A stretch of 64,000 nucleotides of DNA, from NCBI GenBank assembly GCA_036436775.1, contig GCA_036436775.1_3676.1. The stretch is one strand, 5' to 3'. Below, in pieces: positions 1 to 64,000 of the stretch (its first letter is position 1; the number at the start of each line of letters is the position of its first letter). The position numbers and the translations under genes were made by a program. Source of the DNA: a phage. Below the pieces are notes generated by a model. It saw only the letters and a program-made list of their open reading frames with translations. It searched no databases and had not been told where the DNA came from.

Positions 1-2316
1 TTGATCACCAAGGTAATTAAAAGCAACGGATGTGAAGTGGCATTCGATCCAGAACGTTTAAATAAGGCAGCTATTTTCGGTGACGACGGTAACGGCAATT
101 GGTCACACATTGCACTGGATGCATACAAACGACTGTATGATGGATGTACGACCAAAGAAGTTAACCAAGCTATCATAGACTCCTGTGTTAGCCGTAAAGA
201 CGAAGCACATTCCCGTATGGCTGGTCGTGTTCTTATTGGTCAGATTTATAAAGAGGCTTTTGGAGGGTTTACAAAGATCCCTTCATTACCATCATTTTAC
301 AATACCATGGTTGAGAAAGGGTATTGGGAGGATATGGGTTATAGCTTTACCGAGCTAAATACTTTAGGCGCTGTTATTGACCACAGTAAAGATCTCGGTT
401 ACGGCTATGCAGTCCTTAAACAGTTTCGCGACAAATACGGGATCAAGGATACTCTTAAAGACACCCTGTTTGAATCTCCCCAGATGATGTTTATGGGGAT
501 AGCAATGGCTGTCATGAAGAATATGCCGAAAGAACGTCGTATCAACGATGTTGTAAAATTATACAATTATCTGTCCGACTTAAAGATCAATGCTCCGACA
601 CCGTACTTAAACGGGCTGCGCACAGGTAAGACAGGGTATGCATCTTGTTGTGTAATAAAAGCTGACGATACAGCAAAATCTATTGGTGTGGCACGTGAAG
701 TTGCGTACACAATGACGGTTAACCAAGCAGGTATCGGCTACTATTTATCATCAAGATCTGCAGGCGATGGTGTTCGTGGTAACACTATTAAACACATGGG
801 TAAGATTCCATATTATCGAGGTATTGATGCTGGGGTTAAGGAGAACAGACAACAATCACGTGGCGGTTCTGCAACAGTATCATTCCTTGCACTAGACCCG
901 CAGATTGATGAGCTAATCCGTTTGAGAAACCCTATGACTGTTGCTTCAAAAAGAATCAACACCATGGATTACTCTATAGGTATTAATAGGTCGTTTATCA
1001 ACCGTGTGGCTAAGAATTTAGATTGGATGCTTGTTTCTTATAAGCACGCGCCTCAACTGCATGAAGGTATCTTCACCATGTCTATGGAGGAGTTTGATGC
1101 AGAGGTTGATCGTATCGCTAAAGATGACAGTATTCCTAAAACATGGATCCGAGCTAGAGATCTTGCTGTGGAGCTGATCACGCAGCGTACCGAGGTGGGG
1201 AGACTGTACGTATACTGGACAGATGAGATGAATAGACATACACCTTTTAAAGATGTGATCTACTCAAGTAACCTGTGTGCAGAAATAGCCCTCCCGACAA
1301 AAGGCTATTCAGATATGCGTAATATCTTCAAGTACGATGCTGATGATGGCGAGGTTGCATTGTGCTTCCTGTCATCTCTTGTAGCTGGAAGGGTTAACCC
1401 AGAGGAGTATGAGGATGTTGCATACTACACGGTGCTTATGATTGACAATGTTATGGAAATCATGACATATCCGTATGAAAATATGGAGAGCACTGTTAAA
1501 AAACGCAGATCCATCGGGGTTGGCCTTACCAACGTTGCACATTTTATTGCCAGCCACAAGGTTACTTACGGATCTCCTGAAAGTAAACAGCTTGTTCACG
1601 ATCTTGCAGAACTTCACAGCTACAGCTTGCATAAGGCAAGTTTACGGTTGGCAAAAGAGCGTGGTGTCTGCGAGTGGATGCATAAAACAAAATATCCAGA
1701 AGGTTGGTTACCAATCGACACCTATAACAAAGAGGTCGATAGCGTGGTGAAAGATCCTTCTCTTAAACAGGATTGGGAAGGGTTACGTAAAGAAATCATT
1801 GAAAATGGTGGGCTACGTAATAGCGTTCTTGAAGCATATATGCCTAATGAAAGCTCTTCGCTGGCAACAAACACCACTAACGGGGTTTATCCTGTCCGTG
1901 AGCACATTATCTTTAAAAAATCTCCACAAGGGCAGGTGCTGTTTATCGTTCCTGAATACGATGCGCTGAAAGAGTATTACACTTCGGCTTGGGACGTTGA
2001 TACTAACGACATGATCGATATGTATGCTGTGATTCAAAAATTCACAGGCCAGGCAATCAGCGCGGATTTATACATAGACTACACCAAGTTGAAAGATGGT
2101 AAAATTTCAATGAAGGAGCAGCTAGGGTACCTTATCCGTGCCACTAAATTCGGGATGAAGACATGGTATTATTTAAACTCCAGGGTTGGTGCTGGTGACT
2201 CCTTGGCAGAGGAACTTCATGCCAAGAAACAAGCTGAAGATGAAACCAGAAAGAACTATCCTTTGATTGCAGATAGTTCAGTTGAAGATCCGTATTGCGA
2301 AAGCTGTGCACTGTAA
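1..2316 (+). CDS. nrdA: Ribonucleotide reductase class Ia large subunit NrdA (start at or just beyond window edge)
   Basis: 771-aa ORF; ATP-cone-like N-terminus, active-site motif SNLCAEIALPT, C-terminal Cys pair (CESCAL). Confidence 0.93.
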   Translation: MITKVIKSNGCEVAFDPERLNKAAIFGDDGNGNWSHIALDAYKRLYDGCTTKEVNQAIIDSCVSRKDEAHSRMAGRVLIGQIYKEAFGGFTKIPSLPSFYNTMVEKGYWEDMGYSFTELNTLGAVIDHSKDLGYGYAVLKQFRDKYGIKDTLKDTLFESPQMMFMGIAMAVMKNMPKERRINDVVKLYNYLSDLKINAPTPYLNGLRTGKTGYASCCVIKADDTAKSIGVAREVAYTMTVNQAGIGYYLSSRSAGDGVRGNTIKHMGKIPYYRGIDAGVKENRQQSRGGSATVSFLALDPQIDELIRLRNPMTVASKRINTMDYSIGINRSFINRVAKNLDWMLVSYKHAPQLHEGIFTMSMEEFDAEVDRIAKDDSIPKTWIRARDLAVELITQRTEVGRLYVYWTDEMNRHTPFKDVIYSSNLCAEIALPTKGYSDMRNIFKYDADDGEVALCFLSSLVAGRVNPEEYEDVAYYTVLMIDNVMEIMTYPYENMESTVKKRRSIGVGLTNVAHFIASHKVTYGSPESKQLVHDLAELHSYSLHKASLRLAKERGVCEWMHKTKYPEGWLPIDTYNKEVDSVVKDPSLKQDWEGLRKEIIENGGLRNSVLEAYMPNESSSLATNTTNGVYPVREHIIFKKSPQGQVLFIVPEYDALKEYYTSAWDVDTNDMIDMYAVIQKFTGQAISADLYIDYTKLKDGKISMKEQLGYLIRATKFGMKTWYYLNSRVGAGDSLAEELHAKKQAEDETRKNYPLIADSSVEDPYCESCAL

Positions 2317-2322
2317 TTTTAA

Positions 2323-2345
2323 AGGGGCTTCGGCCCCTGTCTTAG
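2323..2345 (+). terminator. GC hairpin after nrdA (GGGGC-TTCG-GCCCC), weak U tract
   Basis: Inverted repeat read directly; only a short T-rich tail, so may be an attenuator or stability element rather than a full terminator. Confidence 0.3.
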
Positions 2346-2355
2346 AGGTAGAATA

Positions 2356-3444
2356 ATGGCTGTATTTAATGCTGAGAACACTGCTCATAAAACTGGTGAC
2401 TATCCGCTGTTTTTAGGACAGCAAATGGGTATGTACGACTCTATTAACAAAAAATATCCACAACTGTTCGAACTGTACAAAAAACAAAAAGAACAAGACT
2501 GGGCAGAGGATGAAGTGGATTTGTCGCAATCTATTTCAGATTTTGTAACATGCTCCAAGTCAACTTATGACGTGATGGTGCAGACCTTGATGTGGCAATG
2601 GGAGGCTGATAGCGTTGCGGCAAGATCGATCATCTGCCTCTTTTCACCATTCATCACTAATAGTGAGCTTTTCACTCTATTGATGAAACAGTCAGAGATT
2701 GAAGTTCTTCACGCACTAACCTACTCAGAGATTGTTAGACAATGCCTTCCTAATGCTCGGGAGATTATAGAAGAGATTCAGGAAAACCAGAACGTACTGA
2801 GCAGATCTGGAGTTATTGTCAAATACATGCAAGAGCTTGAGATTATTGGTGCAAAATATCGACTGGATCCTTCTAGTGTTGAAGAAGATACTGTGCGGAA
2901 ATGCATTCTTAGAGCGCTTTTTGCACTTTTAGCTCTAGAAAGTATTGAGTTTATTGCAAGTTTTGCATGCACTTTCGCAGTAGCTGAACAGGGTATTTTT
3001 GTTCAGGTGGCGCAGCTTGTTCAAAAAATCATGCTTGACGAAATGCTGCATTCGAAAGGTGATTTTGCCATCATTGATATCCTGCTTAATGATCCAGCAT
3101 GGGAGAAAAGCTTCCTTGAGATAAAGGGAGAGTTAAAAGAGATTCTTGATGAAGTACGAACCAAGGAGTACGGTTGGAGTGACTATATTTTCAGCGAAGG
3201 AAGAGCGATTATAGGTCTTAACTCACCGTTGCTTAAAGAATGGGTTGACTATAACTGCTCACCGATTTATGATTACTACGACATCGACAAAGATTTTGTG
3301 CCGCCAACAAAGGACCCGCTACCGTTTATGCAGGTGTGGATGAAACCTTCATTGCAACAGACGGCTAACCAGGAAATGTCGAACACCGACTACCGAGTCA
3401 ACACAACTGTTAACGACGCTGAAGAAGAAATTTGGGAGTTTTAA
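2356..3444 (+). CDS. nrdB: Ribonucleotide reductase class Ia small subunit NrdB
   Basis: 362-aa ORF; ferritin-like motifs (EFIASFACTF...DEMLH), acidic C-terminal tail EEEIWEF. Confidence 0.93.
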   Translation: MAVFNAENTAHKTGDYPLFLGQQMGMYDSINKKYPQLFELYKKQKEQDWAEDEVDLSQSISDFVTCSKSTYDVMVQTLMWQWEADSVAARSIICLFSPFITNSELFTLLMKQSEIEVLHALTYSEIVRQCLPNAREIIEEIQENQNVLSRSGVIVKYMQELEIIGAKYRLDPSSVEEDTVRKCILRALFALLALESIEFIASFACTFAVAEQGIFVQVAQLVQKIMLDEMLHSKGDFAIIDILLNDPAWEKSFLEIKGELKEILDEVRTKEYGWSDYIFSEGRAIIGLNSPLLKEWVDYNCSPIYDYYDIDKDFVPPTKDPLPFMQVWMKPSLQQTANQEMSNTDYRVNTTVNDAEEEIWEF

Positions 3445-3447
3445 TAT

Positions 3448-3726
3448 ATGAGCTGTGAAAAATCTTTTTTCTTTATTATTTACGGTAAAGATAACTGCCC
3501 ACATTGTGTAAGAGCAAAAGAATTTGCAGTCAGTAAAGGTCTGCCTTTTGTATATAAGACACTTGGAGAGGGATACACAAAAGAAGAGCTTATTGAGAAG
3601 TGTAGTCCAATCGTCCCAAGAACGTTACCGCAGATCTTCTTAGAAAGCGATCTTGATAGTGTCCATGTAGGTGGTGCCGACGATTTCATCTCTTTTGTTA
3701 AGAATGATTTTGGAGAGAAAAAGTGA
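3448..3726 (+). CDS. Glutaredoxin-like redoxin (T4 NrdC-like)
   Basis: 92-aa ORF with CPHC redox motif and C-terminal LPQIF...VGG.DD pattern typical of glutaredoxins. Confidence 0.75.
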   Translation: MSCEKSFFFIIYGKDNCPHCVRAKEFAVSKGLPFVYKTLGEGYTKEELIEKCSPIVPRTLPQIFLESDLDSVHVGGADDFISFVKNDFGEKK

Positions 3727-5846
3727 AAGTTGTAAAACGGGACGGTAGAGAAGAGGTCTATAACGGAATTAAGGTGATCAAGGCGGCAGAGTCCGCCTTA
3801 CTTGAGTCTGGGCATACTGAAGAAGAAGCTTACCGGATCGCCTGCGCGGTTAATGAAGTTGTTGCTAACAATCTACCAACCGACCAGTGCACGATCTCTG
3901 TAAAAAATATCCATATCCTTGTTGAAGACGCTCTTATGGATATGGGTTTAAAATGTGCAGCCAGAGAATACATCCAGTATAGGCAGACAAGAGATAATAA
4001 CAGAGAGGCAGGTGGAAAACTGCTTGCAGATATTAGTGGCTTCCTGGATCGCACTTGTGATGAATTTACAAAAGAAAACGCAAATAAGCCTACCAATCAT
4101 GTACACACTCATCGTGACCTGCTTGCAGGCATCCTTAGCAAACACCTTGCATCGACACAGATCCTGCCAGACCGTGTCTCCGAAGAGCACAATAAAGGCT
4201 TCATCCATGTGCATGACCTTGACTATTTGATCAGTCCGTTAACAAACTGTTGTTTAGTAAATTATCCAGATATGTTGGAAAACGGATTCAACATTGGTAA
4301 CGCCCATGTCAGTAAGCCGAAGTCAATAGGGGTTGCAACAACAATCCTTAGCCAAATCTCTAGTGCGGTAGCTAGTGCTCAATATGGTGGTCAGACTATG
4401 AGCCATATTGATCATTATCTGGCACAGTATGCTGAAGCAACCTATGAGAAGAACCTTAAATTTTGCCAGGAACATTGGTTGCCAGATGCTGAGACTGTTG
4501 CAATGCAAATGACAGATAAAGACGTGTTTGACAGCATGCAGACGTTGCTTTATCAAATCAATACGTTAACTTCTGTCAACGGGCAAACTCCATTCATCAC
4601 ATTAAGTTTAGGACTGGATACCTCGGTCTTTGGTAGAATGATTACCAAAAACTACTTGAAAGTCCACAAAATGGGTCTTGGTGAAGAACGTATTACACCT
4701 GTGTTCCCTAAAGTGCTGTTCTTCCTAGAAGAGGGTGTCAACATGAACCCTGGAGATCCTAACTATGATTTGAAACGATTAGCTCTGGAATGCTCTGCAG
4801 AGCGGATTTATCCTGACTTTGTTTCTGTTCCACTAAATCGTAAAGTGACAGGCTCGACAGATGGTAAAGTAACGAGCATGGGTTGCCGGAGTTTTCTTAG
4901 CAAATACAATGACTTGGAAACAGGTGAGGAGAAATACCTTGGCAGATTTAACTTAGGCGTTGTTAGCCTTAACCTGCCAATGATTGCGGCAAAAGCTAAG
5001 ACGGAAGGTGTTGATTTCTTTGCCGTTCTTGACGAGTATCTGGATTTGGCATATGAAGCTCACCTTGTAAGAGTTAACCGTCTAAAAGGAACAAAGGCAG
5101 GGCAGAACCCTATCATGTGGTGTGAAGGCGCTCTTGCTCGCCTGGATCCTGAAGAGAGTATTGATAAACTCTTCTATGACGGGTACGCTTCCATCAGTAT
5201 TGGGTATATTGGTGTGTATGAAACCTGTCAGATTTTGGGCAGAGAGGGTGACAAGGCTTTGGCTCTTGGAATACTTCAGCACATGAGAGATGCTTGTGAG
5301 CGATACAAGAAGGAAAGTAGACTAGCGTTTAGCTTGTACGGCACCCCTTCTGAGAGTCTATGCTATAAAGCTGCAACCTGTCTGGATCGTGAATATCCTG
5401 AAGTGTTGAAGCATGAGCATGAATATCTCACCAACAGTTTCCATCAGCCAGTATGGATAAATAGCTCTCCTTTTGATAAGTGGGAATATGAGGAAGGTTT
5501 TGCTATAATCTCCTCTGGTGGCAACATCGGATACGTAGAGACACCAAATCTGAAAAACAACTTAGATGCTTTAGAGGCTCTTGTTGACTTCGGGTATAAA
5601 CACATTATGTATTTTGGTATTAACCAGCCTGTGGATAAATGTCTTAAGTGCGGATTCTCTGGCGAGTTTAGCGCAACAGCTAAAGGATTTGTATGCCCAG
5701 AGTGTGGAAACCATGAAGAGGGAACGATCAGTGTAATCAGACGTGTATCCGGGTACCTGTCTAGTCCAAACTCTCGTCCTTACAATAAAGGTAAGCAAGC
5801 GGAAGTTATAGAACGGGTTAAGCACTACGGAAGTTGTGGTTGCTGA
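3723..5846 (+). CDS. nrdD: Anaerobic ribonucleoside-triphosphate reductase NrdD (class III)
   Basis: 707-aa ORF; N-terminal ATP cone, Zn-ribbon CxxC...CxxC, C-terminal glycyl-radical motif RRVSGYL; GTG start with GGAGAG RBS. Confidence 0.9.
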   Translation: MKVVKRDGREEVYNGIKVIKAAESALLESGHTEEEAYRIACAVNEVVANNLPTDQCTISVKNIHILVEDALMDMGLKCAAREYIQYRQTRDNNREAGGKLLADISGFLDRTCDEFTKENANKPTNHVHTHRDLLAGILSKHLASTQILPDRVSEEHNKGFIHVHDLDYLISPLTNCCLVNYPDMLENGFNIGNAHVSKPKSIGVATTILSQISSAVASAQYGGQTMSHIDHYLAQYAEATYEKNLKFCQEHWLPDAETVAMQMTDKDVFDSMQTLLYQINTLTSVNGQTPFITLSLGLDTSVFGRMITKNYLKVHKMGLGEERITPVFPKVLFFLEEGVNMNPGDPNYDLKRLALECSAERIYPDFVSVPLNRKVTGSTDGKVTSMGCRSFLSKYNDLETGEEKYLGRFNLGVVSLNLPMIAAKAKTEGVDFFAVLDEYLDLAYEAHLVRVNRLKGTKAGQNPIMWCEGALARLDPEESIDKLFYDGYASISIGYIGVYETCQILGREGDKALALGILQHMRDACERYKKESRLAFSLYGTPSESLCYKAATCLDREYPEVLKHEHEYLTNSFHQPVWINSSPFDKWEYEEGFAIISSGGNIGYVETPNLKNNLDALEALVDFGYKHIMYFGINQPVDKCLKCGFSGEFSATAKGFVCPECGNHEEGTISVIRRVSGYLSSPNSRPYNKGKQAEVIERVKHYGSCGC

Positions 5847-5847
5847 T

Positions 5848-5877
5848 ACTTGACAAAAGCCACAAGGATGTGGCATA
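5848..5877 (+). promoter_or_regulatory. Sigma70-like promoter (TTGACA-N18-CATATT) with embedded 16-bp palindrome GCCACAAGGATGTGGC
   Basis: Hexamers and palindrome read directly; palindrome centre about 40 nt upstream of the ATG at 5908. Confidence 0.5.
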
Positions 5878-5907
5878 TTGTTGGCACAGTGAGCTAGGAG
5901 GTACAGT

Positions 5908-6024
5908 ATGTCTACAGGTATTTATAAAATTTGCAAGTGCGGATGTCGTTGCAATCTTCGTTGGTGCAAGGCACTGGACGATTTTATTTGGCATTGCCCT
6001 GAATGCGATGCGGAGTATCTATGA
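5908..6024 (+). CDS. Small Cys-rich (Zn-ribbon-like) protein, 38 aa, translationally coupled to nrdG
   Basis: AGGAGG RBS 7 nt upstream; 8 Cys (KICKCGCRC...CPEC); stop TGA overlaps nrdG ATG (ATGA); below ORF-track size cutoff. Confidence 0.5.
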   Translation: MSTGIYKICKCGCRCNLRWCKALDDFIWHCPECDAEYL

Positions 6025-6494
6025 ACATTGTCGGATACACAGAAATATCTTACACCGAAGGGCCAGGTATTAGAACCGCCTTGTGGGTATCTGGGTGCCC
6101 ACACGCTTGCCCTGGTTGCTTTAATCAGGCATTTTGGTCAAAAGATAAGGGGAGAGAGTTCACTGAAGAAGATTTACAAAAAATCTTGTCAGATTTAGAT
6201 AACCCATCTGTGTGCGGTATCTCTCTGCTGGGGGGAGAACCATTAGCATACTATAATGAGCCAGATATTATTAGCCTGATGGAGAAAATTAAGGAAAAAT
6301 TTGGTGACAAGAAAACTATTCTTGTATATACTGGGTTCACATTTGACCATATCTCTAGTGATGTTCTTAAACTGGCTGATATCATCATTGACGGTAAGTA
6401 TGTAAAAGATTTACCAACCAAGAAACCGTTCCGAGGCAGTGATAACCAAAGAATGTTTAAAAAAGTATCAGGCGGTTGGGTTCAGGTAGACTAG
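6021..6494 (+). CDS. nrdG: Anaerobic RNR activating enzyme NrdG (radical SAM)
   Basis: Cys cluster CPHACPGC (radical-SAM CxxxCxxC variant) near N-terminus; start moved to ATG 6021 (GGAG RBS); follows nrdD. Confidence 0.85.
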   Translation: MNIVGYTEISYTEGPGIRTALWVSGCPHACPGCFNQAFWSKDKGREFTEEDLQKILSDLDNPSVCGISLLGGEPLAYYNEPDIISLMEKIKEKFGDKKTILVYTGFTFDHISSDVLKLADIIIDGKYVKDLPTKKPFRGSDNQRMFKKVSGGWVQVD

Positions 6495-6497
6495 TTG

Positions 6498-6527
6498 TTG
6501 ACAAAGTTTTGTTTAGATAGGTATAAT
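6498..6527 (+). promoter_or_regulatory. Sigma70-like promoter TTGACA-N18-TATAAT
   Basis: Consensus hexamers read directly, upstream of a small ORF with a GAGGAGG RBS. Confidence 0.6.
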
Positions 6528-6558
6528 TATCGTAAAATGAAAGCAGAGGAGGTGCCAA

Positions 6559-6672
6559 ATGGCTAAAAAAGCCTTGAAGAAGGCGTACAAAAAAGAAATT
6601 GCGCTTGAGCTTAAGAAAAAACATAAGCGTGAAAAGAAACATCATGAGGATGAAGAGGGGGTGCAACAGTGA
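6559..6672 (+). CDS. Small lysine-rich basic protein (37 aa)
   Basis: ATG with GAGGAGG RBS directly after a consensus promoter; MAKKALKKAYKK...; not in ORF track (<60 aa). Confidence 0.45.
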   Translation: MAKKALKKAYKKEIALELKKKHKREKKHHEDEEGVQQ

Positions 6673-7019
6673 CACAAGAACGTATCGATTTGGCTAATAA
6701 GTTTGTAGATCTCATTTTGCCACGGTTAGTTACTCAACATGCAGACGCTATTTCTACTAATCTTGATGGCTTACGTCTAATGCTGAATCGCACAGATGAC
6801 CCTCGTATTCGGGCTGATTTAGAAGCCTCTGCCAACAAACTGGAAAAGTTCTTGCAAGTAGACACGCAAGAAGCCTTACACAAAATTATGGTGGAAGGTT
6901 TCTCTAAAGAATTTACCATTAAAGAGCTTAAGGAGCTGATCCACCAAGAAGAGATGAATATCCGAGTTCAGGCTGTTGCAAGCAGCATGGAAGCGGCTAT
7001 TGAAAAACTGTTGCAGTAA
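6669..7019 (+). CDS. Hypothetical protein
   Basis: 116-aa ORF, GTG start overlapping upstream stop. Confidence 0.5.
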   Translation: MTQERIDLANKFVDLILPRLVTQHADAISTNLDGLRLMLNRTDDPRIRADLEASANKLEKFLQVDTQEALHKIMVEGFSKEFTIKELKELIHQEEMNIRVQAVASSMEAAIEKLLQ

Positions 7020-7057
7020 ACGTACTTGGCACATCTCAATCTGAAAGGAGTCCCAAC

Positions 7058-7846
7058 ATGGGTCGAGCTAAAGAAACAAAACGCATGCGTGATGAAGCTA
7101 GAGAGGCTCGCAAATCTGATCGCCTGCGTAAGGCTGCTGAGAAATTTGCTGACGAACGAGAGCACACCGCTCCAGCTCTCCGACCAATGAATAAGAAGCA
7201 GCAAAAGTATCTTGATTATCTAGGGTCACGTAAGATTATTATTGTAAACGGTGTGTTTGGATCCGGTAAGACATTCATGGCATCTGCATATGCAGGTGAT
7301 CTTCTGCGTAAGAACGAGATTGATAAGATCATTGTTGCACGTCCTTACGTTCAGACAGGAAAGACTTCAGGATTTAAACCCGGGAATGCAATGCAGAAAC
7401 TGTGGCCTTATCTTCGAAGCATGATGGACACTATTTGTCGTCGTGTTGGCAAAGGTGCTTTTGCCGCAATGCTGGGAGATGGTCAGAACAGCCGTATCGA
7501 GATTTGTGAAGTTGAAAGCATTCGTGGTCGTAGTTTCGATGAGCGATGCTTTGTCCTGATTGACGAGGCACAGCAAACTAACCCTGAAGAAATGTTGTCA
7601 ATTATCACAAGGATCTCTGATCAGGCCACCCTTGTAATCATGGGCGATAATAGCCAACGTGACATCCCTGGTAAATCTGGACTTGCATGGGTGACGGATT
7701 TCTTTACTCGTCATCCAGATCCTGAGGTTGGAATGATCAGCTTTGATAGTCCAGACGATGTCGTTCGTTCCGGATTGGGTCGTCAGATTGCACTCAATCT
7801 TATTGAGGATCGTGCAAATCATATTTGGACTCCTGTTTCCGAGTAA
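7058..7846 (+). CDS. phoH: PhoH-like ATPase
   Basis: 262-aa ORF; Walker A GVFGSGKTF and PhoH-family motifs (ARPYVQTGK...GF.PG). Confidence 0.85.
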   Translation: MGRAKETKRMRDEAREARKSDRLRKAAEKFADEREHTAPALRPMNKKQQKYLDYLGSRKIIIVNGVFGSGKTFMASAYAGDLLRKNEIDKIIVARPYVQTGKTSGFKPGNAMQKLWPYLRSMMDTICRRVGKGAFAAMLGDGQNSRIEICEVESIRGRSFDERCFVLIDEAQQTNPEEMLSIITRISDQATLVIMGDNSQRDIPGKSGLAWVTDFFTRHPDPEVGMISFDSPDDVVRSGLGRQIALNLIEDRANHIWTPVSE

Positions 7847-7890
7847 TGCAGAAGGGTGGTTATTCCACCCTTAAATATCTAAAACAGTTG

Positions 7891-7920
7891 TTGACAAACA
7901 GGTAAAGCTTTAGATATTAT
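7891..7920 (+). promoter_or_regulatory. Sigma70-like promoter (TTGACA, AT-rich -10)
   Basis: TTGACA at 7891 followed 17 nt later by ATATTAT; preceded by hairpin AAGGGTGG/CCACCCTT. Confidence 0.5.
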
Positions 7921-7947
7921 TATTATTGGACAAGAGAAGGAGATAGT

Positions 7948-8259
7948 ATGGCTACAATACAAGAGAGACTGAATAAAATATACTGCCTGTTTGTCTATAA
8001 CGGCGAGACAATTTTGGCAAATAAAGGATACAAGAATGTGTGGATCAAGGATAGTGGTGGTAATATAATCAACTTAGCGTTGCTACGTGAGCGCCGACAC
8101 AGATTCTTTATCGAGTCTCGGATTATTGAAAGCAGCACCTGCTACAGAACAGGTGATAAAGTAATTGTTGACAATGATACGTGGTATGTGGTAGACTGGC
8201 AATCACTGAGCTGTGATGCTTCTGACAATCGTAAGTACTCTATAGTGATTGCTAAATAA
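7948..8259 (+). CDS. Hypothetical protein
   Basis: 103-aa ORF downstream of promoter with GAGAAGGAG RBS. Confidence 0.6.
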   Translation: MATIQERLNKIYCLFVYNGETILANKGYKNVWIKDSGGNIINLALLRERRHRFFIESRIIESSTCYRTGDKVIVDNDTWYVVDWQSLSCDASDNRKYSIVIAK

Positions 8260-8319
8260 AGGTAAATGTGAATCAGGTTTAAATAAATAGCTTTCAACTT
8301 CCAATATTAAGGATTTCTC

Positions 8320-9369
8320 ATGAATTTAACACCTCGCAGCACCATGGTACACGGCATGAAAGAAAAACAGAACGGTTTCGAACCTATGAGTAATAAAATG
8401 TTCGGTATGCCGGGTGGTATTATGGAAACATACAGCTACCCAACACCAGTTGTTGACCACGTTCTTTATATTGACGATTTGGAAGACTTACAAGATCATA
8501 TGTCTCGTCTGCAGACGATCCGTATGGCTCAGCCGGAAGAAAGCATTCGGGTGATCATCAATAGCCCTGGAGGTTGCGTGCACATTGCAATGGCTTATCT
8601 GCAGGCATTCCGCGAGTCTCAGGCAAGCGTTGTTGCACATGCTGAAGGGATGTGCTGCTCTGCTGGAACAATCTTATGGCTTGGTTGCAAAGAACGTACT
8701 GTGGCTCCGGACACAGAATTTATGTTCCACTACTATCAAGGTGGCACTTATGGTAACGGTGTGAACATGAATACTCAGGTCAGCTACTGGAAAAAACGTT
8801 TTGAACGCCTGATCGAAAAATACTACGGTGGGGTGCTGACAGAAGATGAGATCGCATCCATCACAGCTGGCGGTGAAGTGTGGTTAGATGGAGAAGAGCT
8901 GGCATCTAGAACTGGTGCTATCATTCTGGACGATGAAAACATTCAGCGCATTCAGAATGGACAGAAACCGAAAAAGCTTTTGGCAAAAAGTGATGAAGAA
9001 GGTGTGCTAGGCGAAGCAGGCCTGCCAGAGATTCACCAATGCACATCTCTGGACGAGCTGGTTCATGCTGTTGAGTCTGCAAAAGCAAATGGTATGAAAG
9101 ACGATGTTCACACTGTGTTCCTGAATCTGCAGATGGAAAGTGGTGAGACCGTCCGGATCGCCCTGGATGAAATTACTTCAGAAGATCTGCAGCGATTCTC
9201 TGTCGTCGAACTTCAGGATATTCTGTCTCAATTGAAGACTACTCTGAACGGCGGTGAAGAGGTTAAGGTGAAAGACAAGACCCGCAAGCGTCTGATGGAC
9301 AATATCATTAAAACAGCAAAAGAGCTCAATGAAAAAATCCTGGGTGCAGGAATTGTCGAAGAAGCTTAA
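8320..9369 (+). CDS. ClpP-family serine peptidase-like protein with ~150-aa C-terminal extension
   Basis: 349-aa ORF; INSPGG motif, catalytic-Ser context MCCSAGT, His context MFHYY, matching ClpP/S14 fold order. Confidence 0.7.
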   Translation: MNLTPRSTMVHGMKEKQNGFEPMSNKMFGMPGGIMETYSYPTPVVDHVLYIDDLEDLQDHMSRLQTIRMAQPEESIRVIINSPGGCVHIAMAYLQAFRESQASVVAHAEGMCCSAGTILWLGCKERTVAPDTEFMFHYYQGGTYGNGVNMNTQVSYWKKRFERLIEKYYGGVLTEDEIASITAGGEVWLDGEELASRTGAIILDDENIQRIQNGQKPKKLLAKSDEEGVLGEAGLPEIHQCTSLDELVHAVESAKANGMKDDVHTVFLNLQMESGETVRIALDEITSEDLQRFSVVELQDILSQLKTTLNGGEEVKVKDKTRKRLMDNIIKTAKELNEKILGAGIVEEA

Positions 9370-9381
9370 ACATTAATTCTA

Positions 9382-9406
9382 AAGCCCTCTTCGGAGGGCT
9401 TTTATG
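9382..9406 (+). terminator. Rho-independent terminator
   Basis: AGCCCTC-TTCG-GAGGGCT hairpin followed by TTTTAT. Confidence 0.7.
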
Positions 9407-9420
9407 ATCTGGAGATTTGC

Positions 9421-9954
9421 ATGACTTGTGCTAGAAAACCTGATGAACAACGTAACGCATACGATGAGTATGTGACACCGGAGTGGTGTGCAGAAGGACT
9501 GTATGACCTTATTCCGTTCCCAGAGGACTGGACCTACTTAGAGCCTTGCAGGAATAGTGCCTCAGGTGTGTTCTACTCCCGTATGCCGTTAGGATCTGCA
9601 TGGGGAGAAATCCAAGAAGGTGTTGACTATCTGAATACAGAATACAACCATGTTGACTGTATTATCACCAACCCACCATACAGTCTGGCCCGTGAGTTCG
9701 TAGACAAGGCGTTGAAAGATGCTGACGTAGTTATTATGCTTTTACGTCTTAATTTTCTGGAAAGCAAAGCCAGATTTGAATGGTGGCTTGATAATGCACC
9801 CACTACTGTGATCACAATATCTAAGCGTCCATCATTTCAATCAAATGGCAGAACTGACGGGCAAGCATATGCATATTTTGTGTGGGATAAGAAAAACCGT
9901 TTAGACTTGCCGCCGTTTATGTGGTTGGCACCTCCAGAGGTAGACCTGAAATGA
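9421..9954 (+). CDS. Small phage-type DNA N6-adenine methyltransferase
   Basis: 177-aa ORF with catalytic motif ITNPPYS (NPPY). Confidence 0.65.
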   Translation: MTCARKPDEQRNAYDEYVTPEWCAEGLYDLIPFPEDWTYLEPCRNSASGVFYSRMPLGSAWGEIQEGVDYLNTEYNHVDCIITNPPYSLAREFVDKALKDADVVIMLLRLNFLESKARFEWWLDNAPTTVITISKRPSFQSNGRTDGQAYAYFVWDKKNRLDLPPFMWLAPPEVDLK

Positions 9955-10235
9955 AAATGAGTGCTAAGGACAAATTACACCAGTTAGCGCTAAAACGTCC
10001 TGTAACGCTTCCTGACGAGCTTAACTCCATTTATGATGCGATTGTAGGGGAGATACAAAATAAAGCGTTAGCAGGCTTTCTGGGATGCGGATTTTCGATA
10101 AATCTACCCTCGCATCTCTCAGATTACTTCCCGCATATTGTTGGGGATTTGAGGGCAGGAGGTCTGCAGGTAGATGTTGTTGGCATCTCTCCAGAGAAAA
10201 ATAATACGGTTGCCTACTTGACAGTAACCTGGTAG
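9951..10235 (+). CDS. Hypothetical protein
   Basis: ORF; start moved to ATG 9951 overlapping upstream stop (TGAAATG), GAGGT RBS. Confidence 0.55.
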   Translation: MKMSAKDKLHQLALKRPVTLPDELNSIYDAIVGEIQNKALAGFLGCGFSINLPSHLSDYFPHIVGDLRAGGLQVDVVGISPEKNNTVAYLTVTW

Positions 10236-10269
10236 TTGTGTATTGTTGTTCTCAACAAGGGGGTCATTT

Positions 10270-10509
10270 ATGTACAAGTCATTTTCAATTTACTCAAGGC
10301 AGGCGAAACACTACACAGAGATCCTGATTACTCAGAAAAAATCTGTAGAAGGTGAGTGGGAATATCACCATAAAATGTTACGTCCAGATTGGGTTTTTGA
10401 TAGACTTATTGCCATGATTCCTCTTGGGGAAGTATACCCTCTGACAGGCGGGAGGGATGCTTGGGATTTAATTGATTACATAGATTCATTTAAGGAGCCC
10501 AGTGTATGA
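10270..10509 (+). CDS. Hypothetical protein
   Basis: ORF; start moved to ATG 10270 with AAGGGGG RBS. Confidence 0.55.
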   Translation: MYKSFSIYSRQAKHYTEILITQKKSVEGEWEYHHKMLRPDWVFDRLIAMIPLGEVYPLTGGRDAWDLIDYIDSFKEPSV

Positions 10510-10904
10510 AGATTGAGATCACTAAAGAAGGTAAGAAAGTGTCTGGAGACTATGCAACAGTAATTCGAGATTTAATGTTTGAAACCACCAAGTTCGGCAC
10601 ATCTAAAGTTGGTCAAACTGTTAGTGTGCAAGGCAATATCACCACAGGGGAGAAGATAATCATTGTAATCAAGGGGCAGGATCCTGTGGAAGGAACAGTG
10701 GGCCGAGGAGGATACCTGTGCATTTCTGAAGAGCCACGTATGCTGGTGGCTGACCACACTACAGGTGGGAAACGTGTGTGCGAGGCGGATGAGGTAATGA
10801 TTATTAAACCTGTTGATCCAGATGATCCAGCAACTTGGGTGGTAGGAAATGAAATCTTCTCCTTAGAAGAGTTATCCTTCCCAGCCCCACGCTCTGTTCA
10901 GTAA
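10506..10904 (+). CDS. Hypothetical protein
   Basis: 132-aa ORF, ATGA overlap with upstream gene. Confidence 0.6.
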   Translation: MKIEITKEGKKVSGDYATVIRDLMFETTKFGTSKVGQTVSVQGNITTGEKIIIVIKGQDPVEGTVGRGGYLCISEEPRMLVADHTTGGKRVCEADEVMIIKPVDPDDPATWVVGNEIFSLEELSFPAPRSVQ

Positions 10905-10943
10905 TAATTTATCTTGCCAGGGACGGTAGAAGCAGGAGGTAGC

Positions 10944-11177
10944 ATGAAAGTTAAATTTCTTACAGATTTAGGGTACCCTTCCTTGGTTGACTGCGTTGGT
11001 AAAATTGTGGAAGCAAAACGGCTATCTGCAAACGAGAATGTTGTCCTGGTTAAGGGAAAGGATTTACTAGCTGCAGGTGCAGAGTCTGGCAGGATCTCTC
11101 CTGACTATACATATTACCTATCTTTAAGTAATCTGCCAGAACGAGGCGGCAAAGGCCTTGAAGTTGTGGAGGAGTGA
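10944..11177 (+). CDS. Hypothetical small acidic protein (paralog family, ...LLAAGA...VEVVEE)
   Basis: ORF; start at ATG 10944 with GGAGGT RBS; shares motif with ORFs at 14607, 14821, 16697, 16965. Confidence 0.6.
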   Translation: MKVKFLTDLGYPSLVDCVGKIVEAKRLSANENVVLVKGKDLLAAGAESGRISPDYTYYLSLSNLPERGGKGLEVVEE

Positions 11178-11182
11178 CAGGT

Positions 11183-11707
11183 ATGCTTCTTATTAACTGG
11201 GAAGACCTCTATGGGGACAAAGACCCTGTTGCGTTTGTTGATCGTAGATGGAGATATACTGAAGAACAACTGGCTGCAAAAAATTTAACTGCGAAACGCA
11301 GAAAGATTATCCAGTGCAAGTACAAATACGCACAGTTTGCTGCAAAAGTGTCTCCACAAATCGAGAGCTTTGTACTTAAATTGTATGACGAGTATCTCAA
11401 ATTCAAATTGGATTTTGTGCAGGTATACCGTGCACAGGTACGCCCAGATACCAGCATTTGCAGATGGAAGGTTGTTTGTGACGGTAAAGCTTTGCCGATC
11501 AGCTTGACAATTGAGCAGCGTTGGGGGTATCATGAGTGTGGTCTGTATGAGACTTGGGATGTCATTGTAGATCCTGCTAAGTACCTGAACACAGAGGAGC
11601 TGGAATATATCAATAAGGTTATTCTAGATATGTTTTTCAACTACACCCGTGAAAACTCCGAGAAAGAACGAGATAATTTTCTTGACACCATCAGCAACCA
11701 TCTGTAG
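11183..11707 (+). CDS. Hypothetical protein
   Basis: ORF; start moved to ATG 11183 with GTGGAGGAG RBS. Confidence 0.6.
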   Translation: MLLINWEDLYGDKDPVAFVDRRWRYTEEQLAAKNLTAKRRKIIQCKYKYAQFAAKVSPQIESFVLKLYDEYLKFKLDFVQVYRAQVRPDTSICRWKVVCDGKALPISLTIEQRWGYHECGLYETWDVIVDPAKYLNTEELEYINKVILDMFFNYTRENSEKERDNFLDTISNHL

Positions 11708-11737
11708 TATATAATTTAACCTACAAAGGGAGGACTA

Positions 11738-11974
11738 ATGAGTATAGATGTTGCGCTAATAGGTTACCTGGTAATAGCCGTTATAACGGCAGTATTCTTG
11801 ACAGGTGTATGCATCGTGTCCACACGAAGGGTGAAGTTTGATGATTTTATCACTATCATCACTGCTGCACCTTTTTGGCCTGTTGTTATCTTCATCGTGA
11901 TAATGTGCCTGGTGGATTACTACAAGAATACCCGTAAGGAGAAAAAGGAGAGCAGGAATGGAGACTGCACCTAA
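11738..11974 (+). CDS. Small membrane protein
   Basis: 78-aa ORF with two hydrophobic segments; AGGGAGGA RBS. Confidence 0.6.
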   Translation: MSIDVALIGYLVIAVITAVFLTGVCIVSTRRVKFDDFITIITAAPFWPVVIFIVIMCLVDYYKNTRKEKKESRNGDCT

Positions 11975-12193
11975 AACTGTTTATACTGTTCTTAAAGAGA
12001 TTGCGTTCTACGCAGATCTTAGCCAGGCACCTTTATGGGAAAAGAGCATGTATTTAAAATGGTGCATTAATTTAGGGAGATCTTCCGGTGTTTCAAGCCA
12101 TGTTTATTGAAATGCTATCTGGGGTATTGTTACTGGTAACCATCTTAGGTGGTGCAGTTCTGATGTATAACTATCTTGAAAAAGGAGACAGCA

Positions 12194-12379
12194 ATGGTAA
12201 AAAATAAATCTTTAGAGCAGGCTGAAAACCTTCTCCACGAGCTGGTAAAGGAGTGGAAAGTTGAATACTCAGATTTTAATGCACGAGAGGGTGAAGATTA
12301 TTGGCCTACGGAGCGCTCAGAGGGTGAATGGTATCAAGATTTTATAGAGTGGTTATATCAGACGTGCGATGAGGGGTGA
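12194..12379 (+). CDS. Hypothetical protein
   Basis: ORF; ATG 12194 with AAGGAGA RBS. Confidence 0.55.
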   Translation: MVKNKSLEQAENLLHELVKEWKVEYSDFNAREGEDYWPTERSEGEWYQDFIEWLYQTCDEG

Positions 12380-12381
12380 CG

Positions 12382-12837
12382 ATGTTTGTTAAATATGTAA
12401 AAACGTGCCTCAATAGCCTTGGCAGAGAGCATTGGTATACCTTGCTTGAAAAAGGAGAAATTTTAACAAAATCTGGAAAGATAACTTTGGTGCCTCTTGA
12501 CAGTAAAGACCCGTCACTACTTGTTATAGATGATTACGTTACAGGTGTGACGTTCGAGGTATCTGTGGAGAGGTTAATACGCAGAGCTGGCGGCCCTTAT
12601 GACCGAAGAGAGTATGTTTTCGATTCCGTTACAGAGAGGGAGCATCCGTCTTTAATGTTCAGGATGGTAATCAGAGATATGAGGTCATCTATAGATAGGA
12701 TCGTAAAGGACATTAAGGAACCTTTTAGGGTAAAAGTTAAGAAGTTTTTTGATTCTAAGATTAACATACTTGCCGTTGTGCTGGGTGTAATTCAACTTCT
12801 GTTAATTTTGCACTATCTTGAACTGTTGTTTAAGTAG
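12382..12837 (+). CDS. Hypothetical protein with C-terminal hydrophobic segment
   Basis: ORF; ATG 12382 with GAGGGG RBS. Confidence 0.55.
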   Translation: MFVKYVKTCLNSLGREHWYTLLEKGEILTKSGKITLVPLDSKDPSLLVIDDYVTGVTFEVSVERLIRRAGGPYDRREYVFDSVTEREHPSLMFRMVIRDMRSSIDRIVKDIKEPFRVKVKKFFDSKINILAVVLGVIQLLLILHYLELLFK

Positions 12838-12847
12838 TGTACAATAA

Positions 12848-12864
12848 GGCACAAAGGATGTGCC
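12848..12864 (+). promoter_or_regulatory. Palindromic operator-like site GGCACAAAGGATGTGCC
   Basis: Second copy of the CACA-N4/5-TGTG palindrome seen at 5857-5872, same ~40-nt distance from the downstream ATG. Confidence 0.45.
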
Positions 12865-12897
12865 ATAACTAAATAAACTAAGAAAGAGGTAGAGAGA

Positions 12898-13245
12898 ATG
12901 CCAAAGATTAAATCGATATTAATGTGGGTAGCTGTTGTGGCTTTTATAGGGTACTGGGTTTGGGAAACTGAATTAAAAGATATCGGATATACCAGTCTTG
13001 AGAGCAAGGCGTGTATTGGCATAACCGATGCGTTCAGGCAAAACGCTATGGATCACGAATGTGTTGATGCAGATATAGATGAGAAACTGTCTAAGGACAA
13101 AGATTTTTACCATGGGCGTGCTTTGCTTGATAGTGGTGACACTGTAGAGTTCTGGTCGTGGTTCCGTGAAGATGGAACAATAAAAACAGCAGTAAAGATC
13201 TCTAACAAAGAGTTAATGCTGTTACAGCAGAAGGAGGCTCAATGA
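12898..13245 (+). CDS. Membrane-anchored hypothetical protein
   Basis: 115-aa ORF, N-terminal TM segment, AGAGGTAGAGAG RBS. Confidence 0.6.
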   Translation: MPKIKSILMWVAVVAFIGYWVWETELKDIGYTSLESKACIGITDAFRQNAMDHECVDADIDEKLSKDKDFYHGRALLDSGDTVEFWSWFREDGTIKTAVKISNKELMLLQQKEAQ

Positions 13246-13529
13246 TCTGGATATCCTATACTGATGGCACCATGCTGTATACTGCAGGTACCAGATATGA
13301 GGTTCAGGAGGACGATAAAAAATTTATCGTAAAAACATTTGACAAGGACGACAACCTTTTGCTAGAATTGGCTTACAAAGTGGGAGAGGTATCCAATATC
13401 CAATTGGATTGTGGTCATAAAGATAATCCACTCAAAAAACCTGGAATAGGAAAGGCTTCAGAAGAACGTTTGTCTCGTATTGCAGAAAGCGTTTCTCCCC
13501 AAAAATCTAAGAAGAGGATTAGAAAATGA
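13242..13529 (+). CDS. Hypothetical protein
   Basis: 95-aa ORF, ATGA overlap. Confidence 0.55.
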   Translation: MIWISYTDGTMLYTAGTRYEVQEDDKKFIVKTFDKDDNLLLELAYKVGEVSNIQLDCGHKDNPLKKPGIGKASEERLSRIAESVSPQKSKKRIRK

Positions 13530-13726
13530 GTGACAAAATTCTTAAATTTAATACCTACTATGAGAATGATTTGAACGATCTGTATTATATAGTGCGTAGC
13601 GAAAACCCAAATGTAGTACTGTTTTGCCGAGAACCTTTCAAAAAAGAGGAGATTGAATCTACCATGAATGTGGATCAGATTTCACACCTACTGCTCCTTG
13701 GATCATTAAAAGAGGCAGTATTCTAA
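13526..13726 (+). CDS. Hypothetical protein
   Basis: 66-aa ORF, ATGA overlap. Confidence 0.5.
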   Translation: MSDKILKFNTYYENDLNDLYYIVRSENPNVVLFCREPFKKEEIESTMNVDQISHLLLLGSLKEAVF

Positions 13727-13745
13727 ACCAAGGTAGAGGGTTTTT

Positions 13746-13931
13746 ATGAAGCACTATTGTCTATCTGGTAGAATGGGTGCAGATTGCGATTGGGTTTTCT
13801 TAAAACTTGTCAGCATTCGAGAGTGCATTCCAGAGGAAGAGCAAGAAAGCGAGCTGATGTCATGGATCAACCATTACGGTAACACTTTTCGGCATGTTAA
13901 GGTAGAAGAGTTGCCAAGCGAGGCTGATTGA
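13746..13931 (+). CDS. Hypothetical protein
   Basis: 61-aa ORF with GGTAGAGGG RBS. Confidence 0.5.
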   Translation: MKHYCLSGRMGADCDWVFLKLVSIRECIPEEEQESELMSWINHYGNTFRHVKVEELPSEAD

Positions 13932-13933
13932 CT

Positions 13934-14023
13934 ATGATTGCATCAATATTAACGTTTATGGGTGGCGTGGCATTCGGATTCATTGTTTGCCTGTTTATAG
14001 TGATTATGTCTATGCGAGGCTGA
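13934..14023 (+). CDS. Small hydrophobic peptide (29 aa)
   Basis: ATG with GAGG RBS; single predicted TM helix; fills gap between flanking genes; not in ORF track. Confidence 0.4.
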   Translation: MIASILTFMGGVAFGFIVCLFIVIMSMRG

Positions 14024-14026
14024 ATT

Positions 14027-14323
14027 ATGAAACTTTTTGAGTGGTTTAAAAAGTTTAAATATAAAGCTGTAGCCATCGTGCCGTGGTCCATTCAGTGGGT
14101 TGATGAAGGTGGTCTACCAATACCTGGTGACAAAGATACTGGGTACTGGATTATGATGGAGAACGGGTTTGGAAAGCGAAAGTATACGTGCACAAACTCT
14201 ACTCGATCTGCACTTAATAGAGTGCCTGGTTACAAACTTATGGTTGTGTGGAAAATGTCAGGTGTTCCTCCAGCTAATGCTCAATTTCTTACTGACAATC
14301 CGACCACGGTGGAGGGAGATTGA
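14027..14323 (+). CDS. Hypothetical protein
   Basis: 98-aa ORF. Confidence 0.55.
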   Translation: MKLFEWFKKFKYKAVAIVPWSIQWVDEGGLPIPGDKDTGYWIMMENGFGKRKYTCTNSTRSALNRVPGYKLMVVWKMSGVPPANAQFLTDNPTTVEGD

Positions 14324-14325
14324 TA

Positions 14326-14607
14326 ATGAAAAAGATTAACAGTGGTGAAGTCGAGTTTAAACTTGTCGGGAAAGGCACTTACTGGGAAGTTCGTCAAAAG
14401 GTATATTTGTTCGGTCTTATTCCCTATTGGTCTAAATTCTACTGGGGAGCTAACGAGTTGGGAAGATACGCCACCAAATCAATGGCACTTATTGGTATAG
14501 CAGAGTACATTGCAGCTAGAGATAGGGTTGGAGACACTTATTACTATACTGCGGACGATATTCGTAACAGTGTTTACGTCCCACAACCACCTGATGGAGA
14601 CCGTTGA
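14326..14607 (+). CDS. Hypothetical protein
   Basis: ORF; ATG 14326 with GGAGGGAG RBS. Confidence 0.55.
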   Translation: MKKINSGEVEFKLVGKGTYWEVRQKVYLFGLIPYWSKFYWGANELGRYATKSMALIGIAEYIAARDRVGDTYYYTADDIRNSVYVPQPPDGDR

Positions 14608-14831
14608 TGAAAGTTAGAGTTTTAGATTCAAGCTTCTATATTGGTCAGGAGCCTTTAGTAGGGAAAGTGTTTACTGCTGTCCCTAACGAAGATTACCCTG
14701 ACCTTTTAAAAATAAAAGGGGCAGATCTTATTGCCGCTGGTGCATCTCAGGAATGCTTTGACAGTCAGTGGACCTACAACTTTGCCCTAGGGGAGGATGT
14801 GGAGGTAGTGGAGGACGATCATGAAAGTTAA
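14607..14831 (+). CDS. Small acidic protein (paralog family A)
   Basis: MKVRVLD...GADLIAAGA...VEVVED; paralogous to 14821, 10944, 16697, 16965. Confidence 0.6.
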   Translation: MKVRVLDSSFYIGQEPLVGKVFTAVPNEDYPDLLKIKGADLIAAGASQECFDSQWTYNFALGEDVEVVEDDHES

Positions 14832-15075
14832 AATTCTTGACTCTAACGTCTACTTGGGACAATCCTTCCTGAAGGGAAAGGTCGTACCTGCTGTATACTT
14901 CGAAGAGTTGCCGTGGGATGATCCTGTGCGGCAAAATCACAGCTATGTAGGCCACAATGTGGTTTTCATCTTGGGATCAGACCTAATAGCGGCTGGTGCC
15001 CCGGAATATTATTTCGGAGAGGACTCGTATTATGCCTTTGGGGTAGGGTCAGATGCAGATATTTTAGAGCTGTGA
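14821..15075 (+). CDS. Small acidic protein (paralog family A)
   Basis: MKVKILD...GSDLIAAGA...; paralog of adjacent gene. Confidence 0.6.
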   Translation: MKVKILDSNVYLGQSFLKGKVVPAVYFEELPWDDPVRQNHSYVGHNVVFILGSDLIAAGAPEYYFGEDSYYAFGVGSDADILEL

Positions 15076-15485
15076 TGGGGACTGTTGTGAAAAATAAACT
15101 GTTCAAAGTTACAATGAAAATTCGCGGAGCTTGGAGCGTAAAGCAAGGGCGTATCCCGGAATTTGAGAAAGACTTCTACGTAGTCTCCACCTCTGAAGAG
15201 GCTGCATGCTGGCAGGCTGGCTATGCCTATGCAAGAACTTGGTACGAAGGATACCAGACTGGGGGCTATGACGGAGAAATTATCAGCAAGGGTGTAGAAG
15301 AAATTAATGTGTTGACAAGTGAAAAAGTTTTTGTTATAGTGCATCCAGATTCCAGAGTGAAGCATTATTGGAATGCCAGAACAAAAACTTGGACACCGTT
15401 TGCAGATTCTGCTACACCACTTTTAAACCAAAAAGCTCTTGACTCTGCCCCGAGCTATGGGGTTGTTGAAGAAAAGCTAAACTGA
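15075..15485 (+). CDS. Hypothetical protein (paralog family B)
   Basis: Shares HP.S...YW...TWTP...TPLL segment with ORF 17297-17692. Confidence 0.6.
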   Translation: MGTVVKNKLFKVTMKIRGAWSVKQGRIPEFEKDFYVVSTSEEAACWQAGYAYARTWYEGYQTGGYDGEIISKGVEEINVLTSEKVFVIVHPDSRVKHYWNARTKTWTPFADSATPLLNQKALDSAPSYGVVEEKLN

Positions 15486-15502
15486 AACAGTGAGGTGCCA
15501 CT

Positions 15503-15793
15503 ATGATGGATTTAGTTCTGAATATTGATAACGCAGGAGAGGTTAAAGACGATGGTGTAACAAGCATGGACCAACCATGCCCTGCAAAGATTGACTCAAA
15601 ATGGACATATAAGTTTGACGGAGAGATCTCTGCAAATGATGAAAAGGTTGTAGATGCTGCAGCCATTTTGAACGCTCTAGGGTACGACCCTGTGAATTCT
15701 TTGATCAAGGATCCTGTTGAGTTTGCAGAGTATGTTCGAAAAATGGCAGATCTTGCTGTAGATATTTTAAATACTATCGACAACAATCTGTAA
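15503..15793 (+). CDS. Hypothetical acidic protein
   Basis: 96-aa ORF with GAGGTG RBS. Confidence 0.6.
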   Translation: MMDLVLNIDNAGEVKDDGVTSMDQPCPAKIDSKWTYKFDGEISANDEKVVDAAAILNALGYDPVNSLIKDPVEFAEYVRKMADLAVDILNTIDNNL

Positions 15794-15799
15794 AAACTG

Positions 15800-15828
15800 T
15801 TGACACAACGCTTCAGCTATAGTATTAT
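15800..15828 (+). promoter_or_regulatory. Sigma70-like promoter TTGACA-N17-TATTAT upstream of HPF homolog
   Basis: Hexamers read directly. Confidence 0.55.
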
Positions 15829-15877
15829 TGTTTTCAAAGAGAGAGCTATATTCCCTCTTCTTTAAAAGGAACACGTT

Positions 15878-16195
15878 ATGCAAATTGAGATCACTGGCAA
15901 CGTAGAAATCACCGAAGGTATGGTGTCTTTCATTTCCCACAAAATGTCAAAACTGGAGCGTCTACATCCTTCTGTAAATCATGCACGTGTAAGTGTAAAA
16001 GTTGAAAATGATCACCAGGAAGTTATGGCGTTCATTTTTGACACTTCTGGAAAAGAAGTTATTGCCAAAGCTAAAGGCAGTGATGCTTACGAGGCAACTG
16101 ACCGTATGGTAGATGTTGCAGCACGTCAGCTGGCTAAATGCGGTGGAAAGAAAGGTAAAGGGAAAGGAAAAGTAAAGATTGACTTTGGAGAATGA
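15878..16195 (+). CDS. hpf: Ribosome hibernation promoting factor / RaiA (YfiA-HPF family) homolog with Lys/Gly-rich tail
   Basis: 105-aa ORF; MQIEITGNVEITE...KLE...VKVE...ARQL pattern matches bacterial HPF from memory. Confidence 0.7.
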   Translation: MQIEITGNVEITEGMVSFISHKMSKLERLHPSVNHARVSVKVENDHQEVMAFIFDTSGKEVIAKAKGSDAYEATDRMVDVAARQLAKCGGKKGKGKGKVKIDFGE

Positions 16196-16204
16196 GGTGC
16201 TACA

Positions 16205-16306
16205 ATGGGCGTGATTAAGAAATTAGTCCCAAGTGTAGAGATTGCATGCTTTGAAATTATGTTTGCAATCGCAGTTGTAGTTAATGTGTTAGGTTACGGC
16301 TATTAA
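16205..16306 (+). CDS. Small hydrophobic peptide (33 aa)
   Basis: ATG with GAGGTG RBS right after HPF stop; hydrophobic C-terminus; not in ORF track. Confidence 0.4.
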   Translation: MGVIKKLVPSVEIACFEIMFAIAVVVNVLGYGY

Positions 16307-16332
16307 TATCAAATAATTGAGGAGACCTCTAA

Positions 16333-16602
16333 ATGAAAATTAAATTATTCAAAACCGAGCTGGCAGACAAAAACTGTGGACTGGTTGAAGGCATGATCGT
16401 TGAAGCACAACCAGTAGACTACATGAAGGTAGTTCGTGATGCCTTGGGTGAAGGTTTTGATCTGATGGAACCAGCTCTGCGAGAAGATGTTATCGAGATG
16501 GCTAAAAAGCACACACCTGAAGGCATGGTGGTGTTTGTTGCACCGGGTAACGGAGAAGAGTTGATTGTAACCCCTGATGTGTATGAGATTGTAGAAGAAT
16601 AA
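16333..16602 (+). CDS. Small acidic protein
   Basis: 89-aa ORF with GAGGAG RBS; ends ...EIVEE. Confidence 0.6.
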   Translation: MKIKLFKTELADKNCGLVEGMIVEAQPVDYMKVVRDALGEGFDLMEPALREDVIEMAKKHTPEGMVVFVAPGNGEELIVTPDVYEIVEE

Positions 16603-16696
16603 TCCTGCTTGGATTGGCATGCTTCCTCAATAAAAAGAGAAGTTTGTAATTATTTGTGGGAAAGGAATCCCAATCTCTTACCAGAGGTGATACTAT

Positions 16697-16960
16697 ATGA
16701 TTGTTTATTTTAAAACTTCAGGTGGATACCCTGATTCTCAAAGCTTGATCGGAAAAACGTGCACAGCATACTCACCTCTTGATGAAGAGGTAGGTGATAT
16801 TCTACGAAATATGTATCGGATTGACCCCCAAGAAGCTTTTGATCAAAACCTTGTATTTGTCAAGGGCTCAGACATGAAGTCTTTGGGAGCATTCCCTGAA
16901 GCAGATGATGATGCCGTTTATTCGTTCATGACCCCTTTTGAAGCTATGGTTGTTGGGTGA
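16697..16960 (+). CDS. Small acidic protein (paralog family A)
   Basis: ...VKGSDMKSLGAFPE... resembles 14607/14821 products. Confidence 0.55.
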   Translation: MIVYFKTSGGYPDSQSLIGKTCTAYSPLDEEVGDILRNMYRIDPQEAFDQNLVFVKGSDMKSLGAFPEADDDAVYSFMTPFEAMVVG

Positions 16961-16964
16961 TAAT

Positions 16965-17297
16965 ATGAAAGTACGCTTTATTGGTGAAACAATTCCTGTG
17001 CATCTCCGGTCGCCTGAAGATTCTGCAGATCTTGCATCTCAGAAGGCGAGAGGTTATGATAAGAAAGTAATCTCAACCGATGTAGAACTTGAGGCCACTA
17101 GTCTACCTGACCCCGCTGCATTCTTTAATCATTATGGATACTATTTCAGCAATCTGATGAATATCGGTGAGCTTGTGTTTATTAATGGTGGAGAAATTGT
17201 TAGCAAGCTTGGCGGCGATCCGGATGTCTTTCATGAAACCTGTCCTTTTGCATTTGTTGTTGGTTCAGATGTGGAAGTTATTGAGGAGGTGCGGTAA
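16965..17297 (+). CDS. Small acidic protein (paralog family A)
   Basis: ATG 16965 with GGGTGA RBS; ends ...GSDVEVIEEVR. Confidence 0.55.
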   Translation: MKVRFIGETIPVHLRSPEDSADLASQKARGYDKKVISTDVELEATSLPDPAAFFNHYGYYFSNLMNIGELVFINGGEIVSKLGGDPDVFHETCPFAFVVGSDVEVIEEVR

Positions 17298-17692
17298 TGA
17301 TAAGCCTATACCGTGTCGAGTATAGCTCAGATACTGTATACAACGTAAGAAGCAAAGATCGCAGCGACAGAGTGCAAGAAATGTATGTTCTTGCCGACAG
17401 TCCTTTATCTGCAGCGTTCAAGGCAGGGGCTCTTGCATCTCGTTGGAAATTTGAAGGCGGATCTTTCTATGAAGAAACCCTTGAAGATTCTGTTGTTATT
17501 TCTTCTGTAGGGGTTTCAGATGATTACGAAGGGAAAAAGTTCGTAATGCGGCACCCACACAGCAACATTGCGTACTACTGGGATGTTCTGAACAACGAGT
17601 GGACCCCAGATCTTCAGAAGGCTACTGTGCTAACACCGTTTTTGGCAGATAAGTTCCCACCAGAAGGTAATTTATCCGCACTGTTTCAGTAA
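17297..17692 (+). CDS. Hypothetical protein (paralog family B)
   Basis: Paralog of 15075-15485 (RHPHSNIAYYW...EWTPDL...VLTPFL). Confidence 0.6.
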   Translation: MISLYRVEYSSDTVYNVRSKDRSDRVQEMYVLADSPLSAAFKAGALASRWKFEGGSFYEETLEDSVVISSVGVSDDYEGKKFVMRHPHSNIAYYWDVLNNEWTPDLQKATVLTPFLADKFPPEGNLSALFQ

Positions 17693-17710
17693 TTTTCTTG
17701 CACACAGGTG

Positions 17711-17739
17711 TTGACAACACCAACCCTGTGTGAAATAAT
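17711..17739 (+). promoter_or_regulatory. Sigma70-like promoter TTGACA-N17-AATAAT
   Basis: Hexamers read directly. Confidence 0.5.
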
Positions 17740-17771
17740 ACCTTCATCTTAACAAGACAGGAGACTGATTG

Positions 17772-18029
17772 ATGAAGATTAAACTGAAAAACCTTGAAAT
17801 GGCAGAGATTCAGGATGGTGTTGATTTCCGCTCTAAAGATGGTGACATCTTAGAGGTAAATCTTCCAACCTACAAGCTGATTAAAGGTTTTGGCAACGTT
17901 CCGGAAGAGGATATTCCAGAAATTCTTATGATGTTGATTCTTGACGGAACTGTGTTTGTAGGTGAAGGTGAGAACGCTATTGCAATCCCAGGCCATTTTT
18001 ATGAAGTAGTTGACGAAGAGGTGCTGTAA
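17772..18029 (+). CDS. Small acidic protein
   Basis: ORF; ATG 17772 with AGGAG RBS. Confidence 0.6.
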   Translation: MKIKLKNLEMAEIQDGVDFRSKDGDILEVNLPTYKLIKGFGNVPEEDIPEILMMLILDGTVFVGEGENAIAIPGHFYEVVDEEVL

Positions 18030-18380
18030 ATGAAAGTAGAAATTACTGGTTTTGATGTTAATGTGGTTCCGGAAGATATTTTAGCTAATCTTCCGGAAGG
18101 TTTTGGTAACGGTGTTGTGGTGGATGCTGTTCCTCCTACCAAAGACATTCTGCTGCAGTACGGTGTAGCAGAGGAAGATGTCGATAAAGTTCTTACAATG
18201 ATGGCAATCGATCGTGTTGTCGTTGTTAAAGGTCTTGATAATTTTGAGAGTGATCCCCTGATTATTCGTGGAGATGACTACCGAATCATTGATAATGAAG
18301 GCCAAGAGTTCTATGAACCTTGTGCAGAAGATATTCTTAACTTATTACTGGAAGCAGGCACCGAAGAGGAGGACGAATAA
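18030..18380 (+). CDS. Small acidic protein
   Basis: 116-aa ORF immediately after upstream stop. Confidence 0.6.
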   Translation: MKVEITGFDVNVVPEDILANLPEGFGNGVVVDAVPPTKDILLQYGVAEEDVDKVLTMMAIDRVVVVKGLDNFESDPLIIRGDDYRIIDNEGQEFYEPCAEDILNLLLEAGTEEEDE

Positions 18381-18709
18381 TGAAGATTGACCAGTTACTG
18401 AAAGCTCGTGCAGAAAAAGCGTACACCATTAAGCTGACCAACCTGGTTCCTACTTGTCATCCGGATGTAGGTTGGCCCGAAGGTCTGGTAGAGGGAACTG
18501 TAACAGCTGCATACCTTCCTAACATCAAGTATCTTATGGAGATCTTAGAGATGGATGAGGAAACTGCAGAACAGTTCCAGTTAGATATGAAACAGAGTGG
18601 GACTTTGGTTATTCACGGGTGGTATAATACTAAAGATGCAGAAGACCCTCTGGTAACTTCTAATCTGGCATATGAAATCTTAGGGCCTTTGAACCTGGAG
18701 GAAGCCTAA
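18380..18709 (+). CDS. Hypothetical protein
   Basis: 109-aa ORF, TAATG overlap. Confidence 0.6.
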   Translation: MKIDQLLKARAEKAYTIKLTNLVPTCHPDVGWPEGLVEGTVTAAYLPNIKYLMEILEMDEETAEQFQLDMKQSGTLVIHGWYNTKDAEDPLVTSNLAYEILGPLNLEEA

Positions 18710-18996
18710 TGAAAGATCTGGTTAAGATTAAGATTAAAGATACCAATGGAGAACTCAGCCATTTTGGAATTAATGATGGTGACGAGCTGATCGCACACCT
18801 GCCTACTAAGGAGGTTGTAAGCAAAGCAGTTGCCGGAGAAGAAGCTGCAATGCAGGCTGCAGGTGTGGATGAAAACTATGTAGCTATGTGCATGTGCCGA
18901 GATCAGGTTGTTCTGTATAAAGCGTATCGACCAAACGGATCCACGGAGTGGCTTGTATTCCGACCCGAAGGATATGAAATCTTAGAGGCACTATGA
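18709..18996 (+). CDS. Hypothetical protein
   Basis: 95-aa ORF, TAATG overlap. Confidence 0.6.
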   Translation: MKDLVKIKIKDTNGELSHFGINDGDELIAHLPTKEVVSKAVAGEEAAMQAAGVDENYVAMCMCRDQVVLYKAYRPNGSTEWLVFRPEGYEILEAL

Positions 18997-19085
18997 TAAA
19001 TCTTGCCAAGGTTGCAACGGCACTGTTAATTATTTGCTGGTCTGTAACCTTAACACTGTGTCTTGTATTTCAGTGAGGTGCTTGT

Positions 19086-19349
19086 ATGAACATCCTGATG
19101 TGGGTTATAGCAGTGGCGTTTGTTGCATGTTTTTGCTGCTGGGTTGCGGTGAGGATTTCTGTAGCTACCCTTCGGAAGTTGGGGTTCTCAGAATGGGATA
19201 TTAATATCCTTTCTTTTCGCAATGAAACAATCTCAGCCGCCCTGCTTTGTAAGAAATTCAAGTGGGAACCTTGTGAGGTCATGAGCTATCTAAGAACAGG
19301 TGATATCCCTGAAAGATTTAAAAAAGTTCTTGACGGCAAGGATAAATGA
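19086..19349 (+). CDS. Membrane-anchored hypothetical protein
   Basis: 87-aa ORF with N-terminal TM (MNILMWVIAVAFVACF...); GAGGTG RBS. Confidence 0.55.
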   Translation: MNILMWVIAVAFVACFCCWVAVRISVATLRKLGFSEWDINILSFRNETISAALLCKKFKWEPCEVMSYLRTGDIPERFKKVLDGKDK

Positions 19350-19504
19350 CAGTATAGTGACTAACAAGAGGTGAGGAGTGACTGATTTTACTGAAGCTTT
19401 AATGATGGCCTTGTCTGTTTTAGCGCTATCGGTGTGTTTTGGGGCGTTATTCACATCTCTGGTTAAAGTTTTACATACAGTATTAATACCCAAGGGGCGC
19501 AGTA

Positions 19505-19756
19505 ATGACGAAGATTGACTTGAATGCTGGCGATCATGTTGTTGTCAAATGCATTGGAGATTATCTTGGATTCACAATCGGCAATACTTACGAGGCGGTA
19601 GTGGCGAAGGTTTATCATGATAAAGTCCTCAGTCTTGTATTTGACTGCGATGATGATGGGGATGACCGATACGTCTGTGAGGTGCTGGCACGAGACGATA
19701 GTGAAGACCAGAAATTTCTGGTTATTGAACTGAACGGTATTTTTGTAGAACGTTAA
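19505..19756 (+). CDS. Hypothetical protein
   Basis: 83-aa ORF. Confidence 0.55.
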   Translation: MTKIDLNAGDHVVVKCIGDYLGFTIGNTYEAVVAKVYHDKVLSLVFDCDDDGDDRYVCEVLARDDSEDQKFLVIELNGIFVER

Positions 19757-19783
19757 TTTAAAACAACTAAGGAGACTCTTACT

Positions 19784-20089
19784 ATGGCTAAATCTAAAGT
19801 TGAACTGTTTACCTCTCTTCCTTCTGACACTGCAGAGCGTGATCGCCTTCGCAAAACAATCGAAGAACTGGTGGAACTCCAACTCCAGATTAAAGATCTG
19901 AAAGATGCCATTAAGGATATCATTCTCGTTGAGAAGCAGGATCATCTGTATTCTCCTAAATTCATCAAATCTCTGGTGGCTACCGAGTTCGATATTCGCT
20001 ATGAGGCTGAAAAACGTCGAGCTAAAATCGAAGAAGAGGTTGAGCACATGTCTGAGGCAGACATTCTGTTCAAACGCTCTGCAGAATAA
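19784..20089 (+). CDS. Hypothetical protein (coiled-coil-like)
   Basis: 101-aa ORF with AAGGAGA RBS. Confidence 0.6.
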   Translation: MAKSKVELFTSLPSDTAERDRLRKTIEELVELQLQIKDLKDAIKDIILVEKQDHLYSPKFIKSLVATEFDIRYEAEKRRAKIEEEVEHMSEADILFKRSAE

Positions 20090-20095
20090 TGACAA

Positions 20096-20119
20096 AGAGG
20101 GGCTTGGGCCCCTCTTTTT
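20096..20119 (+). terminator. Rho-independent terminator
   Basis: GAGGGGC-TTGG-GCCCCTC hairpin followed by TTTTT. Confidence 0.7.
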
Positions 20120-20142
20120 ACTATCTATGAAGGAGATTTGAG

Positions 20143-20475
20143 ATGGGTATGCCGATCACTGTAAAAGAATTGAATGAACGTGATGCAGGTGGTCTATGGC
20201 CTGCACGAAAAATCCGCTGCATCCGTATGAAAGAGAACCTTGAGCATCTTGAGCAACAGAAACGGATTGAGGTTGGTGATATTTTCGAAGTATTTTATTC
20301 TGATCGCCGTAACTGGGAAACCATTCAACCTTCCGGTTTTGTTCTTGCTAAGCTTGACACTGGAGAAGTGATTATCCCAGGGTTGGATATTATCTTCGAA
20401 ATTATCCAGGAGTGGGATCCGGACAAGATTAGATACGAAGAGTTATTCGGTGAAGGTATTATCAAACCTGTGTGA
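20143..20475 (+). CDS. Hypothetical protein
   Basis: 110-aa ORF with GAAGGAG RBS. Confidence 0.6.
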   Translation: MGMPITVKELNERDAGGLWPARKIRCIRMKENLEHLEQQKRIEVGDIFEVFYSDRRNWETIQPSGFVLAKLDTGEVIIPGLDIIFEIIQEWDPDKIRYEELFGEGIIKPV

Positions 20476-20483
20476 GGTGGATT

Positions 20484-20783
20484 ATGTCTACAAAGGCGGC
20501 TAAATACTCCTACATGCCATCAACCTCTGCAGAAACAAACTTCAGTTTCGATGTGTTTCCACTGTTTGAGGTGGTTCTGGCATACCCAACAATACTATCT
20601 ACTCCCGAATCACTTGTGCCTGTTAAGTTGCAGAACGCTATGCATTCTATGCACTACAACAATAAATGTAGGCACAGATGGTGTCAGGACGAGGAAAAAG
20701 ATCTGGATAGTTTGAGAGATTTTGACAATCACCTTTTGACACCTTTCCGCTACTCCAACCTTGATAAGCCCTCATGGGTATAG
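20484..20783 (+). CDS. Hypothetical protein
   Basis: ORF; ATG 20484 with GAGGTGG RBS. Confidence 0.5.
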   Translation: MSTKAAKYSYMPSTSAETNFSFDVFPLFEVVLAYPTILSTPESLVPVKLQNAMHSMHYNNKCRHRWCQDEEKDLDSLRDFDNHLLTPFRYSNLDKPSWV

Positions 20784-20807
20784 CAAAATATCAAATTTAA
20801 GACACCT

Positions 20808-20838
20808 AGGACGCTCTGTGGCGTCCTTTTCTTTATTT
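20808..20838 (+). terminator. Rho-independent terminator
   Basis: AGGACGC-TCTGTG-GCGTCCT hairpin followed by TTTTCTTTATTT. Confidence 0.7.
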
Positions 20839-20996
20839 AGTGCACGATTGCATACCTTGGACAGATAATCTCATTACAGAGCGTTTAAGAGCTTCCTACA
20901 AACAACTCCATATTTCGAGCGTAGCGAGAACGCACGCCCGTTTTGACCCAAATCACCATACGCTCGGATTTTAACCAAACCCTCGCGGCGTTTCTG

Positions 20997-21025
20997 TTGA
21001 CACATTACCGCTCCAGTGATAGTAT
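20997..21025 (+). promoter_or_regulatory. Sigma70-like promoter TTGACA-N17-TAGTAT
   Basis: Hexamers read directly. Confidence 0.5.
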
Positions 21026-21477
21026 CCACACATAGTCTGAAGAATATGGAGTGCACAATGAGAACATTGTCAGAGGTTTTTGTGGTGATCCTGATGATCA
21101 TTACGTCCATAGCGGCTGTTGCAGGAATACTCACGGGTGGAACATGATAAACACACATGCATCTGAAGAGACATCCAAAGGAGTGACTATATGTCCCTTG
21201 ACTGAGCCAGTGAAAGAGGAAAACTTCGATTCTGAAGACTCTCCATCTTCGCTCCAGGTAGATCCTGAGGCTGATGACCTGACGTGGGAGGACATTGTAG
21301 ATATCTGGTTCTCTATTATGCCTGAGCACGAAGAGTTCAGGGGTGGTAGACTATGAAGCACCGAGCCCACACAGGTTCCTCATGCTAAAGCATGGCCTGA
21401 AGAGGCAAACGTGCATAATTCCTGTGCATTGGGACATATAAAACCCTGTTCACACTCTCATTTACAGAGGAGATTTC

Positions 21478-21693
21478 ATGAAGATAGAAATATTTGGTGG
21501 AGCTGACAACACTCGTGGCCTGATTTACCTTGAATTCGATGAATCATACCTGCCAGAGGTGTTAAATATGGACTCTGTTGCTGATGCTTTGGGAGTAAGT
21601 CCTAAAGATCTCTACTCTGGTGCCGAGATTGATGGTTGGGAGGAGACCATGAACATTGATTTCAATGAAGTAGAGGATGAACCGCTGGACTGA
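21478..21693 (+). CDS. Small acidic protein
   Basis: 71-aa ORF with AGAGGAG RBS. Confidence 0.6.
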   Translation: MKIEIFGGADNTRGLIYLEFDESYLPEVLNMDSVADALGVSPKDLYSGAEIDGWEETMNIDFNEVEDEPLD

Positions 21694-21869
21694 CACACAA
21701 TTAGCTGCCCGGCTAAAGTGCTGGAAGCACCTATAACACATCTTTCAACTAAATTTCCCACCACCACAATCACTTACCTCCCACACATGACTGTTTGCTT
21801 GTTTAGTGAGCAGTCATGCCTTGACATTCTTGCCTATCCTGATAAAATTAAGTTCTTCTCTTTTCTTTT

Positions 21870-21895
21870 ACCGAGTAATTCGGGTTTTCTGTTCT
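21870..21895 (+). terminator. Candidate terminator ending the + strand block
   Basis: CCGAG-TAA-TTCGG hairpin followed by GTTTTCTGTTCTCTT. Confidence 0.4.
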
Positions 21896-23189
21896 CTTCG
21901 GTTTGAAGGGGTATGGAGATACACCTGAGTGAACAGGGTGAACAACCGAACCATTGGCTATGGCATTAGCATGGCGAAGCGGACGGGTGACGAAAGAGGG
22001 GCCGGAGGACACCAGTCACTGCCATATGATATATGGGTGATAACCTGAAGAGTCTGAATAAGTGTTTAAGTACCAGTCAGAGGAAAAGGTGAATGGTAGC
22101 CGAAGGGGGAGGGGGGGTTACCTGCTTCTGTAAACATGCATCTGAAATACTACTTTAGATAACCTGAACCTGCCTTTCTGACAAATATTCCCTATTAAAC
22201 TTGAATTATTTATAGAAAATACCACAACACCACTTAAGTCTTTGATTTTACACACAAATCCTACAGATATTCACCTTCCATATTTAACATACTTGTAACA
22301 TATCTATACCTAACCTGTCCGATCAACTCCCCCACCCACATCCTCCATATTTTCCCTGTCTGTACCACCCCTGCCCCGCCGGGAGTCCCGTCATATCTGG
22401 CTTTCCAGCAAATATCACACCCACAAATATCATTGCCTGAAGAGGGTTTCATCCCATAATACATGCCTTACCTGAAGAGCGCTTCATATACCCAGTAAAT
22501 TTTTTAATTGACCCCCCTCCCAGCCGCCGGAGGGGTTGGCTTTTCCCACACAGACCTGAAGAGTCAGCCAGAAATATCTGAAGAGGTCCAGTTATGCCAC
22601 GATTTTGTGCTTGTCCTACAGGAGTGCTTCCCTGTCAGGAGCCGGTAGCGACTGGAGTGCTGCCAGGCGGACGAAATGGGAATCATTCTCATTCTTATAA
22701 CAATTCTCAAATATCGAGGCAGTGAGGCAAATTAATAGGTGAGGCCGTTCACACAGTGGCACAACATTTGCAACCTATCTTTTATGGGTGAATGAGAATA
22801 CCTATCATTGTGAGAATAGTTATCATTACGGGCAATTTAACATAATACCCATTATGCGCACCACTGGCGATACATACAGGGATTGATAACATGAGTTACT
22901 GTTTACACACATAACAATTATATTTCTTACTATTTGTGTGGGATATAGTTAGCAGCCGATAGATTAGATATTGACCTGCAGGCTTCCAACCGTCCAGACG
23001 TCTAAACGCCCACACAACAAGGATTATACATACAACACTGAATGTAAACAGGGCCGCAAAAATGCTACCATACAAGCTTGTAAATTTTTCATGCAGCACT
23101 TGACAAAGAGGAGAAAAACTTGTCTGACACAATATGACTTAATTGCCACAACATGACACTTTTGCACACCTGATTGTTTGCATGTCTAA

Positions 23190-23554
23190 TAGTTTACATA
23201 GATAACTGTTCACATACTTATCATTTACATGATTGACTGTTTACACAAAGATGATAAGCCATGCCATTCGTTTGCATGACAATAATTAACTGGTTTGCAA
23301 TTAACAAGTTAATAATCTTTCACTGGCTATGCCAGGTGACCTTTGGTCACACCTTCGGGTGTTTCTATGACATAATATAAAAGCAGGGCAACTATTAGCA
23401 GATATATAGTTGCCTTGCTTGTTATGTCATGATTAACTAAATACAAGGCAACTATGATCTGGTTAATAGTTTGCAGACAAACTATCACGGGGGTGATGGT
23501 TACTGCTTTTATATTATGTCGCGACTCCGTCGCGCCATGCCATTCGTTTGCATA
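23190..23554. repeat. Iteron/palindrome cluster (candidate origin or regulatory region)
   Basis: TGTTTACA-type iterons 23193-23250; 20-bp direct repeat GCCATGCCATTCGTTTGCAT at 23258 and 23535; 18-bp perfect inverted repeat at 23369-23386 / 23504-23521; GGCAACTAT palindromes between. Confidence 0.6.
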
Positions 23555-24172
23555 GTTGCCTTATTGTTACATATAAAATAATTGTATTGTTAATTATTTC
23601 TTATCTTTCTCTTAGTCATCTAATGATTCCAGTCAGTATAGTAATGTACAGTAAACATTAGACGACTAAAGATTTATATGCTTATAATAACTTACAGTGA
23701 CAATTTCGGACTGTTTACGAAAAATGTTGACACCTGAGCTGATTTATGTTATGCAGTTTACACGAATAATTATTTTATGCAGGTATTGACTATTCCGTTA
23801 TTCTATGGTCGGAATAAATACTTAGCAGACTATAGAATGGTGACGCTACGTGAATTCTGGAATTTAGTGGCTATAGTTATACCCGATTTTTCACGTAGAA
23901 CACGCTTTTGTGGTTATGTAAGTGTATGACTTATAAAGATTTTTAGTTGTTGACAAGACACTGAAGATATGCATCAGGTTAAATTTTGTGCAATAGCGGC
24001 ATTACGTGCAATTTTGGAAGGAAAAACGTGTAAAAATGGCCCTGCTACCACACAATGAAAGATTATGCAATAGCTATTTTACATGTATATTTGTACAGTG
24101 TGTGGGATTGATGGCTAGTCAATTATTCCACTTGCAGGCTGGGCCGTTTGTGGTAGGAGAAATACAGACAAA

Positions 24173-24207
24173 AAGAAAGGGGCCTTTTAAAGCCCCTGAT
24201 AGTTTAG
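24173..24207 (-). terminator. Rho-independent terminator ending the - strand small-gene island
   Basis: On - strand AGGGGC-TTTAAAA-GGCCCCT followed by TTCTTTTTGTCTG. Confidence 0.65.
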
Positions 24208-24215
24208 TTAAGAAA

Positions 24216-24635
24216 TTATAATGATTCGTATATTTGATAGATTCGATTTGCCAGGTCATTACGATAGCGGAATTTTTCATCACGCTTGATCATCAGATCT
24301 TTGAAGCCATATTCTTTAAGCACTTCATTAACTTTATAGCGGCATACCTTCATATTATCTTGCGCGTCACCGATAAATTTGTTGCTATGATGCATGGCTT
24401 TGATCTCTTCCTCCAGAGCCAGGGCAACTACGCGGACCGGATCAAGCTGATATGCGGTAACATCAATGCGGCATTGTAAACGGCTTTTAACGTCTGCCAC
24501 CGGATATACTGCAACCTCTTCCCCGTCAACATTCACAATAACCAGTTTACCATCAATTTCAAAACCTTTTGCGGCTGGGCCGTGACAAAAAGCGTTATCA
24601 AAGCTGTATGCGGGATTGTTAGATTTAATATTCAT
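24216..24635 (-). CDS. Hypothetical protein
   Basis: 139-aa ORF; upstream promoter and AGAGG RBS. Confidence 0.65.
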   Translation of the reverse strand: MNIKSNNPAYSFDNAFCHGPAAKGFEIDGKLVIVNVDGEEVAVYPVADVKSRLQCRIDVTAYQLDPVRVVALALEEEIKAMHHSNKFIGDAQDNMKVCRYKVNEVLKEYGFKDLMIKRDEKFRYRNDLANRIYQIYESL

Positions 24636-24682
24636 GGTGTTTACCTCTTAGATAATTTTCTTACAACTTCCTTCTGAAAAAG

Positions 24683-24711
24683 AATATAGCAAAACTGCCG
24701 ATCCTTGTCAA
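24683..24711 (-). promoter_or_regulatory. Sigma70-like promoter TTGACA-N17-TATATT (- strand)
   Basis: Hexamers read on reverse complement. Confidence 0.55.
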
Positions 24712-24773
24712 TAAGGATAGCATTATTTTTCAGAATCAAGGGGCTTTCGCCCCTGGTTGTATGGCTTGCTGTA

Positions 24774-25037
24774 TTACTTGTTATTCATCCAGTATTCCCA
24801 ACTTGCCTGATATTCTGCTTCATCACGGCGGATCTCTTCTTGCTCGGCAAGGCGGATCTCTTCTTCCAGGTATCCCAAGATATCGCCCTTTTTAGTCTGG
24901 CGTAACATCCAGTCGTCCTTTTTGCGGGTGAAAATTTTGTAAGCTTTTTCACAAACTTCTTTTTTGCTGCCTTTTTGAACTTCAAGGATACGGTAAGCCA
25001 TATGTTGAACTACTTTAAGCTGATCGATGCGTTTCAT
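24774..25037 (-). CDS. Hypothetical protein
   Basis: 87-aa ORF; RBS AGAGAGGAAAACATT. Confidence 0.6.
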   Translation of the reverse strand: MKRIDQLKVVQHMAYRILEVQKGSKKEVCEKAYKIFTRKKDDWMLRQTKKGDILGYLEEEIRLAEQEEIRRDEAEYQASWEYWMNNK

Positions 25038-25097
25038 AATGTTTTCCTCTCTATGTGGTCTTGATTAGTGGGCCTTTCGGCCCGTGTCATTATCTTA

Positions 25098-25370
25098 TTA
25101 CTTACGGCGGCAGAATTCAAGCGTTTTTAATTGATAATCTTCTTCGGCCTGGAGAACAACCGCCTCGATCATTTGGTTGGCGTTATCGAATCCGTATCCT
25201 CTGGCGAACTCATCAGCACCGCCTTTATGGTTGTATTCTGCGTTCATCGCTTCCACAAAATGGAATTCAAGATTATTGAGGTAAGGGCTTGATGTTCCGT
25301 CCTCTTTTTCGATGAGATCCCAAATAGCATTAAAACGTGATTCGACTTCTTGATTAATCCAGCTTGACAT
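25098..25370 (-). CDS. Hypothetical acidic protein
   Basis: 90-aa ORF; RBS AGAGAGGAAAACATC. Confidence 0.6.
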   Translation of the reverse strand: MSSWINQEVESRFNAIWDLIEKEDGTSSPYLNNLEFHFVEAMNAEYNHKGGADEFARGYGFDNANQMIEAVVLQAEEDYQLKTLEFCRRK

Positions 25371-25589
25371 GATGTTTTCCTCTCTTCTGGTTGTTGTGTT
25401 GGCACTTTTGCCCCTTCAAGATAATGTTACCCCACCCCCCTGGCAGATGTCAACGGTTTTTATAGTTCCTATATGACAGGCAGGTCCGGTGGTTGTCTCC
25501 CCCTGTTCCCAAGTGCCGCCCGTTTAATAAGAATAGCAAAAGGGGCCGAACAAGTCAACCCCCAAAATAAGTACCAAAACACTTTTTAT

Positions 25590-25901
25590 TTATACGGTCC
25601 GATCATTGGCCTTTGTCCAGGACCTGGCGATCCGTTTCCCGGTCACCTGGAACGGAGACTGCATTGTGTGTAAGGAGTCCAGCGTAAGGGAGGACCGTTT
25701 ACGGCGTATCTTCAGGATCGCTAACGTATTGTCCATCTCACGGCCAGGCCCTAGGCGGTATGGTGTGCCTCCAGCGTTAAGGTTGATGATCTCATGTATT
25801 GAGATCCGGCGTTGTTTTGCTTCCGCATCTTTGAAGATAGCCAGCGGGGGAGCTATGCGTTGCCGATACCAATCTAAAACGGTTGGCGTAATAGCGATCA
25901 T
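25590..25901 (-). CDS. Hypothetical protein
   Basis: 103-aa ORF with AGGGGG RBS; C-terminal extent uncertain. Confidence 0.4.
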   Translation of the reverse strand: MIAITPTVLDWYRQRIAPPLAIFKDAEAKQRRISIHEIINLNAGGTPYRLGPGREMDNTLAILKIRRKRSSLTLDSLHTMQSPFQVTGKRIARSWTKANDRTV

Positions 25902-26089
25902 ATTTTACCCCCTATGTAGTCAGGTCGGTTTTTCTCTGTCATGCGCTTAAGCAATTCTTGCATATGGCTGATAGCTTGTAGCGTGTCTTCTTCCAGGCTT
26001 GAATCTACATAATCAGGATCGTCTATGACCTTTCTATGATTATGATAACGCAGTACCGCCAATACCTTTCTAACTTGTTCAGTATTCAT
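25898..26089 (-). CDS. Hypothetical protein
   Basis: 63-aa ORF with AAGGGAGATG RBS. Confidence 0.55.
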   Translation of the reverse strand: MNTEQVRKVLAVLRYHNHRKVIDDPDYVDSSLEEDTLQAISHMQELLKRMTEKNRPDYIGGKI

Positions 26090-26105
26090 TTTACATCTCC
26101 CTTAC

Positions 26106-26396
26106 TTATTGTTGGCGGTTTACGTAAGCTTTACCGTTTACCGTCATCGGCAAATCTTCCAGGTCTGGATCTTCCTTAAGGTCGCGAGCAAGTTCACCGC
26201 ACCGGATACCCTCGAATCCGTAGTACTCTGTTGTGCCGTCCTTAAAAGTTTTAGCGGCAAGGCATAAGCGATAAGTAACCCCGATTCGATTGACGGCATG
26301 AATATCCGTTAGATTAACCTCTTTTGCCAGCTCTTTAGCCATTACAGGCGCATTAAGTCCAACAACCAGGGCAACTACTGCGATCATCTTTTTCAT
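26106..26396 (-). CDS. Secreted/periplasmic small protein (signal peptide)
   Basis: 96-aa ORF; N-terminus MKKMIAVVALVVGLNAPVMA resembles a Sec signal peptide. Confidence 0.6.
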   Translation of the reverse strand: MKKMIAVVALVVGLNAPVMAKELAKEVNLTDIHAVNRIGVTYRLCLAAKTFKDGTTEYYGFEGIRCGELARDLKEDPDLEDLPMTVNGKAYVNRQQ

Positions 26397-26487
26397 TGTG
26401 TCTAGCCTCTTTCTGCTACGTTTAAGGCGGCGGTAACCGCCTGTTTATGCTTTGTTGGTTAATTTTCGGGTATCGGTATAAATTAAA

Positions 26488-26703
26488 CTATGCTGTACGC
26501 TCAACTATAACAACGGTTTGAGGAATCTCACCTTCCACCACTAGCAAGGCCTTTTTCTGCGTGATGGATATCTTTACCCGTTGTAGCGTGGCGGTGAAGT
26601 CTTTCATTTCGTCACGTGGTGTTTTAGTGCAATGCCAGATCTCAGGCTTACCTATTTGCAAGCCGCGTAAAAATTCTGTTTTCCCTGTTTTGTTAGTGAT
26701 CAT
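26488..26703 (-). CDS. Hypothetical protein
   Basis: ORF; start moved to ATG with AAGGTGGAG RBS. Confidence 0.5.
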   Translation of the reverse strand: MITNKTGKTEFLRGLQIGKPEIWHCTKTPRDEMKDFTATLQRVKISITQKKALLVVEGEIPQTVVIVERTA

Positions 26704-26713
26704 TTGCTCCACC

Positions 26714-26818
26714 TTAACCGATACCGTTGGAAGATAGGATCATGTTAGCCAGAGTCGCAACCACTCCAACCGATAACACCAGGCCCACTATTACAACCGT
26801 GAAAATTTTCTCTAACAT
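26714..26818 (-). CDS. Small hydrophobic peptide (34 aa)
   Basis: ATG with GAGGGT RBS; single TM helix; not in ORF track. Confidence 0.4.
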   Translation of the reverse strand: MLEKIFTVVIVGLVLSVGVVATLANMILSSNGIG

Positions 26819-26860
26819 GATTCTACCCTCATTGATGGGCGTTACTGCCCCGCTTATGGT

Positions 26861-27097
26861 TTATTGATTGATGTTATAATGAAAGTTATTTTCTTCAGTA
26901 GCTTTTAAAATAAAAGCCGTGATCGCTTTCGTGTCTACTTGTTCGAACGTATCAGAATAGCACCAATAATAATCATCCCCTACTTTCGGCGGGTAAACCT
27001 GGACAAGGAGATCGCCACTTGGTTGATCTATAATCTCAACATGCAAGCCGGATGATTCAGCGGTTTTAACGGCGGTTAATACTGTTGCAATACTCAT
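26861..27097 (-). CDS. Hypothetical protein
   Basis: 78-aa ORF with AAAGGAAAAG RBS. Confidence 0.55.
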   Translation of the reverse strand: MSIATVLTAVKTAESSGLHVEIIDQPSGDLLVQVYPPKVGDDYYWCYSDTFEQVDTKAITAFILKATEENNFHYNINQ

Positions 27098-27177
27098 AAT
27101 CTTTTCCTTTCCGATGTGGGGGCGTTGCCTTATTGCCCCGCCCTACGAAATACATTCTATCAGATAACAAATTATCG

Positions 27178-27324
27178 TTAAGATTTATTTTTTACTTCCC
27201 AAACGGAAAATTCACTACCTATCGGGAGCATTCTTTTAATCTTGTTTGCTGCCGCTACCAGATCCACGGCTTGCACTGTAATAATATAGCCAATTGTCGA
27301 GGCTGTTGCGTTGAAAGTTTTCAT
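27178..27324 (-). CDS. Hypothetical small protein (48 aa)
   Basis: Start moved to ATG with AGAGGATAAT RBS; promoter TTGACA-N17-TAAGAT at 27362-27390. Confidence 0.5.
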   Translation of the reverse strand: MKTFNATASTIGYIITVQAVDLVAAANKIKRMLPIGSEFSVWEVKNKS

Positions 27325-27396
27325 TATATTATCCTCTAATCTAGGCCGCCCTACGTGATACATCTTACACTATTTGAAAATGTTGTCAAACTATTT

Positions 27397-27576
27397 TAAC
27401 GATAATCATCATATGCTTTATTTACCTGGCGAATATAACATTCAAAAGCCAGATCAATAGATTCATATTCACGGATATATTCACCATAGGAAACCACGTA
27501 CATCTTTATAGCTTCCTCATATGCTAGGAGAATAGAATCTAACCCTACGATCTCAGTCTTTGCAATAATAGCCATG
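27397..27576 (-). CDS. Hypothetical small protein (59 aa)
   Basis: ATG with AAGAGGATAAAAATC RBS; not in ORF track. Confidence 0.5.
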
Positions 27577-27650
27577 ATTTTTATCCTCTTTGTGGTTGGT
27601 GGGGCTTGTTGCCCCCTTTGATTTATATATTACAGTCTTATATGGTCATG

Positions 27651-27884
27651 TCAACTATTTTCAAAAAATTTTTCTGCTGTGATATTCTTCCCGGTGGGGT
27701 TAGCTACTTTTAAAATTTTATCATGCACTGGACGCCCAAAAGAATAAGATCCGTATGCAGTAAACCAATAATCGCCGTCAGGTTGTACTATTACCGCCGC
27801 ATATGGTACGCCTTTTTCGTTTTTGCTGACAAAATAGATCACATTGCCATTAATAGCCTCAGCGCGTTTAATTTGTTCCATCAT
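27651..27884 (-). CDS. Hypothetical protein
   Basis: 77-aa ORF with AGAGAGG RBS; GC hairpin in 5'UTR. Confidence 0.6.
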   Translation of the reverse strand: MMEQIKRAEAINGNVIYFVSKNEKGVPYAAVIVQPDGDYWFTAYGSYSFGRPVHDKILKVANPTGKNITAEKFFENS

Positions 27885-27938
27885 GATGATTTACCTCTCT
27901 TTATTTTCATAATTGGGGCCTTTTCGGCCCCGCCAGGT

Positions 27939-28223
27939 TTATTTATTGATAGCGTGCAGCGGGAAAGGTACGCCAGGTTGATAAATAACTTTTACAACCT
28001 CATCCGGGCAAAAGTAGTTGCAGAATTCACCCTGGTAGGCTTCTTCTTCTTTCAATTCGTCATCAACATACTCAAAAAAGTAGTCAACACTTGGATAATC
28101 TTGACCGGAGTTATAATCAACCATAGTGAGGACCAGTTCAAGATCATTGCGGATGATATGCATACCAGCTTTTAAATACTTCGCTTCCATTTTTACTACA
28201 TCGCCAGCGGTAACAATAGCCAT
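27939..28223 (-). CDS. Hypothetical acidic protein
   Basis: 94-aa ORF with TAGGAG RBS. Confidence 0.6.
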   Translation of the reverse strand: MAIVTAGDVVKMEAKYLKAGMHIIRNDLELVLTMVDYNSGQDYPSVDYFFEYVDDELKEEEAYQGEFCNYFCPDEVVKVIYQPGVPFPLHAINK

Positions 28224-28351
28224 GATTTTAACTCCTATCTATCTGGTTAATGATTGGGGGCCTCCCCCTCGACAACTCTTATTATCCATATTGTCGGGAA
28301 TGATGCAAGTACTTCTTTAAAAATTTTTTAAGCGCCCCGTATGCCGTTGTA

Positions 28352-28390
28352 ACGCCAAAATAATAAAGGCCATGCAACCGCATGGCCTTT
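28352..28390 (-). terminator. Rho-independent terminator (- strand)
   Basis: On - strand GGCCATGC-GGTT-GCATGGCC followed by TTTATTATTTTGG. Confidence 0.6.
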
Positions 28391-28448
28391 ATGTGATTAT
28401 ATTGCTGCAGGCCCTGCTAGGGGCCTTATTTTGCACCATTTGCCGGAA

Positions 28449-28757
28449 TTATTCAGAGAAAACATCGTTCACAATAGCGATCACAATGCCGCCCACCTTG
28501 TCACGGTCAACAATGCACAAATCACCATAAATCATGTGGTAGTCTGGATGATCTTTCACGGAATAGTCAATGAGTGTTTTCTTATCGTCCAGCTTCGTAA
28601 CTTCCATTCTCATAACGATATGAGAATCATCAAAGGCATTATTCCGAAAAGTCATAGCCTGACCGCCAGGGCACCCGGTGATCTCCACTTCCACACCATC
28701 TACAATCTGACCATCAAAGAAATAAAGATTATTAGCCTGGATAAACATGTCTATCAC
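28449..28757 (-). CDS. Hypothetical protein
   Basis: 102-aa ORF with AAGGAG RBS. Confidence 0.6.
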   Translation of the reverse strand: MIDMFIQANNLYFFDGQIVDGVEVEITGCPGGQAMTFRNNAFDDSHIVMRMEVTKLDDKKTLIDYSVKDHPDYHMIYGDLCIVDRDKVGGIVIAIVNDVFSE

Positions 28758-28794
28758 TCCTTGTTAACTGCGTGGTATTTTAACAGGGTTTAAA

Positions 28795-28839
28795 TTTACT
28801 TTATTGATGGCCCTGGAGTCAAGGCCATCTAAAAATAAA
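28795..28839. repeat. 45-bp exact repeat, copy 1 (TTTACTTTATTGATGGCCCTGGAGTCAAGGCCATCTAAAAATAAA)
   Basis: Identical to copies at 32521 and 33141; starts 2 nt after a - strand stop codon; contains palindrome GATGGCC...GGCCATC with TTGACT in the loop. Confidence 0.9.
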
Positions 28840-28841
28840 TT

Positions 28842-29042
28842 TTACAGGCCTACAATCTCTTTGATTCGTTTAACCGCTGCCTCAGCGCCTTGGGGGTAAA
28901 AATTATGGTAACCAATCACGCGAGTGATACTAATCGCCGTTTGATGATCTTCATAATCGCCCTTGAAGATTTCTTGACCATCGACCAGAACAGCCAGTTT
29001 TTCATCTTTTTTAAAATTGATAACGCGAATATTCTTGCTCAT
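28842..29042 (-). CDS. Hypothetical protein
   Basis: 66-aa ORF with GAAGAGGAGAAAG RBS. Confidence 0.6.
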   Translation of the reverse strand: MSKNIRVINFKKDEKLAVLVDGQEIFKGDYEDHQTAISITRVIGYHNFYPQGAEAAVKRIKEIVGL

Positions 29043-29144
29043 TTTCTTTCTCCTCTTCAGGCTTTTGTTTGTGTGGTGGGGATGTTTCCCCGTTGATTGT
29101 TATTATCCATATTGCGGACCAGATTGCAACACCCTGGAAGAAAA

Positions 29145-29180
29145 ATTTTTTGAAAAAGATAAGCCCCCATGATTGGGGGC
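29145..29180 (-). terminator. Rho-independent terminator (- strand)
   Basis: On - strand GCCCCCA-ATCA-TGGGGGC followed by TTATCTTTTTC. Confidence 0.55.
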
Positions 29181-29185
29181 CGTTC

Positions 29186-29305
29186 TTAGTTACTTACAGC
29201 GATAAAGTACATCCCTACGCCTAACAATATTTCAAGGGCGATGATCTCCAGCCATACCATAACCCGGCGCACCTTATCGGTGCTGGGCTTATCCTTGGTT
29301 GTCAT
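29186..29305 (-). CDS. Small membrane peptide (39 aa)
   Basis: ATG with GGGGAGACG RBS; TM helix; not in ORF track. Confidence 0.4.
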   Translation of the reverse strand: MTTKDKPSTDKVRRVMVWLEIIALEILLGVGMYFIAVSN

Positions 29306-29341
29306 CGTCTCCCCCTTTCCTTCTGGTAGTAGTGACGTGGT

Positions 29342-29548
29342 TTACAATGGCCCCCCAGGAGTACCATCACCACGCACATCACAAGAAAAATTATCTCTGT
29401 CGTTGTTCGATCCATTGTTATAAAATTCCTCAAGATCAGGCCTGAAAATAAAGCGTTCGTTATTGAATCCGTCACGCCAAGCGGCTGGCTTCAAATCTTC
29501 ACTAAAGGGATTAATTAACGTGGCATTATTTAAACGGTTGGCCCACAT
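29342..29548 (-). CDS. Hypothetical protein
   Basis: Start moved to ATG with GAGAGGAA RBS. Confidence 0.45.
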   Translation of the reverse strand: MWANRLNNATLINPFSEDLKPAAWRDGFNNERFIFRPDLEEFYNNGSNNDRDNFSCDVRGDGTPGGPL

Positions 29549-29900
29549 ATTTTCTATTCCTCTCAAATAAGCGATCCGCCTCAGTTAAACATATCTCATG
29601 GGCTTGATCTCTGGTTTTAGCTTCATCAAAAACTTGTTGCGCCAGGCTGCAGCGCAAGGAGACCGGAAGATCACTATAATAGGCGTTAACAAAAGTTTGA
29701 GCGTCATACAGGTCGGAAAATACTTTACCCTTATTATTATTATTATCCTTGTCAACAATTGCAAGGATAACTAGTACAATGGTTGCAACCACTCCCAGGA
29801 AAATAGATATAACAAACCATAGAAAAGCGGATCTACCTATTTTGCCAGCTATCCAGGCGTTGAACAAGGCAACTACTACAGCCAAAATAATAAATTCCAT
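29526..29900 (-). CDS. Membrane protein (2 predicted TM helices)
   Basis: Start moved to ATG with AAAGAGGTACATAGA RBS. Confidence 0.6.
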   Translation of the reverse strand: MEFIILAVVVALFNAWIAGKIGRSAFLWFVISIFLGVVATIVLVILAIVDKDNNNNKGKVFSDLYDAQTFVNAYYSDLPVSLRCSLAQQVFDEAKTRDQAHEICLTEADRLFERNRKYVGQPFK

Positions 29901-29964
29901 TCTATGTACCTCTTTTGCAGTTCTGTTTAACAATAAGGCGGCAAATATGCCGCCTGTTACCTGA

Positions 29965-30345
29965 TTAAAAATTATCGCCGTAAATCTTTCCGCTTTCTGC
30001 CCACACTACCACGCGGGGCATGTTATCCCATACATCTTGTTTTAGATTTAACGCGTGCAATTCTTCGGTGGTGCTCATACCAGGCACGGGCTGATTGTAT
30101 ACTGCAAAACGACCACCTGCATAATCATAGGCCAGAGTTAAATCACACTGGATCATCTTTTTGATCATGGCGTTGAGCATAGCGTTAGCCGCATACTGGT
30201 CACGTTTTAAAGGCAACTCTTTGATTAGTTTGCGATAGTTTTCAATGTGATCACACACTGTTTCACGTGGAAGATCTTTCATATCCTCGCGAAAGGTAAC
30301 CAGGTTAAACATAACGGTGTCAATAGCTTTAGTAGTGTTTTTCAT
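29965..30345 (-). CDS. Hypothetical protein
   Basis: Start moved to ATG with AAAGAGGAAAACATC RBS; promoter TTGCAA-N16-TATATT and hairpin in UTR. Confidence 0.6.
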   Translation of the reverse strand: MKNTTKAIDTVMFNLVTFREDMKDLPRETVCDHIENYRKLIKELPLKRDQYAANAMLNAMIKKMIQCDLTLAYDYAGGRFAVYNQPVPGMSTTEELHALNLKQDVWDNMPRVVVWAESGKIYGDNF

Positions 30346-30435
30346 GATGTTTTCCTCTTTGTTTTGTGTGGGGGGCAAACGTCTTGCCCCTTGAGTTTTA
30401 ATATAGCAGGTTTTTAGGTTATTGCAACACTTTAT

Positions 30436-31059
30436 TTATGAAAAAGTCATCTCACCATATTCATCGACATCAAACCGCCAATCATTGGCCTCGATAAGGC
30501 CGATCAAGTTTTCAGATGTGAATTGCTCCAAATAGGCCGCTTCCAAGTCTACGTAAACCTTGCGAGATAGTTCACGTACAGTCTCGGTGATCAGCTCTTC
30601 CAGATCTTCCACTTTGTTTTCTTGCTTGGTGGTCAGGTCCAGCCATGTAGTATCGATGTATCCGTTTACAGTGTTTTCGTGACTATATCGGCTGTATGTG
30701 TCACGTTCAACACTTGCGGATAGCTCGCCATCGTGCATTGTGCCGAACAAGTGACGAATTGAGCGGAATTTAGTCAGAGACTTGACTTTACGCAAGAATT
30801 TTTCTAAATCCACGTTTTCAGCACTGATTGACGCGCCGTCACCCTGGCACCAAAAGCCGGACCAATGTACATCTGTATCTTCAAGCCCGTACTCTGGAAA
30901 AACATATTCTTTATAGTATTCAATTACACTTTCTGCGAAAAAGTTATCGCCGCTGTTTTCTTCTCTTTCGCGGACCATTTCAACGGCTTTTTCTTTTTGT
31001 TCATCAGTCAGCACGTCGAAAGATAAATTGTAACCTGCGGTAATGTTAACGGTAGTCAT
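30436..31059 (-). CDS. Hypothetical protein (207 aa)
   Basis: ORF with AGGAGAAAATATC RBS; own promoter and 5'UTR hairpin GGCGGGAA-AAA-TTCCCGCC. Confidence 0.65.
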   Translation of the reverse strand: MTTVNITAGYNLSFDVLTDEQKEKAVEMVREREENSGDNFFAESVIEYYKEYVFPEYGLEDTDVHWSGFWCQGDGASISAENVDLEKFLRKVKSLTKFRSIRHLFGTMHDGELSASVERDTYSRYSHENTVNGYIDTTWLDLTTKQENKVEDLEELITETVRELSRKVYVDLEAAYLEQFTSENLIGLIEANDWRFDVDEYGEMTFS

Positions 31060-31116
31060 GATATTTTCTCCTATTTTCTTCGGTGGTGGCGGGAATTTTT
31101 CCCGCCTATGTGGTTA

Positions 31117-31144
31117 AGTATACTTGTCTAATCTTACTTGTCAA
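31117..31144 (-). promoter_or_regulatory. Sigma70-like promoter TTGACA-N16-TATACT (- strand)
   Basis: Hexamers read on reverse complement. Confidence 0.55.
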
Positions 31145-31394
31145 CACTATTTTTTAAATTGTTGTAGCGTAAAACGTTCAAGATATCTTTGATATCATCA
31201 GCACGGCGGCAATTTTTAAACGCTACCAATTGCCCCAGGATTTTAATCACCGGGCGGCCTTGCCAGTGCCCTTGAAGAAAGCGCGCCTTAACCTTATCGG
31301 TGGAACTATCACGCCACCAAACGGCTTTATTATTGCAGTAGTAAAAATTATTTAGGACAACATCGACTTTATCAAAATTTTTCAATTTACGCAT
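31134..31394 (-). CDS. Hypothetical basic protein
   Basis: 86-aa ORF with AAGGGG RBS; promoter TTGACA-N18-TATACT at 31430-31459. Confidence 0.55.
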   Translation of the reverse strand: MRKLKNFDKVDVVLNNFYYCNNKAVWWRDSSTDKVKARFLQGHWQGRPVIKILGQLVAFKNCRRADDIKDILNVLRYNNLKNSVDK

Positions 31395-31616
31395 GGCGTT
31401 TACCCCTTACTTCTCGCTTTGATGTGATTAGTATATCTAGAGTATTTTTAGATGTCAACAATATTTTTAACGCTTTAAAACAGCCTTTGACGATGTTTTC
31501 AGGTTAAGAAAGGGGATTGCATGGGTAGGGGGCCTTTAGGGCGTTGTGGGGCCAACCAGGGGCGCTATTCGTAGGATAGAAATAAAAAGCCCCGCACGAT
31601 GGCGGGGCGTTGGTTG

Positions 31617-31814
31617 TTAGTTGCCTTTGTGGCGGTATCGTTCCGCCTGCCGTTCACGTTCCAAAAGGAGGCCCGGCAATTTACGATCATAATGATTCCG
31701 CCAGATCTTCCCAAATCTTTTTGGCTTATTCAGTTTATTGTTACGCTGGCGGCGTTCCGGCAGCTCTTCGGAATCATGAGATCGCTTTACAATCTTCTCA
31801 AAATTAATCTTCAT
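31617..31814 (-). CDS. Hypothetical basic protein
   Basis: Start moved to ATG with AAGGGGGGAATAT RBS. Confidence 0.5.
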   Translation of the reverse strand: MKINFEKIVKRSHDSEELPERRQRNNKLNKPKRFGKIWRNHYDRKLPGLLLERERQAERYRHKGN

Positions 31815-32157
31815 ATATTCCCCCCTTGCTAACTTCAATATTGGCCTGAATAGCCCTGATACGTCGCTTTATAGCTTCCTGATTTGTGTGATCGTATCCC
31901 CAAAAGTCTACAATTTTTGCGCCACCAGCCTCCAGGCGGTATAGTGTTTCCTGCATCTTGTAAGCTGGGATCGGTCGCGGTGTTACTTGGTCACCTTCTT
32001 TATTTTTATACTTTACAATATAATCTTCGTTATCGTTGAATATCCAAAATGGATATTCTGCAAGGGCGGTACTTCCTCTTTCCTTTTTATCCTGGATCTT
32101 GTTTACAATTAAAGCCGTAGCAATAGCGCCAATAATAAAACTAGCCCCGCTGATCAT
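31804..32157 (-). CDS. Membrane-anchored hypothetical protein
   Basis: Start moved to ATG with AAAGGAGAAAG RBS; N-terminal TM helix. Confidence 0.55.
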   Translation of the reverse strand: MISGASFIIGAIATALIVNKIQDKKERGSTALAEYPFWIFNDNEDYIVKYKNKEGDQVTPRPIPAYKMQETLYRLEAGGAKIVDFWGYDHTNQEAIKRRIRAIQANIEVSKGGIYED

Positions 32158-32234
32158 GTTACTTTCTCCTTTCATGGTGTTAGTAAATTATCTTTACAGA
32201 TGTGGCCCTGCAGCCAGGACCACCGAAAAAATAA

Positions 32235-32480
32235 CTATTTCACAATGCCTACAAAACAGATCCCGCCTTCACCTATATAAGCAATGTCGGTAATTTTATA
32301 ATTTGTTAAGATCCGCGTATTCAGCTCGTTAATAAAATCGGTCATCGCGTTGGTGTAGTTGTCTTCCATGTCTAGGGAATAATCCCAGGTGTAAACCTTT
32401 TTACGTCCGAAGCCTTTTACCATGATCCGGGCGCTTTTGGTGTTGGTGGGCGCATAGTATTTGGTAATTAGTGCTGCCAT
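32235..32480 (-). CDS. Hypothetical protein
   Basis: 81-aa ORF with TGAGGAG RBS. Confidence 0.6.
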   Translation of the reverse strand: MAALITKYYAPTNTKSARIMVKGFGRKKVYTWDYSLDMEDNYTNAMTDFINELNTRILTNYKITDIAYIGEGGICFVGIVK

Positions 32481-32520
32481 GGTTTTAACTCCTCATTAGT
32501 TCAGTGTTAACAGTGTAAAG

Positions 32521-32565
32521 TTTACTTTATTGATGGCCCTGGAGTCAAGGCCATCTAAAAATAAA
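32521..32565. repeat. 45-bp exact repeat, copy 2
   Basis: Identical to 28795-28839; starts 2 nt after the stop of the 32567-32908 gene. Confidence 0.9.
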
Positions 32566-32566
32566 T

Positions 32567-32908
32567 TTATTCGTTTTCTTCCAGTTCTGAAAGCTCTTCT
32601 TTCACTTCCTCAAGCTCTGTCTGCAATTCCTGGTATTCTTCATCGTCCTCAATATCCAGGCTGTCGATGTAGTCGCTAAATCCGCAGCGGTAAGCGATAG
32701 GATCTAGCTCCTTGAGGATACGCGACGGAAGAAAAGAAATGTTTCCGATCATAATTTCGCCGTAGATCTCGTCTAACCATTCATCATAGTTTTCGTCGTA
32801 CTTGTCCTCGTCGATTTCAAAGTTATCGATCTTATTCTCAAGGTCTGCGATCTGTTTTTTCAGCGCGGCGATCTGCATGGCTTTTTCTGCGGCGGTCATA
32901 GTAGTCAT
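32567..32908 (-). CDS. Highly acidic coiled-coil-like protein
   Basis: 113-aa ORF, strongly D/E-rich, AAAGGAGAAAACAC RBS. Confidence 0.6.
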   Translation of the reverse strand: MTTMTAAEKAMQIAALKKQIADLENKIDNFEIDEDKYDENYDEWLDEIYGEIMIGNISFLPSRILKELDPIAYRCGFSDYIDSLDIEDDEEYQELQTELEEVKEELSELEENE

Positions 32909-32957
32909 GGTGTTTTCTCCTTTTGTGTGTTCTGGGAAGTTTTCCCGTTGATGTGCT

Positions 32958-32986
32958 TAGTATATCGATCTAAGTTAGCTTGTCAA
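32958..32986 (-). promoter_or_regulatory. Sigma70-like promoter TTGACA-N17-TATACT (- strand)
   Basis: Hexamers read on reverse complement; followed by hairpin CGGGAA-AACT-TCCCAG. Confidence 0.55.
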
Positions 32987-33106
32987 TTAAAAATTTAAGA
33001 AAAATTTTGCAAAACTGTTAGCGCTACTCATCAACATTTGCGCCAGGATGTACCCAATGATGCAAACGATGATGGTTACCTTTGTGTGCTGGCGTGTAGT
33101 GCTCAT
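32987..33106 (-). CDS. Small membrane peptide (39 aa)
   Basis: ATG with AAAAAGGAGG RBS; TM helix; not in ORF track. Confidence 0.45.
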   Translation of the reverse strand: MSTTRQHTKVTIIVCIIGYILAQMLMSSANSFAKFFLNF

Positions 33107-33140
33107 CTTCAAGCCTCCTTTTTAGCTTAACTGGGATTAG

Positions 33141-33185
33141 TTTACTTTATTGATGGCCCTGGAGTCAAGGCCATCTAAAAATAAA
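33141..33185. repeat. 45-bp exact repeat, copy 3
   Basis: Identical to 28795-28839; starts 2 nt after the stop of the 33187-33582 gene. Confidence 0.9.
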
Positions 33186-33186
33186 C

Positions 33187-33582
33187 TTAGTAAGTTTTCA
33201 GTACTTTCCCGTCCAGTCTGTCAAGCTGGATCTCGATAGCTGCAGAAAACCTATTATAAACCACATCGCCCATGGAGTCCAGCCAATCTATGACGTTATA
33301 CACCTGCTCTTTGTTCTTGCAAGTCCGGATCCGTTTCATTACGTAAGACGGATCAATATTAGTGCTCTCGTTGTTGTGGTCATGCGCCTGGCCTGCTGCA
33401 TTAGTTATAGATTTTACAACCACCTGAAAGGGCTTTAAGGTGCCTTTTGCGTTCATCTCACGCGCTTTTGCGGCGCGGTTGTTATATGTTACACAACGGC
33501 GGCAAATGTTGACTAAATGCATATCAATAATTTTTTCATCGTTTGCCAGTTCGTTCATGATGCGGCGTACGTTCTTATTCAT
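33187..33582 (-). CDS. Hypothetical protein
   Basis: 131-aa ORF with AAAGGAAAAAGATC RBS; 5'UTR hairpin GGCGGGAA-TGT-TTCCCGCC. Confidence 0.6.
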   Translation of the reverse strand: MNKNVRRIMNELANDEKIIDMHLVNICRRCVTYNNRAAKAREMNAKGTLKPFQVVVKSITNAAGQAHDHNNESTNIDPSYVMKRIRTCKNKEQVYNVIDWLDSMGDVVYNRFSAAIEIQLDRLDGKVLKTY

Positions 33583-33630
33583 GATCTTTTTCCTTTGTGT
33601 TGGCGGGAAACATTCCCGCCTTTTGTGCCT

Positions 33631-33659
33631 AGTTTACTTTAATTTTGCAGCGTGTCAAT
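33631..33659 (-). promoter_or_regulatory. Sigma70-like promoter TTGACA-N17-TAAACT (- strand)
   Basis: Hexamers read on reverse complement. Confidence 0.5.
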
Positions 33660-33668
33660 AATTTTTTT

Positions 33669-34067
33669 TTATTCGTGGGCGCATGTCACAATGTGCTTTT
33701 TATACCCCAGGTGGGCAGCAAGTGCTGACAAAAACTCATCCTCATAGATCCAGCCGTTGGCAGTGATCCCCATAGCATTTAACGCGCTTTCAAGTGCTGC
33801 ATTGGCCTTATCATAACCGTGACCGCTCGCCTTGCCACCAGTATAACCGTACTTGTTGTTCTTGCTGTCGTGCATCCAAAAGACGCAATAATGAGTGTTA
33901 CCGCTGGAGGCGGCATAATACCGGATCTCGGCTACTTCGTGTAAATTATTATCATCGTCTAGGCCAACCAGATTATAAGCCTTGTAGAATCCCCGCTCAC
34001 GGCGGCAGTTCTTAACATCAGAAAAAGAGAAGTCAGCATTATCAAAATTAAAGGTTGTAGTTTTCAT
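33669..34067 (-). CDS. Hypothetical protein
   Basis: 132-aa ORF with AAGAGGATAAAATC RBS. Confidence 0.6.
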   Translation of the reverse strand: MKTTTFNFDNADFSFSDVKNCRRERGFYKAYNLVGLDDDNNLHEVAEIRYYAASSGNTHYCVFWMHDSKNNKYGYTGGKASGHGYDKANAALESALNAMGITANGWIYEDEFLSALAAHLGYKKHIVTCAHE

Positions 34068-34131
34068 GATTTTATCCTCTTAGTGTCTTTTGTGATTTAA
34101 GTATATTTTGTGTCAGACTACATGTCAATAT

Positions 34132-34329
34132 TTATTTTTTATTAAACCAGTGGTTGATCTGACCTTTTGTCAGGGCGCAACGGTTAAGCTGTTGCAGGGT
34201 ATAGCTATGACCGCGACGAAATTTATAAAGGCCTTGCCCGTTGTTGATGGTTACATCCACCAGGCAAACCACTTGATCGGTGACCACCTGGCGAGTGTTG
34301 CGACGTACTTTGATTCCGTATGCGTTCAT
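34132..34329 (-). CDS. Hypothetical basic protein
   Basis: 65-aa ORF with AAAGAGGATAAAAAATC RBS; promoter TTGACA-N16-TATTCT at 34382-34409. Confidence 0.55.
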   Translation of the reverse strand: MNAYGIKVRRNTRQVVTDQVVCLVDVTINNGQGLYKFRRGHSYTLQQLNRCALTKGQINHWFNKK

Positions 34330-34412
34330 GATTTTTTATCCTCTTTACTAGTTAGTGTGGTGTTGTTCACCTTGTAGGATAAGAATAGCAGGACTCCCCC
34401 GGTTGTCAACAA

Positions 34413-34591
34413 TTATTTTAAATTATTTTTATGATAGAATCCACCTGCCGCCGCCCCTACCAGGTTAACCATCATTTTTTCGTACTCTTCTTTATGTTCC
34501 AACGCTCCCGCCATAGCCTTTTCAACCAGGGCGATAGCCTCAGCGTCATTAATAGCTACATTTTCCAGGGGGGATCATATTACCTTTCATT
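34413..34591 (-). pseudogene. Small gene interrupted by frameshift at a C6/G6 homopolymer
   Basis: Strong RBS GAAGAGGAGG + ATG; frame breaks after 13 codons at CCCCCC; a 1-nt change would give a continuous ~59-aa ORF. Confidence 0.35.
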
Positions 34592-34748
34592 TTTGTACCT
34601 CCTCTTCAATTGTTACCTATCCTACAGTATAGGCCCACCAGGTTTACAAGCCTTCATTCTCTCCTACCTGGTCAGTTAGGTCCTGCCAGGCTGGCCCACC
34701 AGGTTGCAGCGGTTAGTGCATCAGGTTAGAAAAATTTTTTGAAAAGTG

Positions 34749-35010
34749 TTGACAGCGGCCCCGCCAGGTGGCACAATATACCTATCGAAAGGACGGAAGG
34801 CACCGGTGACGGGGGAGACAACCACCGGGGATGGGCGCTGCATAAAATGAGAACGGTTATCATTATCATTTAAAAGTTTATGCAAAAAATCCTTGCTCTC
34901 TTTGTCCTGTGTGATACTATAATAACAAGCCGGGGCAACAGGGGCCGGGAGACAACCACCGGGCCTGCCCGTTATTCTGCAAACGAGAATGATTATCATT
35001 CAAAATTCTA
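34749..35010 (+). ncRNA. Two tandem promoter-associated structured units (candidate small RNAs)
   Basis: Each unit has GC stem-loop with identical 17-nt core GGGAGACAACCACCGGG (34813-34829, 34946-34962) and downstream GAGAAYGRTTATCATT palindrome; first preceded by TTGACA and AT-rich UP-like stretch. Confidence 0.35.
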
Positions 35011-35079
35011 AATGAGAACTCCTCGCATTTAATAAATTTAATTAGCATGCTAATTACCCTCCGTAACAATTTCCTATAA

Positions 35080-35560
35080 AACAATACACCATAAAATTTC
35101 CATATAGAAATTTTAAAAATCCATTTCTGAAAACGAAAAATCGATTTCGTCCCAAAAAATTTCAGGCCGAGAGCCGGAACGATTCCCAGAAAATCCGATT
35201 CAGAAAACGAAAAACAGATCGAGTACTGAGAAATTTATCGAGAAAAGTTTTCAGAAAATCAGAGCCCTGAAATGAAAAGTAGATCGAGTACCTGGAAATC
35301 CGCACCGTGACTTCAAGATAGTGGTTAGATTGTTACCATAGAAGGTCAAGGGTAAGTGGAGGAAGTTCTAGTAGAGGGATGTTAGCATGTGCGAGAAATC
35401 TGTAATGGTGGCCTGGAATATGGTGCAAACGATAGGATGGGTGATTCAGCTTGTCGCGCCCACTCTGAAAAAAATCCATTTTAGTTTTCGATCTATTTTC
35501 TGATTTTCTAAGAATTTTAAAATATCTGGCCCGGTGAAATATCAAAAGGAGGAAATCCAT
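35080..35560. repeat. AT-rich tandem/inverted repeat region
   Basis: About 40-45-bp units around CAGAAAAYGAAAAA...GATCGAGTAC repeated 3x at 35100-35300; AAATCCATTTT at 35100, 35467, 35549. Confidence 0.6.
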
Positions 35561-35605
35561 TTTAGAAATCCCCCTTACACTTGATATGCCAGGAATTTTC
35601 AAGTA

Positions 35606-35935
35606 TCAGCTGTCTTTGTTTTTAGGTTTGTACATGCGCAGAGGTATGGTCTTTGTAACATTCCATTTCCTCAATCCTTCCCAGCTCCAGTTGTGGGCGT
35701 GGTATCCGGTTATGCATGCACTACTGGAGTGATCGTAAGCATAAGAGAACGCTAAGCGCACTAGGTGAGGCCAGTCCTTCCACGGTTGTGGTCCGTAAGC
35801 TTTTCTCCAACACCGACACAAACTAAATGTCTCAAGAATAGGCAGGATAACAAATCCATACACCGCCACCAGAATAGCCAGCGCAATGATTGTCAGGAAT
35901 ACATACCCTGCAGTTGAAACGATGATCTCCGTCAT
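35606..35935 (-). CDS. Membrane-anchored hypothetical protein
   Basis: 109-aa ORF, N-terminal TM, AAGGGG RBS, ATGA overlap with upstream gene. Confidence 0.6.
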   Translation of the reverse strand: MTEIIVSTAGYVFLTIIALAILVAVYGFVILPILETFSLCRCWRKAYGPQPWKDWPHLVRLAFSYAYDHSSSACITGYHAHNWSWEGLRKWNVTKTIPLRMYKPKNKDS

Positions 35936-36129
35936 TTGTCATCCCCTTTCTTATGAATATAGATGTGTGAGCCTGCCTGTATATAAATTTCTCGACCATC
36001 TTCTGAAAAGATGTGGAATACACGGTCACCTTCATACTCGATACGAGATATCTTCATAATAGTTTTTCCACCTGGAATACGGATCTCGTCACCTACAGCA
36101 ATGTTCCATGCGGATTTAAGCTTAAACAT
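35932..36129 (-). CDS. Hypothetical protein
   Basis: Start moved to ATG with AAAGGAGGGTG RBS. Confidence 0.55.
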   Translation of the reverse strand: MFKLKSAWNIAVGDEIRIPGGKTIMKISRIEYEGDRVFHIFSEDGREIYIQAGSHIYIHKKGDDK

Positions 36130-36367
36130 CAGCACCCTCCTTTGGGAACTTAAACTCTGGCATAGCCATATACGCCACAACAGGGTTGTGATCAAAGTAG
36201 AACTGACCGTTAATTATCCCGGTTTTACTCACATAGTTACCAGATCCTGCAAGAACAACCTCGCAAGCTCCGAAATCTACATTGCCATCCTCATCAGCCA
36301 TGGCTACGATATACTTTCCAAGAGGCATGTTTTTAACGCCGTCTACAAATGTCCACTCTGTGTTCAT
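36122..36367 (-). CDS. Hypothetical protein
   Basis: 81-aa ORF. Confidence 0.55.
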   Translation of the reverse strand: MNTEWTFVDGVKNMPLGKYIVAMADEDGNVDFGACEVVLAGSGNYVSKTGIINGQFYFDHNPVVAYMAMPEFKFPKEGADV

Positions 36368-36376
36368 ACTTTACCC

Positions 36377-36709
36377 TTAAGGTAGCCAGTAAACAATCTC
36401 GCCTTTCAGCTTCATGTCGTTTCCAACATAAATTTCCCAGCCATCCATCTTAGCAACTGTAGGCCCAAAGTCATCAGCACCCCTTACCTCTTTCCAGGCT
36501 CCGTAGTCAGGTTGCCAGATATAGAATCCACCTTCTTTGTCCCATGCTCCGTACACTACGTTTAACAGGTTTCCCATTGCAACAATGGTGGGCCGTGGGA
36601 ATAATACATCTACAGATGCGCCACAATTTCGGGTATCTTTTAAGTTGCAATCCCAAAAGATATCTGCCAGTGTGGCGGCGATAGCTTTACGTCTTTCTAA
36701 TGTTACCAT
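36377..36709 (-). CDS. Hypothetical protein
   Basis: 110-aa ORF. Confidence 0.6.
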   Translation of the reverse strand: MVTLERRKAIAATLADIFWDCNLKDTRNCGASVDVLFPRPTIVAMGNLLNVVYGAWDKEGGFYIWQPDYGAWKEVRGADDFGPTVAKMDGWEIYVGNDMKLKGEIVYWLP

Positions 36710-36718
36710 ATATCATAC

Positions 36719-36910
36719 TCACTTGTTGTTAATAAGTTCTAAAACTTTCTGTCTTACTTTGTCAAGGTCTGTTGATTCAAAAACTGTGCGATATCCCCAA
36801 CTTTGCCCATAGGAGTGACTGCAATCTCCGTAACACCATTGCTCAATTTGATAGTATTCAAGGAACGGGTGCTGCCTGACTATGATACCGTCTCGATTAA
36901 AAATTACCAT
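36719..36910 (-). CDS. Hypothetical protein
   Basis: 63-aa ORF with GAGAGGGATAT RBS. Confidence 0.55.
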   Translation of the reverse strand: MVIFNRDGIIVRQHPFLEYYQIEQWCYGDCSHSYGQSWGYRTVFESTDLDKVRQKVLELINNK

Positions 36911-36941
36911 AATATATCCCTCTCTGCTAGTTTATGTTTGT

Positions 36942-36970
36942 ATTATACACCGCAGTTTTCAGATGTCAAC
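36942..36970 (-). promoter_or_regulatory. Sigma70 consensus-like promoter TTGACA-N17-TATAAT (- strand)
   Basis: Both hexamers perfect on reverse complement. Confidence 0.6.
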
Positions 36971-36973
36971 CTC

Positions 36974-37168
36974 TTACAGATTGCTCCAGTACAATCGGCA
37001 TTTACATTTTGGGCAATGAGGTTCTTTTATGTAATAACCGTCAGTCTTTGGAACACTTTTTGGTGCAGTTTTAACATTGTACCTGGTAAAACATCGGAAG
37101 CAGGTTACCTCTCCGATCTGTTGATCGTTGATCCACTCGCCAGAGTAAAGCTCTTTCTTGTTTCTCAT
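36974..37168 (-). CDS. Small Zn-ribbon-like protein
   Basis: Start moved to ATG with GGGAGAGAATT RBS; CFRC...CPKC Cys pairs. Confidence 0.5.
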   Translation of the reverse strand: MRNKKELYSGEWINDQQIGEVTCFRCFTRYNVKTAPKSVPKTDGYYIKEPHCPKCKCRLYWSNL

Positions 37169-37419
37169 AATTCTCTCCCAAATCCTCTGCAATCTTATAC
37201 CAAAATCTCCAGCCAGAAAGCACACGGGAACACTTTGAGGATTGAATCTTTACTTGGCTCGGAAGTTCTTTTTCCGTATGGCAGGTAGAAATACCCTCCT
37301 GCAGATTCGAATATAGCTCCTTCGGTTGTATCTACCACAGCAAGAATTAAGATTTTAGTCTCCACAGTGCTCTCCTCTCTCAGTTGTTGTGGAAACTATA
37401 TCACCTCAGAAGATGGTCG

Positions 37420-37959
37420 TCAACACTTTTTGTACCCCACCACGATCACATCAATGTCTGTGGTGGCAAGATTAATGACGTCTTCCACGTGTTCCCACTT
37501 TAGACCACCAATACCGCATCCGATTTTAGGAATGTAGAACGGTAATGACATACCTTTGAATACCTCGTTGACTCGCTCAAAGCCTTTCATGATTGAGAAG
37601 TATTCAGCATTTGGCCCTGGGTAGAACTGGGTATACAGGTTGATTCCATATACGACCCTGTTCTTGGCAAAATGCTCCCAACAAGAAAACATGCCCAGCT
37701 TGTCTAGATTACCATAAGCAGTCTCTTTGTCGGCTGCCAGTGCTTGAGGGAACTCACGGGCAATATCTTTCGCTATACCTGCACCCATTGTGTGAAAGCA
37801 GTTACAACCGTGGATCATGTGGCCTGACCCTTTCTTGAAAATGGAGATTAGATCTCCACCTATAGTATCAATAATCACGGTATGCCAGCTCCTCTTCCGC
37901 AATTTCAAAAAACTCAGTCCAGCACTGTGGCATATTGGAGTTACCGAAGTGGCTTTCAT
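37420..37959 (-). CDS. Macro-domain protein (ADP-ribose binding/hydrolase fold)
   Basis: GDL...HGCNCFHTMGAGIAKDIAR and IPKIGCGIGG resemble macro-domain Gly-rich motifs; start uncertain, overlaps upstream gene. Confidence 0.55.
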   Translation of the reverse strand: MKATSVTPICHSAGLSFLKLRKRSWHTVIIDTIGGDLISIFKKGSGHMIHGCNCFHTMGAGIAKDIAREFPQALAADKETAYGNLDKLGMFSCWEHFAKNRVVYGINLYTQFYPGPNAEYFSIMKGFERVNEVFKGMSLPFYIPKIGCGIGGLKWEHVEDVINLATTDIDVIVVGYKKC

Positions 37960-38293
37960 AGTAAAGGTTCTCACCACTCGGAAGATAGAAATCTGTTACC
38001 TCGTAGAATCCACAATCGTCGCACTCACCTTCTTCAAACTTGGCCTCAACCTTAATACCGAGGAAGGTGAAAAGTTTATGGATATCTTCAGTTTCGAACT
38101 CCCAGTGAATGTTGTTTTCCGCATCGGTGTAGAACTGGATCAGCAGACCATTGTCCAGTTTACCAAAATACTCTGTGAAGTAACTTCCTTCCCAGAAATC
38201 TTTATGACAAATAATATCCATGCGTTTGCCCATAATAATGGTGTGAGCGTTTTGGGCATCGTCACGAATCAGTTTTGGCATTTCATAGATCAT
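37868..38293 (-). CDS. Hypothetical acidic protein
   Basis: 141-aa ORF; 3' end overlaps macro-domain ORF by ~90 nt. Confidence 0.55.
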   Translation of the reverse strand: MIYEMPKLIRDDAQNAHTIIMGKRMDIICHKDFWEGSYFTEYFGKLDNGLLIQFYTDAENNIHWEFETEDIHKLFTFLGIKVEAKFEEGECDDCGFYEVTDFYLPSGENLYYESHFGNSNMPQCWTEFFEIAEEELAYRDY

Positions 38294-38361
38294 CTTAGTT
38301 CTCCGGGTTCAACAGGTGGTGGTGCTACAGGAAGATCATAAAACATGGCTATCACAGTCTC

Positions 38362-38559
38362 TTACACAGGAATTGCTTCAAATAGACCGTTATCTATACC
38401 GTCCTTCAGATAGAGATTATATTCTATGTCGGTATCTGTATAAAGGGCAGCATCCAGCATTCTATCTGTGAGTCCATCCATCGGGTGGAGAAACCACCAC
38501 CCACGCCAGTCAAAGTAACAGCCTGGTGCATCTTCTCTTACACGGATTCGATAAATCAT
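38362..38559 (-). CDS. Hypothetical protein
   Basis: 65-aa ORF with AGGAGG RBS. Confidence 0.55.
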   Translation of the reverse strand: MIYRIRVREDAPGCYFDWRGWWFLHPMDGLTDRMLDAALYTDTDIEYNLYLKDGIDNGLFEAIPV

Positions 38560-38655
38560 GGGCAGTGGCCTCCTGTTAGCTATACATCCCAGTTTTCTTC
38601 GTTCATCGCGTCCTCCCGTTATATGAAGTTATAATTGCACACCTTTCAACCTGTG

Positions 38656-39072
38656 TCAACAGAAAACTTCAACAAATTCTTCCACAGTTTTAATGTCGTG
38701 GGAAAAAGGTTTACGGCTATAACGGGCAATAGCACTATCAACCACCGCCCGGTACTCAAGATCTTCAGAGTATTTCATGAAGCATTGTAGTGTTTCTGGA
38801 CAGATAGCCAGATAGCTCCACCACCCTTCATCAGATTGATAGTCAAATCCCATACTCTCCAACCATGAAGCATATACTCCAGCACCCTCAAGCCAGTGAG
38901 TATTTTCATCCAGAAACTTGTTAACAGACATGTGAGCTTCTAAGCACTTGTCCAGCTCTTTTCCGTTAACCAGCCACGCACTAACTGTGGCGCATCCAAG
39001 GTCTACAGATTGAGTTGACAGGTTGTATTGGTCATAGTTCTCAGGTTTAACAATGATATCTTCTAATGTCAT
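38656..39072 (-). CDS. Hypothetical protein
   Basis: 138-aa ORF with AAGGAGATCTG RBS. Confidence 0.6.
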   Translation of the reverse strand: MTLEDIIVKPENYDQYNLSTQSVDLGCATVSAWLVNGKELDKCLEAHMSVNKFLDENTHWLEGAGVYASWLESMGFDYQSDEGWWSYLAICPETLQCFMKYSEDLEYRAVVDSAIARYSRKPFSHDIKTVEEFVEVFC

Positions 39073-39134
39073 TTTTCAGATCTCCTTATGCAAAAATGCC
39101 CCACCCTTTCGGGCAGGGCTATGTTAACTAATTG

Positions 39135-40361
39135 TTAAAAAGGGATGTCATCATCAAAGGAGTACTGTGCTGGATTCTGATCCATTGGGTCATCTTCCTC
39201 ATCATTTACAGGAGGAGCGTCTACAGTGTTTTGCTGTGGAGCTGCTTCCTGTTTGGCAGCCTGAGGTTCTTGATGGTCAGTTGACCCAGCACCGTTCTTG
39301 ATCCAATCGTACAACGGCTCAGCCAGATTAGTCAAGACATCTTTTGCTTCTGCAGTAATTGCCGCTGCAAAATCATCAACTTTCGTTTTCTTGTCAATAC
39401 GGCGACAAGCGTTCAACACCGCATTACCGACACTGGCACCTACTTCATCTTCAGTTCGGTTGGTGGCTTGAGCATACTCTTTCTTAAGCTCAATGGTGAC
39501 TACGTGCAGTGTTTTAGCCACGCCTAGTGGGTCGTCTACCTTAAACCCGCGATCCAGGATGATCTGCAACGCATTGATGCTATGCCCCGTCTCCACACCA
39601 ATAGGGTCGTAAGAGGATTTACGCTTGCCACCAGAACCTTGGGTGCCGTTCTCTGCCTTAGGTGGATAGGCTTTGAAACCACTGATAATGTTTCCGGTGT
39701 CTTTGTCAACAATGGCTGCAACACGACCACCTACCACCAGGTCTTTAAGCTGCTCATCCGTGACAACCATAGCACCTTCGCCGATCTTGTGGTCATTAAC
39801 AGTAACCACGTTGCCAACAATCTGAGTCACATCGCCATAGATGCGTAAAACGTCCTGATTGGCATTCTGCTGAGGTTTCTGCTTCTGACCTTGTGATTGT
39901 GCACCTTGTTGCTGTTTTTGCTGCTGAGTCGCTGCTGGAGCCTCTCCTGCACCCAGTTTGACCATCTTAGCCAGTGAGCCTTTGTAATAGGTCTTACCGT
40001 TATGCTCGTTTGCCTTCAAAGGAATATTTACGATCCATCCTGGCGTTACGGTTTCCCACTTGTCATCAATCTTAACAGAGACAGAGTCTTGATGACCAGG
40101 TTTAAGCAGCTTATCACCCATGCTGATCCAGACTTCTTCACCGCCTTGAAGCAGGTTATCAGAGGAATCCAGTTCAGAAATCAGTAAAGAGATGGTGTGG
40201 CTGGATTCAATTTTCTTACCTTGCCACACAGTGGTTTTAATACCTGTTGCAGGATCAGCCCCTTTAATAGGTTTGATGCTAACACGCTTGATCATACCGT
40301 GAGCCAGTAAAACAGTTTCACGCGGATTCATCGGGTTAGCGAATTGTTGAATAACGCTCAT
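39135..40361 (-). CDS. Putative ssDNA-binding protein with SSB-type acidic C-terminal tip
   Basis: 408-aa ORF; Q/G-rich linker and terminal DDDIPF identical to bacterial SSB C-terminal motif; AAGGAGACAAATA RBS. Confidence 0.5.
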   Translation of the reverse strand: MSVIQQFANPMNPRETVLLAHGMIKRVSIKPIKGADPATGIKTTVWQGKKIESSHTISLLISELDSSDNLLQGGEEVWISMGDKLLKPGHQDSVSVKIDDKWETVTPGWIVNIPLKANEHNGKTYYKGSLAKMVKLGAGEAPAATQQQKQQQGAQSQGQKQKPQQNANQDVLRIYGDVTQIVGNVVTVNDHKIGEGAMVVTDEQLKDLVVGGRVAAIVDKDTGNIISGFKAYPPKAENGTQGSGGKRKSSYDPIGVETGHSINALQIILDRGFKVDDPLGVAKTLHVVTIELKKEYAQATNRTEDEVGASVGNAVLNACRRIDKKTKVDDFAAAITAEAKDVLTNLAEPLYDWIKNGAGSTDHQEPQAAKQEAAPQQNTVDAPPVNDEEDDPMDQNPAQYSFDDDIPF

Positions 40362-40726
40362 TATTTGTCTCCTTGTTCTTCGTTAGTGTTTGCCGTGTGT
40401 GCAAACCCTGCTTGAATTAATTTGTCCTGAACTTGAGCCAACAGGCCCATTGCAAAACTTGTGGTCCCAGAGAGGGCCATCAACATATCTCGTTGTTGAG
40501 CTACCCAACCTAAGGCATAGTCCAAACGACGATATTTTTCTTCTTCACGCAGAGCCTGAAATAATTGTTCAGCCTCCGGTTGTTGTGTGAGCTCCTGAAG
40601 TCTTCCCATGAAAGAAGAAAGCACTAGCAAAAGAGACACTTGATCTTTACTTAACCCTAAGAAAAATTCTTGAGGTTGTTCTTGCTCGTTCATCGCAACC
40701 GACTCTTGATCGTTCATTTGTTCCAT
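40361..40726 (-). CDS. Hypothetical protein
   Basis: 121-aa ORF, ATGA overlap with SSB-like gene. Confidence 0.6.
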   Translation of the reverse strand: MEQMNDQESVAMNEQEQPQEFFLGLSKDQVSLLLVLSSFMGRLQELTQQPEAEQLFQALREEEKYRRLDYALGWVAQQRDMLMALSGTTSFAMGLLAQVQDKLIQAGFAHTANTNEEQGDK

Positions 40727-40809
40727 TATGGAATCTCCGATTTTATTTGAACAACATAGAAGGAGACACTATTTTAGCATCCCCTTCTGTAAATTACAAT
40801 AGGTATTTG

Positions 40810-41055
40810 TTAGCCAATCACTTCGAAAGTTCCCCAATTCCCGTCCAGCAGGCAGGTGATCGGATCCCCATCGTCGTCAAAGATTTCAAAGTTTTCAGCA
40901 TCCAGGATGTGGCCCTCGAACACAATACTTTCGTCGCCACCACCAGAGATAACAGCGTATTCCTTACCTTGAGTCAAGTTTTGACACCCTTTGCCACCAA
41001 AACCTACTTCAACACAACGTACTTTCTGTCCTGCGCGAGCAACTGCTTCAGCCAT
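40810..41055 (-). CDS. Hypothetical protein
   Basis: 81-aa ORF with AGGAGACC RBS. Confidence 0.55.
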   Translation of the reverse strand: MAEAVARAGQKVRCVEVGFGGKGCQNLTQGKEYAVISGGGDESIVFEGHILDAENFEIFDDDGDPITCLLDGNWGTFEVIG

Positions 41056-41072
41056 CTTAAGGTCTCCTGATA

Positions 41073-41393
41073 TTAATCGTTAAGTTCAAAATAGATTTTA
41101 ACAGCTTCATCGAAGATTGGAATCCCGATGTTGTTGATAAGCTGCCAAACTACCATATCTTTACCTGGATCTGGGAGAATGTCAACCTTTCTCCATGCGC
41201 TGTATACCCAGTTCGGACCGCCTTCTGCACTAACTGGCAGATTTTCACCAGCTTCCTGTAGATACTTATGCAGCAAAAGATATTCTGGATACTCTAGAAC
41301 ACTGTCCTCTGTAGTATATAGCAGTTCACGGTATACTTTTAAGAACCCTGCTGGGGTAATGTTTTCAGTCTTCATTTGCCGCTTCTCCTGCAT
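41073..41393 (-). CDS. Hypothetical protein
   Basis: 106-aa ORF with AGGAGAAG RBS. Confidence 0.55.
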   Translation of the reverse strand: MQEKRQMKTENITPAGFLKVYRELLYTTEDSVLEYPEYLLLHKYLQEAGENLPVSAEGGPNWVYSAWRKVDILPDPGKDMVVWQLINNIGIPIFDEAVKIYFELND

Positions 41394-41757
41394 TCATCAG
41401 ATCTGCCATAGCGTCACCAACGAAGAGGACAACCACATCGTTGACAGCGTCAGCATCATCTTTGTTGACGTTGCTGAATTTAGGACACACAGCAATGATC
41501 ATGTAAACACCATTACCAACCTGAACTGTCCGTGTGGTGCACATCATGGCGGTATTTGTACCTTCTTTGAAAGCGAAGCCTTGAAGACGCTCCTCCAAAG
41601 TGTTACCGGTAGATTTCAGAAGCGCCAGCTCGTCCAGGGCATAGATGATATCTCCGGAAGTTAGTGTTGCCTTGCCATCAGACACCATAATCACTCCATC
41701 AGCGCCATCAAGCTTAGAGGCTTCAAAGATATCAATATCCCAAATATTTTTCATCAC
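41365..41757 (-). CDS. Hypothetical protein
   Basis: 130-aa ORF. Confidence 0.55.
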   Translation of the reverse strand: MMKNIWDIDIFEASKLDGADGVIMVSDGKATLTSGDIIYALDELALLKSTGNTLEERLQGFAFKEGTNTAMMCTTRTVQVGNGVYMIIAVCPKFSNVNKDDADAVNDVVVLFVGDAMADLMNAGEAANED

Positions 41758-42026
41758 GCTTCCTCATCATCTAAGTAATCATCAAGAGAGGTGAAGATTT
41801 CACCGAAGTATTCTAAGATTTCTAGCTCACGTGTGGTGCAGCAAACATAATCGCCTTGGTCGTCCTTAATAGTGGCCTCTTTACCCAGAATATCTACTTC
41901 AAGTTCATCGTTCAACAGGACGGCCCCTGTGTAAACTTTGTCAGCTGTGCAGTCACGAAAAGCAGAGTCCTTCTCCAGATAGCCTGGCTTAACCTTGGCT
42001 TTAATTCGTTGGTATTGTTTGGTCAT
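41754..42026 (-). CDS. Hypothetical protein (paralog of 42091-42345)
   Basis: Shares D.AFRDCT...KDD.GD.V.CT segments with neighbour. Confidence 0.55.
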   Translation of the reverse strand: MTKQYQRIKAKVKPGYLEKDSAFRDCTADKVYTGAVLLNDELEVDILGKEATIKDDQGDYVCCTTRELEILEYFGEIFTSLDDYLDDEEA

Positions 42027-42090
42027 TGCTGTGGTCCCCCTTTCGTTTTGATAGGGCCATTATATTAGGCCATATCACTGTTGTCAAGTA

Positions 42091-42345
42091 TTAATGTTCA
42101 GTTTTTACAAAAACTACTTCGTTAACAGTGCACCAGACAGAGTCTCCTTCATCATCTTTAAAGGTAAGGCACTGTGCTGAGTTTTCCAGCTCATCAAGCT
42201 CTTCTTGTGATAGAGGGGCCCCTTCTTCCAAAAGGGCTTTTACCAAAGGGTTATCACAAAACTCTGCTTCATAAATAGCGCCAAGTGTGCAATCTTTAAA
42301 AGCTCGGTCGTTTGCAACGCATTCTGGTTTCAACATGATTTTCAT
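42091..42345 (-). CDS. Hypothetical protein (paralog of 41754-42026)
   Basis: 84-aa ORF with AAGGAGACC RBS. Confidence 0.55.
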   Translation of the reverse strand: MKIMLKPECVANDRAFKDCTLGAIYEAEFCDNPLVKALLEEGAPLSQEELDELENSAQCLTFKDDEGDSVWCTVNEVVFVKTEH

Positions 42346-42421
42346 CTTGGAGGTCTCCTTAATTATTTAACAATCAATGCTCTGTTTGTGGGAAGTATCT
42401 TACATCTAACCTTACTTCTTG

Positions 42422-42793
42422 TCAACGACTATTTTCAATCATCCACCAAGGATCAAGGTAGGTTTGTTGACTTTTTGCCCACTGGCAAACATCTTCGTAC
42501 ATCTGAACTTCGTTTTCAGTCAGTTCGCGAATAGGCTCATCTATACCCTCATTTTTGTGGTAATCCCAGCTGGCATCGATTTCCCATAGCCACGGTTTGT
42601 TATTTCCACGTTTACGCACACAGAAGTCACCAGGACGGCCTGCCAATGCATTTAAGAACTCGTTCTCCGCTCGCTCCTGAAGAATACTAAGGAGCAAAAC
42701 GTTGGAGCATGACCGTAAAATATGCTTCAGCTCGCAGTCATCAATCTCAACTTCAATACGTTGTTTGACTGTGTGGGTACCTTTTACTAACAT
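42422..42793 (-). CDS. Hypothetical protein
   Basis: Start moved to ATG with GAGGAGG RBS. Confidence 0.55.
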   Translation of the reverse strand: MLVKGTHTVKQRIEVEIDDCELKHILRSCSNVLLLSILQERAENEFLNALAGRPGDFCVRKRGNNKPWLWEIDASWDYHKNEGIDEPIRELTENEVQMYEDVCQWAKSQQTYLDPWWMIENSR

Positions 42794-42803
42794 CCTACCT
42801 CCT

Positions 42804-42998
42804 CTAAACGAACTCTGCAAGAGTTGTGTTGTTCACTGCACCGCAGTAAATGGAGTATCCCAGCCCATTAGAGTGCAGAAACCACGGCGTGCCGAAATTA
42901 TCTTTCACGTAGACATCGCCGTTGTTTGTAAAGGGCCAATATTCTTCACCAAGGGTAAAATACCTATTCATACCTTCAGCAAGATACTTTACTTTCAT
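42804..42998 (-). CDS. Hypothetical protein
   Basis: 64-aa ORF. Confidence 0.5.
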   Translation of the reverse strand: MKVKYLAEGMNRYFTLGEEYWPFTNNGDVYVKDNFGTPWFLHSNGLGYSIYCGAVNNTTLAEFV

Positions 42999-43222
42999 AG
43001 GTCCTCTTCAACAACTACAAACTTGGCAAGCAAAGTGGTTCCGTAGATATGATACTCACCGTTTGCCAGGTGAGAGATATACCAGGCAACCCCTTCCTCG
43101 TCTTTAATCATTTTGTTTGCACGAGCTTTATCGTAATAAACCTCGTAGGTCTTTCCTTCTTTAAAGAATGACAGGTCTGTCATCTTTTCTTCTACAAAGG
43201 TAGCTTTAACCAAAGTCGTCAT
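42995..43222 (-). CDS. Hypothetical protein
   Basis: 75-aa ORF. Confidence 0.5.
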   Translation of the reverse strand: MTTLVKATFVEEKMTDLSFFKEGKTYEVYYDKARANKMIKDEEGVAWYISHLANGEYHIYGTTLLAKFVVVEEDL

Positions 43223-43503
43223 TGATCGGTCTCCCTCTTGTTAAGTCTGAATACTGCAATAATAGCATTCCCAAGGTGCAGTGTCAAGTCATTTCCAAGA
43301 TACCACAGCATCCCACGGTCATCTTTAATGAAAGGGTAACAATCTGGTGCCTTCCAGACATTGTACACTTTCCCAACCTGAAAGAAATCAGGCCCTGTTG
43401 GGATTTTGGTACCAGGCCACACTTGAGATACCTGAACACACTCCACCTGCATAATAACAGGAATAGTCATGGATGTAAATGTTTTTGTTGGTTCTACTAC
43501 CAT
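43219..43503 (-). CDS. Hypothetical protein
   Basis: Start moved to ATG with AAAGAGGAAACTTTT RBS. Confidence 0.5.
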   Translation of the reverse strand: MVVEPTKTFTSMTIPVIMQVECVQVSQVWPGTKIPTGPDFFQVGKVYNVWKAPDCYPFIKDDRGMLWYLGNDLTLHLGNAIIAVFRLNKRETDQ

Positions 43504-43552
43504 AAAAGTTTCCTCTTTGCTTAACAGCACCTCCCTGTGCTGATAGTTTACA

Positions 43553-43906
43553 TTAGTGACAATCACCCCAGTTACGACCACACAAGTATTCACCTGTGAT
43601 CTGGAACGGGACTCCCATCATTTTAGAAGCTTGCCAGAAGCAATGCACCACCATTTCACCTACAGGGCTCCAGATAAGTTCAAGCTTTCCGTCATCGTTC
43701 AGGATAGGATCGTACACCGTGTTTCCGTCTCTGTCAACCACTTCGTTTCCGTCCTCATCCTTGCGTGCTTTTTTGTACTTATGACCGTCGAACACATGAA
43801 GTTTGGCCTCCTGCTCTGCCTTAAATGCTTCCAGTTCTTCAATTGTGTCGAAGGTGTACACAGTCTTATACTTCGGTGTGTCAGGGACTTGAAGTTGGTA
43901 CTCATC
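43553..43906 (-). CDS. Family-A DNA polymerase, C-terminal segment (candidate exon 2, motif C onward)
   Basis: Frame begins DEYQLQV...; ends GRNWGDCH, matching the G.NW..H terminus of Pol I/T7 gp5 as recalled; no ATG or RBS of its own. Confidence 0.7.
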   Translation of the reverse strand, partial: DEYQLQVPDTPKYKTVYTFDTIEELEAFKAEQEAKLHVFDGHKYKKARKDEDGNEVVDRDGNTVYDPILNDDGKLELIWSPVGEMVVHCFWQASKMMGVPFQITGEYLCGRNWGDCH

Positions 43907-44182
43907 CAATAGTTCAGGTAGGTCGTTAAGCTACCCCGCACCATTACGTGCATAGCCATACGTTTTCACGTAGGATCGGACCATCTCATATTCCTATGAT
44001 AAGCAACCACAGGAATCCTCCCATTTCGACCGCACTTGCTGGTCTACTTCCTTTCGGAATGGCCTCTGAGCGTTCGCTCTTTTGAGCGCTTCGTTGCGGA
44101 TTACCTTGCCATAAGGTTTAGGCTTCCCGCAGTTAAAGAGGTTATTCGACATAGATTACTCTATGAAGCCACAATGTTATTT
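43907..44182 (-). ncRNA. Candidate 276-nt group I intron splitting the DNA polymerase at motif C
   Basis: Upstream exon ends in U (codon CAT=His); intervening sequence ends in G before GAT GAG; joining gives YHDEYQLQV; internal GACCA/UGGUC pairing; contains stop codons. Confidence 0.5.
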
Positions 44183-46606
44183 ATGGTAATAAATAATACG
44201 GCGAACACCTTCATCGTACCACCCACGCTTCACCATTTGGTGGTGCATGAGTATCCCAACTAAGTCACACAGCGATGCACCACCATTCTGTTGGTATGCA
44301 TTAAGTAAAGAGTGTTTAGATCGGGTCCAGATAGCATGACCATCAAAAGAGTAGATAAACTTCTTACCAGTTGCTTCCCAGAATTTCTCCAGATCCTCTT
44401 TGCGCCCCTTAAGACCGGGGTTGGCATCCCAAAGCGCATCGATTACCCTTTGTCCCAACTCTGGAGAGATGTCCAGCATATCTGCAACTTTATCTTTTTG
44501 TGCCCCGTACATAACCCCATACGTGATAGGTTTACCGTCGTTACGGGACACCTCTCTACCTGCTACTTTCGTATATGCCTCAGCATTGTTTTGGTGTGCA
44601 TCTCCGTTACTTACAACATCGTAATACAGGCCGTTGTCGAACTCAAAGGCACCCCAAGCCCCGATAAGCTGCTCTAAGTTGGACCCGTCAATACCGATCT
44701 CAAAGTATCCTGGAGGAACACCCCACAAGCTACGCATCTCTTTACCCATAACCACTTTAGGAGATGGTTTAGGCATGTTTGCACAAATACTGTGTTTCTG
44801 TCTGGAAGTGTTTGTCAGCCCAGAACTTTTAGCAGGAAGCTTATGGTCAATCTTCAAACGTGGGTGATTAAGAAGACCAGTATCAACCTTATCCTCCTTG
44901 ATTGGATCAAGGACCGATCTGCGGTTTCGCAATGATAACCACAAGACGATATCTTTAGCCATCTCTCCGTTCAATTTTTCAAGATTCGGACACAGGTGTC
45001 CAAACGTATCTTTCAGTTGCGGAGAAGTAATAAGTGCTCTGGCTTTTCTACGTATTTTCCCGAATACTTCCTTTTTAATCCTTTCAGAGTTAGGAAAGCT
45101 TCGGAACTTGTGCACAGTTGTCTGGAACTTGGCATCAGTTTTGTTCCAGAAGTTGATAATCAGGTCACAATACTCTGACTCTAAAAGCTCGTCCATATAT
45201 GCATATACTCGTGCATCAACATCCGCATCAGGTAGAGCTTTCTTCTTGCTATCTTTAGTTACATCTTTAGTTCTCCACATTGTCGGTAGCCAGCCAGCAC
45301 TGATCAGATACCGCTTAATGTCGTCCTGATTGCTGATTTTCATAGGTATCTTGCAGTCCGGCATTCGCTTCTGCTGTAGATCACTTATTGCCTGATCCAT
45401 CAGCTCTTTAGGCAAAGGGTGGGGTGTGGAAGTGCCCTTAATATAGCCTCTCAAGAAATCAGCCATCTTATCGGGGTCTTTGCAGCCCATCTCTTCACAC
45501 CATTTTATCCCTATCTTGCTGACATCCCCTGTAGAGGTAAATGCTCGCTTAGGCGGGGCTTTGAACTCTAAAGCGCTCATGTCTACAGGATAGCCAAGCT
45601 TATCTTTTAACCATTTCCAACCATTATTAGAGATTGTCCCGTCTTGGTTAAACGGCTTTTCAGGGAACTTGGGCCGCTGAGACATTGACAGCTCTTTTAA
45701 AGGCAGCTGTGGTTCAACACGATCAGCGATTTCTTTCATCCACGCATCGCAACGGTCACGTAAAGCAATAGCTCCATCTATGTCGAAGTATACACCCTGA
45801 CGGGCCTGCAGCTCCATCAGGAAGTGCTGCAGCATGCCTCGACGTAGTGCGTTCTTCCAGGTGATCTTCTTGAACCCTTTCGGCTTCTCTTTGGCTGGAT
45901 CGTACATAAAGTTCTGCATGTCAGATTTGCCGTAGAATACACCTTTTGATTCCGCTACCAGCTCTTTCCAGAGCAGCTCCTGGATGATAACGTCCTCGAA
46001 TACACGATCCACATACTTCCACAACGGAAGATCGCGCCAGTCATCAATTTGAACTTTCTGGTTACCAAGGGCGTAGCCCCATGCCATAAGGCCGTGAGGA
46101 CCAACGGGCTGCATTTTCTTAGTAACCGGGTTGAATACAGAATCCGGACAACCTTTTGGTAAAGGGCGATCAGGCCACAAGATTCGGCTCATCGCCAACG
46201 TATCAAACAGATTAACCTGGTGGTCGTTGATAGTCCCCATACACTTAGGGTCACGGAACATATCAAAATGAATACCGGATAATCTTTCCATCAGCATAAA
46301 GTCATAACTGTAGCAGTTATGGCAGTTCAAAGCTGTTGGTGACCAGTCAGAATTTCCTGTAAGCCAACCTTCCAACTCCGAAAAATCTGCTATGCGAACT
46401 TCAAAATCTTTATAAAGAGTTTTCTTTGCCAGAATAAAGTTCTTAGCCTTCTCTATATCCTCTTCAGAGTAGTGTGTGCGGTCATTTAGAGGAAGGAACA
46501 GCATAAAACGGTTCTTATTCAGCTCTTTAAACAAGCCGCAGTGATAATAAAGATCTAGGTCTTCTAGTAAACCAGAGGCCTCAAGGTCGAAAGACCACAT
46601 ACTCAT
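44183..46606 (-). CDS. Family-A DNA polymerase, N-terminal segment (3'-5' exo domain, palm/fingers, motif B)
   Basis: FDLEASGL exo motif; Pol-A motif B KPITYGVMYGAQ; ORF runs into stop 8 codons past the point where motif C is expected; AAGGAGAACTGTAT RBS. Confidence 0.85.
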
Positions 46607-46664
46607 ATACAGTTCTCCTTAAAGGGGAGGCGGTTGTACTACCCCTCCCACTCTTGGTTAAACA

Positions 46665-48743
46665 TTAAAAAGGTGTTTCATCGTCTTCAAAACCTGGAAC
46701 AGGGTCAGAGGACGGATCATCATACGGAAGGTCTTCCTGTGTGTCAACAGGGTTAACAGTAGGAGTTACAACCTTATCAGCCACAACCCTACCTACAGGT
46801 GTTTCTACAACTGCGTGCTCTTGATCCTCGAACATAGCTTGAGGTCTCCAAACAACCTCCCCACCTTCGCCGTCTGTGAACATCTGCATTTCTTTGTCCC
46901 AGTACCAGTTGCTGGCATCGTGGAACTTACCTGTGTGGGGATCCATAACTAAGGTATCCGCAATGCCTAACGTTTTTGCTGGGCGGTTTTTAAGACCTAC
47001 CAGTCGGACACGTCCACGGGAACGATCCACCATCTCTTCTGCCTCCACCCCAACAACTACCCAGCTAAGTTGCTCCAATCCGGCACTACCCCGAAGGTTC
47101 TCTTTTCGTACAGGATACCAGAAAGGTAACGGATTCCCATCCTTGTCCTTTGGAGGCACAATCTCTGTGCGTTTCAGGTGAGCGATCACCAAGATAAATA
47201 CATTAAACTGCTTACAGAACGCGGCTAGTTGCGTCATAGCCATGTCAAGTTCTTTGCGCTCATCCTTAACATTAAGCCCTGAAATTACCATGGACAGGTG
47301 ATCCAGCACAATGTAACGGCAGTGATACAGACACACCATTTGTTTAAGCTTAGTGATCAACTCATCTACAGGAATAGACCCAAAATGCTTGAACACTTTG
47401 ATTTTTCCCGCCTTGGCCCAAGATTGGTGAATCTCGGCATGCTCCTGATCAGTCAGGAACTGACTAGGGTCTTCAACAAACTCTTTAACATCAAACCCCA
47501 ACTGGTTGGCGTATAGAGAGTTAATTGCTTCCTCAGGGTCCTCTTCAAGGTGAATCAGACACAGGCGATCATCCTCTTCATAATCATCGGCTTTAGGGCA
47601 TGTCGGATCCATCAAGTATTTTGCAATGCAATGTTCTAGTTTCTTGGCTACAGTTGTTTTACCACCGCCAGATGGGCCTGTCAGCATCATCAAGGTGCCT
47701 TTGTGGAGTCCTTTCAGCATCTTCTGCAATTTAGGGAACTCCGCGCTGATATCTACGCCATTAGAAGTCTTCTTACGAAGAGATTCAATGGAGAAGTCTT
47801 CTAAATCAGATACAGCATCGGGCACATATTTGACTGGGTGACGGAACATGTTGACAATATCTTCCAGCTTTTTAGCCTTCAGCATGTCACGGATATCTTT
47901 TACACCGTCAGGGTCGTTTACCTCACTGGGGTATTCCACGTGGTAAACGTTATCAGCCATCAAAAATGCCGCGATATTATGTGTGGCTTCAACACCTTTG
48001 ATAACGTGTTTTTGCTTCTCTACCTCGTTAGCTGCATCGTTGTCCATTGCAAGGACCACTGTTCCGTAGCTACGGATAAATTTCTCATTGTTTGCAAAAG
48101 TATCTACTGCGTTTGCACATCCACAGTTAATTCCAACAAAAGGTAGACAGGGTTTTCCTGCCAGATCACCTCCGTTGATAACTGCATCGATCCCGTCCTG
48201 GACCTCTTTAGCCCACTGCTTAACCTTTGCTGGGGCCTTGGCATTAGTGAGAATCCCTTTTACTTGTATCTGATATGCAGCCTGCCACGCTGCAATAACA
48301 TCACCTTCCCCCTCACAAACGTTAATTTGCTTACGGTTGTTGGAAGATGCACACAGCTTTTGACCAAACATCTGGGAGTTAGCCTTCACGATCCCAACCG
48401 TCGTAAAGTGCCCACGTTGCTCTTTAGGAATCGTCCAGTCACGCTTTTTGAAACCGGATAGATTTCCGTAGCGGTCGTAATATGGGAAATATGTTGCAGT
48501 GACTGTCACACCGTCTTCTTGGGACAATGCTGATCGCACACCAAAATATTGTGCAGCCATCAGACCGATGTTTTGTTGCGGGACAGGGACAATTTTAGTA
48601 TTTTCTAAAACAGTCTCTACAGTTTCAACTTCTTTTTCATCACGATAGTCTCGTTTCACACTTCCCCCACTTTTATACTTAGTTGCTTTCGGGTTTGGCT
48701 CACCGAAACGGTTGTATGCAGATGCCATAAATTTACTTCCCAT
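46665..48743 (-). CDS. DNA primase-helicase (TOPRIM primase + DnaB-like helicase)
   Basis: 692-aa ORF; TOPRIM acidic motifs (VCEGEGD, LAMDNDAAN), Walker A GPSGGGKTT, Walker B VLDHLS. Confidence 0.75.
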   Translation of the reverse strand: MGSKFMASAYNRFGEPNPKATKYKSGGSVKRDYRDEKEVETVETVLENTKIVPVPQQNIGLMAAQYFGVRSALSQEDGVTVTATYFPYYDRYGNLSGFKKRDWTIPKEQRGHFTTVGIVKANSQMFGQKLCASSNNRKQINVCEGEGDVIAAWQAAYQIQVKGILTNAKAPAKVKQWAKEVQDGIDAVINGGDLAGKPCLPFVGINCGCANAVDTFANNEKFIRSYGTVVLAMDNDAANEVEKQKHVIKGVEATHNIAAFLMADNVYHVEYPSEVNDPDGVKDIRDMLKAKKLEDIVNMFRHPVKYVPDAVSDLEDFSIESLRKKTSNGVDISAEFPKLQKMLKGLHKGTLMMLTGPSGGGKTTVAKKLEHCIAKYLMDPTCPKADDYEEDDRLCLIHLEEDPEEAINSLYANQLGFDVKEFVEDPSQFLTDQEHAEIHQSWAKAGKIKVFKHFGSIPVDELITKLKQMVCLYHCRYIVLDHLSMVISGLNVKDERKELDMAMTQLAAFCKQFNVFILVIAHLKRTEIVPPKDKDGNPLPFWYPVRKENLRGSAGLEQLSWVVVGVEAEEMVDRSRGRVRLVGLKNRPAKTLGIADTLVMDPHTGKFHDASNWYWDKEMQMFTDGEGGEVVWRPQAMFEDQEHAVVETPVGRVVADKVVTPTVNPVDTQEDLPYDDPSSDPVPGFEDDETPF

Positions 48744-49527
48744 TAATTCTGCTCCTTACTACAGGCTCGTTTGCTAAGAATACGGCTTTTGCCCAGCCAC
48801 GGGGTGTGAGGCTTCGGATCATCTTCGTCCTTGCACTTTTTCCACCTAGCTTAGCGTGTTGCATGGAATAACCGCTAACCACATCAACTATTTGCGGGAC
48901 AGGTTTTGTGGCCGGGATTATAAATCCATTACCTATCCATCCGCAAGTTATTTTTGGATAGGCATCGCGTGGAGCTATAAATTCAGGAAACCATGGGTTT
49001 ACATCATCTTCCGGTAAATACCCGCCATAATCAGAAGGGTGAAAACGGTAGTCAGGTTTGCGCCACAATGTGGACATAACTCCAACAGGGTTCTCTACAT
49101 GCCACGGGCAATCGTAAATCTCTCCCAACTCTTCTGCAACCCGAGCATCCTTTACAGCATTAATTTGGATCAGCGGATCCTTAGCCAGTTTCTTCTTAAA
49201 GTGTGCAGCACCGGACACCGCTAAGTGAGTGCACGGAGGAAATGCAAGAACAAAGTCCGGAGCTGGGTACATGCAGAAAGTTTCCTGAGGAAACCATGGA
49301 TCAATCCAATAATCTACATAGTGAATATTTGGATGATCGGTTATCACCTCTGCATAACTGCCGTGGTCAGCACCTTCTGCGTTAAAGCACAGGCACAGAT
49401 ACCCAGCTTTTGCCCAGTCAATGACTGCACCTCCAGACCCGTCAAATAGACTCCACACAACACCTTTGTGGTAGTGCTCTTTATAGATAAATTTCAATTT
49501 GCTGTCTCCTAATGCAAAAAGCCCCAC
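48733..49527 (-). CDS. DNA cytosine-C5 methyltransferase-like protein (atypical)
   Basis: Motif I-like SLFDGSGG, motif IV-like PPCTH (not canonical PCQ), motif VI-like HVENPVG; short at 264 aa. Confidence 0.45.
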   Translation of the reverse strand: MGLFALGDSKLKFIYKEHYHKGVVWSLFDGSGGAVIDWAKAGYLCLCFNAEGADHGSYAEVITDHPNIHYVDYWIDPWFPQETFCMYPAPDFVLAFPPCTHLAVSGAAHFKKKLAKDPLIQINAVKDARVAEELGEIYDCPWHVENPVGVMSTLWRKPDYRFHPSDYGGYLPEDDVNPWFPEFIAPRDAYPKITCGWIGNGFIIPATKPVPQIVDVVSGYSMQHAKLGGKSARTKMIRSLTPRGWAKAVFLANEPVVRSRINGK

Positions 49528-49548
49528 CCTTTCGGGCAGGGCCTAGTG

Positions 49549-50031
49549 TTAAACCCGGATACCTATTGTATACTCGGTGGATACCAATGTCAAATCTAAA
49601 TTTAAAATTTCTTGCATCTCATAATATGCGTCCAGGGTTAGATACATTTCCCCATCCTTTTCTACATACTTGTCCAAGTGCTTGAGGCATTTCGGATAAC
49701 TATCAAGTGCAGCTTTCAGGCACTCAAACTCTGTGCTGTTGATGAATCCTTCCATCTTGGCTACCCGTTCTGGGGTAATGATAGCACTGTAGTGAGATTT
49801 AGCTTCCTGAATGCAATGGGTCCAAGCATCAACCTTCTCTTCGAAAAGTCCAAAGAACTTCTTTTTGGTGAGCTTCAGATTCTTTAAGTGCTTAAGCACT
49901 CGGTTGCCGATTACAGCCACATCACGAAACTTAAGAATCACTTTGTCGATATCTTCGCGACCTATTTTCACAAAACAGGCCTTACACATTTCAGGGGAGG
50001 AATAACCAACTTTCCACATAAAATCTGACAT
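49549..50031 (-). CDS. Hypothetical protein
   Basis: 160-aa ORF with GGAGAAGG RBS. Confidence 0.6.
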   Translation of the reverse strand: MSDFMWKVGYSSPEMCKACFVKIGREDIDKVILKFRDVAVIGNRVLKHLKNLKLTKKKFFGLFEEKVDAWTHCIQEAKSHYSAIITPERVAKMEGFINSTEFECLKAALDSYPKCLKHLDKYVEKDGEMYLTLDAYYEMQEILNLDLTLVSTEYTIGIRV

Positions 50032-50043
50032 ACTACCTTCTCC

Positions 50044-50439
50044 TTATTCCTGAAAAGCAACGATATCATATGAACTTGCAGACGATCCTAGTGAAGAATG
50101 ACTCCAGTCTAGGTTATCAGAGTAGTCAGCGTACTGTGCACCACTACGTAGTTTATATTTTACCCACTTACCTGGTGCAGGGTTTTCACCACCTTCCCAT
50201 ACTTCCCAGTCTTCTGGCAGGCCGTCCTGAGGGTAGTCATCCACCTCACTAATAATCTTAGGGTTTGGCACCAAGACCCATGCAGGCTCTTCCTTCCGGG
50301 TAAGTGTCCACACAGCGTAGGTATCTGAGCAGGCGCATGATAGCAAAGTATATCCACTATTCAGAACTTCTGCAAGCTCTTTTTCAGCATCTTCCAATTT
50401 GGTTAAGTGGTATTGGATAATCTTCACACCTGTAATCAT
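50044..50439 (-). CDS. Hypothetical protein
   Basis: 131-aa ORF with GGAGG RBS. Confidence 0.6.
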   Translation of the reverse strand: MITGVKIIQYHLTKLEDAEKELAEVLNSGYTLLSCACSDTYAVWTLTRKEEPAWVLVPNPKIISEVDDYPQDGLPEDWEVWEGGENPAPGKWVKYKLRSGAQYADYSDNLDWSHSSLGSSASSYDIVAFQE

Positions 50440-50741
50440 CAGAAACCTCCAACTTCTTCAGCAAATGCAGCTGCTGTCGTCGCTGCATCCAGATAGGACT
50501 CTAGTTCACGGGCTGCACGTTTGTAAATTGAGTGGCGCATATCGTTTGGTAGTTGGTGGAAGTCCACCTCTTCACCGTTGTGGTAAACACGCACATCGGT
50601 AATTTGTCTAAATCCGTAATAGTCAACATCAGAGTCACGGCACTCCGAGTCTGGCAACTGGACAACTGCTTGAGCTTCCACAGTAAACATATCGTCAAGT
50701 TCGAAATCGATTTCAAAAGTGTATGGTTTATAACGTTTCAT
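50439..50741 (-). CDS. Hypothetical protein
   Basis: 100-aa ORF with AAGGAAGCAC RBS. Confidence 0.6.
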   Translation of the reverse strand: MKRYKPYTFEIDFELDDMFTVEAQAVVQLPDSECRDSDVDYYGFRQITDVRVYHNGEEVDFHQLPNDMRHSIYKRAARELESYLDAATTAAAFAEEVGGF

Positions 50742-50801
50742 CGTTTAGTGCTTCCTTAGTTTTTGTGGGGAGGAGTGCCTCCCCTTTAGACTAACATCTT
50801 A

Positions 50802-51143
50802 CTACTGAAGGTCTTCAGAGTCAAGCTCAAAAAGAATCAAACTGTGCATGCTTGCAGAGAGATCAACGCACCCTGCAATAATAAGGGTCTGATAGTAAGG
50901 TTCAGCACCCTCAATGTCTTCGTTAAAATCTACAACAAGATAGTCACCTTTGTTAAAGGTGTATTTGTCCGATGTAAACGCAAAACCTGCCCAGTCCCCT
51001 ACTGCAGGATCTTTATCAGTCACCTTTGTTAGCAGTAGGTCTTTTTCACGAGATCTTTTAGTAAAATCGTGAATCACAACATCCTTCTCTTCAGGAGTTG
51101 GACTACCACACACGTAGTTAACTATATTTCTCCACAAACTCAT
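50802..51143 (-). CDS. Hypothetical protein
   Basis: 113-aa ORF overlapping helicase stop. Confidence 0.6.
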   Translation of the reverse strand: MSLWRNIVNYVCGSPTPEEKDVVIHDFTKRSREKDLLLTKVTDKDPAVGDWAGFAFTSDKYTFNKGDYLVVDFNEDIEGAEPYYQTLIIAGCVDLSASMHSLILFELDSEDLQ

Positions 51144-52510
51144 ACGTCCCCCTCTTCTGCTCTGGTTTCAAAATCTTTCCTGACAATTTTGTCTAAGTCA
51201 GGGAATGTTGTATTGTAAAACTCTACGACTCGCGGGTCAACAATAATATCAACTTCTCTTAGTGGACGCAACAAGTTTATCCCTTGTATTGTCTTAACTC
51301 GACTCAAAGCAACATACGTCATCCCAGGAGAGAAAGCTCCGTTCTTTCCAAGGTCTAGGTTGTAACAATCTAGCGTAAGTCCTTGACTTTTATGAGATGT
51401 TACGGCGTACCCAGATTTTAGAGGAAGTTGCTTGTATGACCCAATCACCACCCTCTCTATAAACTTCTCCATCTTCCTTTCTGCAATGTTGTATCTTTGA
51501 GATGGCTTATACTCGTTATTCTCCCACAACCTTTGCTCTATGTCAACCTGTGTTCCATCTTCAAGCTCCACCACCACCGCCTTGTTCTTAAATTTAACAA
51601 TTGTGGCACGTGTTCCGTTAACATAATAAGGTACTTTGTGCGTCGGGTCAACATCGTTGGCGGTTATCATAACCTTCATGCCAATTTTCAACTTCATCTC
51701 CTGCTCAACTGGCAGGGTGGAGGGAAACTTACCTTTCATTTCACCAGTGTATACCTTTTCTGGGGCGTTGATGGCATCATAGAACCTTCTGTTCACTTCC
51801 TCCGCTTGTTTGTTGGTGGCGCAAATTGTGAGAGCGTCTGTTGGTACACCGCCTTTGTAACAACGAGCATTAAGTTCTGCTACAACCTCTTTTATGCGAC
51901 GACCCTCACGAACACAGTTGAGCATTGTGGCAAATCGAATAGACTCCTGTCGGAACTGATCTACTAGGGCTATGTTGTGGAGGTCAAGCTCTTTCCAAGA
52001 TTCGGTATAGCAACACAGGTCCGTATGGTAGAAGTTGAAGTAGGCTTCCTTCTCCATAGAAGAGACAACAGGAGGTGCTTGGTAAAAATCGCCAAACAAT
52101 ATGACCTGTATGCCTCCGAAAGGTTTGTCATTTTTTCGAAGGAAGCGGAGTTTCCTATCCATCTCTATAAACTTATCAGCACGAATCATAGAGATTTCAT
52201 CGATAATTAGGATGGTAAATGCCTTGCTTTTCAAAGGCTTTGCTGTTTTTGCCCTTATTGCAGTCCAGTCTGACTCCATGCTCACACCTGCTGCAAGATC
52301 GAATGTTCGGTGTGCTGTTGCTCCATTAACGTTTAATGCGGCTACCCCTGTCGGGGCAACCGTTATGCAAGAGTCTCCATACATGGACTGGATCATGTTG
52401 ATGAGATACGTCTTCCCACAACCTGCGGGTCCTGAAACGAAGACATTCTCACCGCTCATGATTGCAATGAGGGCAGCATCTGTGCCTACGTCATACTGCC
52501 CTTTTTCCAT
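51140..52510 (-). CDS. SF1 DNA helicase (Dda/RecD-like)
   Basis: 456-aa ORF; Walker A SGPAGCGKTY, Walker B ILIIDEISM, C-terminal TSHKSQGLTLD motif. Confidence 0.65.
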   Translation of the reverse strand: MEKGQYDVGTDAALIAIMSGENVFVSGPAGCGKTYLINMIQSMYGDSCITVAPTGVAALNVNGATAHRTFDLAAGVSMESDWTAIRAKTAKPLKSKAFTILIIDEISMIRADKFIEMDRKLRFLRKNDKPFGGIQVILFGDFYQAPPVVSSMEKEAYFNFYHTDLCCYTESWKELDLHNIALVDQFRQESIRFATMLNCVREGRRIKEVVAELNARCYKGGVPTDALTICATNKQAEEVNRRFYDAINAPEKVYTGEMKGKFPSTLPVEQEMKLKIGMKVMITANDVDPTHKVPYYVNGTRATIVKFKNKAVVVELEDGTQVDIEQRLWENNEYKPSQRYNIAERKMEKFIERVVIGSYKQLPLKSGYAVTSHKSQGLTLDCYNLDLGKNGAFSPGMTYVALSRVKTIQGINLLRPLREVDIIVDPRVVEFYNTTFPDLDKIVRKDFETRAEEGDV

Positions 52511-53715
52511 TACGCCTCCTCGTAGATAATGTCGATGATGTTACCATCACGGTCAACTACGTATTCAATCGGATCGCCATCTTTGCGTGATTCCGGTGCT
52601 GCTACGATTTCGTAGCGGCATGCACGGCACTTAGCACTGTTGTGTTGGTATGGCACACTAACCACATCCGCAGGGTCAACCATAACCATCATTACGGTGC
52701 CATAGCCAGCTGCATACTCTTTGCTGGCGCAGTGCAGGCCATAAGAACACGCAGCTTCCGGATCATCTTCTACAAAGTTACGAGGCATGGATACAAAAGC
52801 ACCCTGGTATTGTGGAACTTTACCGCTGTGCCAATCCACCCACTTGCCTCCGTTAAACTGAACCCCTTTATAGCAAATGATTCGACCATCTTCTGCAACC
52901 TGGATGTCATTAGCCTGCATGAAATCGTAGAGCATGTTCACAGATTTTGCAGACGGGTTGCGTAGCAGACGGACAAGGAATTTAACATATCGGTCGTCCA
53001 GTGTTCCATCTACATAATCTTCCTCAATTTTCTTTGCAATGGTAGATTGCATCTCTACACCGTAGTAATAGAGCTTACCATCTTTCATAATCAGGTTGTC
53101 TGCAAGTGTAGTGAACTCATTCTTGCGTTCCAACCAGACAAGGATTTCACCAATTGCCTCGTCATATTTCTGAACAGAGATATGGTCGAAGACTTTCTGG
53201 TAAACTTCCTCACTTTCACTGCGGCGAATTTCAAAAATACCTTCGTTGCAGGTGATCTGGAGAAGTTCTCCACAAATAACTACTAAAGGCTCTATGCTTC
53301 GAGTCTGTTGTTGAGACACACTGCTTACCACCTCCAGCACCGGATCTTTGACTTCTACTGAAGGTTCTTCTGACTTGATTGCTACTCCAGTGAACCCCAC
53401 ACCGTGAACAACGCACAGTGGGTATACCACACTCCAACGTTTAACGGAACCTTCTCCTGAATCTAAGATCATGGCGTACTTACCGTTGTCTTCCAGTCCG
53501 TAGCGGAATAAACGGGCCTCTTCGCGGGTTTCAAAATCCTCACGGGTATAGCAGACACTATCTCGGTCAGGATCAAACAGCTCTGGGGCACCCACTGCCA
53601 GTGTCCATGTTGTAGTACCTTTCTCAATAGCACATGTGAAACCCTTCTTCTCAAGTTCTGCACGGCGGTCGCGTGCTTCTTTACGAGTTTTGAAATGTTC
53701 GTAGATGAAAATCAT
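52510..53715 (-). CDS. rIIB-like protein (tentative, by adjacency to rIIA-like gene)
   Basis: 401-aa ORF immediately downstream of GHKL-ATPase gene; no diagnostic motif recognised. Confidence 0.35.
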   Translation of the reverse strand: MIFIYEHFKTRKEARDRRAELEKKGFTCAIEKGTTTWTLAVGAPELFDPDRDSVCYTREDFETREEARLFRYGLEDNGKYAMILDSGEGSVKRWSVVYPLCVVHGVGFTGVAIKSEEPSVEVKDPVLEVVSSVSQQQTRSIEPLVVICGELLQITCNEGIFEIRRSESEEVYQKVFDHISVQKYDEAIGEILVWLERKNEFTTLADNLIMKDGKLYYYGVEMQSTIAKKIEEDYVDGTLDDRYVKFLVRLLRNPSAKSVNMLYDFMQANDIQVAEDGRIICYKGVQFNGGKWVDWHSGKVPQYQGAFVSMPRNFVEDDPEAACSYGLHCASKEYAAGYGTVMMVMVDPADVVSVPYQHNSAKCRACRYEIVAAPESRKDGDPIEYVVDRDGNIIDIIYEEA

Positions 53716-53725
53716 AGCTGTCTCC

Positions 53726-55708
53726 TTATTTGGTGTTATTCTTTGCGTCGATCAGTTCACGGTATTCAATCATAGCAGGAGTGTCCCAATATTTCAAGCC
53801 TGCATGCTTCAAAAGTGGATATTTCTTTTCCAATCTTGCAATATAGGCCTTCCCGCACTTGACTCGGTTGGCGATTAAGATTTTGGCACGATGATTTAGC
53901 TCACTGTGCTTCCACGTGGTGTTACCTTCCCACTTGTGGAAATGTGGCCGATAATTTCCAAAATCTTGCATGGGAATAATTTTCCCTAATTGTCTATACA
54001 GGCTGTCATAAGAAGTCTCATTTGCTGCACGGGTCAGTAAGAATTTCCAAGCATCCTCTTTCAACAGGTGCTCCACATTCTTCTCTGTAACATACTGGCA
54101 ATCAGGATCAGTCCAAAGCAGACGAGATTCAGATACCAGATACAGATCTTCACCTTCAGGAATCTGAAGTGCCGCACGCACACGGTCATAATCTTGCTGG
54201 TAGATGTTACTCATCTGCCCCAGCCAACAACTTCCACGTTGGATATCACCCTCATAAGGGATGCAGTGTTTAATCTTCCGGAACTCTGCCTTAGTAATAC
54301 GCTCACGGCGGAAGTAACCATCCTTTTCAAGTTTTTTAACCCAATAACCTGGCTCATAACGAGTTTTTGTTTCACCTTTCTTGACAGGTCGGCGAGGGAG
54401 CTCTGATAACAATTTGACCGTATCTGCAAAGAACGGGTGGTGTGCCGCTTCTTTAAACTCTTCCACCAGATCCGTGTTCCGGCAATAGAAAACGTTGCGT
54501 CCGGTGATCTCGCTTAAATAGTTGCACTTATTTCGGTTATATTTGCCGTCTCCGTCGTTAAATACTAAATAGACTCCCCGTAAGAACTCTGACTTTCCGT
54601 AACGAGCATAGCCTATGCGGCCCTTATTTAAGCCGCCAGCGAAAATTTCACAATCGCCTAAGTCACCAAGCCCTGTTTCTTCCCAACGGTTCCACATAAA
54701 GTTTTTGCCGAAGATGTGTCCGAACACACCACTATTCTTCATCATTTCACGTGCTTCTGCGGAGGTTTTTGCCGTCTCCAGTTCTGCAACAACTTCTGCC
54801 CCGCGAAGACGTATACCTTCTTTGACAAAGGCCTCCAGGCGATCCTGGAATCCACCGTCGTCATGGCCCTCTATGGTCCATTCGCGCCCAGGGTTAATAT
54901 TGCAATCCCCGATAGGGATCTCTACACAGATTGCAGGGTAGTCTGTCAATGTTTCCAGAAACTTAGAGCGGTAAGGTTGGTGTCCCATCACCACACGGCT
55001 CTCATCAGAGCTGGTATAACCTTTCAGGATAGTCATTTTCCAACCATCTTTCTCGTAGCGATACTGCGCCTCAACCTTGTCACCTTCCAGCATCTTACTG
55101 GTCATAGGGTCGGTAACGGTAAACGGAAACTTTGCATAGCGTAGGCATGACGCAATAGCAGTGCGATATTTCAGAACATGCTCTTTCTTAACATGGAACT
55201 GAACTTTTACCCCGTTGTGCTCTTCAGTCTTCCGCTCGCGGATCTTGGTAACGTTTGGGATACCCTGATCCAAGAACAACAGATATGTGCTTTCAACACC
55301 GTTGTGCACACTGATCACATCGAAAGTGTCCACCATGCTGAACGGGGCCTTTGAACCTACACCTTTATTACCTACCAGAGCGTTGCTGTTGCGCTTGGTT
55401 GACTCCCCGAGGTTCATGAAAGTGTTGCGGACCATCTCTTCTGACATGCCCAATCCAACATCCTGCACAAAGAAGTATGGTTCAAGGTCTGTAGGAGAGT
55501 GAATGATGATCGGTACATCACCCCGTCCAGACTCAACATGGGAGTCCACAGCATTGAAGATTGGTTCACGGCAGCTTGCCAGCACCTTATCTTCGTAAAT
55601 CCCTTTAATGATTAGCCCAAAAGTCTCTTTGTTCAGAGAAATTGAGCCCCTGGTGACCTCCATATTTCCGGTCAGTACTGCTTTAGTTTCATTACTGTTT
55701 ACAATCAT
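53726..55708 (-). CDS. rIIA-like protein with N-terminal GHKL (Bergerat-fold) ATPase domain
   Basis: 660-aa ORF; N-box EPIFNAVDSH, G1 box VQDVGLGMS, G2 box GNKGVGSKAPF. Confidence 0.55.
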   Translation of the reverse strand: MIVNSNETKAVLTGNMEVTRGSISLNKETFGLIIKGIYEDKVLASCREPIFNAVDSHVESGRGDVPIIIHSPTDLEPYFFVQDVGLGMSEEMVRNTFMNLGESTKRNSNALVGNKGVGSKAPFSMVDTFDVISVHNGVESTYLLFLDQGIPNVTKIRERKTEEHNGVKVQFHVKKEHVLKYRTAIASCLRYAKFPFTVTDPMTSKMLEGDKVEAQYRYEKDGWKMTILKGYTSSDESRVVMGHQPYRSKFLETLTDYPAICVEIPIGDCNINPGREWTIEGHDDGGFQDRLEAFVKEGIRLRGAEVVAELETAKTSAEAREMMKNSGVFGHIFGKNFMWNRWEETGLGDLGDCEIFAGGLNKGRIGYARYGKSEFLRGVYLVFNDGDGKYNRNKCNYLSEITGRNVFYCRNTDLVEEFKEAAHHPFFADTVKLLSELPRRPVKKGETKTRYEPGYWVKKLEKDGYFRRERITKAEFRKIKHCIPYEGDIQRGSCWLGQMSNIYQQDYDRVRAALQIPEGEDLYLVSESRLLWTDPDCQYVTEKNVEHLLKEDAWKFLLTRAANETSYDSLYRQLGKIIPMQDFGNYRPHFHKWEGNTTWKHSELNHRAKILIANRVKCGKAYIARLEKKYPLLKHAGLKYWDTPAMIEYRELIDAKNNTK

Positions 55709-56205
55709 TTATTGCGCTCCTTGTAGTAGATATGGCTCCCGAATTGAGCTGTCCTCTGCATCTTTTTTGCCCATTTCGGTCGTACTTTGGTTGTATGGTA
55801 GTGTGTTGCTCCACATGTTATATCCATAGCCATGTATGCAACATGGTTGTTATTATAGACCTTTAGAAGCATCTTTGCAAGACTTTTAGCGTGATCCCAT
55901 GAATCTTTTTCTGTCACCTTAAAAGTTTTGCCGTAGTTTGTCCACGAAAACTGATTAGGTTGGTAGACAATCTTTCTTATAGTGTCTGGGTATTTGGGAT
56001 GAGATTTCCTGTTTAGGGTGGCAAACCCAGATGCCAGCATACCCATCGTGCCATCCCCTCTAGCTTCCCTGTAGATATTGCATGCTAGAATGTTTTCCTT
56101 AGTATCTGATGGCTTGCAAGTATGGTATACTTTTTGTTTTGGTGCTGCAACAACAGGCAGCGATAAAAATGCGCTCAAAATAATAGCAAAGATCTTAATT
56201 TTCAC
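55705..56205 (-). CDS. Secreted cell-wall hydrolase (SleB/CwlJ-like) with signal peptide
   Basis: 166-aa ORF; N-terminal signal peptide MKIKIFAIILSAFLSLPVVAAP; motif IYREARGDG...ATLNR...YPDTIRKIVYQPNQFSW. Confidence 0.6.
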   Translation of the reverse strand: MKIKIFAIILSAFLSLPVVAAPKQKVYHTCKPSDTKENILACNIYREARGDGTMGMLASGFATLNRKSHPKYPDTIRKIVYQPNQFSWTNYGKTFKVTEKDSWDHAKSLAKMLLKVYNNNHVAYMAMDITCGATHYHTTKVRPKWAKKMQRTAQFGSHIYYKERNK

Positions 56206-56253
56206 AATAACTCCAAATAGAAAATCCCCGCCGAAGCGGGGTGGTCTTAGAAA

Positions 56254-56634
56254 TTAATCGTAGTGTGCCAAAATCTCTCCGTCGTTGCAAGTTCCCTCTA
56301 CAAAGTTATGAAGATTCATGCACTCATCTTGATAGAAGAATTTACCGCTTTTCAGCCGTAAGCCAAACAACTCCGCATCTCCACGATGGCAAGCCTCTAC
56401 AAGTTCATAGATTTCATACGGCAACTCTCCGTCGTCATGGAAGAACCCAGCCTTATCGTTGACATAGATGAAGAAATAATCACTGCTATCGCAAGCGTCC
56501 AATATTTTAAACCAGATTTCATCTACATCTTTTTCTCGGATATCGATCACGCAAGTGGAGCTGCATTCGTACTCCTTCTCCGGCTCCTCGGTCAATACCA
56601 CCAGGTAGTTTCCCCGCTTACCTACTTTAGCCAT
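56254..56634 (-). CDS. Hypothetical Cys-rich acidic protein
   Basis: 126-aa ORF with GGAGG RBS. Confidence 0.6.
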   Translation of the reverse strand: MAKVGKRGNYLVVLTEEPEKEYECSSTCVIDIREKDVDEIWFKILDACDSSDYFFIYVNDKAGFFHDDGELPYEIYELVEACHRGDAELFGLRLKSGKFFYQDECMNLHNFVEGTCNDGEILAHYD

Positions 56635-56643
56635 ACAACCTCC

Positions 56644-57828
56644 TTAAGCTTTAGCCAAAATGGCGCTAAACTCTTCACCAAACTCTTTTACAATCTTCAT
56701 CAGGTTTGGGTATGCTTTGATCAGCTGAGCAACAATCTTGTCACGACCTTTACCGATAAGCAAGGCATTTCCTAAGGCATTAGGTTTCATCATCGCCATA
56801 AAGACTGAGAATACAAAATCTCGGTTCTCGTCCTTGAAGTTTTCCCAAAGGAAATCGAGGAAGTTTGCCACGCAGCTGACAAGATCTTCGTCTGAGATAC
56901 TTGCATTTTCCATCATATTACGAATAGCGATACAACCTTCAGATCCAAGAATCCACAAGATGTCTGGCTGTTTAGGACCTACGTATTCTTTGCAACCTCC
57001 TGCCATAATCCGACCGATTTCCGGTAAGTTGCGTTTCTTGGTGTGGTAAGTCCAGATCTCTACCGCTGCAGTGTGACCAATAGCGCCTTGCAGAAGAACA
57101 CGGGCCATAGCGTCAGAAATAATACCACTGTCAAAATCGTGCAAAATATCAGATGCAGCAACCCAAGATCGCGGTGTGGCAAAAGATGGACAATTAATCT
57201 CAGCCATGGCCTCATAATTATCGATAGCTGATGGAACTCTTTTCAGATATCCAATTACAGAGGAGTGCACCCCATTAAGGAATGCGTAGTCCTCAATAAA
57301 CACCTCTGCATTGCTTGTAACTTCTACAATGATAAAACGGTTAGCCAGAGGGGCTTCGAGCGCCGAAAGAACCGCACCATCTGTAGAACGGTTACCAGCA
57401 GCCACAAAAACAGAGCCTTTAGGGAATGCATAGGTGCCGCACTTGTGGTCGAGCATAATTTGCATTGCAACCTTTTGCAGGTAGTTATCTGCATGAGTGA
57501 GCTCATCAAGAAAGATAATTCCGCTCCAGTCAGGATCCGCAGGCCAAAATTCTGGAATTGCAAACACTGTACGTGTAGTTCCATCCGCTTCTACAGGGAT
57601 AGGTAGCCCAGATAAGTCGGCAGGATCTTTATCTGACAGCCGCACGTCAACTAGGTTGTCATCTCGCTCACCGAACATATTGTCGGCGATCTGCTTCATC
57701 ACCTGGCTCTTTCCCACGCCCATTGGTCCTAAAATCAGGACAGATCGGTTATGACGCTGGGCAAACTGAATGATAGCTGGCAACTCACGGACAGTGATTT
57801 GACCACTTTCAAATACGTTTCTTGACAT
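56644..57828 (-). CDS. MoxR-type AAA+ ATPase
   Basis: 394-aa ORF; Walker A LILGPMGVGKSQ, Walker B IIFLDELTHAD. Confidence 0.7.
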   Translation of the reverse strand: MSRNVFESGQITVRELPAIIQFAQRHNRSVLILGPMGVGKSQVMKQIADNMFGERDDNLVDVRLSDKDPADLSGLPIPVEADGTTRTVFAIPEFWPADPDWSGIIFLDELTHADNYLQKVAMQIMLDHKCGTYAFPKGSVFVAAGNRSTDGAVLSALEAPLANRFIIVEVTSNAEVFIEDYAFLNGVHSSVIGYLKRVPSAIDNYEAMAEINCPSFATPRSWVAASDILHDFDSGIISDAMARVLLQGAIGHTAAVEIWTYHTKKRNLPEIGRIMAGGCKEYVGPKQPDILWILGSEGCIAIRNMMENASISDEDLVSCVANFLDFLWENFKDENRDFVFSVFMAMMKPNALGNALLIGKGRDKIVAQLIKAYPNLMKIVKEFGEEFSAILAKA

Positions 57829-58097
57829 TAGTAAAAGTCCTCTACTTGTGTGTAAGTGTTTTCAAAGTTTTCCAAAACAGATATCACATCGGATATGTCA
57901 ATATCATACGTGACTCTCCAGTTGTACGCAACCCTTTCTGCTGTTGCCTCTTCTGGCGCTAGTCGTCTGCTGGCATAAAAGAGTGTTGGAGTACACTTTC
58001 TTGCTTGCCCTCTAACTTTCCCATAATAATATCTGTGAATATCTTTGTCAAAATTTAACTCTTTTTCTGCACGAAGTTCATATTGCTGGTATAACAT
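57828..58097 (-). CDS. Hypothetical protein
   Basis: 89-aa ORF, TAATG overlap, GGAGTAGTAGAG RBS. Confidence 0.55.
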   Translation of the reverse strand: MLYQQYELRAEKELNFDKDIHRYYYGKVRGQARKCTPTLFYASRRLAPEEATAERVAYNWRVTYDIDISDVISVLENFENTYTQVEDFY

Positions 58098-58141
58098 CTC
58101 TACTACTCCTTAAGCAGCATCCTTGCCGCCATTCCTGCCCA

Positions 58142-58522
58142 CTAAAATGCAGTCCGAATCCAGACAAGGTTCTTATCTGCCCAATCATAGAGGCAAGTCA
58201 TTGCACTATTGAATTGCTCACACGGAGGATAATCTTCTTCCATCTGGCGCATAGCAGAGCCTTGTGGGTAAAGCTCCCGTGCTGCAAACCACGCGTCGTA
58301 GTCATCAACGGTGTCGAAGTAGTATACAACATCCTCCAACTCAGGATCGAACTTTGAACTATCAGGATCCAGTTGTTCAGGGAACTTGGAGCGTAACTTA
58401 CCAGCCACAATACTTGCCAACTCGCTAACATGCTTATTGTCCCACTCCACTAGCTTCCCGTCTTCAGTGATGCGTCCTAACCACTGATCATGAAGGTCAA
58501 CTGTTGTCTTCCACTGAGCCAT
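58142..58522 (-). CDS. Hypothetical protein
   Basis: 126-aa ORF with GAGGTGGACTGATA RBS. Confidence 0.6.
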   Translation of the reverse strand: MAQWKTTVDLHDQWLGRITEDGKLVEWDNKHVSELASIVAGKLRSKFPEQLDPDSSKFDPELEDVVYYFDTVDDYDAWFAARELYPQGSAMRQMEEDYPPCEQFNSAMTCLYDWADKNLVWIRTAF

Positions 58523-58524
58523 TA

Positions 58525-58782
58525 TCAGTCCACCTCTTCTTCTCGTTGTAGTTCAAGGTACCCGTAGGTCTGGACATCTTGAAGGGTGTGGAACTCCCCA
58601 TCTGCCGCTAAGGCACGAACAACTTGGCACAAAACCTTATGAGGAACTTCATCCAGACCCAGATTCAGTGCAGGGAACACCTTATCTAAGTCAACAAAAT
58701 AAACGAACTGTAGCTCACCAGCTTCAAAAGGTGTATCTTCAATAAACATCTTCTCGGCATTAGTCAAGATCTGCACTTTCAT
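58525..58782 (-). CDS. Hypothetical protein
   Basis: 85-aa ORF with GAGGAGGTAGA RBS. Confidence 0.6.
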   Translation of the reverse strand: MKVQILTNAEKMFIEDTPFEAGELQFVYFVDLDKVFPALNLGLDEVPHKVLCQVVRALAADGEFHTLQDVQTYGYLELQREEEVD

Positions 58783-59138
58783 TATTCTACCTCCTCTTCT
58801 TTTTCTTCGGCATTAGTTTCATGGCTACCCCACTCTGGAGTTTCCACCTCGATAGTAAACTCACGCACTACACGGTAATTGCCCATGAAGCGCTCCACTT
58901 CGTCAAGGCTTACGGAGAAGCCATTGGCAACCAGGTCTGCAGCACCCTCTTCTACCAGGTAGTCCAGATTGGCTTCCAAAGCTTCAGGCTCAAACCCTGT
59001 TAATGCAATCAGATAACCTTCCCCTTCATCAGGGAGGACAATACATCCCAACTGATTTTCTTTGAAAAGGCAGTGACCATCATTGTTGATTGGGTGTTCA
59101 TTGCAGTAAATAGCTGCACGATAAGTAACTTTAGACAT
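58782..59138 (-). CDS. Hypothetical acidic protein beginning MSKVTYRA
   Basis: Start set at ATG with AAGGAGACC RBS; first 8 codons lie in a 27-bp inverted repeat shared with the + strand gene at 60979. Confidence 0.55.
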   Translation of the reverse strand: MSKVTYRAAIYCNEHPINNDGHCLFKENQLGCIVLPDEGEGYLIALTGFEPEALEANLDYLVEEGAADLVANGFSVSLDEVERFMGNYRVVREFTIEVETPEWGSHETNAEEKEEEVE

Positions 59139-59141
59139 CGG
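59115..59141 (-). repeat. 27-bp perfect inverted repeat, copy A (CCGATGTCTAAAGTTACTTATCGTGCA on - strand)
   Basis: Reverse complement of + 59115-59141 is identical to + 60979-61005; covers a start codon and first 8 codons. Confidence 0.9.
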
Positions 59142-59151
59142 CAAGGTCTCC

Positions 59152-59430
59152 TTAGGCAATTGTCATTTTACATTCTTGAAATTTTAGCACAAGACGGTGA
59201 TTGTGTCTAGTGTCTAAAAAGGTTTTTTCAACCATCAGGCACACGGTATAACCGTCCATCTTGTTGACAACAAAATCTCCAGGGTGAGGGAGGATGTCCC
59301 CCGGATTGGGGAAACATAGTCCACTCAGAAAGGCATCGTCAGTGGTGGACTTAATAGATTTCCACACATTGTCTGCCTGAACATGTTCACCGACGTAATA
59401 TACATTACCACATGCCTTCATCATAGTCAA
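59152..59430 (-). CDS. Hypothetical protein
   Basis: 92-aa ORF, ATGA overlap with upstream gene. Confidence 0.55.
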   Translation of the reverse strand: MTMMKACGNVYYVGEHVQADNVWKSIKSTTDDAFLSGLCFPNPGDILPHPGDFVVNKMDGYTVCLMVEKTFLDTRHNHRLVLKFQECKMTIA

Positions 59431-60326
59431 ACCCTCGCATAAATTAAACTTGTATCAGTATACTTCTTTAATGGACAGATATCCGGCCCGTAGATGTAGT
59501 CATTGAACACCTCATCTATCCAAAGACTGCTCTTATACCCCATCATCTCCAAGACATCCATCTCTTCTTTAGTGAATTTATCACCGCTCTTGCAAGATGT
59601 CAATACCTCATTCTGTACTCTTGCTACCTCGAAGCGGTTATTGGCAATATCACTATTGGCGATCAAATACTCACCCAAAGGGTGTGCAGCATCAAAGATG
59701 CACAAAGGTCGGTTGACGTAATAGTCCCCGGGTGTGTAGAAATTATTCAGGTCCTTCACCAGAACATTCTTATCCGTCACCTCATTTATAACATCATGCA
59801 TACCGCACATCTTTATATGCTTGAGGATTCCATCTCCCATCACAAAATAAAAACTTGCTGAGATACCCTCGACATAGATCTTACTAGATCCGTTGTAGTT
59901 GTATTTTACGCGAATACTCACGGGGGTTTTTCCTGTCGCGTTAGCCATCATCCAAAGAAATGGCAGCTCATACTTCTCCTCTGAGGAAACAAAAGGTGAA
60001 GTTGCCAGAGATCGAAAACCTCCAGAGAAGTTGAAAGTTACAGAACCGCTCCGGCGGTATGATACTGCGTATTCTACTTTTATATCAACATATCCGTTGG
60101 AGTAAGTATGCCCTCCATTATCAAGGTATGTCCACTTATCAGACCCGGATACCAATCTACGCTCAATAACCTTCATCACTACAGGAATTAGCGGGTTGGT
60201 ACAAACCGCTTTTGAAGTAGCTTTAGCATCTAAAGCCTCGTAAATTGCAGAAAGGATGTCCCCAGCTGAAAGATTTGTTGTTATGTCCTGTTTCCACCGC
60301 GTACTAAAACTGTTAAGATTTGCCAT
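59427..60326 (-). CDS. Hypothetical protein (299 aa)
   Basis: ORF with AGGAGCACCCCC RBS; first gene of the - strand block, divergent from promoter at 60409. Confidence 0.6.
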   Translation of the reverse strand: MANLNSFSTRWKQDITTNLSAGDILSAIYEALDAKATSKAVCTNPLIPVVMKVIERRLVSGSDKWTYLDNGGHTYSNGYVDIKVEYAVSYRRSGSVTFNFSGGFRSLATSPFVSSEEKYELPFLWMMANATGKTPVSIRVKYNYNGSSKIYVEGISASFYFVMGDGILKHIKMCGMHDVINEVTDKNVLVKDLNNFYTPGDYYVNRPLCIFDAAHPLGEYLIANSDIANNRFEVARVQNEVLTSCKSGDKFTKEEMDVLEMMGYKSSLWIDEVFNDYIYGPDICPLKKYTDTSLIYARV

Positions 60327-60408
60327 GAGGGGGTGCTCCTATGTTAGTTTTATTTCTAATGGGTGCACTATATCGGAGATTCAGAGTAAAGTCAACACGT
60401 TTTTGATG

Positions 60409-60437
60409 TTGACATCTATTGAAACAATTGATACGAT
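60409..60437 (+). promoter_or_regulatory. Sigma70-like promoter TTGACA-N17-TACGAT
   Basis: Hexamers read directly; 30 nt upstream of ATG 60469. Confidence 0.55.
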
Positions 60438-60468
60438 TTCTTCACTTACAGAGCACGAGAGACAACTC

Positions 60469-61446
60469 ATGAATCTTGAAAAATATTATACACCAGAAGA
60501 GTTAGAGCGCCTGCTCAAAAAATATAGACGCAAACAGAATAATGCACGGAAACGAGATATAGAGTTCGACCTGTCATGGGAAGAATACCTCCTATTTGGT
60601 AAAAAACTTTTAGGAGATGGAGTATGCGACTATACCCTTATACCTTTTGACATGCACACAGATGAAAACGGGCTGGGAAATCCTTTCTACCCATCTCTGG
60701 AGCGGATAGATGATGAAGGTCCTTATGCGGTTGATAACTGTTGTGTGGTGGGATTGAGATGCAACTCTCTAAAGGACTGTCTGGTAGATAAAAAGACTGC
60801 AGTCTCGATTAAAGACGAAACTGATCGAAAAATTGTCCAGCAGATGATGCTCCACCTGAGCGAAGAGCGTATGGAGAAATTGAAAGGTGATTATACTTTT
60901 GAAGATTTCATCTTGCAATATGGAACGGAAGAGGATAAACTAGCACTCTTTGACGAAGAAGAGGAGGAAGATATGCTACCGATGTCTAAAGTTACTTATC
61001 GTGCACCCAAGAAGCACATTTCCGACATTGTAAACGAGCCTATCACAGAAGAGATTGAAGAAATGACGCAACAGGTGCATGAAGAGGAAAAAGAGACTCA
61101 GTGGGTCGAAGAGGAGCTTACAGAAGAGGTTCCTGCACTACCTGATGATGTTGAGATTGCCAAAGCTTACACTTTCTATTGTCAAGCGTTCTACGATGTA
61201 GGTATGAAAGTTGATCTGTCGTTCAGCCAATTTAAGAGTTCGTATATTCGCAAATGCTGTGCTTTAACTGGTGAACGTCTTGGAGCTGGACTTAAACCCC
61301 TGTTGGTGACCGACTGGAATAAAGGTTTCACTAAAGGAAACTTTATGGTAGTATCTCCAATTATGGAGAAAGCTATGACAGATCTCATGAAGACCACCCG
61401 CATGACAATGACCGAGTTGGCAGGTATTTTCAAACACGTTAAATAA
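60469..61446 (+). CDS. Hypothetical protein, possibly two in-frame cistrons (second start near 60975-60987)
   Basis: Continuous ORF from ATG 60469; internal strong GAGGAGG RBS + ATG at 60975 followed by MSKVTYRA inside the 27-bp repeat. Confidence 0.55.
   Translation: MNLEKYYTPEELERLLKKYRRKQNNARKRDIEFDLSWEEYLLFGKKLLGDGVCDYTLIPFDMHTDENGLGNPFYPSLERIDDEGPYAVDNCCVVGLRCNSLKDCLVDKKTAVSIKDETDRKIVQQMMLHLSEERMEKLKGDYTFEDFILQYGTEEDKLALFDEEEEEDMLPMSKVTYRAPKKHISDIVNEPITEEIEEMTQQVHEEEKETQWVEEELTEEVPALPDDVEIAKAYTFYCQAFYDVGMKVDLSFSQFKSSYIRKCCALTGERLGAGLKPLLVTDWNKGFTKGNFMVVSPIMEKAMTDLMKTTRMTMTELAGIFKHVK
60979..61005 (+). repeat. 27-bp perfect inverted repeat, copy B
   Basis: Identical to the reverse complement of 59115-59141. 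Confidence 0.9.
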
Positions 61447-61479
61447 TGACAGGGGCCAATGGCCCCTTCTGGAGTTTTA

Positions 61480-62940
61480 ATGGATAGCAGAAGTTCAGAA
61501 ATCATTGCCTCACAGAAAGATGATGCCTTGAGAATGTTGCAGGCTGCACGTATGTATCTCCTTGAAAAGCTGCCGTTTTATGGCACACTACTGTCAGGGT
61601 TGCAGTTCGTAGAAAACCACACATGGTGCTCCACCATGGCAACCGACCATAAACGCATCTATTACAGTCCTGAGTTCATTATGGGATTGGCTGATGAACG
61701 CAAGGCTATTCTTAAGGCTTCTCTGACTGACGAGCAGTTTGAGATGGCTGAAGTTTTCTATTCCCCAAAATCTGTGAAAGAGGTGGCCTTCCTTCTGTCA
61801 CATGAGGTGGGGCATATTATCTGTGATCACCTAGTCCGTGGTAAAAGCTTTGAGCCGGAACTGTTCAATATTGCTTGTGATCACGTTATCAACACAGGTC
61901 TTGTGGTTGACTTTAGCAAGCCTCCTTGTGTTTTCTTCCCGAAGGGGAAAAGCACTACGTTCGTGAAAGGTAAACCTTTTGGCTTCTTAGCCAGCTGCTA
62001 CTGCGATATGAAGTTTCATGGATGGATTGCTGAGAACGTTTATGCAGTTCTTGATAAGCAAAGAGATCAGAATAACGGTAAAAGTAAGAACGGTAAAGGT
62101 GAGAACTCTCAAGGGGATAAGCGACAAACAGATGATCACATGAGTGGGAACGGTGGCACCAGTGATGATCTTGGAAAAGCTATGGGGTATGATCAGCCAC
62201 AACCTGTAATCAGCCAATCTGATAAAGATCAGGCCATGCAGGACTCTGGTGATATGCTGGAGGCAGCAATGCAAGCGTCCGGAGGCCGTTGCCCTGAGGC
62301 GGTGCGTGAGTTTGTCAAGAACAGAGGTAAGCCTGTAATCAACTATATAGACATCATTAAGCAACGCATGTTGTCTAAACGAAAGGCTGAACTGACCTAC
62401 AGAAAACCTGGTCGCCGATCTGGGTCTTTGACCAGCACAATGCGAAAAGTTGGGGCTATAAACAAGAACCAGCACGTTATTGTTCCTGGTCGTAATCCGG
62501 AAAACACTATAGATATTGTGGTGGCTTTAGACGTTTCTGGCTCGATCTCTCAAAGAACTTTAAAGAAAATGTTCAATGAAATCACCGGATTGTGCAATCT
62601 GTATAAAGAGTTTAAGGTTACAATGTTCTGTTGGTCAACTGAGGTTGGAGAGGTTAAAGTATACACTCGCGGCAACATAGACGAGATGATTAACTATGAG
62701 GTCCACTCAACATGGGGCACAACAGCTGCTTGCGTGTTCGAGTATCTGGATGCCAACATACCGAATGCAAAAGATGTCATCGTCCTGACCGACCTATACT
62801 TTGAGCATAACTTTGAACAAAAGGCTGTTGACAACAAGTGGAAAAAGTACGATACTTTATGGGTTCTCACTGAAGGGTATAATAAAAATTATATCCCGAG
62901 CTTTGGGAAAACTGTGGAATTAATCGAGTACGCTAAGTAA
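61480..62940 (+). CDS. HExxH metallopeptidase-like N-domain fused to vWA (MIDAS) domain protein
   Basis: N-terminal SHEVGHIICDH (HExxH) and C-terminal VVALDVSGSIS (DxSxS) vWA motif; start set at ATG 61480 (first ATG lies in a hairpin). Confidence 0.65.
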   Translation: MDSRSSEIIASQKDDALRMLQAARMYLLEKLPFYGTLLSGLQFVENHTWCSTMATDHKRIYYSPEFIMGLADERKAILKASLTDEQFEMAEVFYSPKSVKEVAFLLSHEVGHIICDHLVRGKSFEPELFNIACDHVINTGLVVDFSKPPCVFFPKGKSTTFVKGKPFGFLASCYCDMKFHGWIAENVYAVLDKQRDQNNGKSKNGKGENSQGDKRQTDDHMSGNGGTSDDLGKAMGYDQPQPVISQSDKDQAMQDSGDMLEAAMQASGGRCPEAVREFVKNRGKPVINYIDIIKQRMLSKRKAELTYRKPGRRSGSLTSTMRKVGAINKNQHVIVPGRNPENTIDIVVALDVSGSISQRTLKKMFNEITGLCNLYKEFKVTMFCWSTEVGEVKVYTRGNIDEMINYEVHSTWGTTAACVFEYLDANIPNAKDVIVLTDLYFEHNFEQKAVDNKWKKYDTLWVLTEGYNKNYIPSFGKTVELIEYAK

Positions 62941-62955
62941 GAGAGGAGGTTATTT

Positions 62956-63219
62956 ATGGCAACAGAGTTAAAATTTGCATCAAACCGTAAAACTAAGAAG
63001 TATCTGTCCTCAGTGGCTCCAGGCACTGTGGTGATGTTTATTGATGAACTTGGGGATGTGAATACAGCACTTGTTGTAAAATCACATCCTGCAAACATAT
63101 ATGTTGGGGTATTTGACCTGTTCAGAAAGGTGTTTGTAGAACTACCTCACAGTTTGGTTGTTACAGAAATGGATGCCTGCATAGAAATTCTTGGCGAAGT
63201 TATGGTGGAGGAACAATAA
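62956..63219 (+). CDS. Small protein, tandem paralog 1 of 4
   Basis: 87-aa ORF with AGAGGAGG RBS; pattern ...GTVV...V.E...ILGE shared with next three ORFs. Confidence 0.6.
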   Translation: MATELKFASNRKTKKYLSSVAPGTVVMFIDELGDVNTALVVKSHPANIYVGVFDLFRKVFVELPHSLVVTEMDACIEILGEVMVEEQ

Positions 63220-63482
63220 TGGCTACTAGCATTGTATTCAATTCTAAGGTGAAGAACAAAAAGCGTGCAGACAGTTTTCCGTGTGGGACCGTGGTAAGTT
63301 GCGACGGAGACGGCATTCAAAACATAGTTATGATTGTCAAAACAGGAGAACATTGTGTGTGGGGGTTCGATTTAGAAAATAATGAGTTGTACGATCTGCC
63401 GCCAAACATGAAAGTTACAGAGCTTGACACCAAAATTACCATCCTTGGAGAGACAAGCTATTCAAAAGAAGGAGGAGAATAA
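63219..63482 (+). CDS. Small protein, tandem paralog 2 of 4
   Basis: 87-aa ORF, TAATG overlap. Confidence 0.6.
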   Translation: MATSIVFNSKVKNKKRADSFPCGTVVSCDGDGIQNIVMIVKTGEHCVWGFDLENNELYDLPPNMKVTELDTKITILGETSYSKEGGE

Positions 63483-63745
63483 TGACCACAAAAATCACTA
63501 TCGCAGAGCCGAAAGCTAACACTCAGCCTATCGAAAAGTTTAAGTGCGGTGAGGTGGTAACATTCACACCAGATAATGAAGATGCTAAGATTTTCGCAAT
63601 GGTCACAGCTGAGTGGATGTGTGACAACACCACACAAGTACTACGTTTCGATACCTACCTCACAGATGAGATCCGAAACGATAAGATCGTGACAGGTGTG
63701 GACACTGAAATTATTTTCTACAAGAGCTTTTTAGAGGGTTTCTGA
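63482..63745 (+). CDS. Small protein, tandem paralog 3 of 4
   Basis: 87-aa ORF, TAATG overlap. Confidence 0.6.
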   Translation: MTTKITIAEPKANTQPIEKFKCGEVVTFTPDNEDAKIFAMVTAEWMCDNTTQVLRFDTYLTDEIRNDKIVTGVDTEIIFYKSFLEGF

Positions 63746-63746
63746 T

Positions 63747-63980
63747 ATGGCAAAAATTCGTAAATTATCCAGCAATCAGGTTGTGAAAGACTTTGAATCT
63801 GGAGAGATTCTGTATGTTCGTGATGCAGATGACGAAGGTGAAGATCTTGTTATGTTGGTGGGGCACGCTGAGGACGGATGCATCCAAGCTGTTTTTCTTG
63901 AAACAGCTATGGTGCACTGGATAGAGCTGGACTTGAAAGCACGAAAACCTAAAGCAGAAATCCTGATCTACGAAGACTAG
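63747..63980 (+). CDS. Small protein, tandem paralog 4 of 4
   Basis: 77-aa ORF. Confidence 0.55.
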   Translation: MAKIRKLSSNQVVKDFESGEILYVRDADDEGEDLVMLVGHAEDGCIQAVFLETAMVHWIELDLKARKPKAEILIYED

Positions 63981-64000
63981 TAACTAAAGGAGAGAGCCGT

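Follow-up and report, generated by a model that had tools for sequence, protein, structure and literature searches.

A probable genome-end region with a 459-bp direct terminal repeat and conserved non-coding elements in an rV5-like Vequintavirus

In phages with ends of the T7/T3 type (also N4-like and phiKMV-like phages), an exact short repeat is found at both ends of a DNA with fixed termini, and one copy of it is present at each junction of the concatemer. In T7, short-repeat arrays (SRL and SRR) reportedly adjoin the terminal repetition. The concatemer model for phages with a direct terminal repeat (DTR) is summarised in PMC6775973. Among the Vequintavirinae, terminal redundancies of 458 bp were reported for EdH4 and HdK5 (PMC6563267), and a 459-bp repeat for Gotham, with the "same specific start sequence ... 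all virions" (PMC7471380). Another member of the subfamily, KPP-1, was described with a 514-bp DTR, twofold coverage and a PhageTerm call of T7-type packaging (PMC9862379). The rV5 genome was described in 2013 as circularly permuted (PMC3606486), which conflicts with the later-reported fixed 459-bp repeat, and the BpE1AUH report (2026) likewise described the genus as circularly permuted or headful. The basis of these claims is assembly circularity or PhageTerm output that is ambiguous.

The window analysed here, 64,000 nt of contig GCA_036436775.1_3676.1, belongs to an rV5-like Vequintavirus infecting E. coli, and is matched by 122 Vequintavirus records at 86-96% identity. A gene-free stretch of 2.5 kb in this window had been presented, in a preliminary description made from the sequence, as a candidate origin, packaging or regulatory hub. 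We find that it is very probably a concatemer junction, that is a genome-end region, and not a generic hub. In the rV5 genome paper, the stretch appears as a grey "non-coding" box left without explanation (PMC3606486), and the genome-end reading would provide one.

The terminal repeat and the physical ends

The stretch is bounded by the last right-arm gene (nt 21478-21693, + strand, 71 aa, annotated as rV5 gp158) and by the left-arm gene nearest the genome end (nt 24216-24635, - strand, 139 aa, homologue of rV5 gp159), which reads toward the end. The latter is followed by an intrinsic terminator, a GC-rich hairpin and then a T-run (nt 24178-24197, - strand), also annotated in Murica, Alma and EdH4. 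The 71-aa gene was used as a coding control: it is intact in 16 of 17 relatives, with 39/39/149 substitutions by codon position. Under the same test, none of the ORFs of at least 40 aa in nt 21700-24210 was both intact and third-position biased, which agrees with the earlier view that no convincing ORF is present. A minus-strand small protein at nt 21848-22012 was rejected, its conserved bases falling in different frames in the two clades of relatives (A and B); its open frames are a composition effect.

Physical ends were located from the records of relatives. The first and last 459 bp of the EdH4 record are identical (0 mismatches) and map base for base to nt 22666-23124 of the window. Four GenBank records, among them YN3, bov11CS3 and bov25_3, open at nt 22666 (query position 967), the reverse-oriented records Pr121LW and Aya open at nt 23124 (query position 1425), and a tandem duplication in the CM1 record begins at nt 1 of the DTR. 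Most of the 122 matching records open at arbitrary positions, and a few (CM1, I29) carry assembly artefacts at the repeat. The left physical end reads ...CTGCCA/GGCGGACG and the right one ...AAAAACTTGTC/TGACAC, the slash marking the cut. In the records of the homologues, the same sequence stands at both ends and the termini are fixed.

The alignment of the DTR across relatives is gap-free, both of its outer flanks are rich in indels, and conservation breaks exactly at 23124/23125. For the present phage, the boundaries are transferred by homology, at ~89-92% identity to EdH4. The window sequence is circularly collapsed or permuted, with the 459-bp repeat present once, and the order is a right-arm non-coding tail (nt 21694-22665), the DTR (nt 22666-23124) and a left-arm non-coding head (nt 23125-24215). 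With the physical ends and the 459-bp repeat inside the region, the packaging role put forward earlier is upheld.

We infer the following cycle. Replication would produce concatemers joined head to tail, a single copy of the repeat lying at each junction, and terminase, whose gene is located beyond the window, would cut them sequence-specifically at 22665/22666 and at 23124/23125. Duplication of the repeat would then let every virion DNA open and close with the same 459 bp, a fixed-end packaging of the T7 type. That the gene blocks converge here would follow from the outward transcription of the two arms, each of which is read toward its own end. Exact end coordinates permit correct linearisation, engineering and assessment of transduction risk in a therapeutically popular genus.

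A promoter and a candidate non-coding RNA before the left cut

The right-arm tail contains a near-consensus sigma-70 promoter (nt 21821-21848, + strand; TTGACA, 16 nt, TAAAAT, with the TG of an extended -10; 11/12 match). It is conserved in clade A, and clade B has TTGCAA-17-TATAAT with the TG at the same position. Reading toward the right end, this promoter would drive an untranslated element of ~270 nt (nt 21855-22123, + strand), which is 97.7-100% identical in 119 phage records, versus 86-93% for the whole region. The element consists of a 5' pyrimidine tract, hairpins and a 3' G-run, with two conserved islands, CUGAGUGAACAGsGUGAACAwCCGAA and GUUUAAGUACCAG. It has no conserved reading frame and was not found in E. 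coli genomes. An Rfam 15 scan of the window gave a group I intron at nt 43957-44192 as its sole match, a permissive scan of nt 21400-24500 returned sub-threshold chance matches only, and neither known RNA families nor tRNA or tmRNA were found for the region. A full-text literature search yielded no paper linking Vequintavirus with sRNA. With a promoter of its own and a non-coding sequence, the element is a candidate ncRNA, not a proven one.

Such a block might instead be a cis-acting DNA site (nt 21849-22120), for example one of pac type recognised by the small terminase subunit or by some other protein that binds the ends, and not an RNA gene. Extreme invariance is what one expects of a protein-DNA recognition site co-evolving with a conserved protein, and the block is close to the genome end. 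The thermodynamic z-scores of the element are modest (-1.8 and -1.5), and its eight compensatory pairs are not above the shuffles (mean 6.4), in a set where only two clades exist. Compensatory pairs suggested by a MAFFT alignment for the 5' hairpin were discarded, the alignment being mis-registered there. However, 270 nt is long for a binding site, and a near-consensus extended -10 promoter stands upstream in both clades, though its sequence differs between them. In clade B, moreover, an HNH endonuclease gene adds 0.7 kb between the element and the cut. Hairpins are also maintained through changed sequence (CCGA/UCGG versus CCAGAA/UUCUGG, and UAUGGCA/UGCCAUA versus UAUCGCA/UGCGAUG), the consensus fold reaches z=-2.7 against column shuffles, and it is better on the + strand (-29.3 kcal/mol) than on the - strand (-19.8 kcal/mol). 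We hold a DNA site to be unlikely, and keep the element as a candidate RNA.

Two extensions of the RNA proposal were rejected. A single large structured RNA running from the promoter at nt 21821 to a terminator at nt 22535 is not supported by the folding of nt 21855-22550 (z=+1.6). Paralogy of the element with the second non-coding region of the window was dismissed as well, the local-alignment score being at the 95th percentile of controls and BLAST giving nothing.

Copies of a short box, CTGAAGAG, are spread over nt 22045-22585 (+ strand), where exact matches start at nt 22045, 22437, 22472, 22556 and 22578; the first is inside the ncRNA candidate and the other four are 88-229 nt left of the left cut. 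The preliminary description had counted six copies within 1.2 kb: five are exact and in the region, and a sixth is reached only by including nt 21397, outside the stretch. The box is in excess in the 64 kb (14 copies versus 2.15 expected). Four of the five copies are conserved in clade A, that at nt 22578 not being conserved in most relatives; clade B also has boxes before the cut, and half of its copies of the ~270-nt element are without the internal one. Similar non-coding copies, often after a CACAC tract, occur outside the region at nt 21163, 21397 and 29060. These copies, and the clade-B elements that have no box, weaken the idea that the box is a terminus-specific terminase site. A hammerhead ribozyme, suggested by a CUGANGA core in the box, was excluded, since helix III cannot form by inspection; the Rfam hammerhead models gave no match even at E<=10. 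The Eco57I/AcuI site CTGAAG was judged coincidental.

Farther along, a C-rich tract carries an intrinsic-terminator-like hairpin (nt 22514-22535, + strand) followed by a T-run up to nt 22545, where such a structure had indeed been noticed earlier. The hairpin is partly conserved and its 5' flank is indel-prone. The oriented boxes and the terminator lie ahead of the left cut, which is adjoined by a variable spacer (nt 22590-22665; identity 0.33-0.56, gaps 0.27-0.5). In the window, this spacer has an extra local duplication of ~33 bp (ACAGGAGTGCTTCC / ACTGGAGTGCTGCC).

The repeat array and the Y-shaped palindrome beyond the right cut

A hypervariable array of short repeats (nt 23125-23257, + strand) starts directly at the right cut, which is the inner boundary of the repeat at the left end. 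It is made of GACAC-type units and then, at nt 23175-23245, of ACTGTTYACA "iterons". The clustered TGTTTACA iterons noted before are real: five such units start at nt 23175, 23191, 23207, 23223 (two mismatches, read by eye) and 23238, ~16 nt apart. TRF did not call them in the window, and on rV5 it reported arrays of period 15-16. The array evolves fast and its copy number varies between phages, rV5, Murica, slur16 and L004 having ~75 nt more.

Next to the array is a module of 276 bp bounded by an exact 20-nt direct repeat, DR1 (GCCATGCCATTCGTTTGCAT, nt 23258-23277, + strand) and DR2 (nt 23534-23553, + strand). The repeat and its first position were given correctly before, and the second copy starts at nt 23534, not 23535. 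The same shift applies to the perfect 18-bp inverted repeat inside the module, of which the left copy (nt 23369-23386) stands and the partner is at nt 23503-23520, not 23504-23521. Palindromes of the sequence GGCAACTAT had been seen within this inverted repeat, and all four copies in the window are in or next to it (0.48 expected).

The 152 nt from 23369 to 23520 are predicted to fold, on either strand, into a Y-shaped palindrome with a three-way junction. The inverted repeat is the closing stem, arm 1 consists of the nested GGCAACTAT palindromes, and arm 2 forms a hairpin of 9 bp whose loop is G-rich. The minimum free energy is -70.5 kcal/mol, versus -33.0 +/- 3.8 kcal/mol for shuffled sequences (z=-9.8 on the + strand, -9.9 on the - strand). 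As a guide to the strand on which the structure would act, G·U pairs (3 versus 2) and folding with DNA parameters (-40.2 versus -38.7 kcal/mol) separate the strands little. In clade A the palindrome is nearly invariant, with insertions only at the tip of arm 1 (rV5, L046). Covariation within this clade is uninformative, for the palindrome as for the ~270-nt element, because both hardly vary there. Clade B has the same architecture, with seven of the 18 stem positions changed and compensated.

All relatives that have the module keep both copies of the 20-bp repeat, and clade B has an identical pair of its own. Phage FV3 has a single copy and the module is cleanly absent, a polymorphism compatible with deletion between the repeats. 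The module is dispensable in that phage. It might be taken for a small non-autonomous, MITE-like element (nt 23278-23553) with a 20-bp target duplication and no phage function: an exact direct repeat flanks it, the phage with one repeat copy misses precisely the module, and a perfect inverted repeat is inside. We consider this very doubtful. The inverted repeat is not at the module ends (91 nt from DR1, 13 nt from DR2), where that of a MITE is expected, and the element, expected in multiple copies, is single in each genome, with nothing similar elsewhere in the window. No transposase is present and the module barely varies within clade A. It occupies the same position in two diverged clades, and the compensated stem together with the clade-specific identical repeat pairs indicates selection on the structure.

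Could the palindrome be an elaborate bidirectional terminator or insulator, one that blocks read-through from the left-arm genes to the terminal repeat and the other way? On both strands, the GC-closed structure stands between an A-tract and a T-tract (GACATAATATAAAAGCAG ... CTGCTTTTATATTATGTC), a minus-strand terminator is annotated at about this position in Murica and Alma, and the rV5 paper anticipated terminators acting both ways between genes 163 and 164 (PMC3606486). Nevertheless, the last left-arm gene already has a canonical terminator behind it (nt 24197-24178), a structure of 152 nt with a three-way junction goes far beyond what termination needs, and the 3' arm is less U-rich in clade B. 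We regard a terminator as unlikely.

The origin proposed in the preliminary description would be sought particularly in nt 23125-23560, with iterons binding an initiator, AT-rich DNA unwinding, and the palindrome extruding or priming. Iteron-like spacing and a very stable palindrome are found there, GC content is 35% in nt 23001-24000, cumulative GC skew has its maximum in the region, and clade-B relatives have two to three perfect DnaA boxes in the terminal region. However, no DnaA box (TTATCCACA-like, up to one mismatch) occurs in nt 21700-24210, and the window-wide number (23 versus 19.65 expected) is that of chance. The iterons, which in an origin should be conserved, have the lowest conservation of the whole region and vary in sequence and number. 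FV3 is viable without the palindrome module, no initiator gene is adjacent, and the skew maximum coincides with the switch of transcription direction, to which the rV5 paper likewise ties the turn (PMC3606486). The origin claim therefore fails to find support, and we hold such a function to be improbable.

The ~270-nt block and the Y-shaped palindrome are both strongly conserved, non-coding and previously unannotated. We propose, tentatively and at somewhat less than even chances, that the genome-end region encodes them as two undescribed functional elements, an RNA (nt 21855-22123) and a 152-nt palindrome, and that Fur-like boxes, described below, make expression from the terminal repeat depend on the iron status of the host. 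If so, an RNA made by the host RNA polymerase and essentially invariant in more than 100 phages would act in trans; it might, for example, help to take over the host, serve as a decoy against defence systems, or be a cofactor of packaging or replication. The palindrome with its maintained 20-bp repeat would work as a single-stranded nucleic acid, for instance in priming, as a promoter, or in the form of a structured RNA. The unusually strong constraint on both makes them cheap experimental leads, with FV3 as a natural deletion for comparison.

Comparison with known regulatory sites and genome ends

The E. coli Fur box (GATAATGATAATCATTATC) is the closest described relative of a motif found inside the DTR. 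There are two tandem 18-nt GAGAAT-N3-TATCATT boxes (nt 22793-22827, + strand) and a degenerate third one at nt ~22678-22708. The form GAGAAY-N3-TATCATT occurs exactly four times in the 64 kb (nt 22794, 22812, 34849 and 34985, all on the + strand; 0.29 expected, a significant excess), and only in the two non-coding regions of the window. That these two regions share a recognition element, as suggested earlier, is thus confirmed; longer homology between them was not found by BLAST or local alignment. Since the second region lies away from the genome ends, the shared motif probably has to do with transcription and not with packaging.

The motif agrees with the Fur consensus at 12 of its 13 specified positions. 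Over the window, this consensus is matched best at nt 34849 (16/19), 34985 (15/19) and 22812 (14/19), and matches with up to four mismatches number four versus 0.38 expected. Two differences from a Fur box are that the DTR copies are weak (14/19) and that the boxes do not cover the -35/-10, being placed downstream of promoters or at a distance from them. As candidate operators inside the terminal repeat, they may be bound by host Fur or, equally possibly, by a phage-encoded protein. A link between the iron status sensed by host Fur and the terminal repeat of a lytic phage would be a testable lead. Together, the conserved sigma-70 promoter, the Fur-box-like sites and the terminators make a regulatory role of the region plausible.

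For the two conserved elements, the likenesses are those of analogy. The phi29 pRNA is a three-way junction, and the parvovirus ITR is a T-shaped terminal hairpin. The Y-shaped palindrome may be compared to both as a fold of ~150 nt with a three-way junction near the left end. In contrast to the ITR, it is internal, 700 bp from the end, and dispensable in FV3, and a pRNA-like role is unlikely because rV5-like phages are, we presume, users of a conventional terminase. The ~270-nt element recalls the small stable phage RNAs of unknown function, as it is conserved and untranslated, has a promoter ahead of it and is close to a genome end. Neither element resembles an Rfam family in sequence or by covariance model.

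The ends themselves may be compared with those of T7. Non-coding DNA flanks the repeat, a promoter reads toward the right end, and the GACAC/ACTGTTYAC array adjoining the right cut resembles the SRL/SRR arrays. Unlike T7, where a phage RNA polymerase reads the genome in a single direction, this is a myovirus of 136-140 kb with both arms transcribed outward from host-type promoters; its repeat is three times longer than that of T7 and has no sequence similarity to the T7 pac elements. Compared with the termini of EdH4, HdK5, Gotham and KPP-1, nt 22666-23124 of the window are the homologue of the EdH4 DTR, with conserved end nucleotides. The Vequintavirinae terminus papers give the length alone, and to these the present analysis adds the surrounding architecture, the ultra-conserved element, the Y-shaped palindrome, the hypervariable array and the Fur-like boxes.

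Probable position of the genome ends

The 2.5-kb sequence of the gene-poor region (window 21700-24210) matched 122 phage records by BLAST, at 86-96% identity, and all of them were rV5-like Vequintaviruses. Four of these records began at query position 967 (window 22666) and two reverse-oriented ones at 1425 (window 23124), which is the pattern expected of a repeat of about 460 bp at the genome ends. In the EdH4 record, the first 459 bp equal the last 459 bp with 0 mismatches and map to window 22666-23124, and the reverse-oriented Pr121LW record opens exactly at 23124. Terminal redundancies of 458 bp have been described for EdH4 and HdK5 (Korf et al., PMC6563267), as have 459-bp terminal repeats in Gotham, with an identical start sequence in all virions (Dias et al., PMC7471380). 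KPP-1, from another genus of the same subfamily, has a 514-bp direct terminal repeat (DTR) with twofold coverage and a T7-type PhageTerm call (PMC9862379). The identical EdH4 ends, the record starts and the published repeats together make it very probable that the region is the concatemer junction of a DTR genome; of the roles first proposed for it, packaging is the one upheld, since genome ends and DTR are located here.

The junction would comprise the right-arm tail (21694-22665), the DTR (22666-23124) and the left-arm head (23125-24215), with a left cut between CTGCCA and GGCGGACG and a right cut between AACTTGTC and TGACAC. Assignment to the DTR class is made via homologues, in which identical ends and fixed termini were found. 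What had been taken for convergent gene blocks would be the two genome arms, transcription in each running outward to the end of that arm. The terminal repeat itself is already published for the genus; the surrounding architecture and two constrained elements are not.

In rV5 (NC_011041) the counterpart of the region, 104020-106612, lies unannotated between gp158 (+) and gp159 (-). The rV5 genome paper draws it as a grey "non-coding" box, in which bidirectional terminators were expected and none found, describes the genome as circularly permuted, and reports a skew change at 104425-105475 accompanying the switch of transcription direction (PMC3606486). Around the region, the + arm encodes ribonucleotide reductases and the - arm replication genes (PolA with a group I intron, a DnaB-like helicase and PIF1). 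The intron (RF00028, window 43957-44192, -, 64.7 bits) adjoins a PolA-like ORF (44177-46606, -), so the intron apparently splits the DNA polymerase gene.

At the terminal repeat, two relatives (L-numbers denote their sequences) show what are apparently errors of assembly. In CM1 (L068, MK962749; 1126-2171) 523 bp are perfectly duplicated in tandem, starting exactly at DTR nucleotide 1; in I29 (L069, ON286975; 728-1867) 546 bp are duplicated and an inverted piece is also present. Nineteen GenBank records (MG0656xx; BLAST matches H1-H6 and others) are titled "Campylobacter phage", with C. jejuni as host. Over this region they share 90-96% identity with E. coli Vequintaviruses, and mislabelling or contamination probably accounts for them.

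Coding potential and recurrent motifs

The initial view that the region holds no convincing ORF was borne out when intactness and codon-position substitutions were compared among relatives: every gap ORF lacked the coding signature of a flanking control gene, which is intact in 16 of 17 relatives and has 39, 39 and 149 substitutions at the three codon positions. One ambiguous gap ORF was rejected as a gene, its conserved nucleotides falling in different frames in clade A (the window's own relatives) and clade B (divergent relatives recovered by pattern search of IMG/VR and metagenomes).

The repeats of the preliminary description are all present and above chance, with two coordinates 1 base off. 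Its six CTGAAGAG copies are five in the range claimed, all on the + strand and four of them conserved; the sixth lies outside. The last four precede the left cut by 88-229 nt, and clade B too has such boxes ahead of its cut. Beyond the terminal region, CTGAAGAG follows a CACAC-rich tract in non-coding or 5'-UTR sequence at 21163, 21397, 29060 (-) and 46467 (-). The tract precedes five of the eight copies judged non-coding (background 7%) and is absent from in-gene copies. This suggests a genome-wide oriented motif, and CTGAAGAG is regarded as acting at the transcription or RNA level, not as a proven terminase site.

The GAGAAY-N3-TATCATT boxes match the Fur consensus at 12 of 13 specified positions. 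Fur binding is plausible; the best consensus matches of the window are at 34849 (16/19), 34985 (15/19) and 22812 (14/19). The first two belong to the second non-coding region (34400-35600), which also has sigma-70-like promoter(s) and odd GAAAACGAAAAA / GATCGAGTAC repeats at ~35130-35300, and whose BLAST matches include Enterobacter, Acinetobacter and Serratia phage records.

Two constrained elements

Across 119 records, window 21849-22120 keeps 97.7-100% identity, against differences of 10-25% in the genes beside it. This ultra-conserved element, which was not found in 5,426 E. coli genomes, begins directly after a predicted promoter (TTGACA-16-TGaTAAAAT). Clade B, with no cultured member, yielded nine copies with ~77% identity over the 5' 100 nt. 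Their promoter differs in sequence and keeps the extended -10 (TTGCAA-17-TGcTATAAT); the islands CUGAGUGAACAGsGUGAACAwCCGAA and GUUUAAGUACCAG, the 5' pyrimidine tract and the 3' G-run are retained, and helices persist with altered sequence (CCGA/UCGG to CCAGAA/UUCUGG; UAUGGCA/UGCCAUA to UAUCGCA/UGCGAUG). The consensus fold has z=-2.7 against column-shuffled alignments (2 of 300 shuffles as good), and reaches -29.3 kcal/mol on the + strand versus -19.8 on the - strand. Compensatory pairs, from two clades only, number 8 against a shuffle mean of 6.4, not above shuffles, and z-scores for single sequences reach a modest -1.8 and -1.5. No Rfam family matches the element, and our literature search returned no paper linking Vequintavirus with sRNA. 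We give an even chance to its being an ncRNA gene, the main rival being a cis-acting DNA site. In L005 (clade B) an HNH homing-endonuclease gene (PF13392; 7776-8486, +) lies between element and DTR, so the spacing between element and cut need not be constant.

On the other side of the DTR, the 18-bp inverted repeat already described closes a predicted 152-nt three-way junction (23369-23520), in which one arm consists of the GGCAACTAT palindromes and the other is a 9-bp hairpin whose loop is rich in G. Its minimum free energy is -70.5 kcal/mol, versus -33.0 +/- 3.8 for shuffles (z=-9.8 on the + strand, -9.9 on the - strand); it may act on either strand, as RNA or as DNA. This Y-element is almost invariant within clade A. 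Clade B keeps the architecture with a different sequence: seven of 18 closing-stem positions differ, all seven compensated, and arm 1 has no sequence relation to that of clade A. Insertions in rV5 and L046 are confined to the arm-1 tip. The surrounding 20-bp direct repeats form a near-identical pair in every genome having the module, clade B with its own pair. FV3 (L020, NC_019517) has a single copy (about 1985-2004) and lacks the intervening 276 bp, so the module is dispensable; its loss probably came about through recombination of the two direct repeats, and FV3 is a natural deletion mutant usable in experiments on the module.

A mini-hairpin, CTGGCTATGCCAG or GGCTATGCC, occurs at differing terminal-region places in different phages (window 23322-23334 and 21952-21965, the L046 arm-1 tip, and an rV5 (L001) insertion at ~4775-4805), as if it had moved or been duplicated among sites.

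Origin, short-repeat array and comparison with T7

An origin, also proposed initially, is disfavoured. The region has no DnaA box with up to one mismatch, and across the window such boxes are as frequent as chance predicts; the GC-skew maximum is confounded with gene orientation, and viable FV3 lacks the palindrome module. Perfect DnaA boxes (TTATCCACA), two or three per genome, do occur in the terminal region of clade-B relatives L005 (6853-6892), L035 (11959-11998), L046 (1012-1051) and L058, and none in the window's clade; origin function may thus exist in the clade-B lineage.

The window was aligned with 19 relatives, 17 of which were used for identity figures. The DTR is gap-free (identity 0.81-0.95), and indels abound in the 75 bp preceding the left cut. 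Directly left of that cut, a ~33-bp local duplication, ACAGGAGTGCTTCC / ACTGGAGTGCTGCC (22618-22664), is common to the window, L004 and S127 (L011); the other aligned relatives have a single copy, except inoa and Alma, which carry an unrelated insertion there. Exactly between 23124 and 23125, conservation collapses into an array of GACAC-type and ACTGTTYAC-type units, varying in number among phages (~75 nt longer in rV5, Murica, slur16 and L004). The supposed iterons (23193-23250) are therefore the fastest-evolving part of the region, which argues against a conserved initiator-binding origin. The terminal repetition of T7 is flanked by short-repeat arrays, and the variable array beside the right cut recalls these. 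In DTR phages, each concatemer junction contains a single repeat and is cut site-specifically (PMC6775973), and the workings of the region would fit this T7-type paradigm.

Follow-up and report, generated by a model that had tools for sequence, protein, structure and literature searches.

Promoter-hairpin cassettes in an island of small genes, probably a variable early accessory region of an rV5-type coliphage

What kind of region is made of some thirty very small genes interspersed with promoters and GC-rich hairpins, and what do the hairpins do? The question was raised by positions 24216-34329 (minus strand) of the window, the 64,000-nt stretch of phage DNA analysed here. The island contained 29-30 ORFs with Shine-Dalgarno sites, 34-207 aa in length (mean 88, median about 83.5 aa; 78% coding), consistent with the first-pass annotation, which had counted about 30 very small genes. 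All 29 ORFs tested matched PHROG families, and the divergence at codon positions 1, 2 and 3 (0.046, 0.024 and 0.179, respectively) indicated that the ORFs were real genes. The island was 91-93% identical to Vequintavirus genomes, and its genes g1-g30 were the counterpart of rV5 genes 164-195. The terminal repeat of Gotham mapped to 22666-23124 of the window, about 1.1 kb from the island. In seven relatives compared gene by gene, the presence of genes differed even between close relatives. The best explanation, which we consider probable as a whole, is that the phage is an rV5-type (Vequintavirus) coliphage and that the island, at the left end of its genome, is its variable region of early accessory genes. 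The near-consensus host sigma-70 promoters, which are under strong purifying selection, and the adjoining genome terminus support, at the sequence level, the layout of immediate-early accessory genes, and the island would be expressed early.

All features described below are on the minus strand. The island started with g1 (34132-34329, 65 aa, basic), g2 (33669-34067, 132 aa, confined to Vequintavirus), g3 (33187-33582, 131 aa), the membrane peptide g4 (32987-33106, 39 aa), the very acidic, helical g5 (32567-32908, 113 aa, pI 4.05, 31% D+E), g6 (32235-32480, 81 aa), g7 (31804-32157, 117 aa, with a membrane segment at the N-terminus) and g8 (31617-31814, 65 aa, basic). These were followed by g9 (31134-31394, 86 aa, basic), g10 (30436-31059, 207 aa, acidic), g11 (29965-30345, 126 aa), the membrane protein g12 (29526-29900, 124 aa), g13 (29342-29548, 68 aa), g14 (29302-29415, 37 aa), which was a doubtful, poorly conserved ORF overlapping g13, the membrane peptide g15 (29186-29305, 39 aa), g16 (28842-29042, 66 aa), g17 (28449-28748, 99 aa, acidic) and g18 (27939-28223, 94 aa, acidic). 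The remaining genes were g19 (27651-27884, 77 aa; 93.5% nucleotide identity to the EmilieFrey copy), g20 (27396-27575, 59 aa), g21 (27178-27324, 48 aa; shared only with MiataMamis among the seven relatives), g22 (26861-27097, 78 aa; a mobile module common to phAPEC8, with 95.6% nucleotide identity, and EmilieFrey), the membrane peptide g23 (26714-26818, 34 aa), g24 (26488-26703, 71 aa), the signal-peptide protein g25 (26106-26396, 96 aa), g26 (25898-26089, 63 aa), g27 (25590-25901, 103 aa, basic; not found in MiataMamis, Gotham or FV3), g28 (25098-25370, 90 aa, acidic), g29 (24774-25037, 87 aa) and g30 (24216-24635, 139 aa; carried by phAPEC8, missing in Gotham and FV3). The small membrane peptides, the signal-peptide protein and the acidic proteins noticed earlier were thus all present, with g14 as a doubtful member of the first class.

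The protein g8 belonged to the T7 gp1.1 family (PF08200, Phage_1_1), scoring 42.4 bits against the Pfam cut-off of 21; this homologue was counted in support of the immediate-early accessory-gene layout. The Pfam search of the island proteins gave no family match besides g8, every PHROG match of the 29 ORFs was labelled "unknown function", and fold comparison of the confident models predicted for g10 and g5 returned no informative match, so the earlier statement that no family could be named was borne out except for g8. The first-pass annotation had also read the organisation as that expected of host-takeover or anti-defence genes. The immediate-early accessory layout agrees with this, but the products are linked to such functions by nothing but analogy, and the roles that we infer for them are putative.

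Each gene had been described as a self-contained unit, which did not hold: 17 sigma-70-type promoters were found for the 30 genes (18 with a weak candidate at 25120-25092 before g29), and only 10 of the 17 were followed by a leader hairpin. The TTGACA-type promoters themselves were confirmed, with 11 minus-strand sites that agreed with TTGACA-N16-18-TATAAT at 10 or more of the 12 positions, versus 1.0 ± 1.0 in shuffles and none on the plus strand. The promoters and terminators of the island corresponded to rV5 P164-P195A and t164-t184. The promoters of g1 (34382-34409, TTGACA-16-TATTCT, P195A), g2 (34100-34128, TTGACA-17-TATACT, P195, without hairpin), g3 (33631-33658, TTGACA-16-TAAACT, P194), g5 (32959-32986, TTGACA-16-TATACT, P192), g9 (31430-31458, P186), g10 (31117-31144, P185), g20 (27627-27654, P174), g28 (25424-25453, P168) and g30 (24683-24711, P164, without leader hairpin) had named rV5 equivalents. 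Those of g11 (30400-30427, TTGCAA-16-TATATT), g16 (29102-29129, TTGCAA-16-GATAAT), g18 (28281-28308, TTGCAT-16-GATAAT, paralogous to the g16 cassette), g21 (27362-27389) and g22 (27154-27181, TTAACG-16-TAGAAT preceded by TG; TTGACA in EmilieFrey) completed this type. The genes g4, g6 and g17 were preceded by a different 63-nt repeat whose hairpin overlapped the -35 box; before g4 (33127-33189) the loop contained the -35 TTGACT, with TAAACT next, and copies lay before g6 (32507-32569) and g17 (28781-28843). Genes g12-g15, g19 and g23-g27 lacked promoters. Among them, g12, g19, g23 and g25 had a hairpin without a promoter, as did g29 unless its weak candidate is real, and g13-g15, g24, g26 and g27, like g8, stood directly behind the preceding gene in operon style.

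GC hairpins were enriched in the island (21 versus 5.7 ± 2.5 in shuffles; 2.05/kb versus 0.67/kb in the rest of the window), and 15 of the 21 were intergenic. Annotated individually, ten hairpins lay behind promoters and six between cistrons without a promoter, and a further five were true U-tract terminators. The hairpin GGCGGGAA-NNN-TTCCCGCC, quoted in the first-pass annotation, was found at 33620-33602 and 31106-31088 as the leader hairpins of g3 (10 nt past the -10, with a CA-rich tail) and g10. The other leader hairpins were those of g1 (34359-34371, weak, -4.5 kcal/mol), g5 (32934-32946, weak), g11 (30372-30390), g16 (29078-29091), g18 (28256-28268; other stems in relatives with pairing kept), g20 (27601-27615, missing in Gotham), g22 (27120-27143, a phAPEC8 recombination junction) and g28 (25401-25412, stronger in relatives). 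At nine of the 17 promoters the hairpin started 9-13 nt past the -10, an arrangement found at only one further site in the 64 kb. Intercistronic hairpins preceded g12 (29936-29955, rV5 t184, with a weak U-tract), g19 (27915-27931, GGGGCC-GAAAA-GGCCCC), g23 (26837-26850, an FV3 and phAPEC8 breakpoint), g25 (26425-26442), g29 (25070-25083, GGGCC-GAAA-GGCCC) and the g30 promoter (24739-24754, AGGGGC-GAAA-GCCCCT, the stem of the end terminator). Intrinsic terminators followed g8 (31589-31608), g15 (29163-29180, t181), g17 (28363-28392, t177), g27 (25541-25563, a deletion breakpoint in three relatives) and g30 (24178-24197, t164). The eight-base tails of the terminators contained 5-7 T and those of the intercistronic hairpins 2-5; nine of the ten leader hairpins had 0-1 T, with 6-8 A+C, and g18 had 3 T and 5 A+C. 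Whether or not a promoter was present, the 3' end of the hairpin lay 19-35 nt ahead of the ATG.

The leader between hairpin and gene was CA-rich, as claimed earlier: A+C at -32 to -14 reached 81% in the 10 cassettes and 67% over the 30 genes, compared with 52% in the genes at 36-60 kb. The near-identical ribosome-binding sites resolved into two families, AGAGGAAAACATC-ATG (identical in g11 and g28, one base off in g29) and AGAGGATAAAA(A)TC-ATG (g1, g2 and g20). The ribosome site was computed to be unpaired at 0.59 in the island versus 0.46 in other genes (p = 2e-4).

Across nine relatives, divergence was 0.011 in the -35 boxes, 0.027 in the -10 boxes and 0.041 in the stems, versus 0.141 in spacers, 0.149 in loops and 0.179 at third codon positions, which indicates that the promoters and stems are functional. 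The hairpins, and also the internal promoters, are conserved in relatives as far as can be judged from their genomes, and in both respects the sequences side with the first-pass annotation. Altered stems still paired in relatives (g3 in MiataMamis, g16 and g18). On the sense strand, stem variants comprised 8 G.U versus 5 A.C events, a modest excess that suggests, and does not prove, action at the RNA level. The promoter-hairpin cassette, with the consensus CACrTA-GGGCGGGrA..TyCCCGCC, also stood ahead of other genes in phAPEC8, EmilieFrey and Cronobacter CR9; it was found in four genera in all, in the three besides this one before unrelated genes. EmilieFrey carried g19, g20 and the g21-g24 block at scattered positions, and cassettes were exchanged with other phage subfamilies. 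Gene-content breakpoints coincided with hairpins and -35 boxes: the -35 of g9 was the junction of a 566-nt MiataMamis insertion, that of g20 was a homology breakpoint in FV3, and a breakpoint lay immediately past that of g21.

The reading that we favour, with somewhat better than even confidence, is an early accessory region of cassettes resembling the PeSL cassettes already described (PMC2839356, PMC4122927), in which the leader hairpin stabilises the mRNA without terminating it and the elements double as crossover points. The island is similar to cassette systems known from T4-like phages. Unmodified host sigma-70 RNA polymerase would transcribe the island towards the genome end, and five U-tract terminators would split it into about eight units. 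In a cassette, an AT-rich stretch that contains the stop codon of the preceding gene leads into a near-consensus promoter and a GC stem-loop; a CA-rich, unstructured spacer follows, and then a strong Shine-Dalgarno site with the ATG. By the usual 7-nt rule, which places the start site relative to the -10, the stem-loop of the commonest cassette would be separated from the predicted mRNA 5' end by 3-6 nt; a C/A tract follows it in place of a U-tract. No Vequintavirus transcript start, end or half-life data were found in the literature. A 5'-terminal stem-loop stabilises mRNA (Emory 1992; Bouvet & Belasco 1992, as cited in PMC3997798), and the leader hairpin may likewise protect the message against decay that starts from the 5' end (RppH, RNase E). 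A hairpin between cistrons without a promoter may protect processed segments, and the non-pairing CA spacer may keep the ribosome site open. The same short sequences recur ahead of unrelated genes, which argues that they serve as crossover points where genes would be gained, lost and swapped, even between phage subfamilies; selection for viable recombinants would also leave breakpoints between genes.

Several observations count against a stabiliser. Five to seven promoters lacked a convincing hairpin (g2, g9, g21 and g30; weak in g1, g5 and g28), and the loss of the g20 hairpin in Gotham indicates that the element is dispensable. Termination by PeSL stem-loops in their authors' reporter tests (PMC2839356) favours a transcriptional role. 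The stem-loops would then attenuate or insulate transcription, as has been suggested for PeSLs, damping upstream read-through and leaving the level of each gene to its own promoter. The annotation of some hairpins as terminators in Murica and rV5 and the T content of the intercistronic tails point the same way. We nevertheless consider attenuation unlikely. A leader hairpin lies downstream of its own promoter, where a terminator would abort its own transcript, and its tail is the opposite of a terminator's, g18 excepted. The genes without promoters need read-through, and the constant distance to the -10 would be unexplained.

The motif was kept in sequence besides structure, so a specific binding factor could exist, such as a translational repressor or a nuclease ending early messages, or the hairpin could be a promoter-proximal RNA signal that modifies RNA polymerase in the manner of nut and put sites. 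Conservation of the sequence itself in two subfamilies, which extends to the flanking CACrTA and an AATGGT-like loop, its constant position close to the transcript start, its detection by the phAPEC8 annotators as a PHIRE "promoter" and the read-through of hairpins needed by downstream genes would fit such a recognition site. This is rather improbable, however, because stems and loops were diverse within the island (GGCGGGAA, GGGGCAA, GGGGA, GGGGG), and the loops diverged at the neutral rate and were even inverted in Phage 203 and FV3. Inspection by eye showed no boxA-like partner, no Rfam family matched, and the Pfam and PHROG searches of the island ORFs gave no candidate binding protein. The loop inversions are a signature of template switching at palindromes. 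Another possibility is that the hairpins, as palindromic DNA, matter chiefly by stalling replication or extruding cruciforms, which would favour template switching and the exchange of cassettes, and that they play no part in expression. Their coincidence with breakpoints agrees with this, as does the g30 module, which was absent from two relatives and was bounded on either side by a hairpin with the same AGGGGC/GCCCCT stem. A purely DNA-level role is very unlikely all the same, since selection for evolvability alone would neither keep the stems so much less divergent than the loops nor fix the hairpins relative to both the -10 and the ATG. Moreover, -35 boxes were breakpoints as often as hairpins were, which suggests that any short stretch in common would do.

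Mapping of the island (window 24216-34329, minus strand) revealed 30 small ORFs with Shine-Dalgarno (SD) sites, numbered from g1 at 34 kb to g30 at 24 kb, which encoded proteins of 34-207 aa (median 83.5) and made the island 78% coding. The divergence at codon positions 1, 2, and 3 in nine relatives was 0.046, 0.024, and 0.179, respectively, and the ORFs are therefore real genes under selection; all 29 of those tested belonged to a PHROG family, and their presence differed among relatives. The many small genes described in the first-pass annotation were thus confirmed apart from g14, which was doubtful because it was poorly conserved and overlapped g13. At this locus (g13/g14, 29302-29548, minus strand), the relative Gotham annotates a 126-nt ORF at the g14 position without g13, most others call g13, and the conservation of g14 was limited to 17-21 residues. 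Sigma-70-type promoters numbered 17 for the 30 genes (18 counting a weak candidate before g29). Minus-strand matches of at least 10/12 numbered 11, against 1.0 +/- 1.0 in shuffled sequences and 0 on the plus strand, so many genes do have strand-specific promoters of their own. The further claim that each gene was a self-contained unit was not upheld, since seven ORFs (g8, g13-15, g24, g26, and g27) directly followed the preceding gene and others (g12, g19, g23, and g25, and also g29 if its weak candidate is not a true promoter) had a hairpin without a promoter. The island is real and non-random.

The GC hairpins proposed for the leaders were abundant: 21 were found in the island (15 of them intergenic) compared with 5.7 +/- 2.5 expected, a density three times that of the rest of the window, and the two that had been quoted were exactly in place. 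Ten stem-loops lay downstream of the -10 box, three over the -35 box, and five upstream of a promoter. The sequence after the stem separated three classes cleanly. The leader hairpins (n=10), which followed a promoter, had 8-nt tails with 0-1 T (three in g18) and mostly 7-8 A+C; the intercistronic hairpins (n=6), lying between genes without a promoter of their own, had intermediate tails; and the ordinary intrinsic terminators (n=5; 31608, 29180, 28392, 25563, and 24197, minus strand) had tails with 5-7 T. The direct U-tract of a rho-independent terminator was therefore absent from the ten leader hairpins and present in the last five. A fourth element was a 63-nt repeat in three copies (86-90% identical), in which the hairpin loop held the -35 box TTGACT, followed by TAAACT. 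Rfam had no family for the island hairpins. Directly 3' of the terminator after g8, a C-rich, G-poor tract (31589-31500, minus strand) looks from its composition like a Rho-loading site; the intergenic stretch around it runs up to the g9 promoter (-35 box at 31458-31453).

In the leader class, the stem started 9-13 nt after the -10 box, usually 10. The distance from the end of the hairpin to the ATG was 19-35 nt with or without a promoter, and the recurrent unit thus consists of a hairpin, a CA spacer, SD, and ATG; the promoter would be an optional part, placed so that the hairpin falls at the 5' end of the message. An AT-rich region with an upstream stop codon lay just before the -35 box, and SD and ATG formed the 3' end, as in gaaTAAaaaaaaattaTTGACA before g3. 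The CA-rich leader was also real, the A+C content being 81% across ten cassettes, 67% for all genes, and 52% elsewhere. In folds of the predicted transcripts, with start sites set by a 7-nt rule, the stem lay at a distance of 3-6 nt from the 5' end and the ribosome site stayed open; the unpaired fraction at ribosome sites was 0.59 in the island and 0.46 in the other genes of the window (p = 2e-4). A literature search found no Vequintavirus transcriptome. The near-identical ribosome sites formed small families. The only promoter with a leader hairpin outside the island in the 64 kb was at 50824-50760 (minus strand), where TTGACT-17-TAAGAT was followed, 11 nt after the -10 box, by the hairpin GGGGAGG-cact-CCTCCCC and a CA tail.

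A comparison with the nine relatives revealed strong constraint on both parts of the cassette. Divergence was 0.011 in the -35 boxes and 0.027 in the -10 boxes but 0.141 in the spacers between them, so that the hexamers were 5-13 times more conserved than the spacers. Such conserved internal hexamers argue against a single promoter-less message. Similarly, the hairpin stems diverged by 0.041 and the loops, which varied freely, by 0.149. Variant stems still paired: the g3 hairpin of MiataMamis had another stem with the pairing kept (GGCGGTTGA-tac-TCAGCCGCC), and the g16 and g18 hairpins occurred with several stem variants that retained pairing. One hairpin, that of g20, was lost in Gotham. The hairpins are therefore conserved in relatives, and the finding stands on this point. 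On the sense strand, G.U variants exceeded A.C variants (21 versus 6 cells, 8 versus 5 events), which is only suggestive as a sign of action at the RNA level. Column-wise pair counting across relatives was skewed by indels in the C/G runs and was used for loops, wobble pairs, and clear cases. No consensus structure emerged from MAFFT and RNAalifold for 17 paralogous cassettes, since their 3' arms were out of register; the hairpin evidence consisted of per-sequence folds and orthologue comparison rather than a covariance model. Two loops were exactly inverted relative to the window with the stem unchanged, before g19 in Phage 203 (gaaaa to ttttc) and before g25 in FV3 (ttaccg to cggtaa); exact loop inversions with unchanged stems are a signature of template switching at palindromes.

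Dozens of Vequintavirus (rV5-like) coliphage genomes matched the 10.1-kb island at 91-93% identity across 90-96% of its length. A search of IMG/VR with g10 returned only 8 loci, and the relatives were taken from GenBank phage records instead. The matching GenBank records (91-92% identity) included 22 under the name "Campylobacter phage", such as D#, C12, and A112b, with C. jejuni given as the host; their host labels or sample purity look doubtful. All island genes were on the minus strand, and plus-strand genes at 1-22 kb converged on them. The annotated terminal repeat of Gotham mapped to 22666-23124 (95% identity); the window therefore spans the physical end of the genome, and the island occupies approximately the first 1.5-11.7 kb inside the left end, outside the terminal repeat and transcribed toward that end. 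The kilobase after the repeat match (23000-24000) had low GC (35%) and no convincing ORFs. Equivalents of the island promoters (P164, P168, P174, P185, P186, P192, P194, P195, and P195A) and terminators (t164, t177, t181, and t184) were annotated in coliphage rV5, so the island corresponds to rV5 genes 164-195, which form the tail of transcription unit "10-1-238-164" (Kropinski 2013, PMC3606486). Genes, promoters, and U-tract terminators occupied orthologous positions in rV5, and its products, as in the island, were all hypothetical (PMC3606486). The genes, promoters, and terminators are thus already annotated, whereas the leader and intercistronic hairpins, the CA leader, and cassette shuffling, all features of the island, do not appear in that paper. 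What the island adds is the leader-hairpin cassette, with the constraint on it, its occurrence in four genera, and its connection to gene shuffling.

The membrane peptides, the signal-peptide protein, and the acidic proteins noticed at first reading were all present. The statement that no product matched a nameable family held with one exception: g8 matched T7 gp1.1 (PF08200, Phage_1_1) with 42.4 bits against a Pfam gathering cut-off of 21. Both are small, basic, early proteins, but the match adds little beyond "early gene" because gp1.1 itself has no known function. Pfam gave no other family for the island products, and every PHROG match was of "unknown function". The structural model of g10 (pLDDT 86) matched no solved or viral fold except uncharacterised phage proteins, and that of g5 (pLDDT 88.5) gave only generic helical matches; g2 was restricted to the genus Vequintavirus, with homologues too few for modelling. 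Three labels used in JLBYU08 ("YeeU-like antitoxin", "acetyltransferase", and "phosphonoacetaldehyde hydrolase") and one used in Murica ("Rel homology domain") were unsupported by Pfam, and the fold search gave no support to these annotators' labels for g10 either. No island product matched an anti-defence or host-takeover family in Pfam, PHROGs, or, for g10 and g5, the fold search. With no informative match beyond g8, a role in host takeover or anti-defence stays an analogy. In Bacillus phage SPO1, the host-takeover module consists of some two dozen small genes grouped into numerous short operons, whose early promoters and ribosome sites are strong. The island shares this layout and, like the module, adjoins the genome end, but it is unrelated in sequence and lies outside the terminal repeat, whereas the SPO1 module lies within the terminal redundancy. 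Literature searches turned up no anti-defence gene named in rV5. The rV5-like phage PhiTE is known to carry an anti-defence locus that is RNA-based (PMC3475682). Just upstream of the island, the stretch 34420-36000 was ORF-poor and contained a 48-nt repeat in three copies (35113-35299, spacing 65-74 nt), which by eye had no likeness to a ToxI repeat. Candidate roles for the stretch are those of an origin, a site for packaging, or a locus for a non-coding RNA. A box labelled "non-coding" stands on the rV5 map (PMC3606486).

The closest known arrangement was the promoter-early stem-loop (PeSL) cassette of the T4-like phages RB49, phi1, PST, and nt-1 (Arbiol 2010, PMC2839356; Comeau 2014, PMC4122927). 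As in PeSLs, the island cassettes combined an AT-rich stop-codon region, a sigma-70-type early promoter, an adjacent GGGG..CCCC stem-loop, and SD with ATG; they clustered around ORFans in variable regions, fell into positional subclasses including -35 overlap and downstream of -10, and contained indel or replacement junctions. The lineage differs, the cassettes being found in Vequintavirinae/Stephanstirmvirinae, and since the genome carrying the island is a Vequintavirus, they are an analogue of PeSLs rather than members by descent. The hairpin-leader-RBS module of the island also occurred without a promoter, unlike PeSLs. The RB49 stem-loops lie mostly between the -35 box and the -10 box or over the latter and have been shown to terminate (PMC2839356), whereas the dominant island class sits in the 5'UTR, beyond the probable start of transcription, with an anti-terminator-like CA tail; as read from the 0-1 T in this tail, the leader hairpin is probably not an effective terminator. 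Antisense terminators were rejected because the tails on the plus strand were mostly poor U-tracts, and N4-type hairpin promoters were rejected on sequence reading because a sigma-70 promoter precedes every such hairpin.

A different model is provided by the 5'-terminal stabiliser stem-loops of E. coli ompA and papA mRNAs (Emory 1992; Bouvet & Belasco 1992; both as cited in PMC3997798). These share with the island leaders a stable hairpin a few nt from the 5' end (predicted here), a single-stranded segment, and a ribosome site; the island hairpins, a repeated family, are shorter. In stabilisers, which prolong the half-life of the mRNA in dependence on RNase E/RppH, the distance from the 5' end of the transcript to the stem is at most about 2-5 nt, compared with 3-6 nt from the predicted starts in the island. 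The 5'UTR position, the anti-terminator-like tail, and the ompA-type design favour a role at the RNA level, and we infer that the leader hairpin would act in message stability and in keeping the ribosome site open. The shared consensus CACrTA-GGGCGGGrA..TyCCCGCC, found in cassettes of Vequintavirinae and Stephanstirmvirinae, could also be read as a dedicated cis-acting signal, either an RNA tag or a recombination site, rather than a generic stabiliser, but we consider this improbable. As RNA, such a signal could be a tag for a phage factor that times or shuts off early messages or that carries polymerase through the intercistronic hairpins; as DNA, it could be a site for a dedicated recombination system moving early-gene cassettes between phages.

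The cassette was present upstream of different genes in phages of other genera, at 5 of the 6 promoters of the terminal region in phAPEC8 (Phapecoctavirus), 5 of 13 in EmilieFrey (Justusliebigvirus), and 3 of 9 in Cronobacter phage CR9 (Certrevirus). In the phAPEC8 record, these 20-mers carry the annotation PHIRE "promoters"; the motif was thus noticed earlier, but not as a hairpin. Homology breakpoints against relatives fell at hairpins or -35 boxes, with only one within a gene. The g30 module was absent between two hairpins whose stems (AGGGGC/GCCCCT) are identical, and deletions of g27 or g26+g27 stopped at the 3' edge of the terminator (25541). MiataMamis carried an insertion of 566 nt exactly at the -35 box of the g9 promoter, with a 6-nt overlap, and homology to FV3 ended at the -35 box of the g20 promoter. 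The g22 module, bounded by hairpins, was 95.6% identical in phAPEC8, and g19, g20, and the g21-g24 block occurred at scattered positions in EmilieFrey at 89-93% identity. Intergenic junctions would also be favoured by selection for viable recombinants; the breakpoints coincide exactly with short stretches of shared sequence, which points to the cassettes themselves as the sites of recombination. Recombination between cassettes that yields mini-circles is a trait of PeSLs (PMC2839356; PMC4122927). An integron-like array was not indicated, as no integrase or recombinase domain was found in the island, and integrons carry attC-type imperfect hairpins after each ORF, whereas the island hairpins are short, perfect, and placed before ORFs.

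The rV5-like phages are common therapy and biocontrol candidates, yet unexplained early ORFans make up about a third of their genes. Should these genes be carried in portable, self-regulated cassettes that move between subfamilies, this would account for the turnover of the accessory repertoire. The cassette map shows annotators where the real promoters and small genes are, and the cassette itself (promoter, 5' hairpin, CA spacer, and strong RBS) could be reused in E. coli as a compact natural expression module.

Two further elements were noted in the window. The sequence CCGGTGGTTGTCTCCC occurred exactly three times (25486-25501, plus strand; 34813-34828 and 34947-34962, minus strand; 0.03 expected), as an inverted pair flanking g1-g27 with a core of approximately 25 nt. 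The 57-nt element at its first copy (25485-25541) was conserved in phAPEC8, EmilieFrey, and CR9, and none of its predicted RNA folds was convincing. A full-length Rfam match to a group I intron (64.7 bits; 43957-44192, minus strand) started where an 809-aa ORF (46606-44177, minus strand) ended. This ORF matched family A DNA polymerase weakly, at 27.9 bits and thus below the cut-off, and the arrangement looks like a DNA polymerase gene split by the intron.

Follow-up and report, generated by a model that had tools for sequence, protein, structure and literature searches.

The 64-kb window, i.e., the whole stretch of DNA analysed here, belongs to an rV5-like Vequintavirus, a phage of E. coli. 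Its early region, with genes on the minus strand, contains three exact copies of a 45-mer (E1, E2, and E3; Table 1). A repeat search of the window bore out this exact triplication, already noticed in a first-pass annotation, and revealed no further match at up to three mismatches; none was found in 100 dinucleotide shuffles either (zero expected by chance). None of the flanking genes has a known function. E3 lies 1 nt past the stop codon of a 131-aa ORF, with the ATG of a 39-aa ORF 34 nt downstream, E2 lies 1 nt past the stop of a 113-aa ORF, with the ATG of an 81-aa ORF 40 nt downstream, and E1 lies 2 nt past the stop of a 66-aa ORF, with the ATG of a 99-aa ORF 46 nt downstream. The 2-nt spacing after the stop codon given in the first-pass annotation thus applies to E1 but not to E2 and E3, and the constant distance of about 45 nt to the next start does not hold. 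A diverged fourth member, E', shares the two-tier architecture of the exact copies but is devoid of the TTGAC motif, and the family comprises only four members per genome. No match was present in 20,395 E. coli records or in any of 5,426 complete E. coli genomes, and a search of positions 24000-40000 with Rfam covariance models returned, at E<=1, only two weak unrelated matches, both located elsewhere.

Table 1. Position of the element copies and associated features in the window
Feature	Position	Strand	Description	Evidence
E3	33139..33187	-	full two-tier hairpin; exact 45-mer 33141-33185	covariance model, 81.1 bits
E2	32521..32565	-	exact 45-mer and two-tier hairpin	repeat search, folding, covariance model
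E1	28792..28842	-	full two-tier hairpin; exact 45-mer 28795-28839	repeat search, folding, covariance model
E'	32181..32240	-	diverged fourth family member, 3' of the 81-aa ORF	covariance model, 59.6 bits
Predicted RNase III cut, E3	33148..33149	-	CAUCAAU^AAAG, 13 nt 3' of the loop	geometry of T7 sites
Predicted equivalent cuts	32528/32529 (E2), 28802/28803 (E1)	-		geometry
Sigma70-like motif, E3	TTGACT 33168-33163, TAAACT 33144-33139	-	TTGACT in stem top and loop; 18-nt spacer	9/12
Sigma70-like motif, E2 and E1	32519-32548 (E2), 28793-28822 (E1, TAAATT)	-		promoter scan
Module between E3 and E2	32566..33140	-	39-aa ORF, promoter, 5'-UTR hairpin, 113-aa ORF	genome comparison
Strong sigma70 promoter	32959..32986	-	TTGACA-N16-TATACT, upstream of the 113-aa ORF	promoter scan
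Hairpin-less promoter-like site	33631..33658	-	TTGACA-N16-TAAACT	AAAGTAAACTA common to the site and the 3' end of E

On the mRNA (minus) strand, the element folds into an A-U lower stem of 8-11 bp, a 2x3 internal loop (UA/AAU), a G+C upper stem of 10 bp including one U.G pair, and a tetraloop. The palindromic stem previously noticed on the coding strand is thus present, but it measures 10 bp with the U.G pair and not 7 bp. In E1, the lower stem extends into the stop codon. The folding energy on the mRNA strand ranges from -21 to -25 kcal/mol (z from -4.8 to -6.4), versus a z of about -2 for the other strand, and the score of a covariance model is about 80 bits for the minus strand versus about 42 bits for the plus strand. 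In the 64 kb, a strict two-tier descriptor matches E1-E3 and nothing else (0.15 matches expected per shuffle); E' is not among these matches, and the window contains no other two-tier hairpins.

Both stems are backed by covariation in the aligned copies, including five diverged ones (L008_1 to L008_5) from a distant relative, L008. Among 28 copies, 97.3% of the cells pair, versus 39-55% in slid controls, and the proportion is 96.8% when the L008 copies are added. With the latter, seven pairs distributed across both helices are altered on both sides, a number reached by 1 of 500 shuffles, and the covariation score amounts to 0.316 versus at most 0.071 for slid structures. Within the L008 genome itself, the stem sequence of L008_5 is altered by compensation compared with L008_1 to L008_4. 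About 12% of the paired cells are G.U, corresponding to A.C mismatches on the opposite strand; these pairs fit on the mRNA strand only. AUAAAG and an internal loop of the form U[A/C]/NAU are kept in all 13 distinct variants, and the conservation of the internal loop, of three U-A pairs, and of AUAAAG exceeds what pairing alone needs. The element is retained 3' of orthologous genes having 35-56% protein identity, and in orthologous comparisons it is 98.3% identical, versus 91-94% for the flanks.

The first-pass annotation proposed three functions for this element, namely a promoter with an embedded operator, an RNA processing site, or a recombination hotspot shuffling gene cassettes. The underlying promoter motif was found as described, i.e., TTGACT-N18-TAAAYT in the exact copies. 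No promoter-like match occurs in E', L008_1, L008_4, or L008_5, whereas L008_2 (9/12) and L008_3 (10/12) carry, inside enlarged loops, a perfect TTGACA separated by a 17-nt spacer from TAACCT or TAAACT. In all, the promoter-like match is missing in 7 of the 13 distinct variants, whereas the hairpin is kept in every one. A composite promoter is plausible for the exact-copy subtype only, since TTGACA is kept in two distant copies and the hairpin-less promoter-like site of the window has AAAGTAAACT in common with the element. That site lies directly 3' of a 132-aa ORF, at a position where L008 has a copy of the element. As E' and three of the five distant copies are without a promoter, this activity cannot be the function shared by the family. 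The embedded operator, for its part, is not supported because the stems vary by compensatory substitutions and G.U pairs, a conservation of RNA type and not of the type expected for protein half-sites.

RNA processing is the best supported of the three options, as the fold is strand-specific and covarying, has the shape of the T7 RNase III sites, and carries a canonical distal box. We consider it about an even chance that the element is an intercistronic RNase III-type processing site doubling as a 3'-stabilising hairpin. The early operon would be transcribed by the host RNA polymerase, and the intercistronic element of 50-60 nt, of which the 45-mer is the core, would fold into about two helical turns, the A-U lower stem starting at or inside the upstream stop codon. 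As in the T7 early R-sites, host RNase III would then bind the helix and make a single cut, located on the 3' strand of the internal loop. This cut would leave the upstream cistron with a protective 3' hairpin at its end and part it from the downstream one. The same DNA of the exact-copy subtype also harbours the sigma70-like promoter, whose -35 lies in the loop and whose -10 lies in the 3' arm. This promoter may start transcription anew, and units of promoter, gene, and hairpin could then act as self-contained modules. Cleavage, stabilisation, and promoter activity are all predicted here from sequence.

These predictions can be compared with the rules established for RNase III substrates. A substrate comprises a quasi-continuous helix of about two turns (about 20-22 bp; PMC1540722, PMC6212723), and the element offers a lower stem of 8-11 bp and an upper stem of 10 bp across the 2x3 internal loop. 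When an internal loop lies at the target site, at a distance from the terminal loop of 11 bp (5' strand) or 13 nt (3' strand), the cut is confined to one strand (PMC1540722); here, the 10-bp upper stem and the 3 nt of the 3' internal loop add up to 13 nt, and the cut-to-loop measure is 11 bp. The distal box consists of U-A and then U.G under the loop-closing pair (PMC1540722), and E1-E3 display, from the top, G-C (closing), U-A, and U.G. The U.G pair is also kept in L008_1 and L008_2, there outside any TTGAC. For the proximal box, the rule is G-C at pb1, A-U or U-A at pb2, A-U at pb3, and neither G-C nor C-G at pb4 (PMC1540722). The element has an allowed A-U at pb2 and an allowed A.A mismatch at pb4, but its U-A at pb1 and G-C at pb3 are non-optimal compared with the R1.1 optimum; the natural T7 R1 is likewise non-optimal at pb3 (C-G).

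The nearest precedents are the T7 R-sites, R1 above all, together with the PeSL cassettes of T4-type phages described below. The T7 R-sites likewise separate cistrons of an early region that the host polymerase transcribes. Once folded, R0.3, R0.5, R1, R1.1, and R4.7 show a lower stem of 5-9 bp, an internal loop of 2-3 x 3, an upper stem of 9-10 bp, and a loop of 3-5 nt, with cleavage at the U of NAU. Their cleavage coordinates are consistent with the 13-nt geometry derived from PMC1540722. The element shares this succession: above a lower stem comes an internal loop of 2-3 x 3 with NAU on its 3' side, followed by a G+C upper stem of 9-10 bp and a small loop. Also common to both are the 13 nt separating the loop from the lower stem on the 3' strand and the U-A/U.G distal box. 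Its internal loop, UA/AAU, is that of R1, and the hairpins of R0.5, R1, and R4.7 begin, as it does, 0-2 nt from the upstream stop codon. Unlike the T7 sites, the element belongs to another phage lineage and is without sequence homology to them, its lower stem is almost purely A-U, only three or four sites exist per genome, a sigma70-like promoter overlaps it, and its cut is predicted from geometry.

Several observations speak against RNase III processing. Besides the two proximal-box positions off the R1.1 optimum, a C-G pair replaces U.G at distal-box position 2 in E', L008_4, and L008_5, the window holds no two-tier hairpin beyond the four members, and one copy of phage C7 is without the 3' lower arm, although this record is unverified. 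Moreover, the TTGACA kept in two enlarged loops indicates that conservation is probably in part at the DNA level, and in the analogous PeSLs, measurements showed the stem-loops to attenuate transcription (PMC2839356, PMC4122927).

PeSL (promoter-early stem-loop) cassettes, found in the T4-type phages RB49/phi1, PST, and nt-1, consist of a stop codon, an AT-rich tract, -35/-10 boxes, and a stem-loop overlapping these boxes with G-T pairs in its stem (PMC2839356, PMC4122927). By analogy, the hairpin could attenuate or terminate read-through while an embedded sigma70 promoter, made of a UP-like T-tract, TTGACT, and TAAAYT, would restart transcription, RNase III playing no part. The layout is indeed equal, from the AT-rich tract and the sigma70-like boxes to the overlapping stem-loop with G-T pairs, both motifs are sited among small ORFans, and both bound indels or replacements. 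The perfect TTGACA of L008_2 and L008_3 and the AAAGTAAACTA common to the hairpin-less site and E fit this reading, as do the loop positions 1-2 (AC, i.e., -35 positions 4-5), nearly constant whereas positions 3-4 vary, and the promoters called by PhagePromoter at two copies in phage Gotham. However, the score of 9/12 with an 18-nt spacer is at the chance level for this region (53 sites found versus 33.8 expected), the hairpin persists where the promoter-like match is lost, and a UP element with its -10 box would not be expected to show covariation between a 5' T-rich and a 3' A-rich arm. Neither stem tier is followed by a U tract, and the genes 3' of E', having no other promoter-like site, rely on read-through, so the hairpin cannot be an efficient terminator. 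Whereas promoter and attenuator activities were measured for the PeSLs, the element is known here from its sequence. It occurs in another phage family (Vequintavirus instead of T4-type myoviruses) without sequence similarity, its promoter-like part is weak and missing in half of the family, and its two-tier helix of about 20 bp with RNase III hallmarks differs from the polyG/polyC terminator-like stem of the PeSLs. We regard an attenuator-promoter composite as rather unlikely.

REP/BIME elements of E. coli are imperfect palindromes located 3' of stop codons in operons that can stabilise the upstream mRNA. Similarly, the hairpin could merely block 3'-to-5' exonucleases once the transcript has been cleaved elsewhere or has entered decay following read-through, in the manner of REPs or of T4 intercistronic hairpins, with no specific endonucleolytic cut. 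It is an imperfect palindrome, stable, G+C-rich, strand-specific, and placed immediately 3' of coding regions inside operons. Yet the upper stem alone would be enough as an exonuclease barrier, and this reading does not account for the covariation seen in the A-U lower stem, for the constancy of the 2x3 internal loop and of AUAAAG, or for the U-A/U.G box. Purely passive protection is quite unlikely. In addition, the element is phage-specific with a two-tier geometry and, being absent from E. coli genomes (0 of the 5,426 complete ones), is not a host REP. A phage protein, such as an antiterminator or a regulator of translation or decay, could also read the internal loop and AUAAAG. Conservation beyond pairing needs would fit such a binding site, as would the restriction of the four sites to one early region, but no candidate RNA-binding protein was found among flanking genes that are all of unknown function, and the features conserved are those already known as determinants for RNase III, making this proposal very doubtful.

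Comparison of genomes directly shows recombination at the element and thus supports the hotspot option raised in the first-pass annotation. The module located between E3 and E2 is missing from phages magaca, ime, A147, ECP26, and phiWec189 and from the UViG L006, where a single E joins the 131-aa and 81-aa ORFs; this E3xE2 junction occurs in at least five GenBank genomes and one metagenomic contig. A module made of a promoter, a 5'-UTR hairpin, a single gene, and the 3' hairpin is also common to the window and to the phi92-like phage KKE7M, two unrelated backbones. Homology with KKE7M runs from position 32987, which precedes by 1 nt the -35 hexamer in the promoter of the 113-aa ORF, to the last base of E2. 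Like the morons, which are promoter-gene-terminator units of lambdoid phages, this module is a self-contained promoter/gene/3' element moved between unrelated backbones. It differs from them in that its 3' element is not a canonical terminator and that it resides in the early region of a lytic phage, whereas morons stand between late genes of temperate phages.

Recombination could be the primary role of the element, acting as DNA, either as the operator of a dimeric repressor or as a cruciform or hairpin on which a dedicated recombinase or nuclease would act. The imperfect palindrome and the breakpoints of deletion and transfer falling exactly at the element would suit this possibility, together with rare loop alleles common to different copies within one genome and the identity of E1, E2, and E3, whereas their L008 counterparts differ among themselves. 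This role is highly improbable, as G.U pairs become A.C mismatches on the other strand, the compensatory changes between L008_5 and L008_1 to L008_4 are incompatible with one protein reading fixed half-sites, and ordinary homologous recombination over 45-63 identical bases accounts for the breakpoints with no dedicated enzyme. Under RNase III processing, homologous recombination between identical copies would homogenise them and allow modules to be deleted, inserted, or exported. A bolder and unlikely extension would make the element an enzyme-free module linker under selection, combining an RNase III site and a promoter, its identity being kept by gene conversion. Through this linker, single early genes would be cut out, perhaps in the form of mini-circles, and inserted anew, including across subfamilies (Vequintavirinae to Stephanstirmvirinae), with the expression of the neighbours undisturbed. 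If true, such a linker would correspond functionally to an integron attachment site, but one made of RNA-processing and transcription signals.

An ordinary intrinsic terminator is hardly credible. The hairpin is G+C-rich, and the phage Murica record labels two copies, E1 and E', as terminators of 45 nt. On neither strand, however, is the stem followed by a U tract, as the first-pass annotation had rightly stated; the 3'-flanking sequence reads AAUAAAGUAAA on the mRNA strand and UAAAAAUAAA on the opposite one. A terminator scan of the window did not report the element, the terminator annotation of EdH4 omits all copies, and conserved downstream genes have no promoters of their own.

Phages of the rV5-like group are widely used as therapeutic or biocontrol candidates, and their gene regulation is essentially unmapped. 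The element provides testable single-nucleotide predictions for the cutting and stabilisation of early polycistronic mRNAs and suggests that T7-style RNase III processing may have arisen in an unrelated myovirus. It would also extend beyond T4-type phages the PeSL idea of regulatory motifs doubling as recombination linkers, and it documents that a module of promoter, gene, and hairpin has moved between phage subfamilies. In databases, the same sequence is labelled as a terminator, as a promoter, or not at all, depending on the record, an inconsistency that the present analysis corrects.

The 45-bp element that recurs in the early region of the window is best explained as an intercistronic hairpin for RNase III-type processing and stabilisation of mRNA 3' ends, which in its exact-copy form coincides in part with a weak sigma70-like promoter and also serves as a stretch of homology at which gene modules are shuffled. 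The fold, its strand, its conservation, its position and the recombination breakpoints are established by the analysis; RNase III cleavage, the stabilising effect and promoter activity are inferred. The window belongs to an rV5-like Vequintavirus, with 91-94% identity to many E. coli myophages of ~137 kb. The 45-mer TTTACTTTATTGATGGCCCTGGAGTCAAGGCCATCTAAAAATAAA occurs in exactly three copies (E1, E2 and E3), as the first-pass annotation had reported; no further match is found in the window at ≤3 mismatches, and shuffled sequence contains none. The flanking genes lie on the - strand, on which the element reads TTTATTTTTAGATGGCCTTGACTCCAGGGCCATCAATAAAGTAAA. A fourth, diverged copy (E') stands 3' of the 81-aa ORF. 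The 2 nt formerly stated between stop codon and element hold for E1 and not for E3 and E2, and the ~45 nt to the next start are in fact 34 to 46 nt.

Positions of the elements and of other features, in window coordinates unless a record is named
Feature	Position	Strand	Remarks
E3, exact copy	33141-33185	-	after 131-aa ORF (gap 1 nt), 34 nt before ATG of 39-aa ORF; predicted cut 33149/33148
E2, exact copy	32521-32565	-	after 113-aa ORF (gap 1 nt), 40 nt before ATG of 81-aa ORF; predicted cut 32529/32528
E', diverged copy	32181-32240	-
E1, exact copy	28795-28839	-	after 66-aa ORF (gap 2 nt), 46 nt before ATG of 99-aa ORF; predicted cut 28803/28802
Gotham E3, degenerate	L003 5648-5700		upper-stem 3' arm lost, spacer thereby cut to 13 nt
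C7 E1, degenerate	L011 10357-10419		3' lower arm missing; record marked UNVERIFIED
Early sigma70 promoter	34128-34100	-
Early sigma70 promoter	33658-33602	-	strong, 5'-UTR hairpin
Early sigma70 promoter	32986-32935	-	strong, 5'-UTR hairpin
Early sigma70 promoter	31144-31085	-	strong, 5'-UTR hairpin
Early sigma70 promoter	30427-30369	-	strong, 5'-UTR hairpin
Early sigma70 promoter	29129-29074	-	strong, 5'-UTR hairpin
T7 gp1.1-like gene	31617-31814	-	last gene of E2/E' operon
Patch shared with KKE7M	29979-30312		75%
Patch shared with KKE7M	27394-27587		92%
Patch shared with KKE7M	26490-26843		90%
Direct repeats, ~48 nt	35113-35160, 35187-35234, 35252-35299		spacing 65-74 nt, 69-75% alike
Long hairpin	23368-23429		-30.5 kcal/mol on + strand, -23.6 on - strand
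Repeat, 27 nt	39093-39119, 49516-49542		96% identical

On the mRNA strand, all copies fold into a two-tier hairpin. An A-U lower stem of 8-11 bp (UUUAUUUU/AAAGUAAA, including one U.G) is followed by a 2x3 internal loop UA/AAU and by a 10-bp upper stem (GAUGGCCUUG/CAGGGCCAUC, one U.G) with the tetraloop ACUC on top. Folding yields -21 to -25 kcal/mol (z -4.8 to -6.4), whereas the opposite strand folds worse (z about -2) because U.G pairs turn into C.A mismatches. A covariance model built on 28 distinct copies likewise scores ~80 bits on the - strand versus ~42 bits on the + strand, and detects no additional family member in the 64-kb window. A strict two-tier descriptor, which replaced a far too permissive MFE sliding-window scan for long hairpins, matches only E1-E3 in the window, with 0.15 matches expected per shuffled window. 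An Rfam scan of positions 24000-40000 returned nothing relevant.

The element is present in 121 GenBank phage records, all but one of them Vequintavirus, with about three copies per record. Orthologous copies are 98.3% identical, versus 94.4% for upstream and 91.0% for downstream flanks, and their differences fall mostly at loop positions 3-4. Among the 28 copies, 97.3% of cells pair, versus 39-55% in slid controls. The UViG L008, a distant relative with a protein identity to the window of only 32-68%, carries five diverged copies, each immediately 3' of a stop codon, two of them after orthologues of the 113-aa and 66-aa genes. When these copies are added, 96.8% of cells still pair and seven pairs are altered on both sides across both helices, a number reached in one of 500 shuffles. 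The covariation score is then 0.316 versus at most 0.071 for slid structures, and G.U accounts for ~12% of paired cells, which fits the mRNA strand only. All 13 distinct variants retain the 2x3 internal loop U[A/C]/NAU, the three U-A pairs beneath it and AUAAAG. The element can thus be regarded with high confidence as an RNA structure of the coding strand that is under selection. Single copies can decay, as seen from the degenerate Gotham E3 and C7 E1. In IMG/VR, where an earlier scan had given only four stretches, a pattern of the invariant positions hit ~80 loci, mostly an unrelated 48-nt conserved sequence, and the covariance model found no true relatives among these loci. Three copies are also carried by CP057073.1 (137,565 bp), filed as an E. 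coli plasmid, of the size of an rV5-like genome and probably a phage genome deposited under a plasmid label. Seventeen MG0656xx GenBank records named 'Campylobacter phage', several of them UNVERIFIED, are 91-92% identical to this Vequintavirus region, and Campylobacter as their host looks doubtful.

For comparison, the T7 early region was folded around the RNase III cut positions of Dunn and Studier, which were checked against the 11-bp/13-nt geometry in PMC1540722; the T7 RefSeq record carries no RNase III site features. In R0.3, R0.5, R1, R1.1 and R4.7 alike, a 2-3 x 3 internal loop separates a lower stem from an upper stem of 9-10 bp, which is capped by a loop of 3-5 nt, and the presumed cut is at the U of NAU in the 3' internal loop. 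R1 has the same internal loop UA/AAU as the element and is the only T7 site picked up by the strict descriptor, which was derived from the element and is specific. R0.5, R1 and R4.7 start 0-2 nt from the upstream stop codon or overlap it, paralleling the stop-codon adjacency stressed by the first-pass annotation. According to Pertzev and Nicholson (PMC1540722), an RNase III target is an 11-bp helix from cut to tetraloop, in which the distal box has U-A then U.G beneath the closing pair, the U.G requirement being stringent, and the proximal box excludes G-C/C-G at pb2 and pb4. Internal loops restrict cleavage to one strand, leaving a protective 3' hairpin (PMC1540722). From the top down, the element pairs G-C, U-A, U.G, C-G, C-G, G-C, G-C, U-A, A-U, G-C, then A.A. 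Its distal box is canonical and pb2 and pb4 are allowed, while pb1 and pb3 are non-optimal, T7 R1 likewise having C-G at pb3. The 3' strand counts 10 stem nt plus AAU, the 13 nt expected ahead of the scissile bond, so that the cut is predicted at CAUCAAU^AAAG. The distal-box U.G is retained in the L008 copies L008_1 and L008_2, where it lies outside any TTGAC. The earlier suggestion of an RNA processing site gains a target-like geometry, a distal box and a covarying mRNA-strand fold; by this likeness in geometry and determinants the element may be cleaved. The proteins encoded around the element give no functional clue except the T7 gp1.1-like gene, which matches PF08200 of Pfam at E 9.5e-11 and passes the curated threshold.

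A promoter had also been proposed. The match TTGACT-N18-TAAAYT (9/12) is at chance level for the region, and since E' and three L008 copies contain nothing of this type, the function common to all copies cannot be that of a promoter. A promoter stays plausible for the exact-copy subtype, for which three observations keep it alive. First, the loops of L008_2 and L008_3 are enlarged to 9 and 16 nt, and each holds a perfect TTGACA 17 nt ahead of TAACCT/TAAACT. Second, loop positions 1-2 (AC, positions 4-5 of the -35) are nearly constant, whereas positions 3-4 vary. Third, the window site orthologous to L008_1 displays TTGACA-N16-TAAACT without the element hairpin and, after it, the usual hairpin of the 5' UTR; the AAAGTAAACTA of this site matches the element 3' end exactly, and AAAGTAAAYT occurs in the window only there and in E1, E2 and E3. 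The layout, running from stop codon and AT-rich tract through sigma70 boxes and their overlapping stem-loop to SD and ATG, matches that of PeSL cassettes in T4-type phages, for which promoter and attenuator activities were measured. Five of the early promoters are followed, few bases past the -10, by a short G+C hairpin such as GGCGGGAAUGUUUCCCGCC, probably a 5' mRNA stabiliser.

An intrinsic terminator is rejected, as had been anticipated, since neither tier has a U tract behind it on either strand; moreover, the genes 3' of E' have no other promoter-like site, and read-through must therefore supply them. A host repeat is dismissed because none of 5,426 complete E. coli genomes contains the element. 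Public annotation is inconsistent, with two copies labelled terminator in Murica, two labelled promoter in Gotham and none marked in EdH4. The element goes unmentioned in the rV5 genome paper and supplements, and no prior description was found in literature on its sequence, on rV5/Vequintavirus transcriptomics or on RNase III in Vequintavirinae. The element would be a variant of two known kinds, T7 R-sites and PeSLs.

The proposed shuffling of gene cassettes was borne out by comparing gene content between copies across related phages: the flanking module varies and is bounded by the element. In the UViG L006, magaca, ime, A147, ECP26 and phiWec189, a single element links the 131-aa to the 81-aa gene, and the 39-aa gene, the promoter and the 113-aa gene are missing. 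In all other genomes, this junction query breaks at most 2 nt from the 45-mer edges. KKE7M, a phi92-like Justusliebigvirus of a different subfamily, shares with the window a patch of 468 nt (95.7% identical) that runs from 32987, 1 nt before the -35 hexamer in the promoter of the 113-aa gene, to the 45-mer's last base; both flanks are unrelated. This common module also contains a promoter and 5'-UTR hairpin unit. The L008 copies orthologous to E2 and E1 are strongly unlike each other, whereas E1, E2 and E3 are identical, and rare loop alleles recur at different element positions inside one genome; together, these sequence patterns imply that the copies undergo gene conversion. Homologous recombination across 45-63 identical bases suffices to account for them, and a dedicated enzyme is not indicated. 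Further single-gene patches with KKE7M (L009), at 75-92% identity in early regions otherwise unrelated, indicate gene-by-gene mosaic exchange between the two phage subfamilies. An indel of ~350 bp near E1 in relatives, which have one more gene behind the 99-aa ORF, does not have the element at its flanks.

Elsewhere in the window, three direct repeats of ~48 nt, in a stretch with tiny ORFs only, look iteron-like. The very stable long hairpin may be a bidirectional terminator, and the 27-nt repeat AAAA(T/A)GCCCCACCCTTTCGGGCAGGGC is a terminator-type hairpin occurring twice, 10 kb apart.
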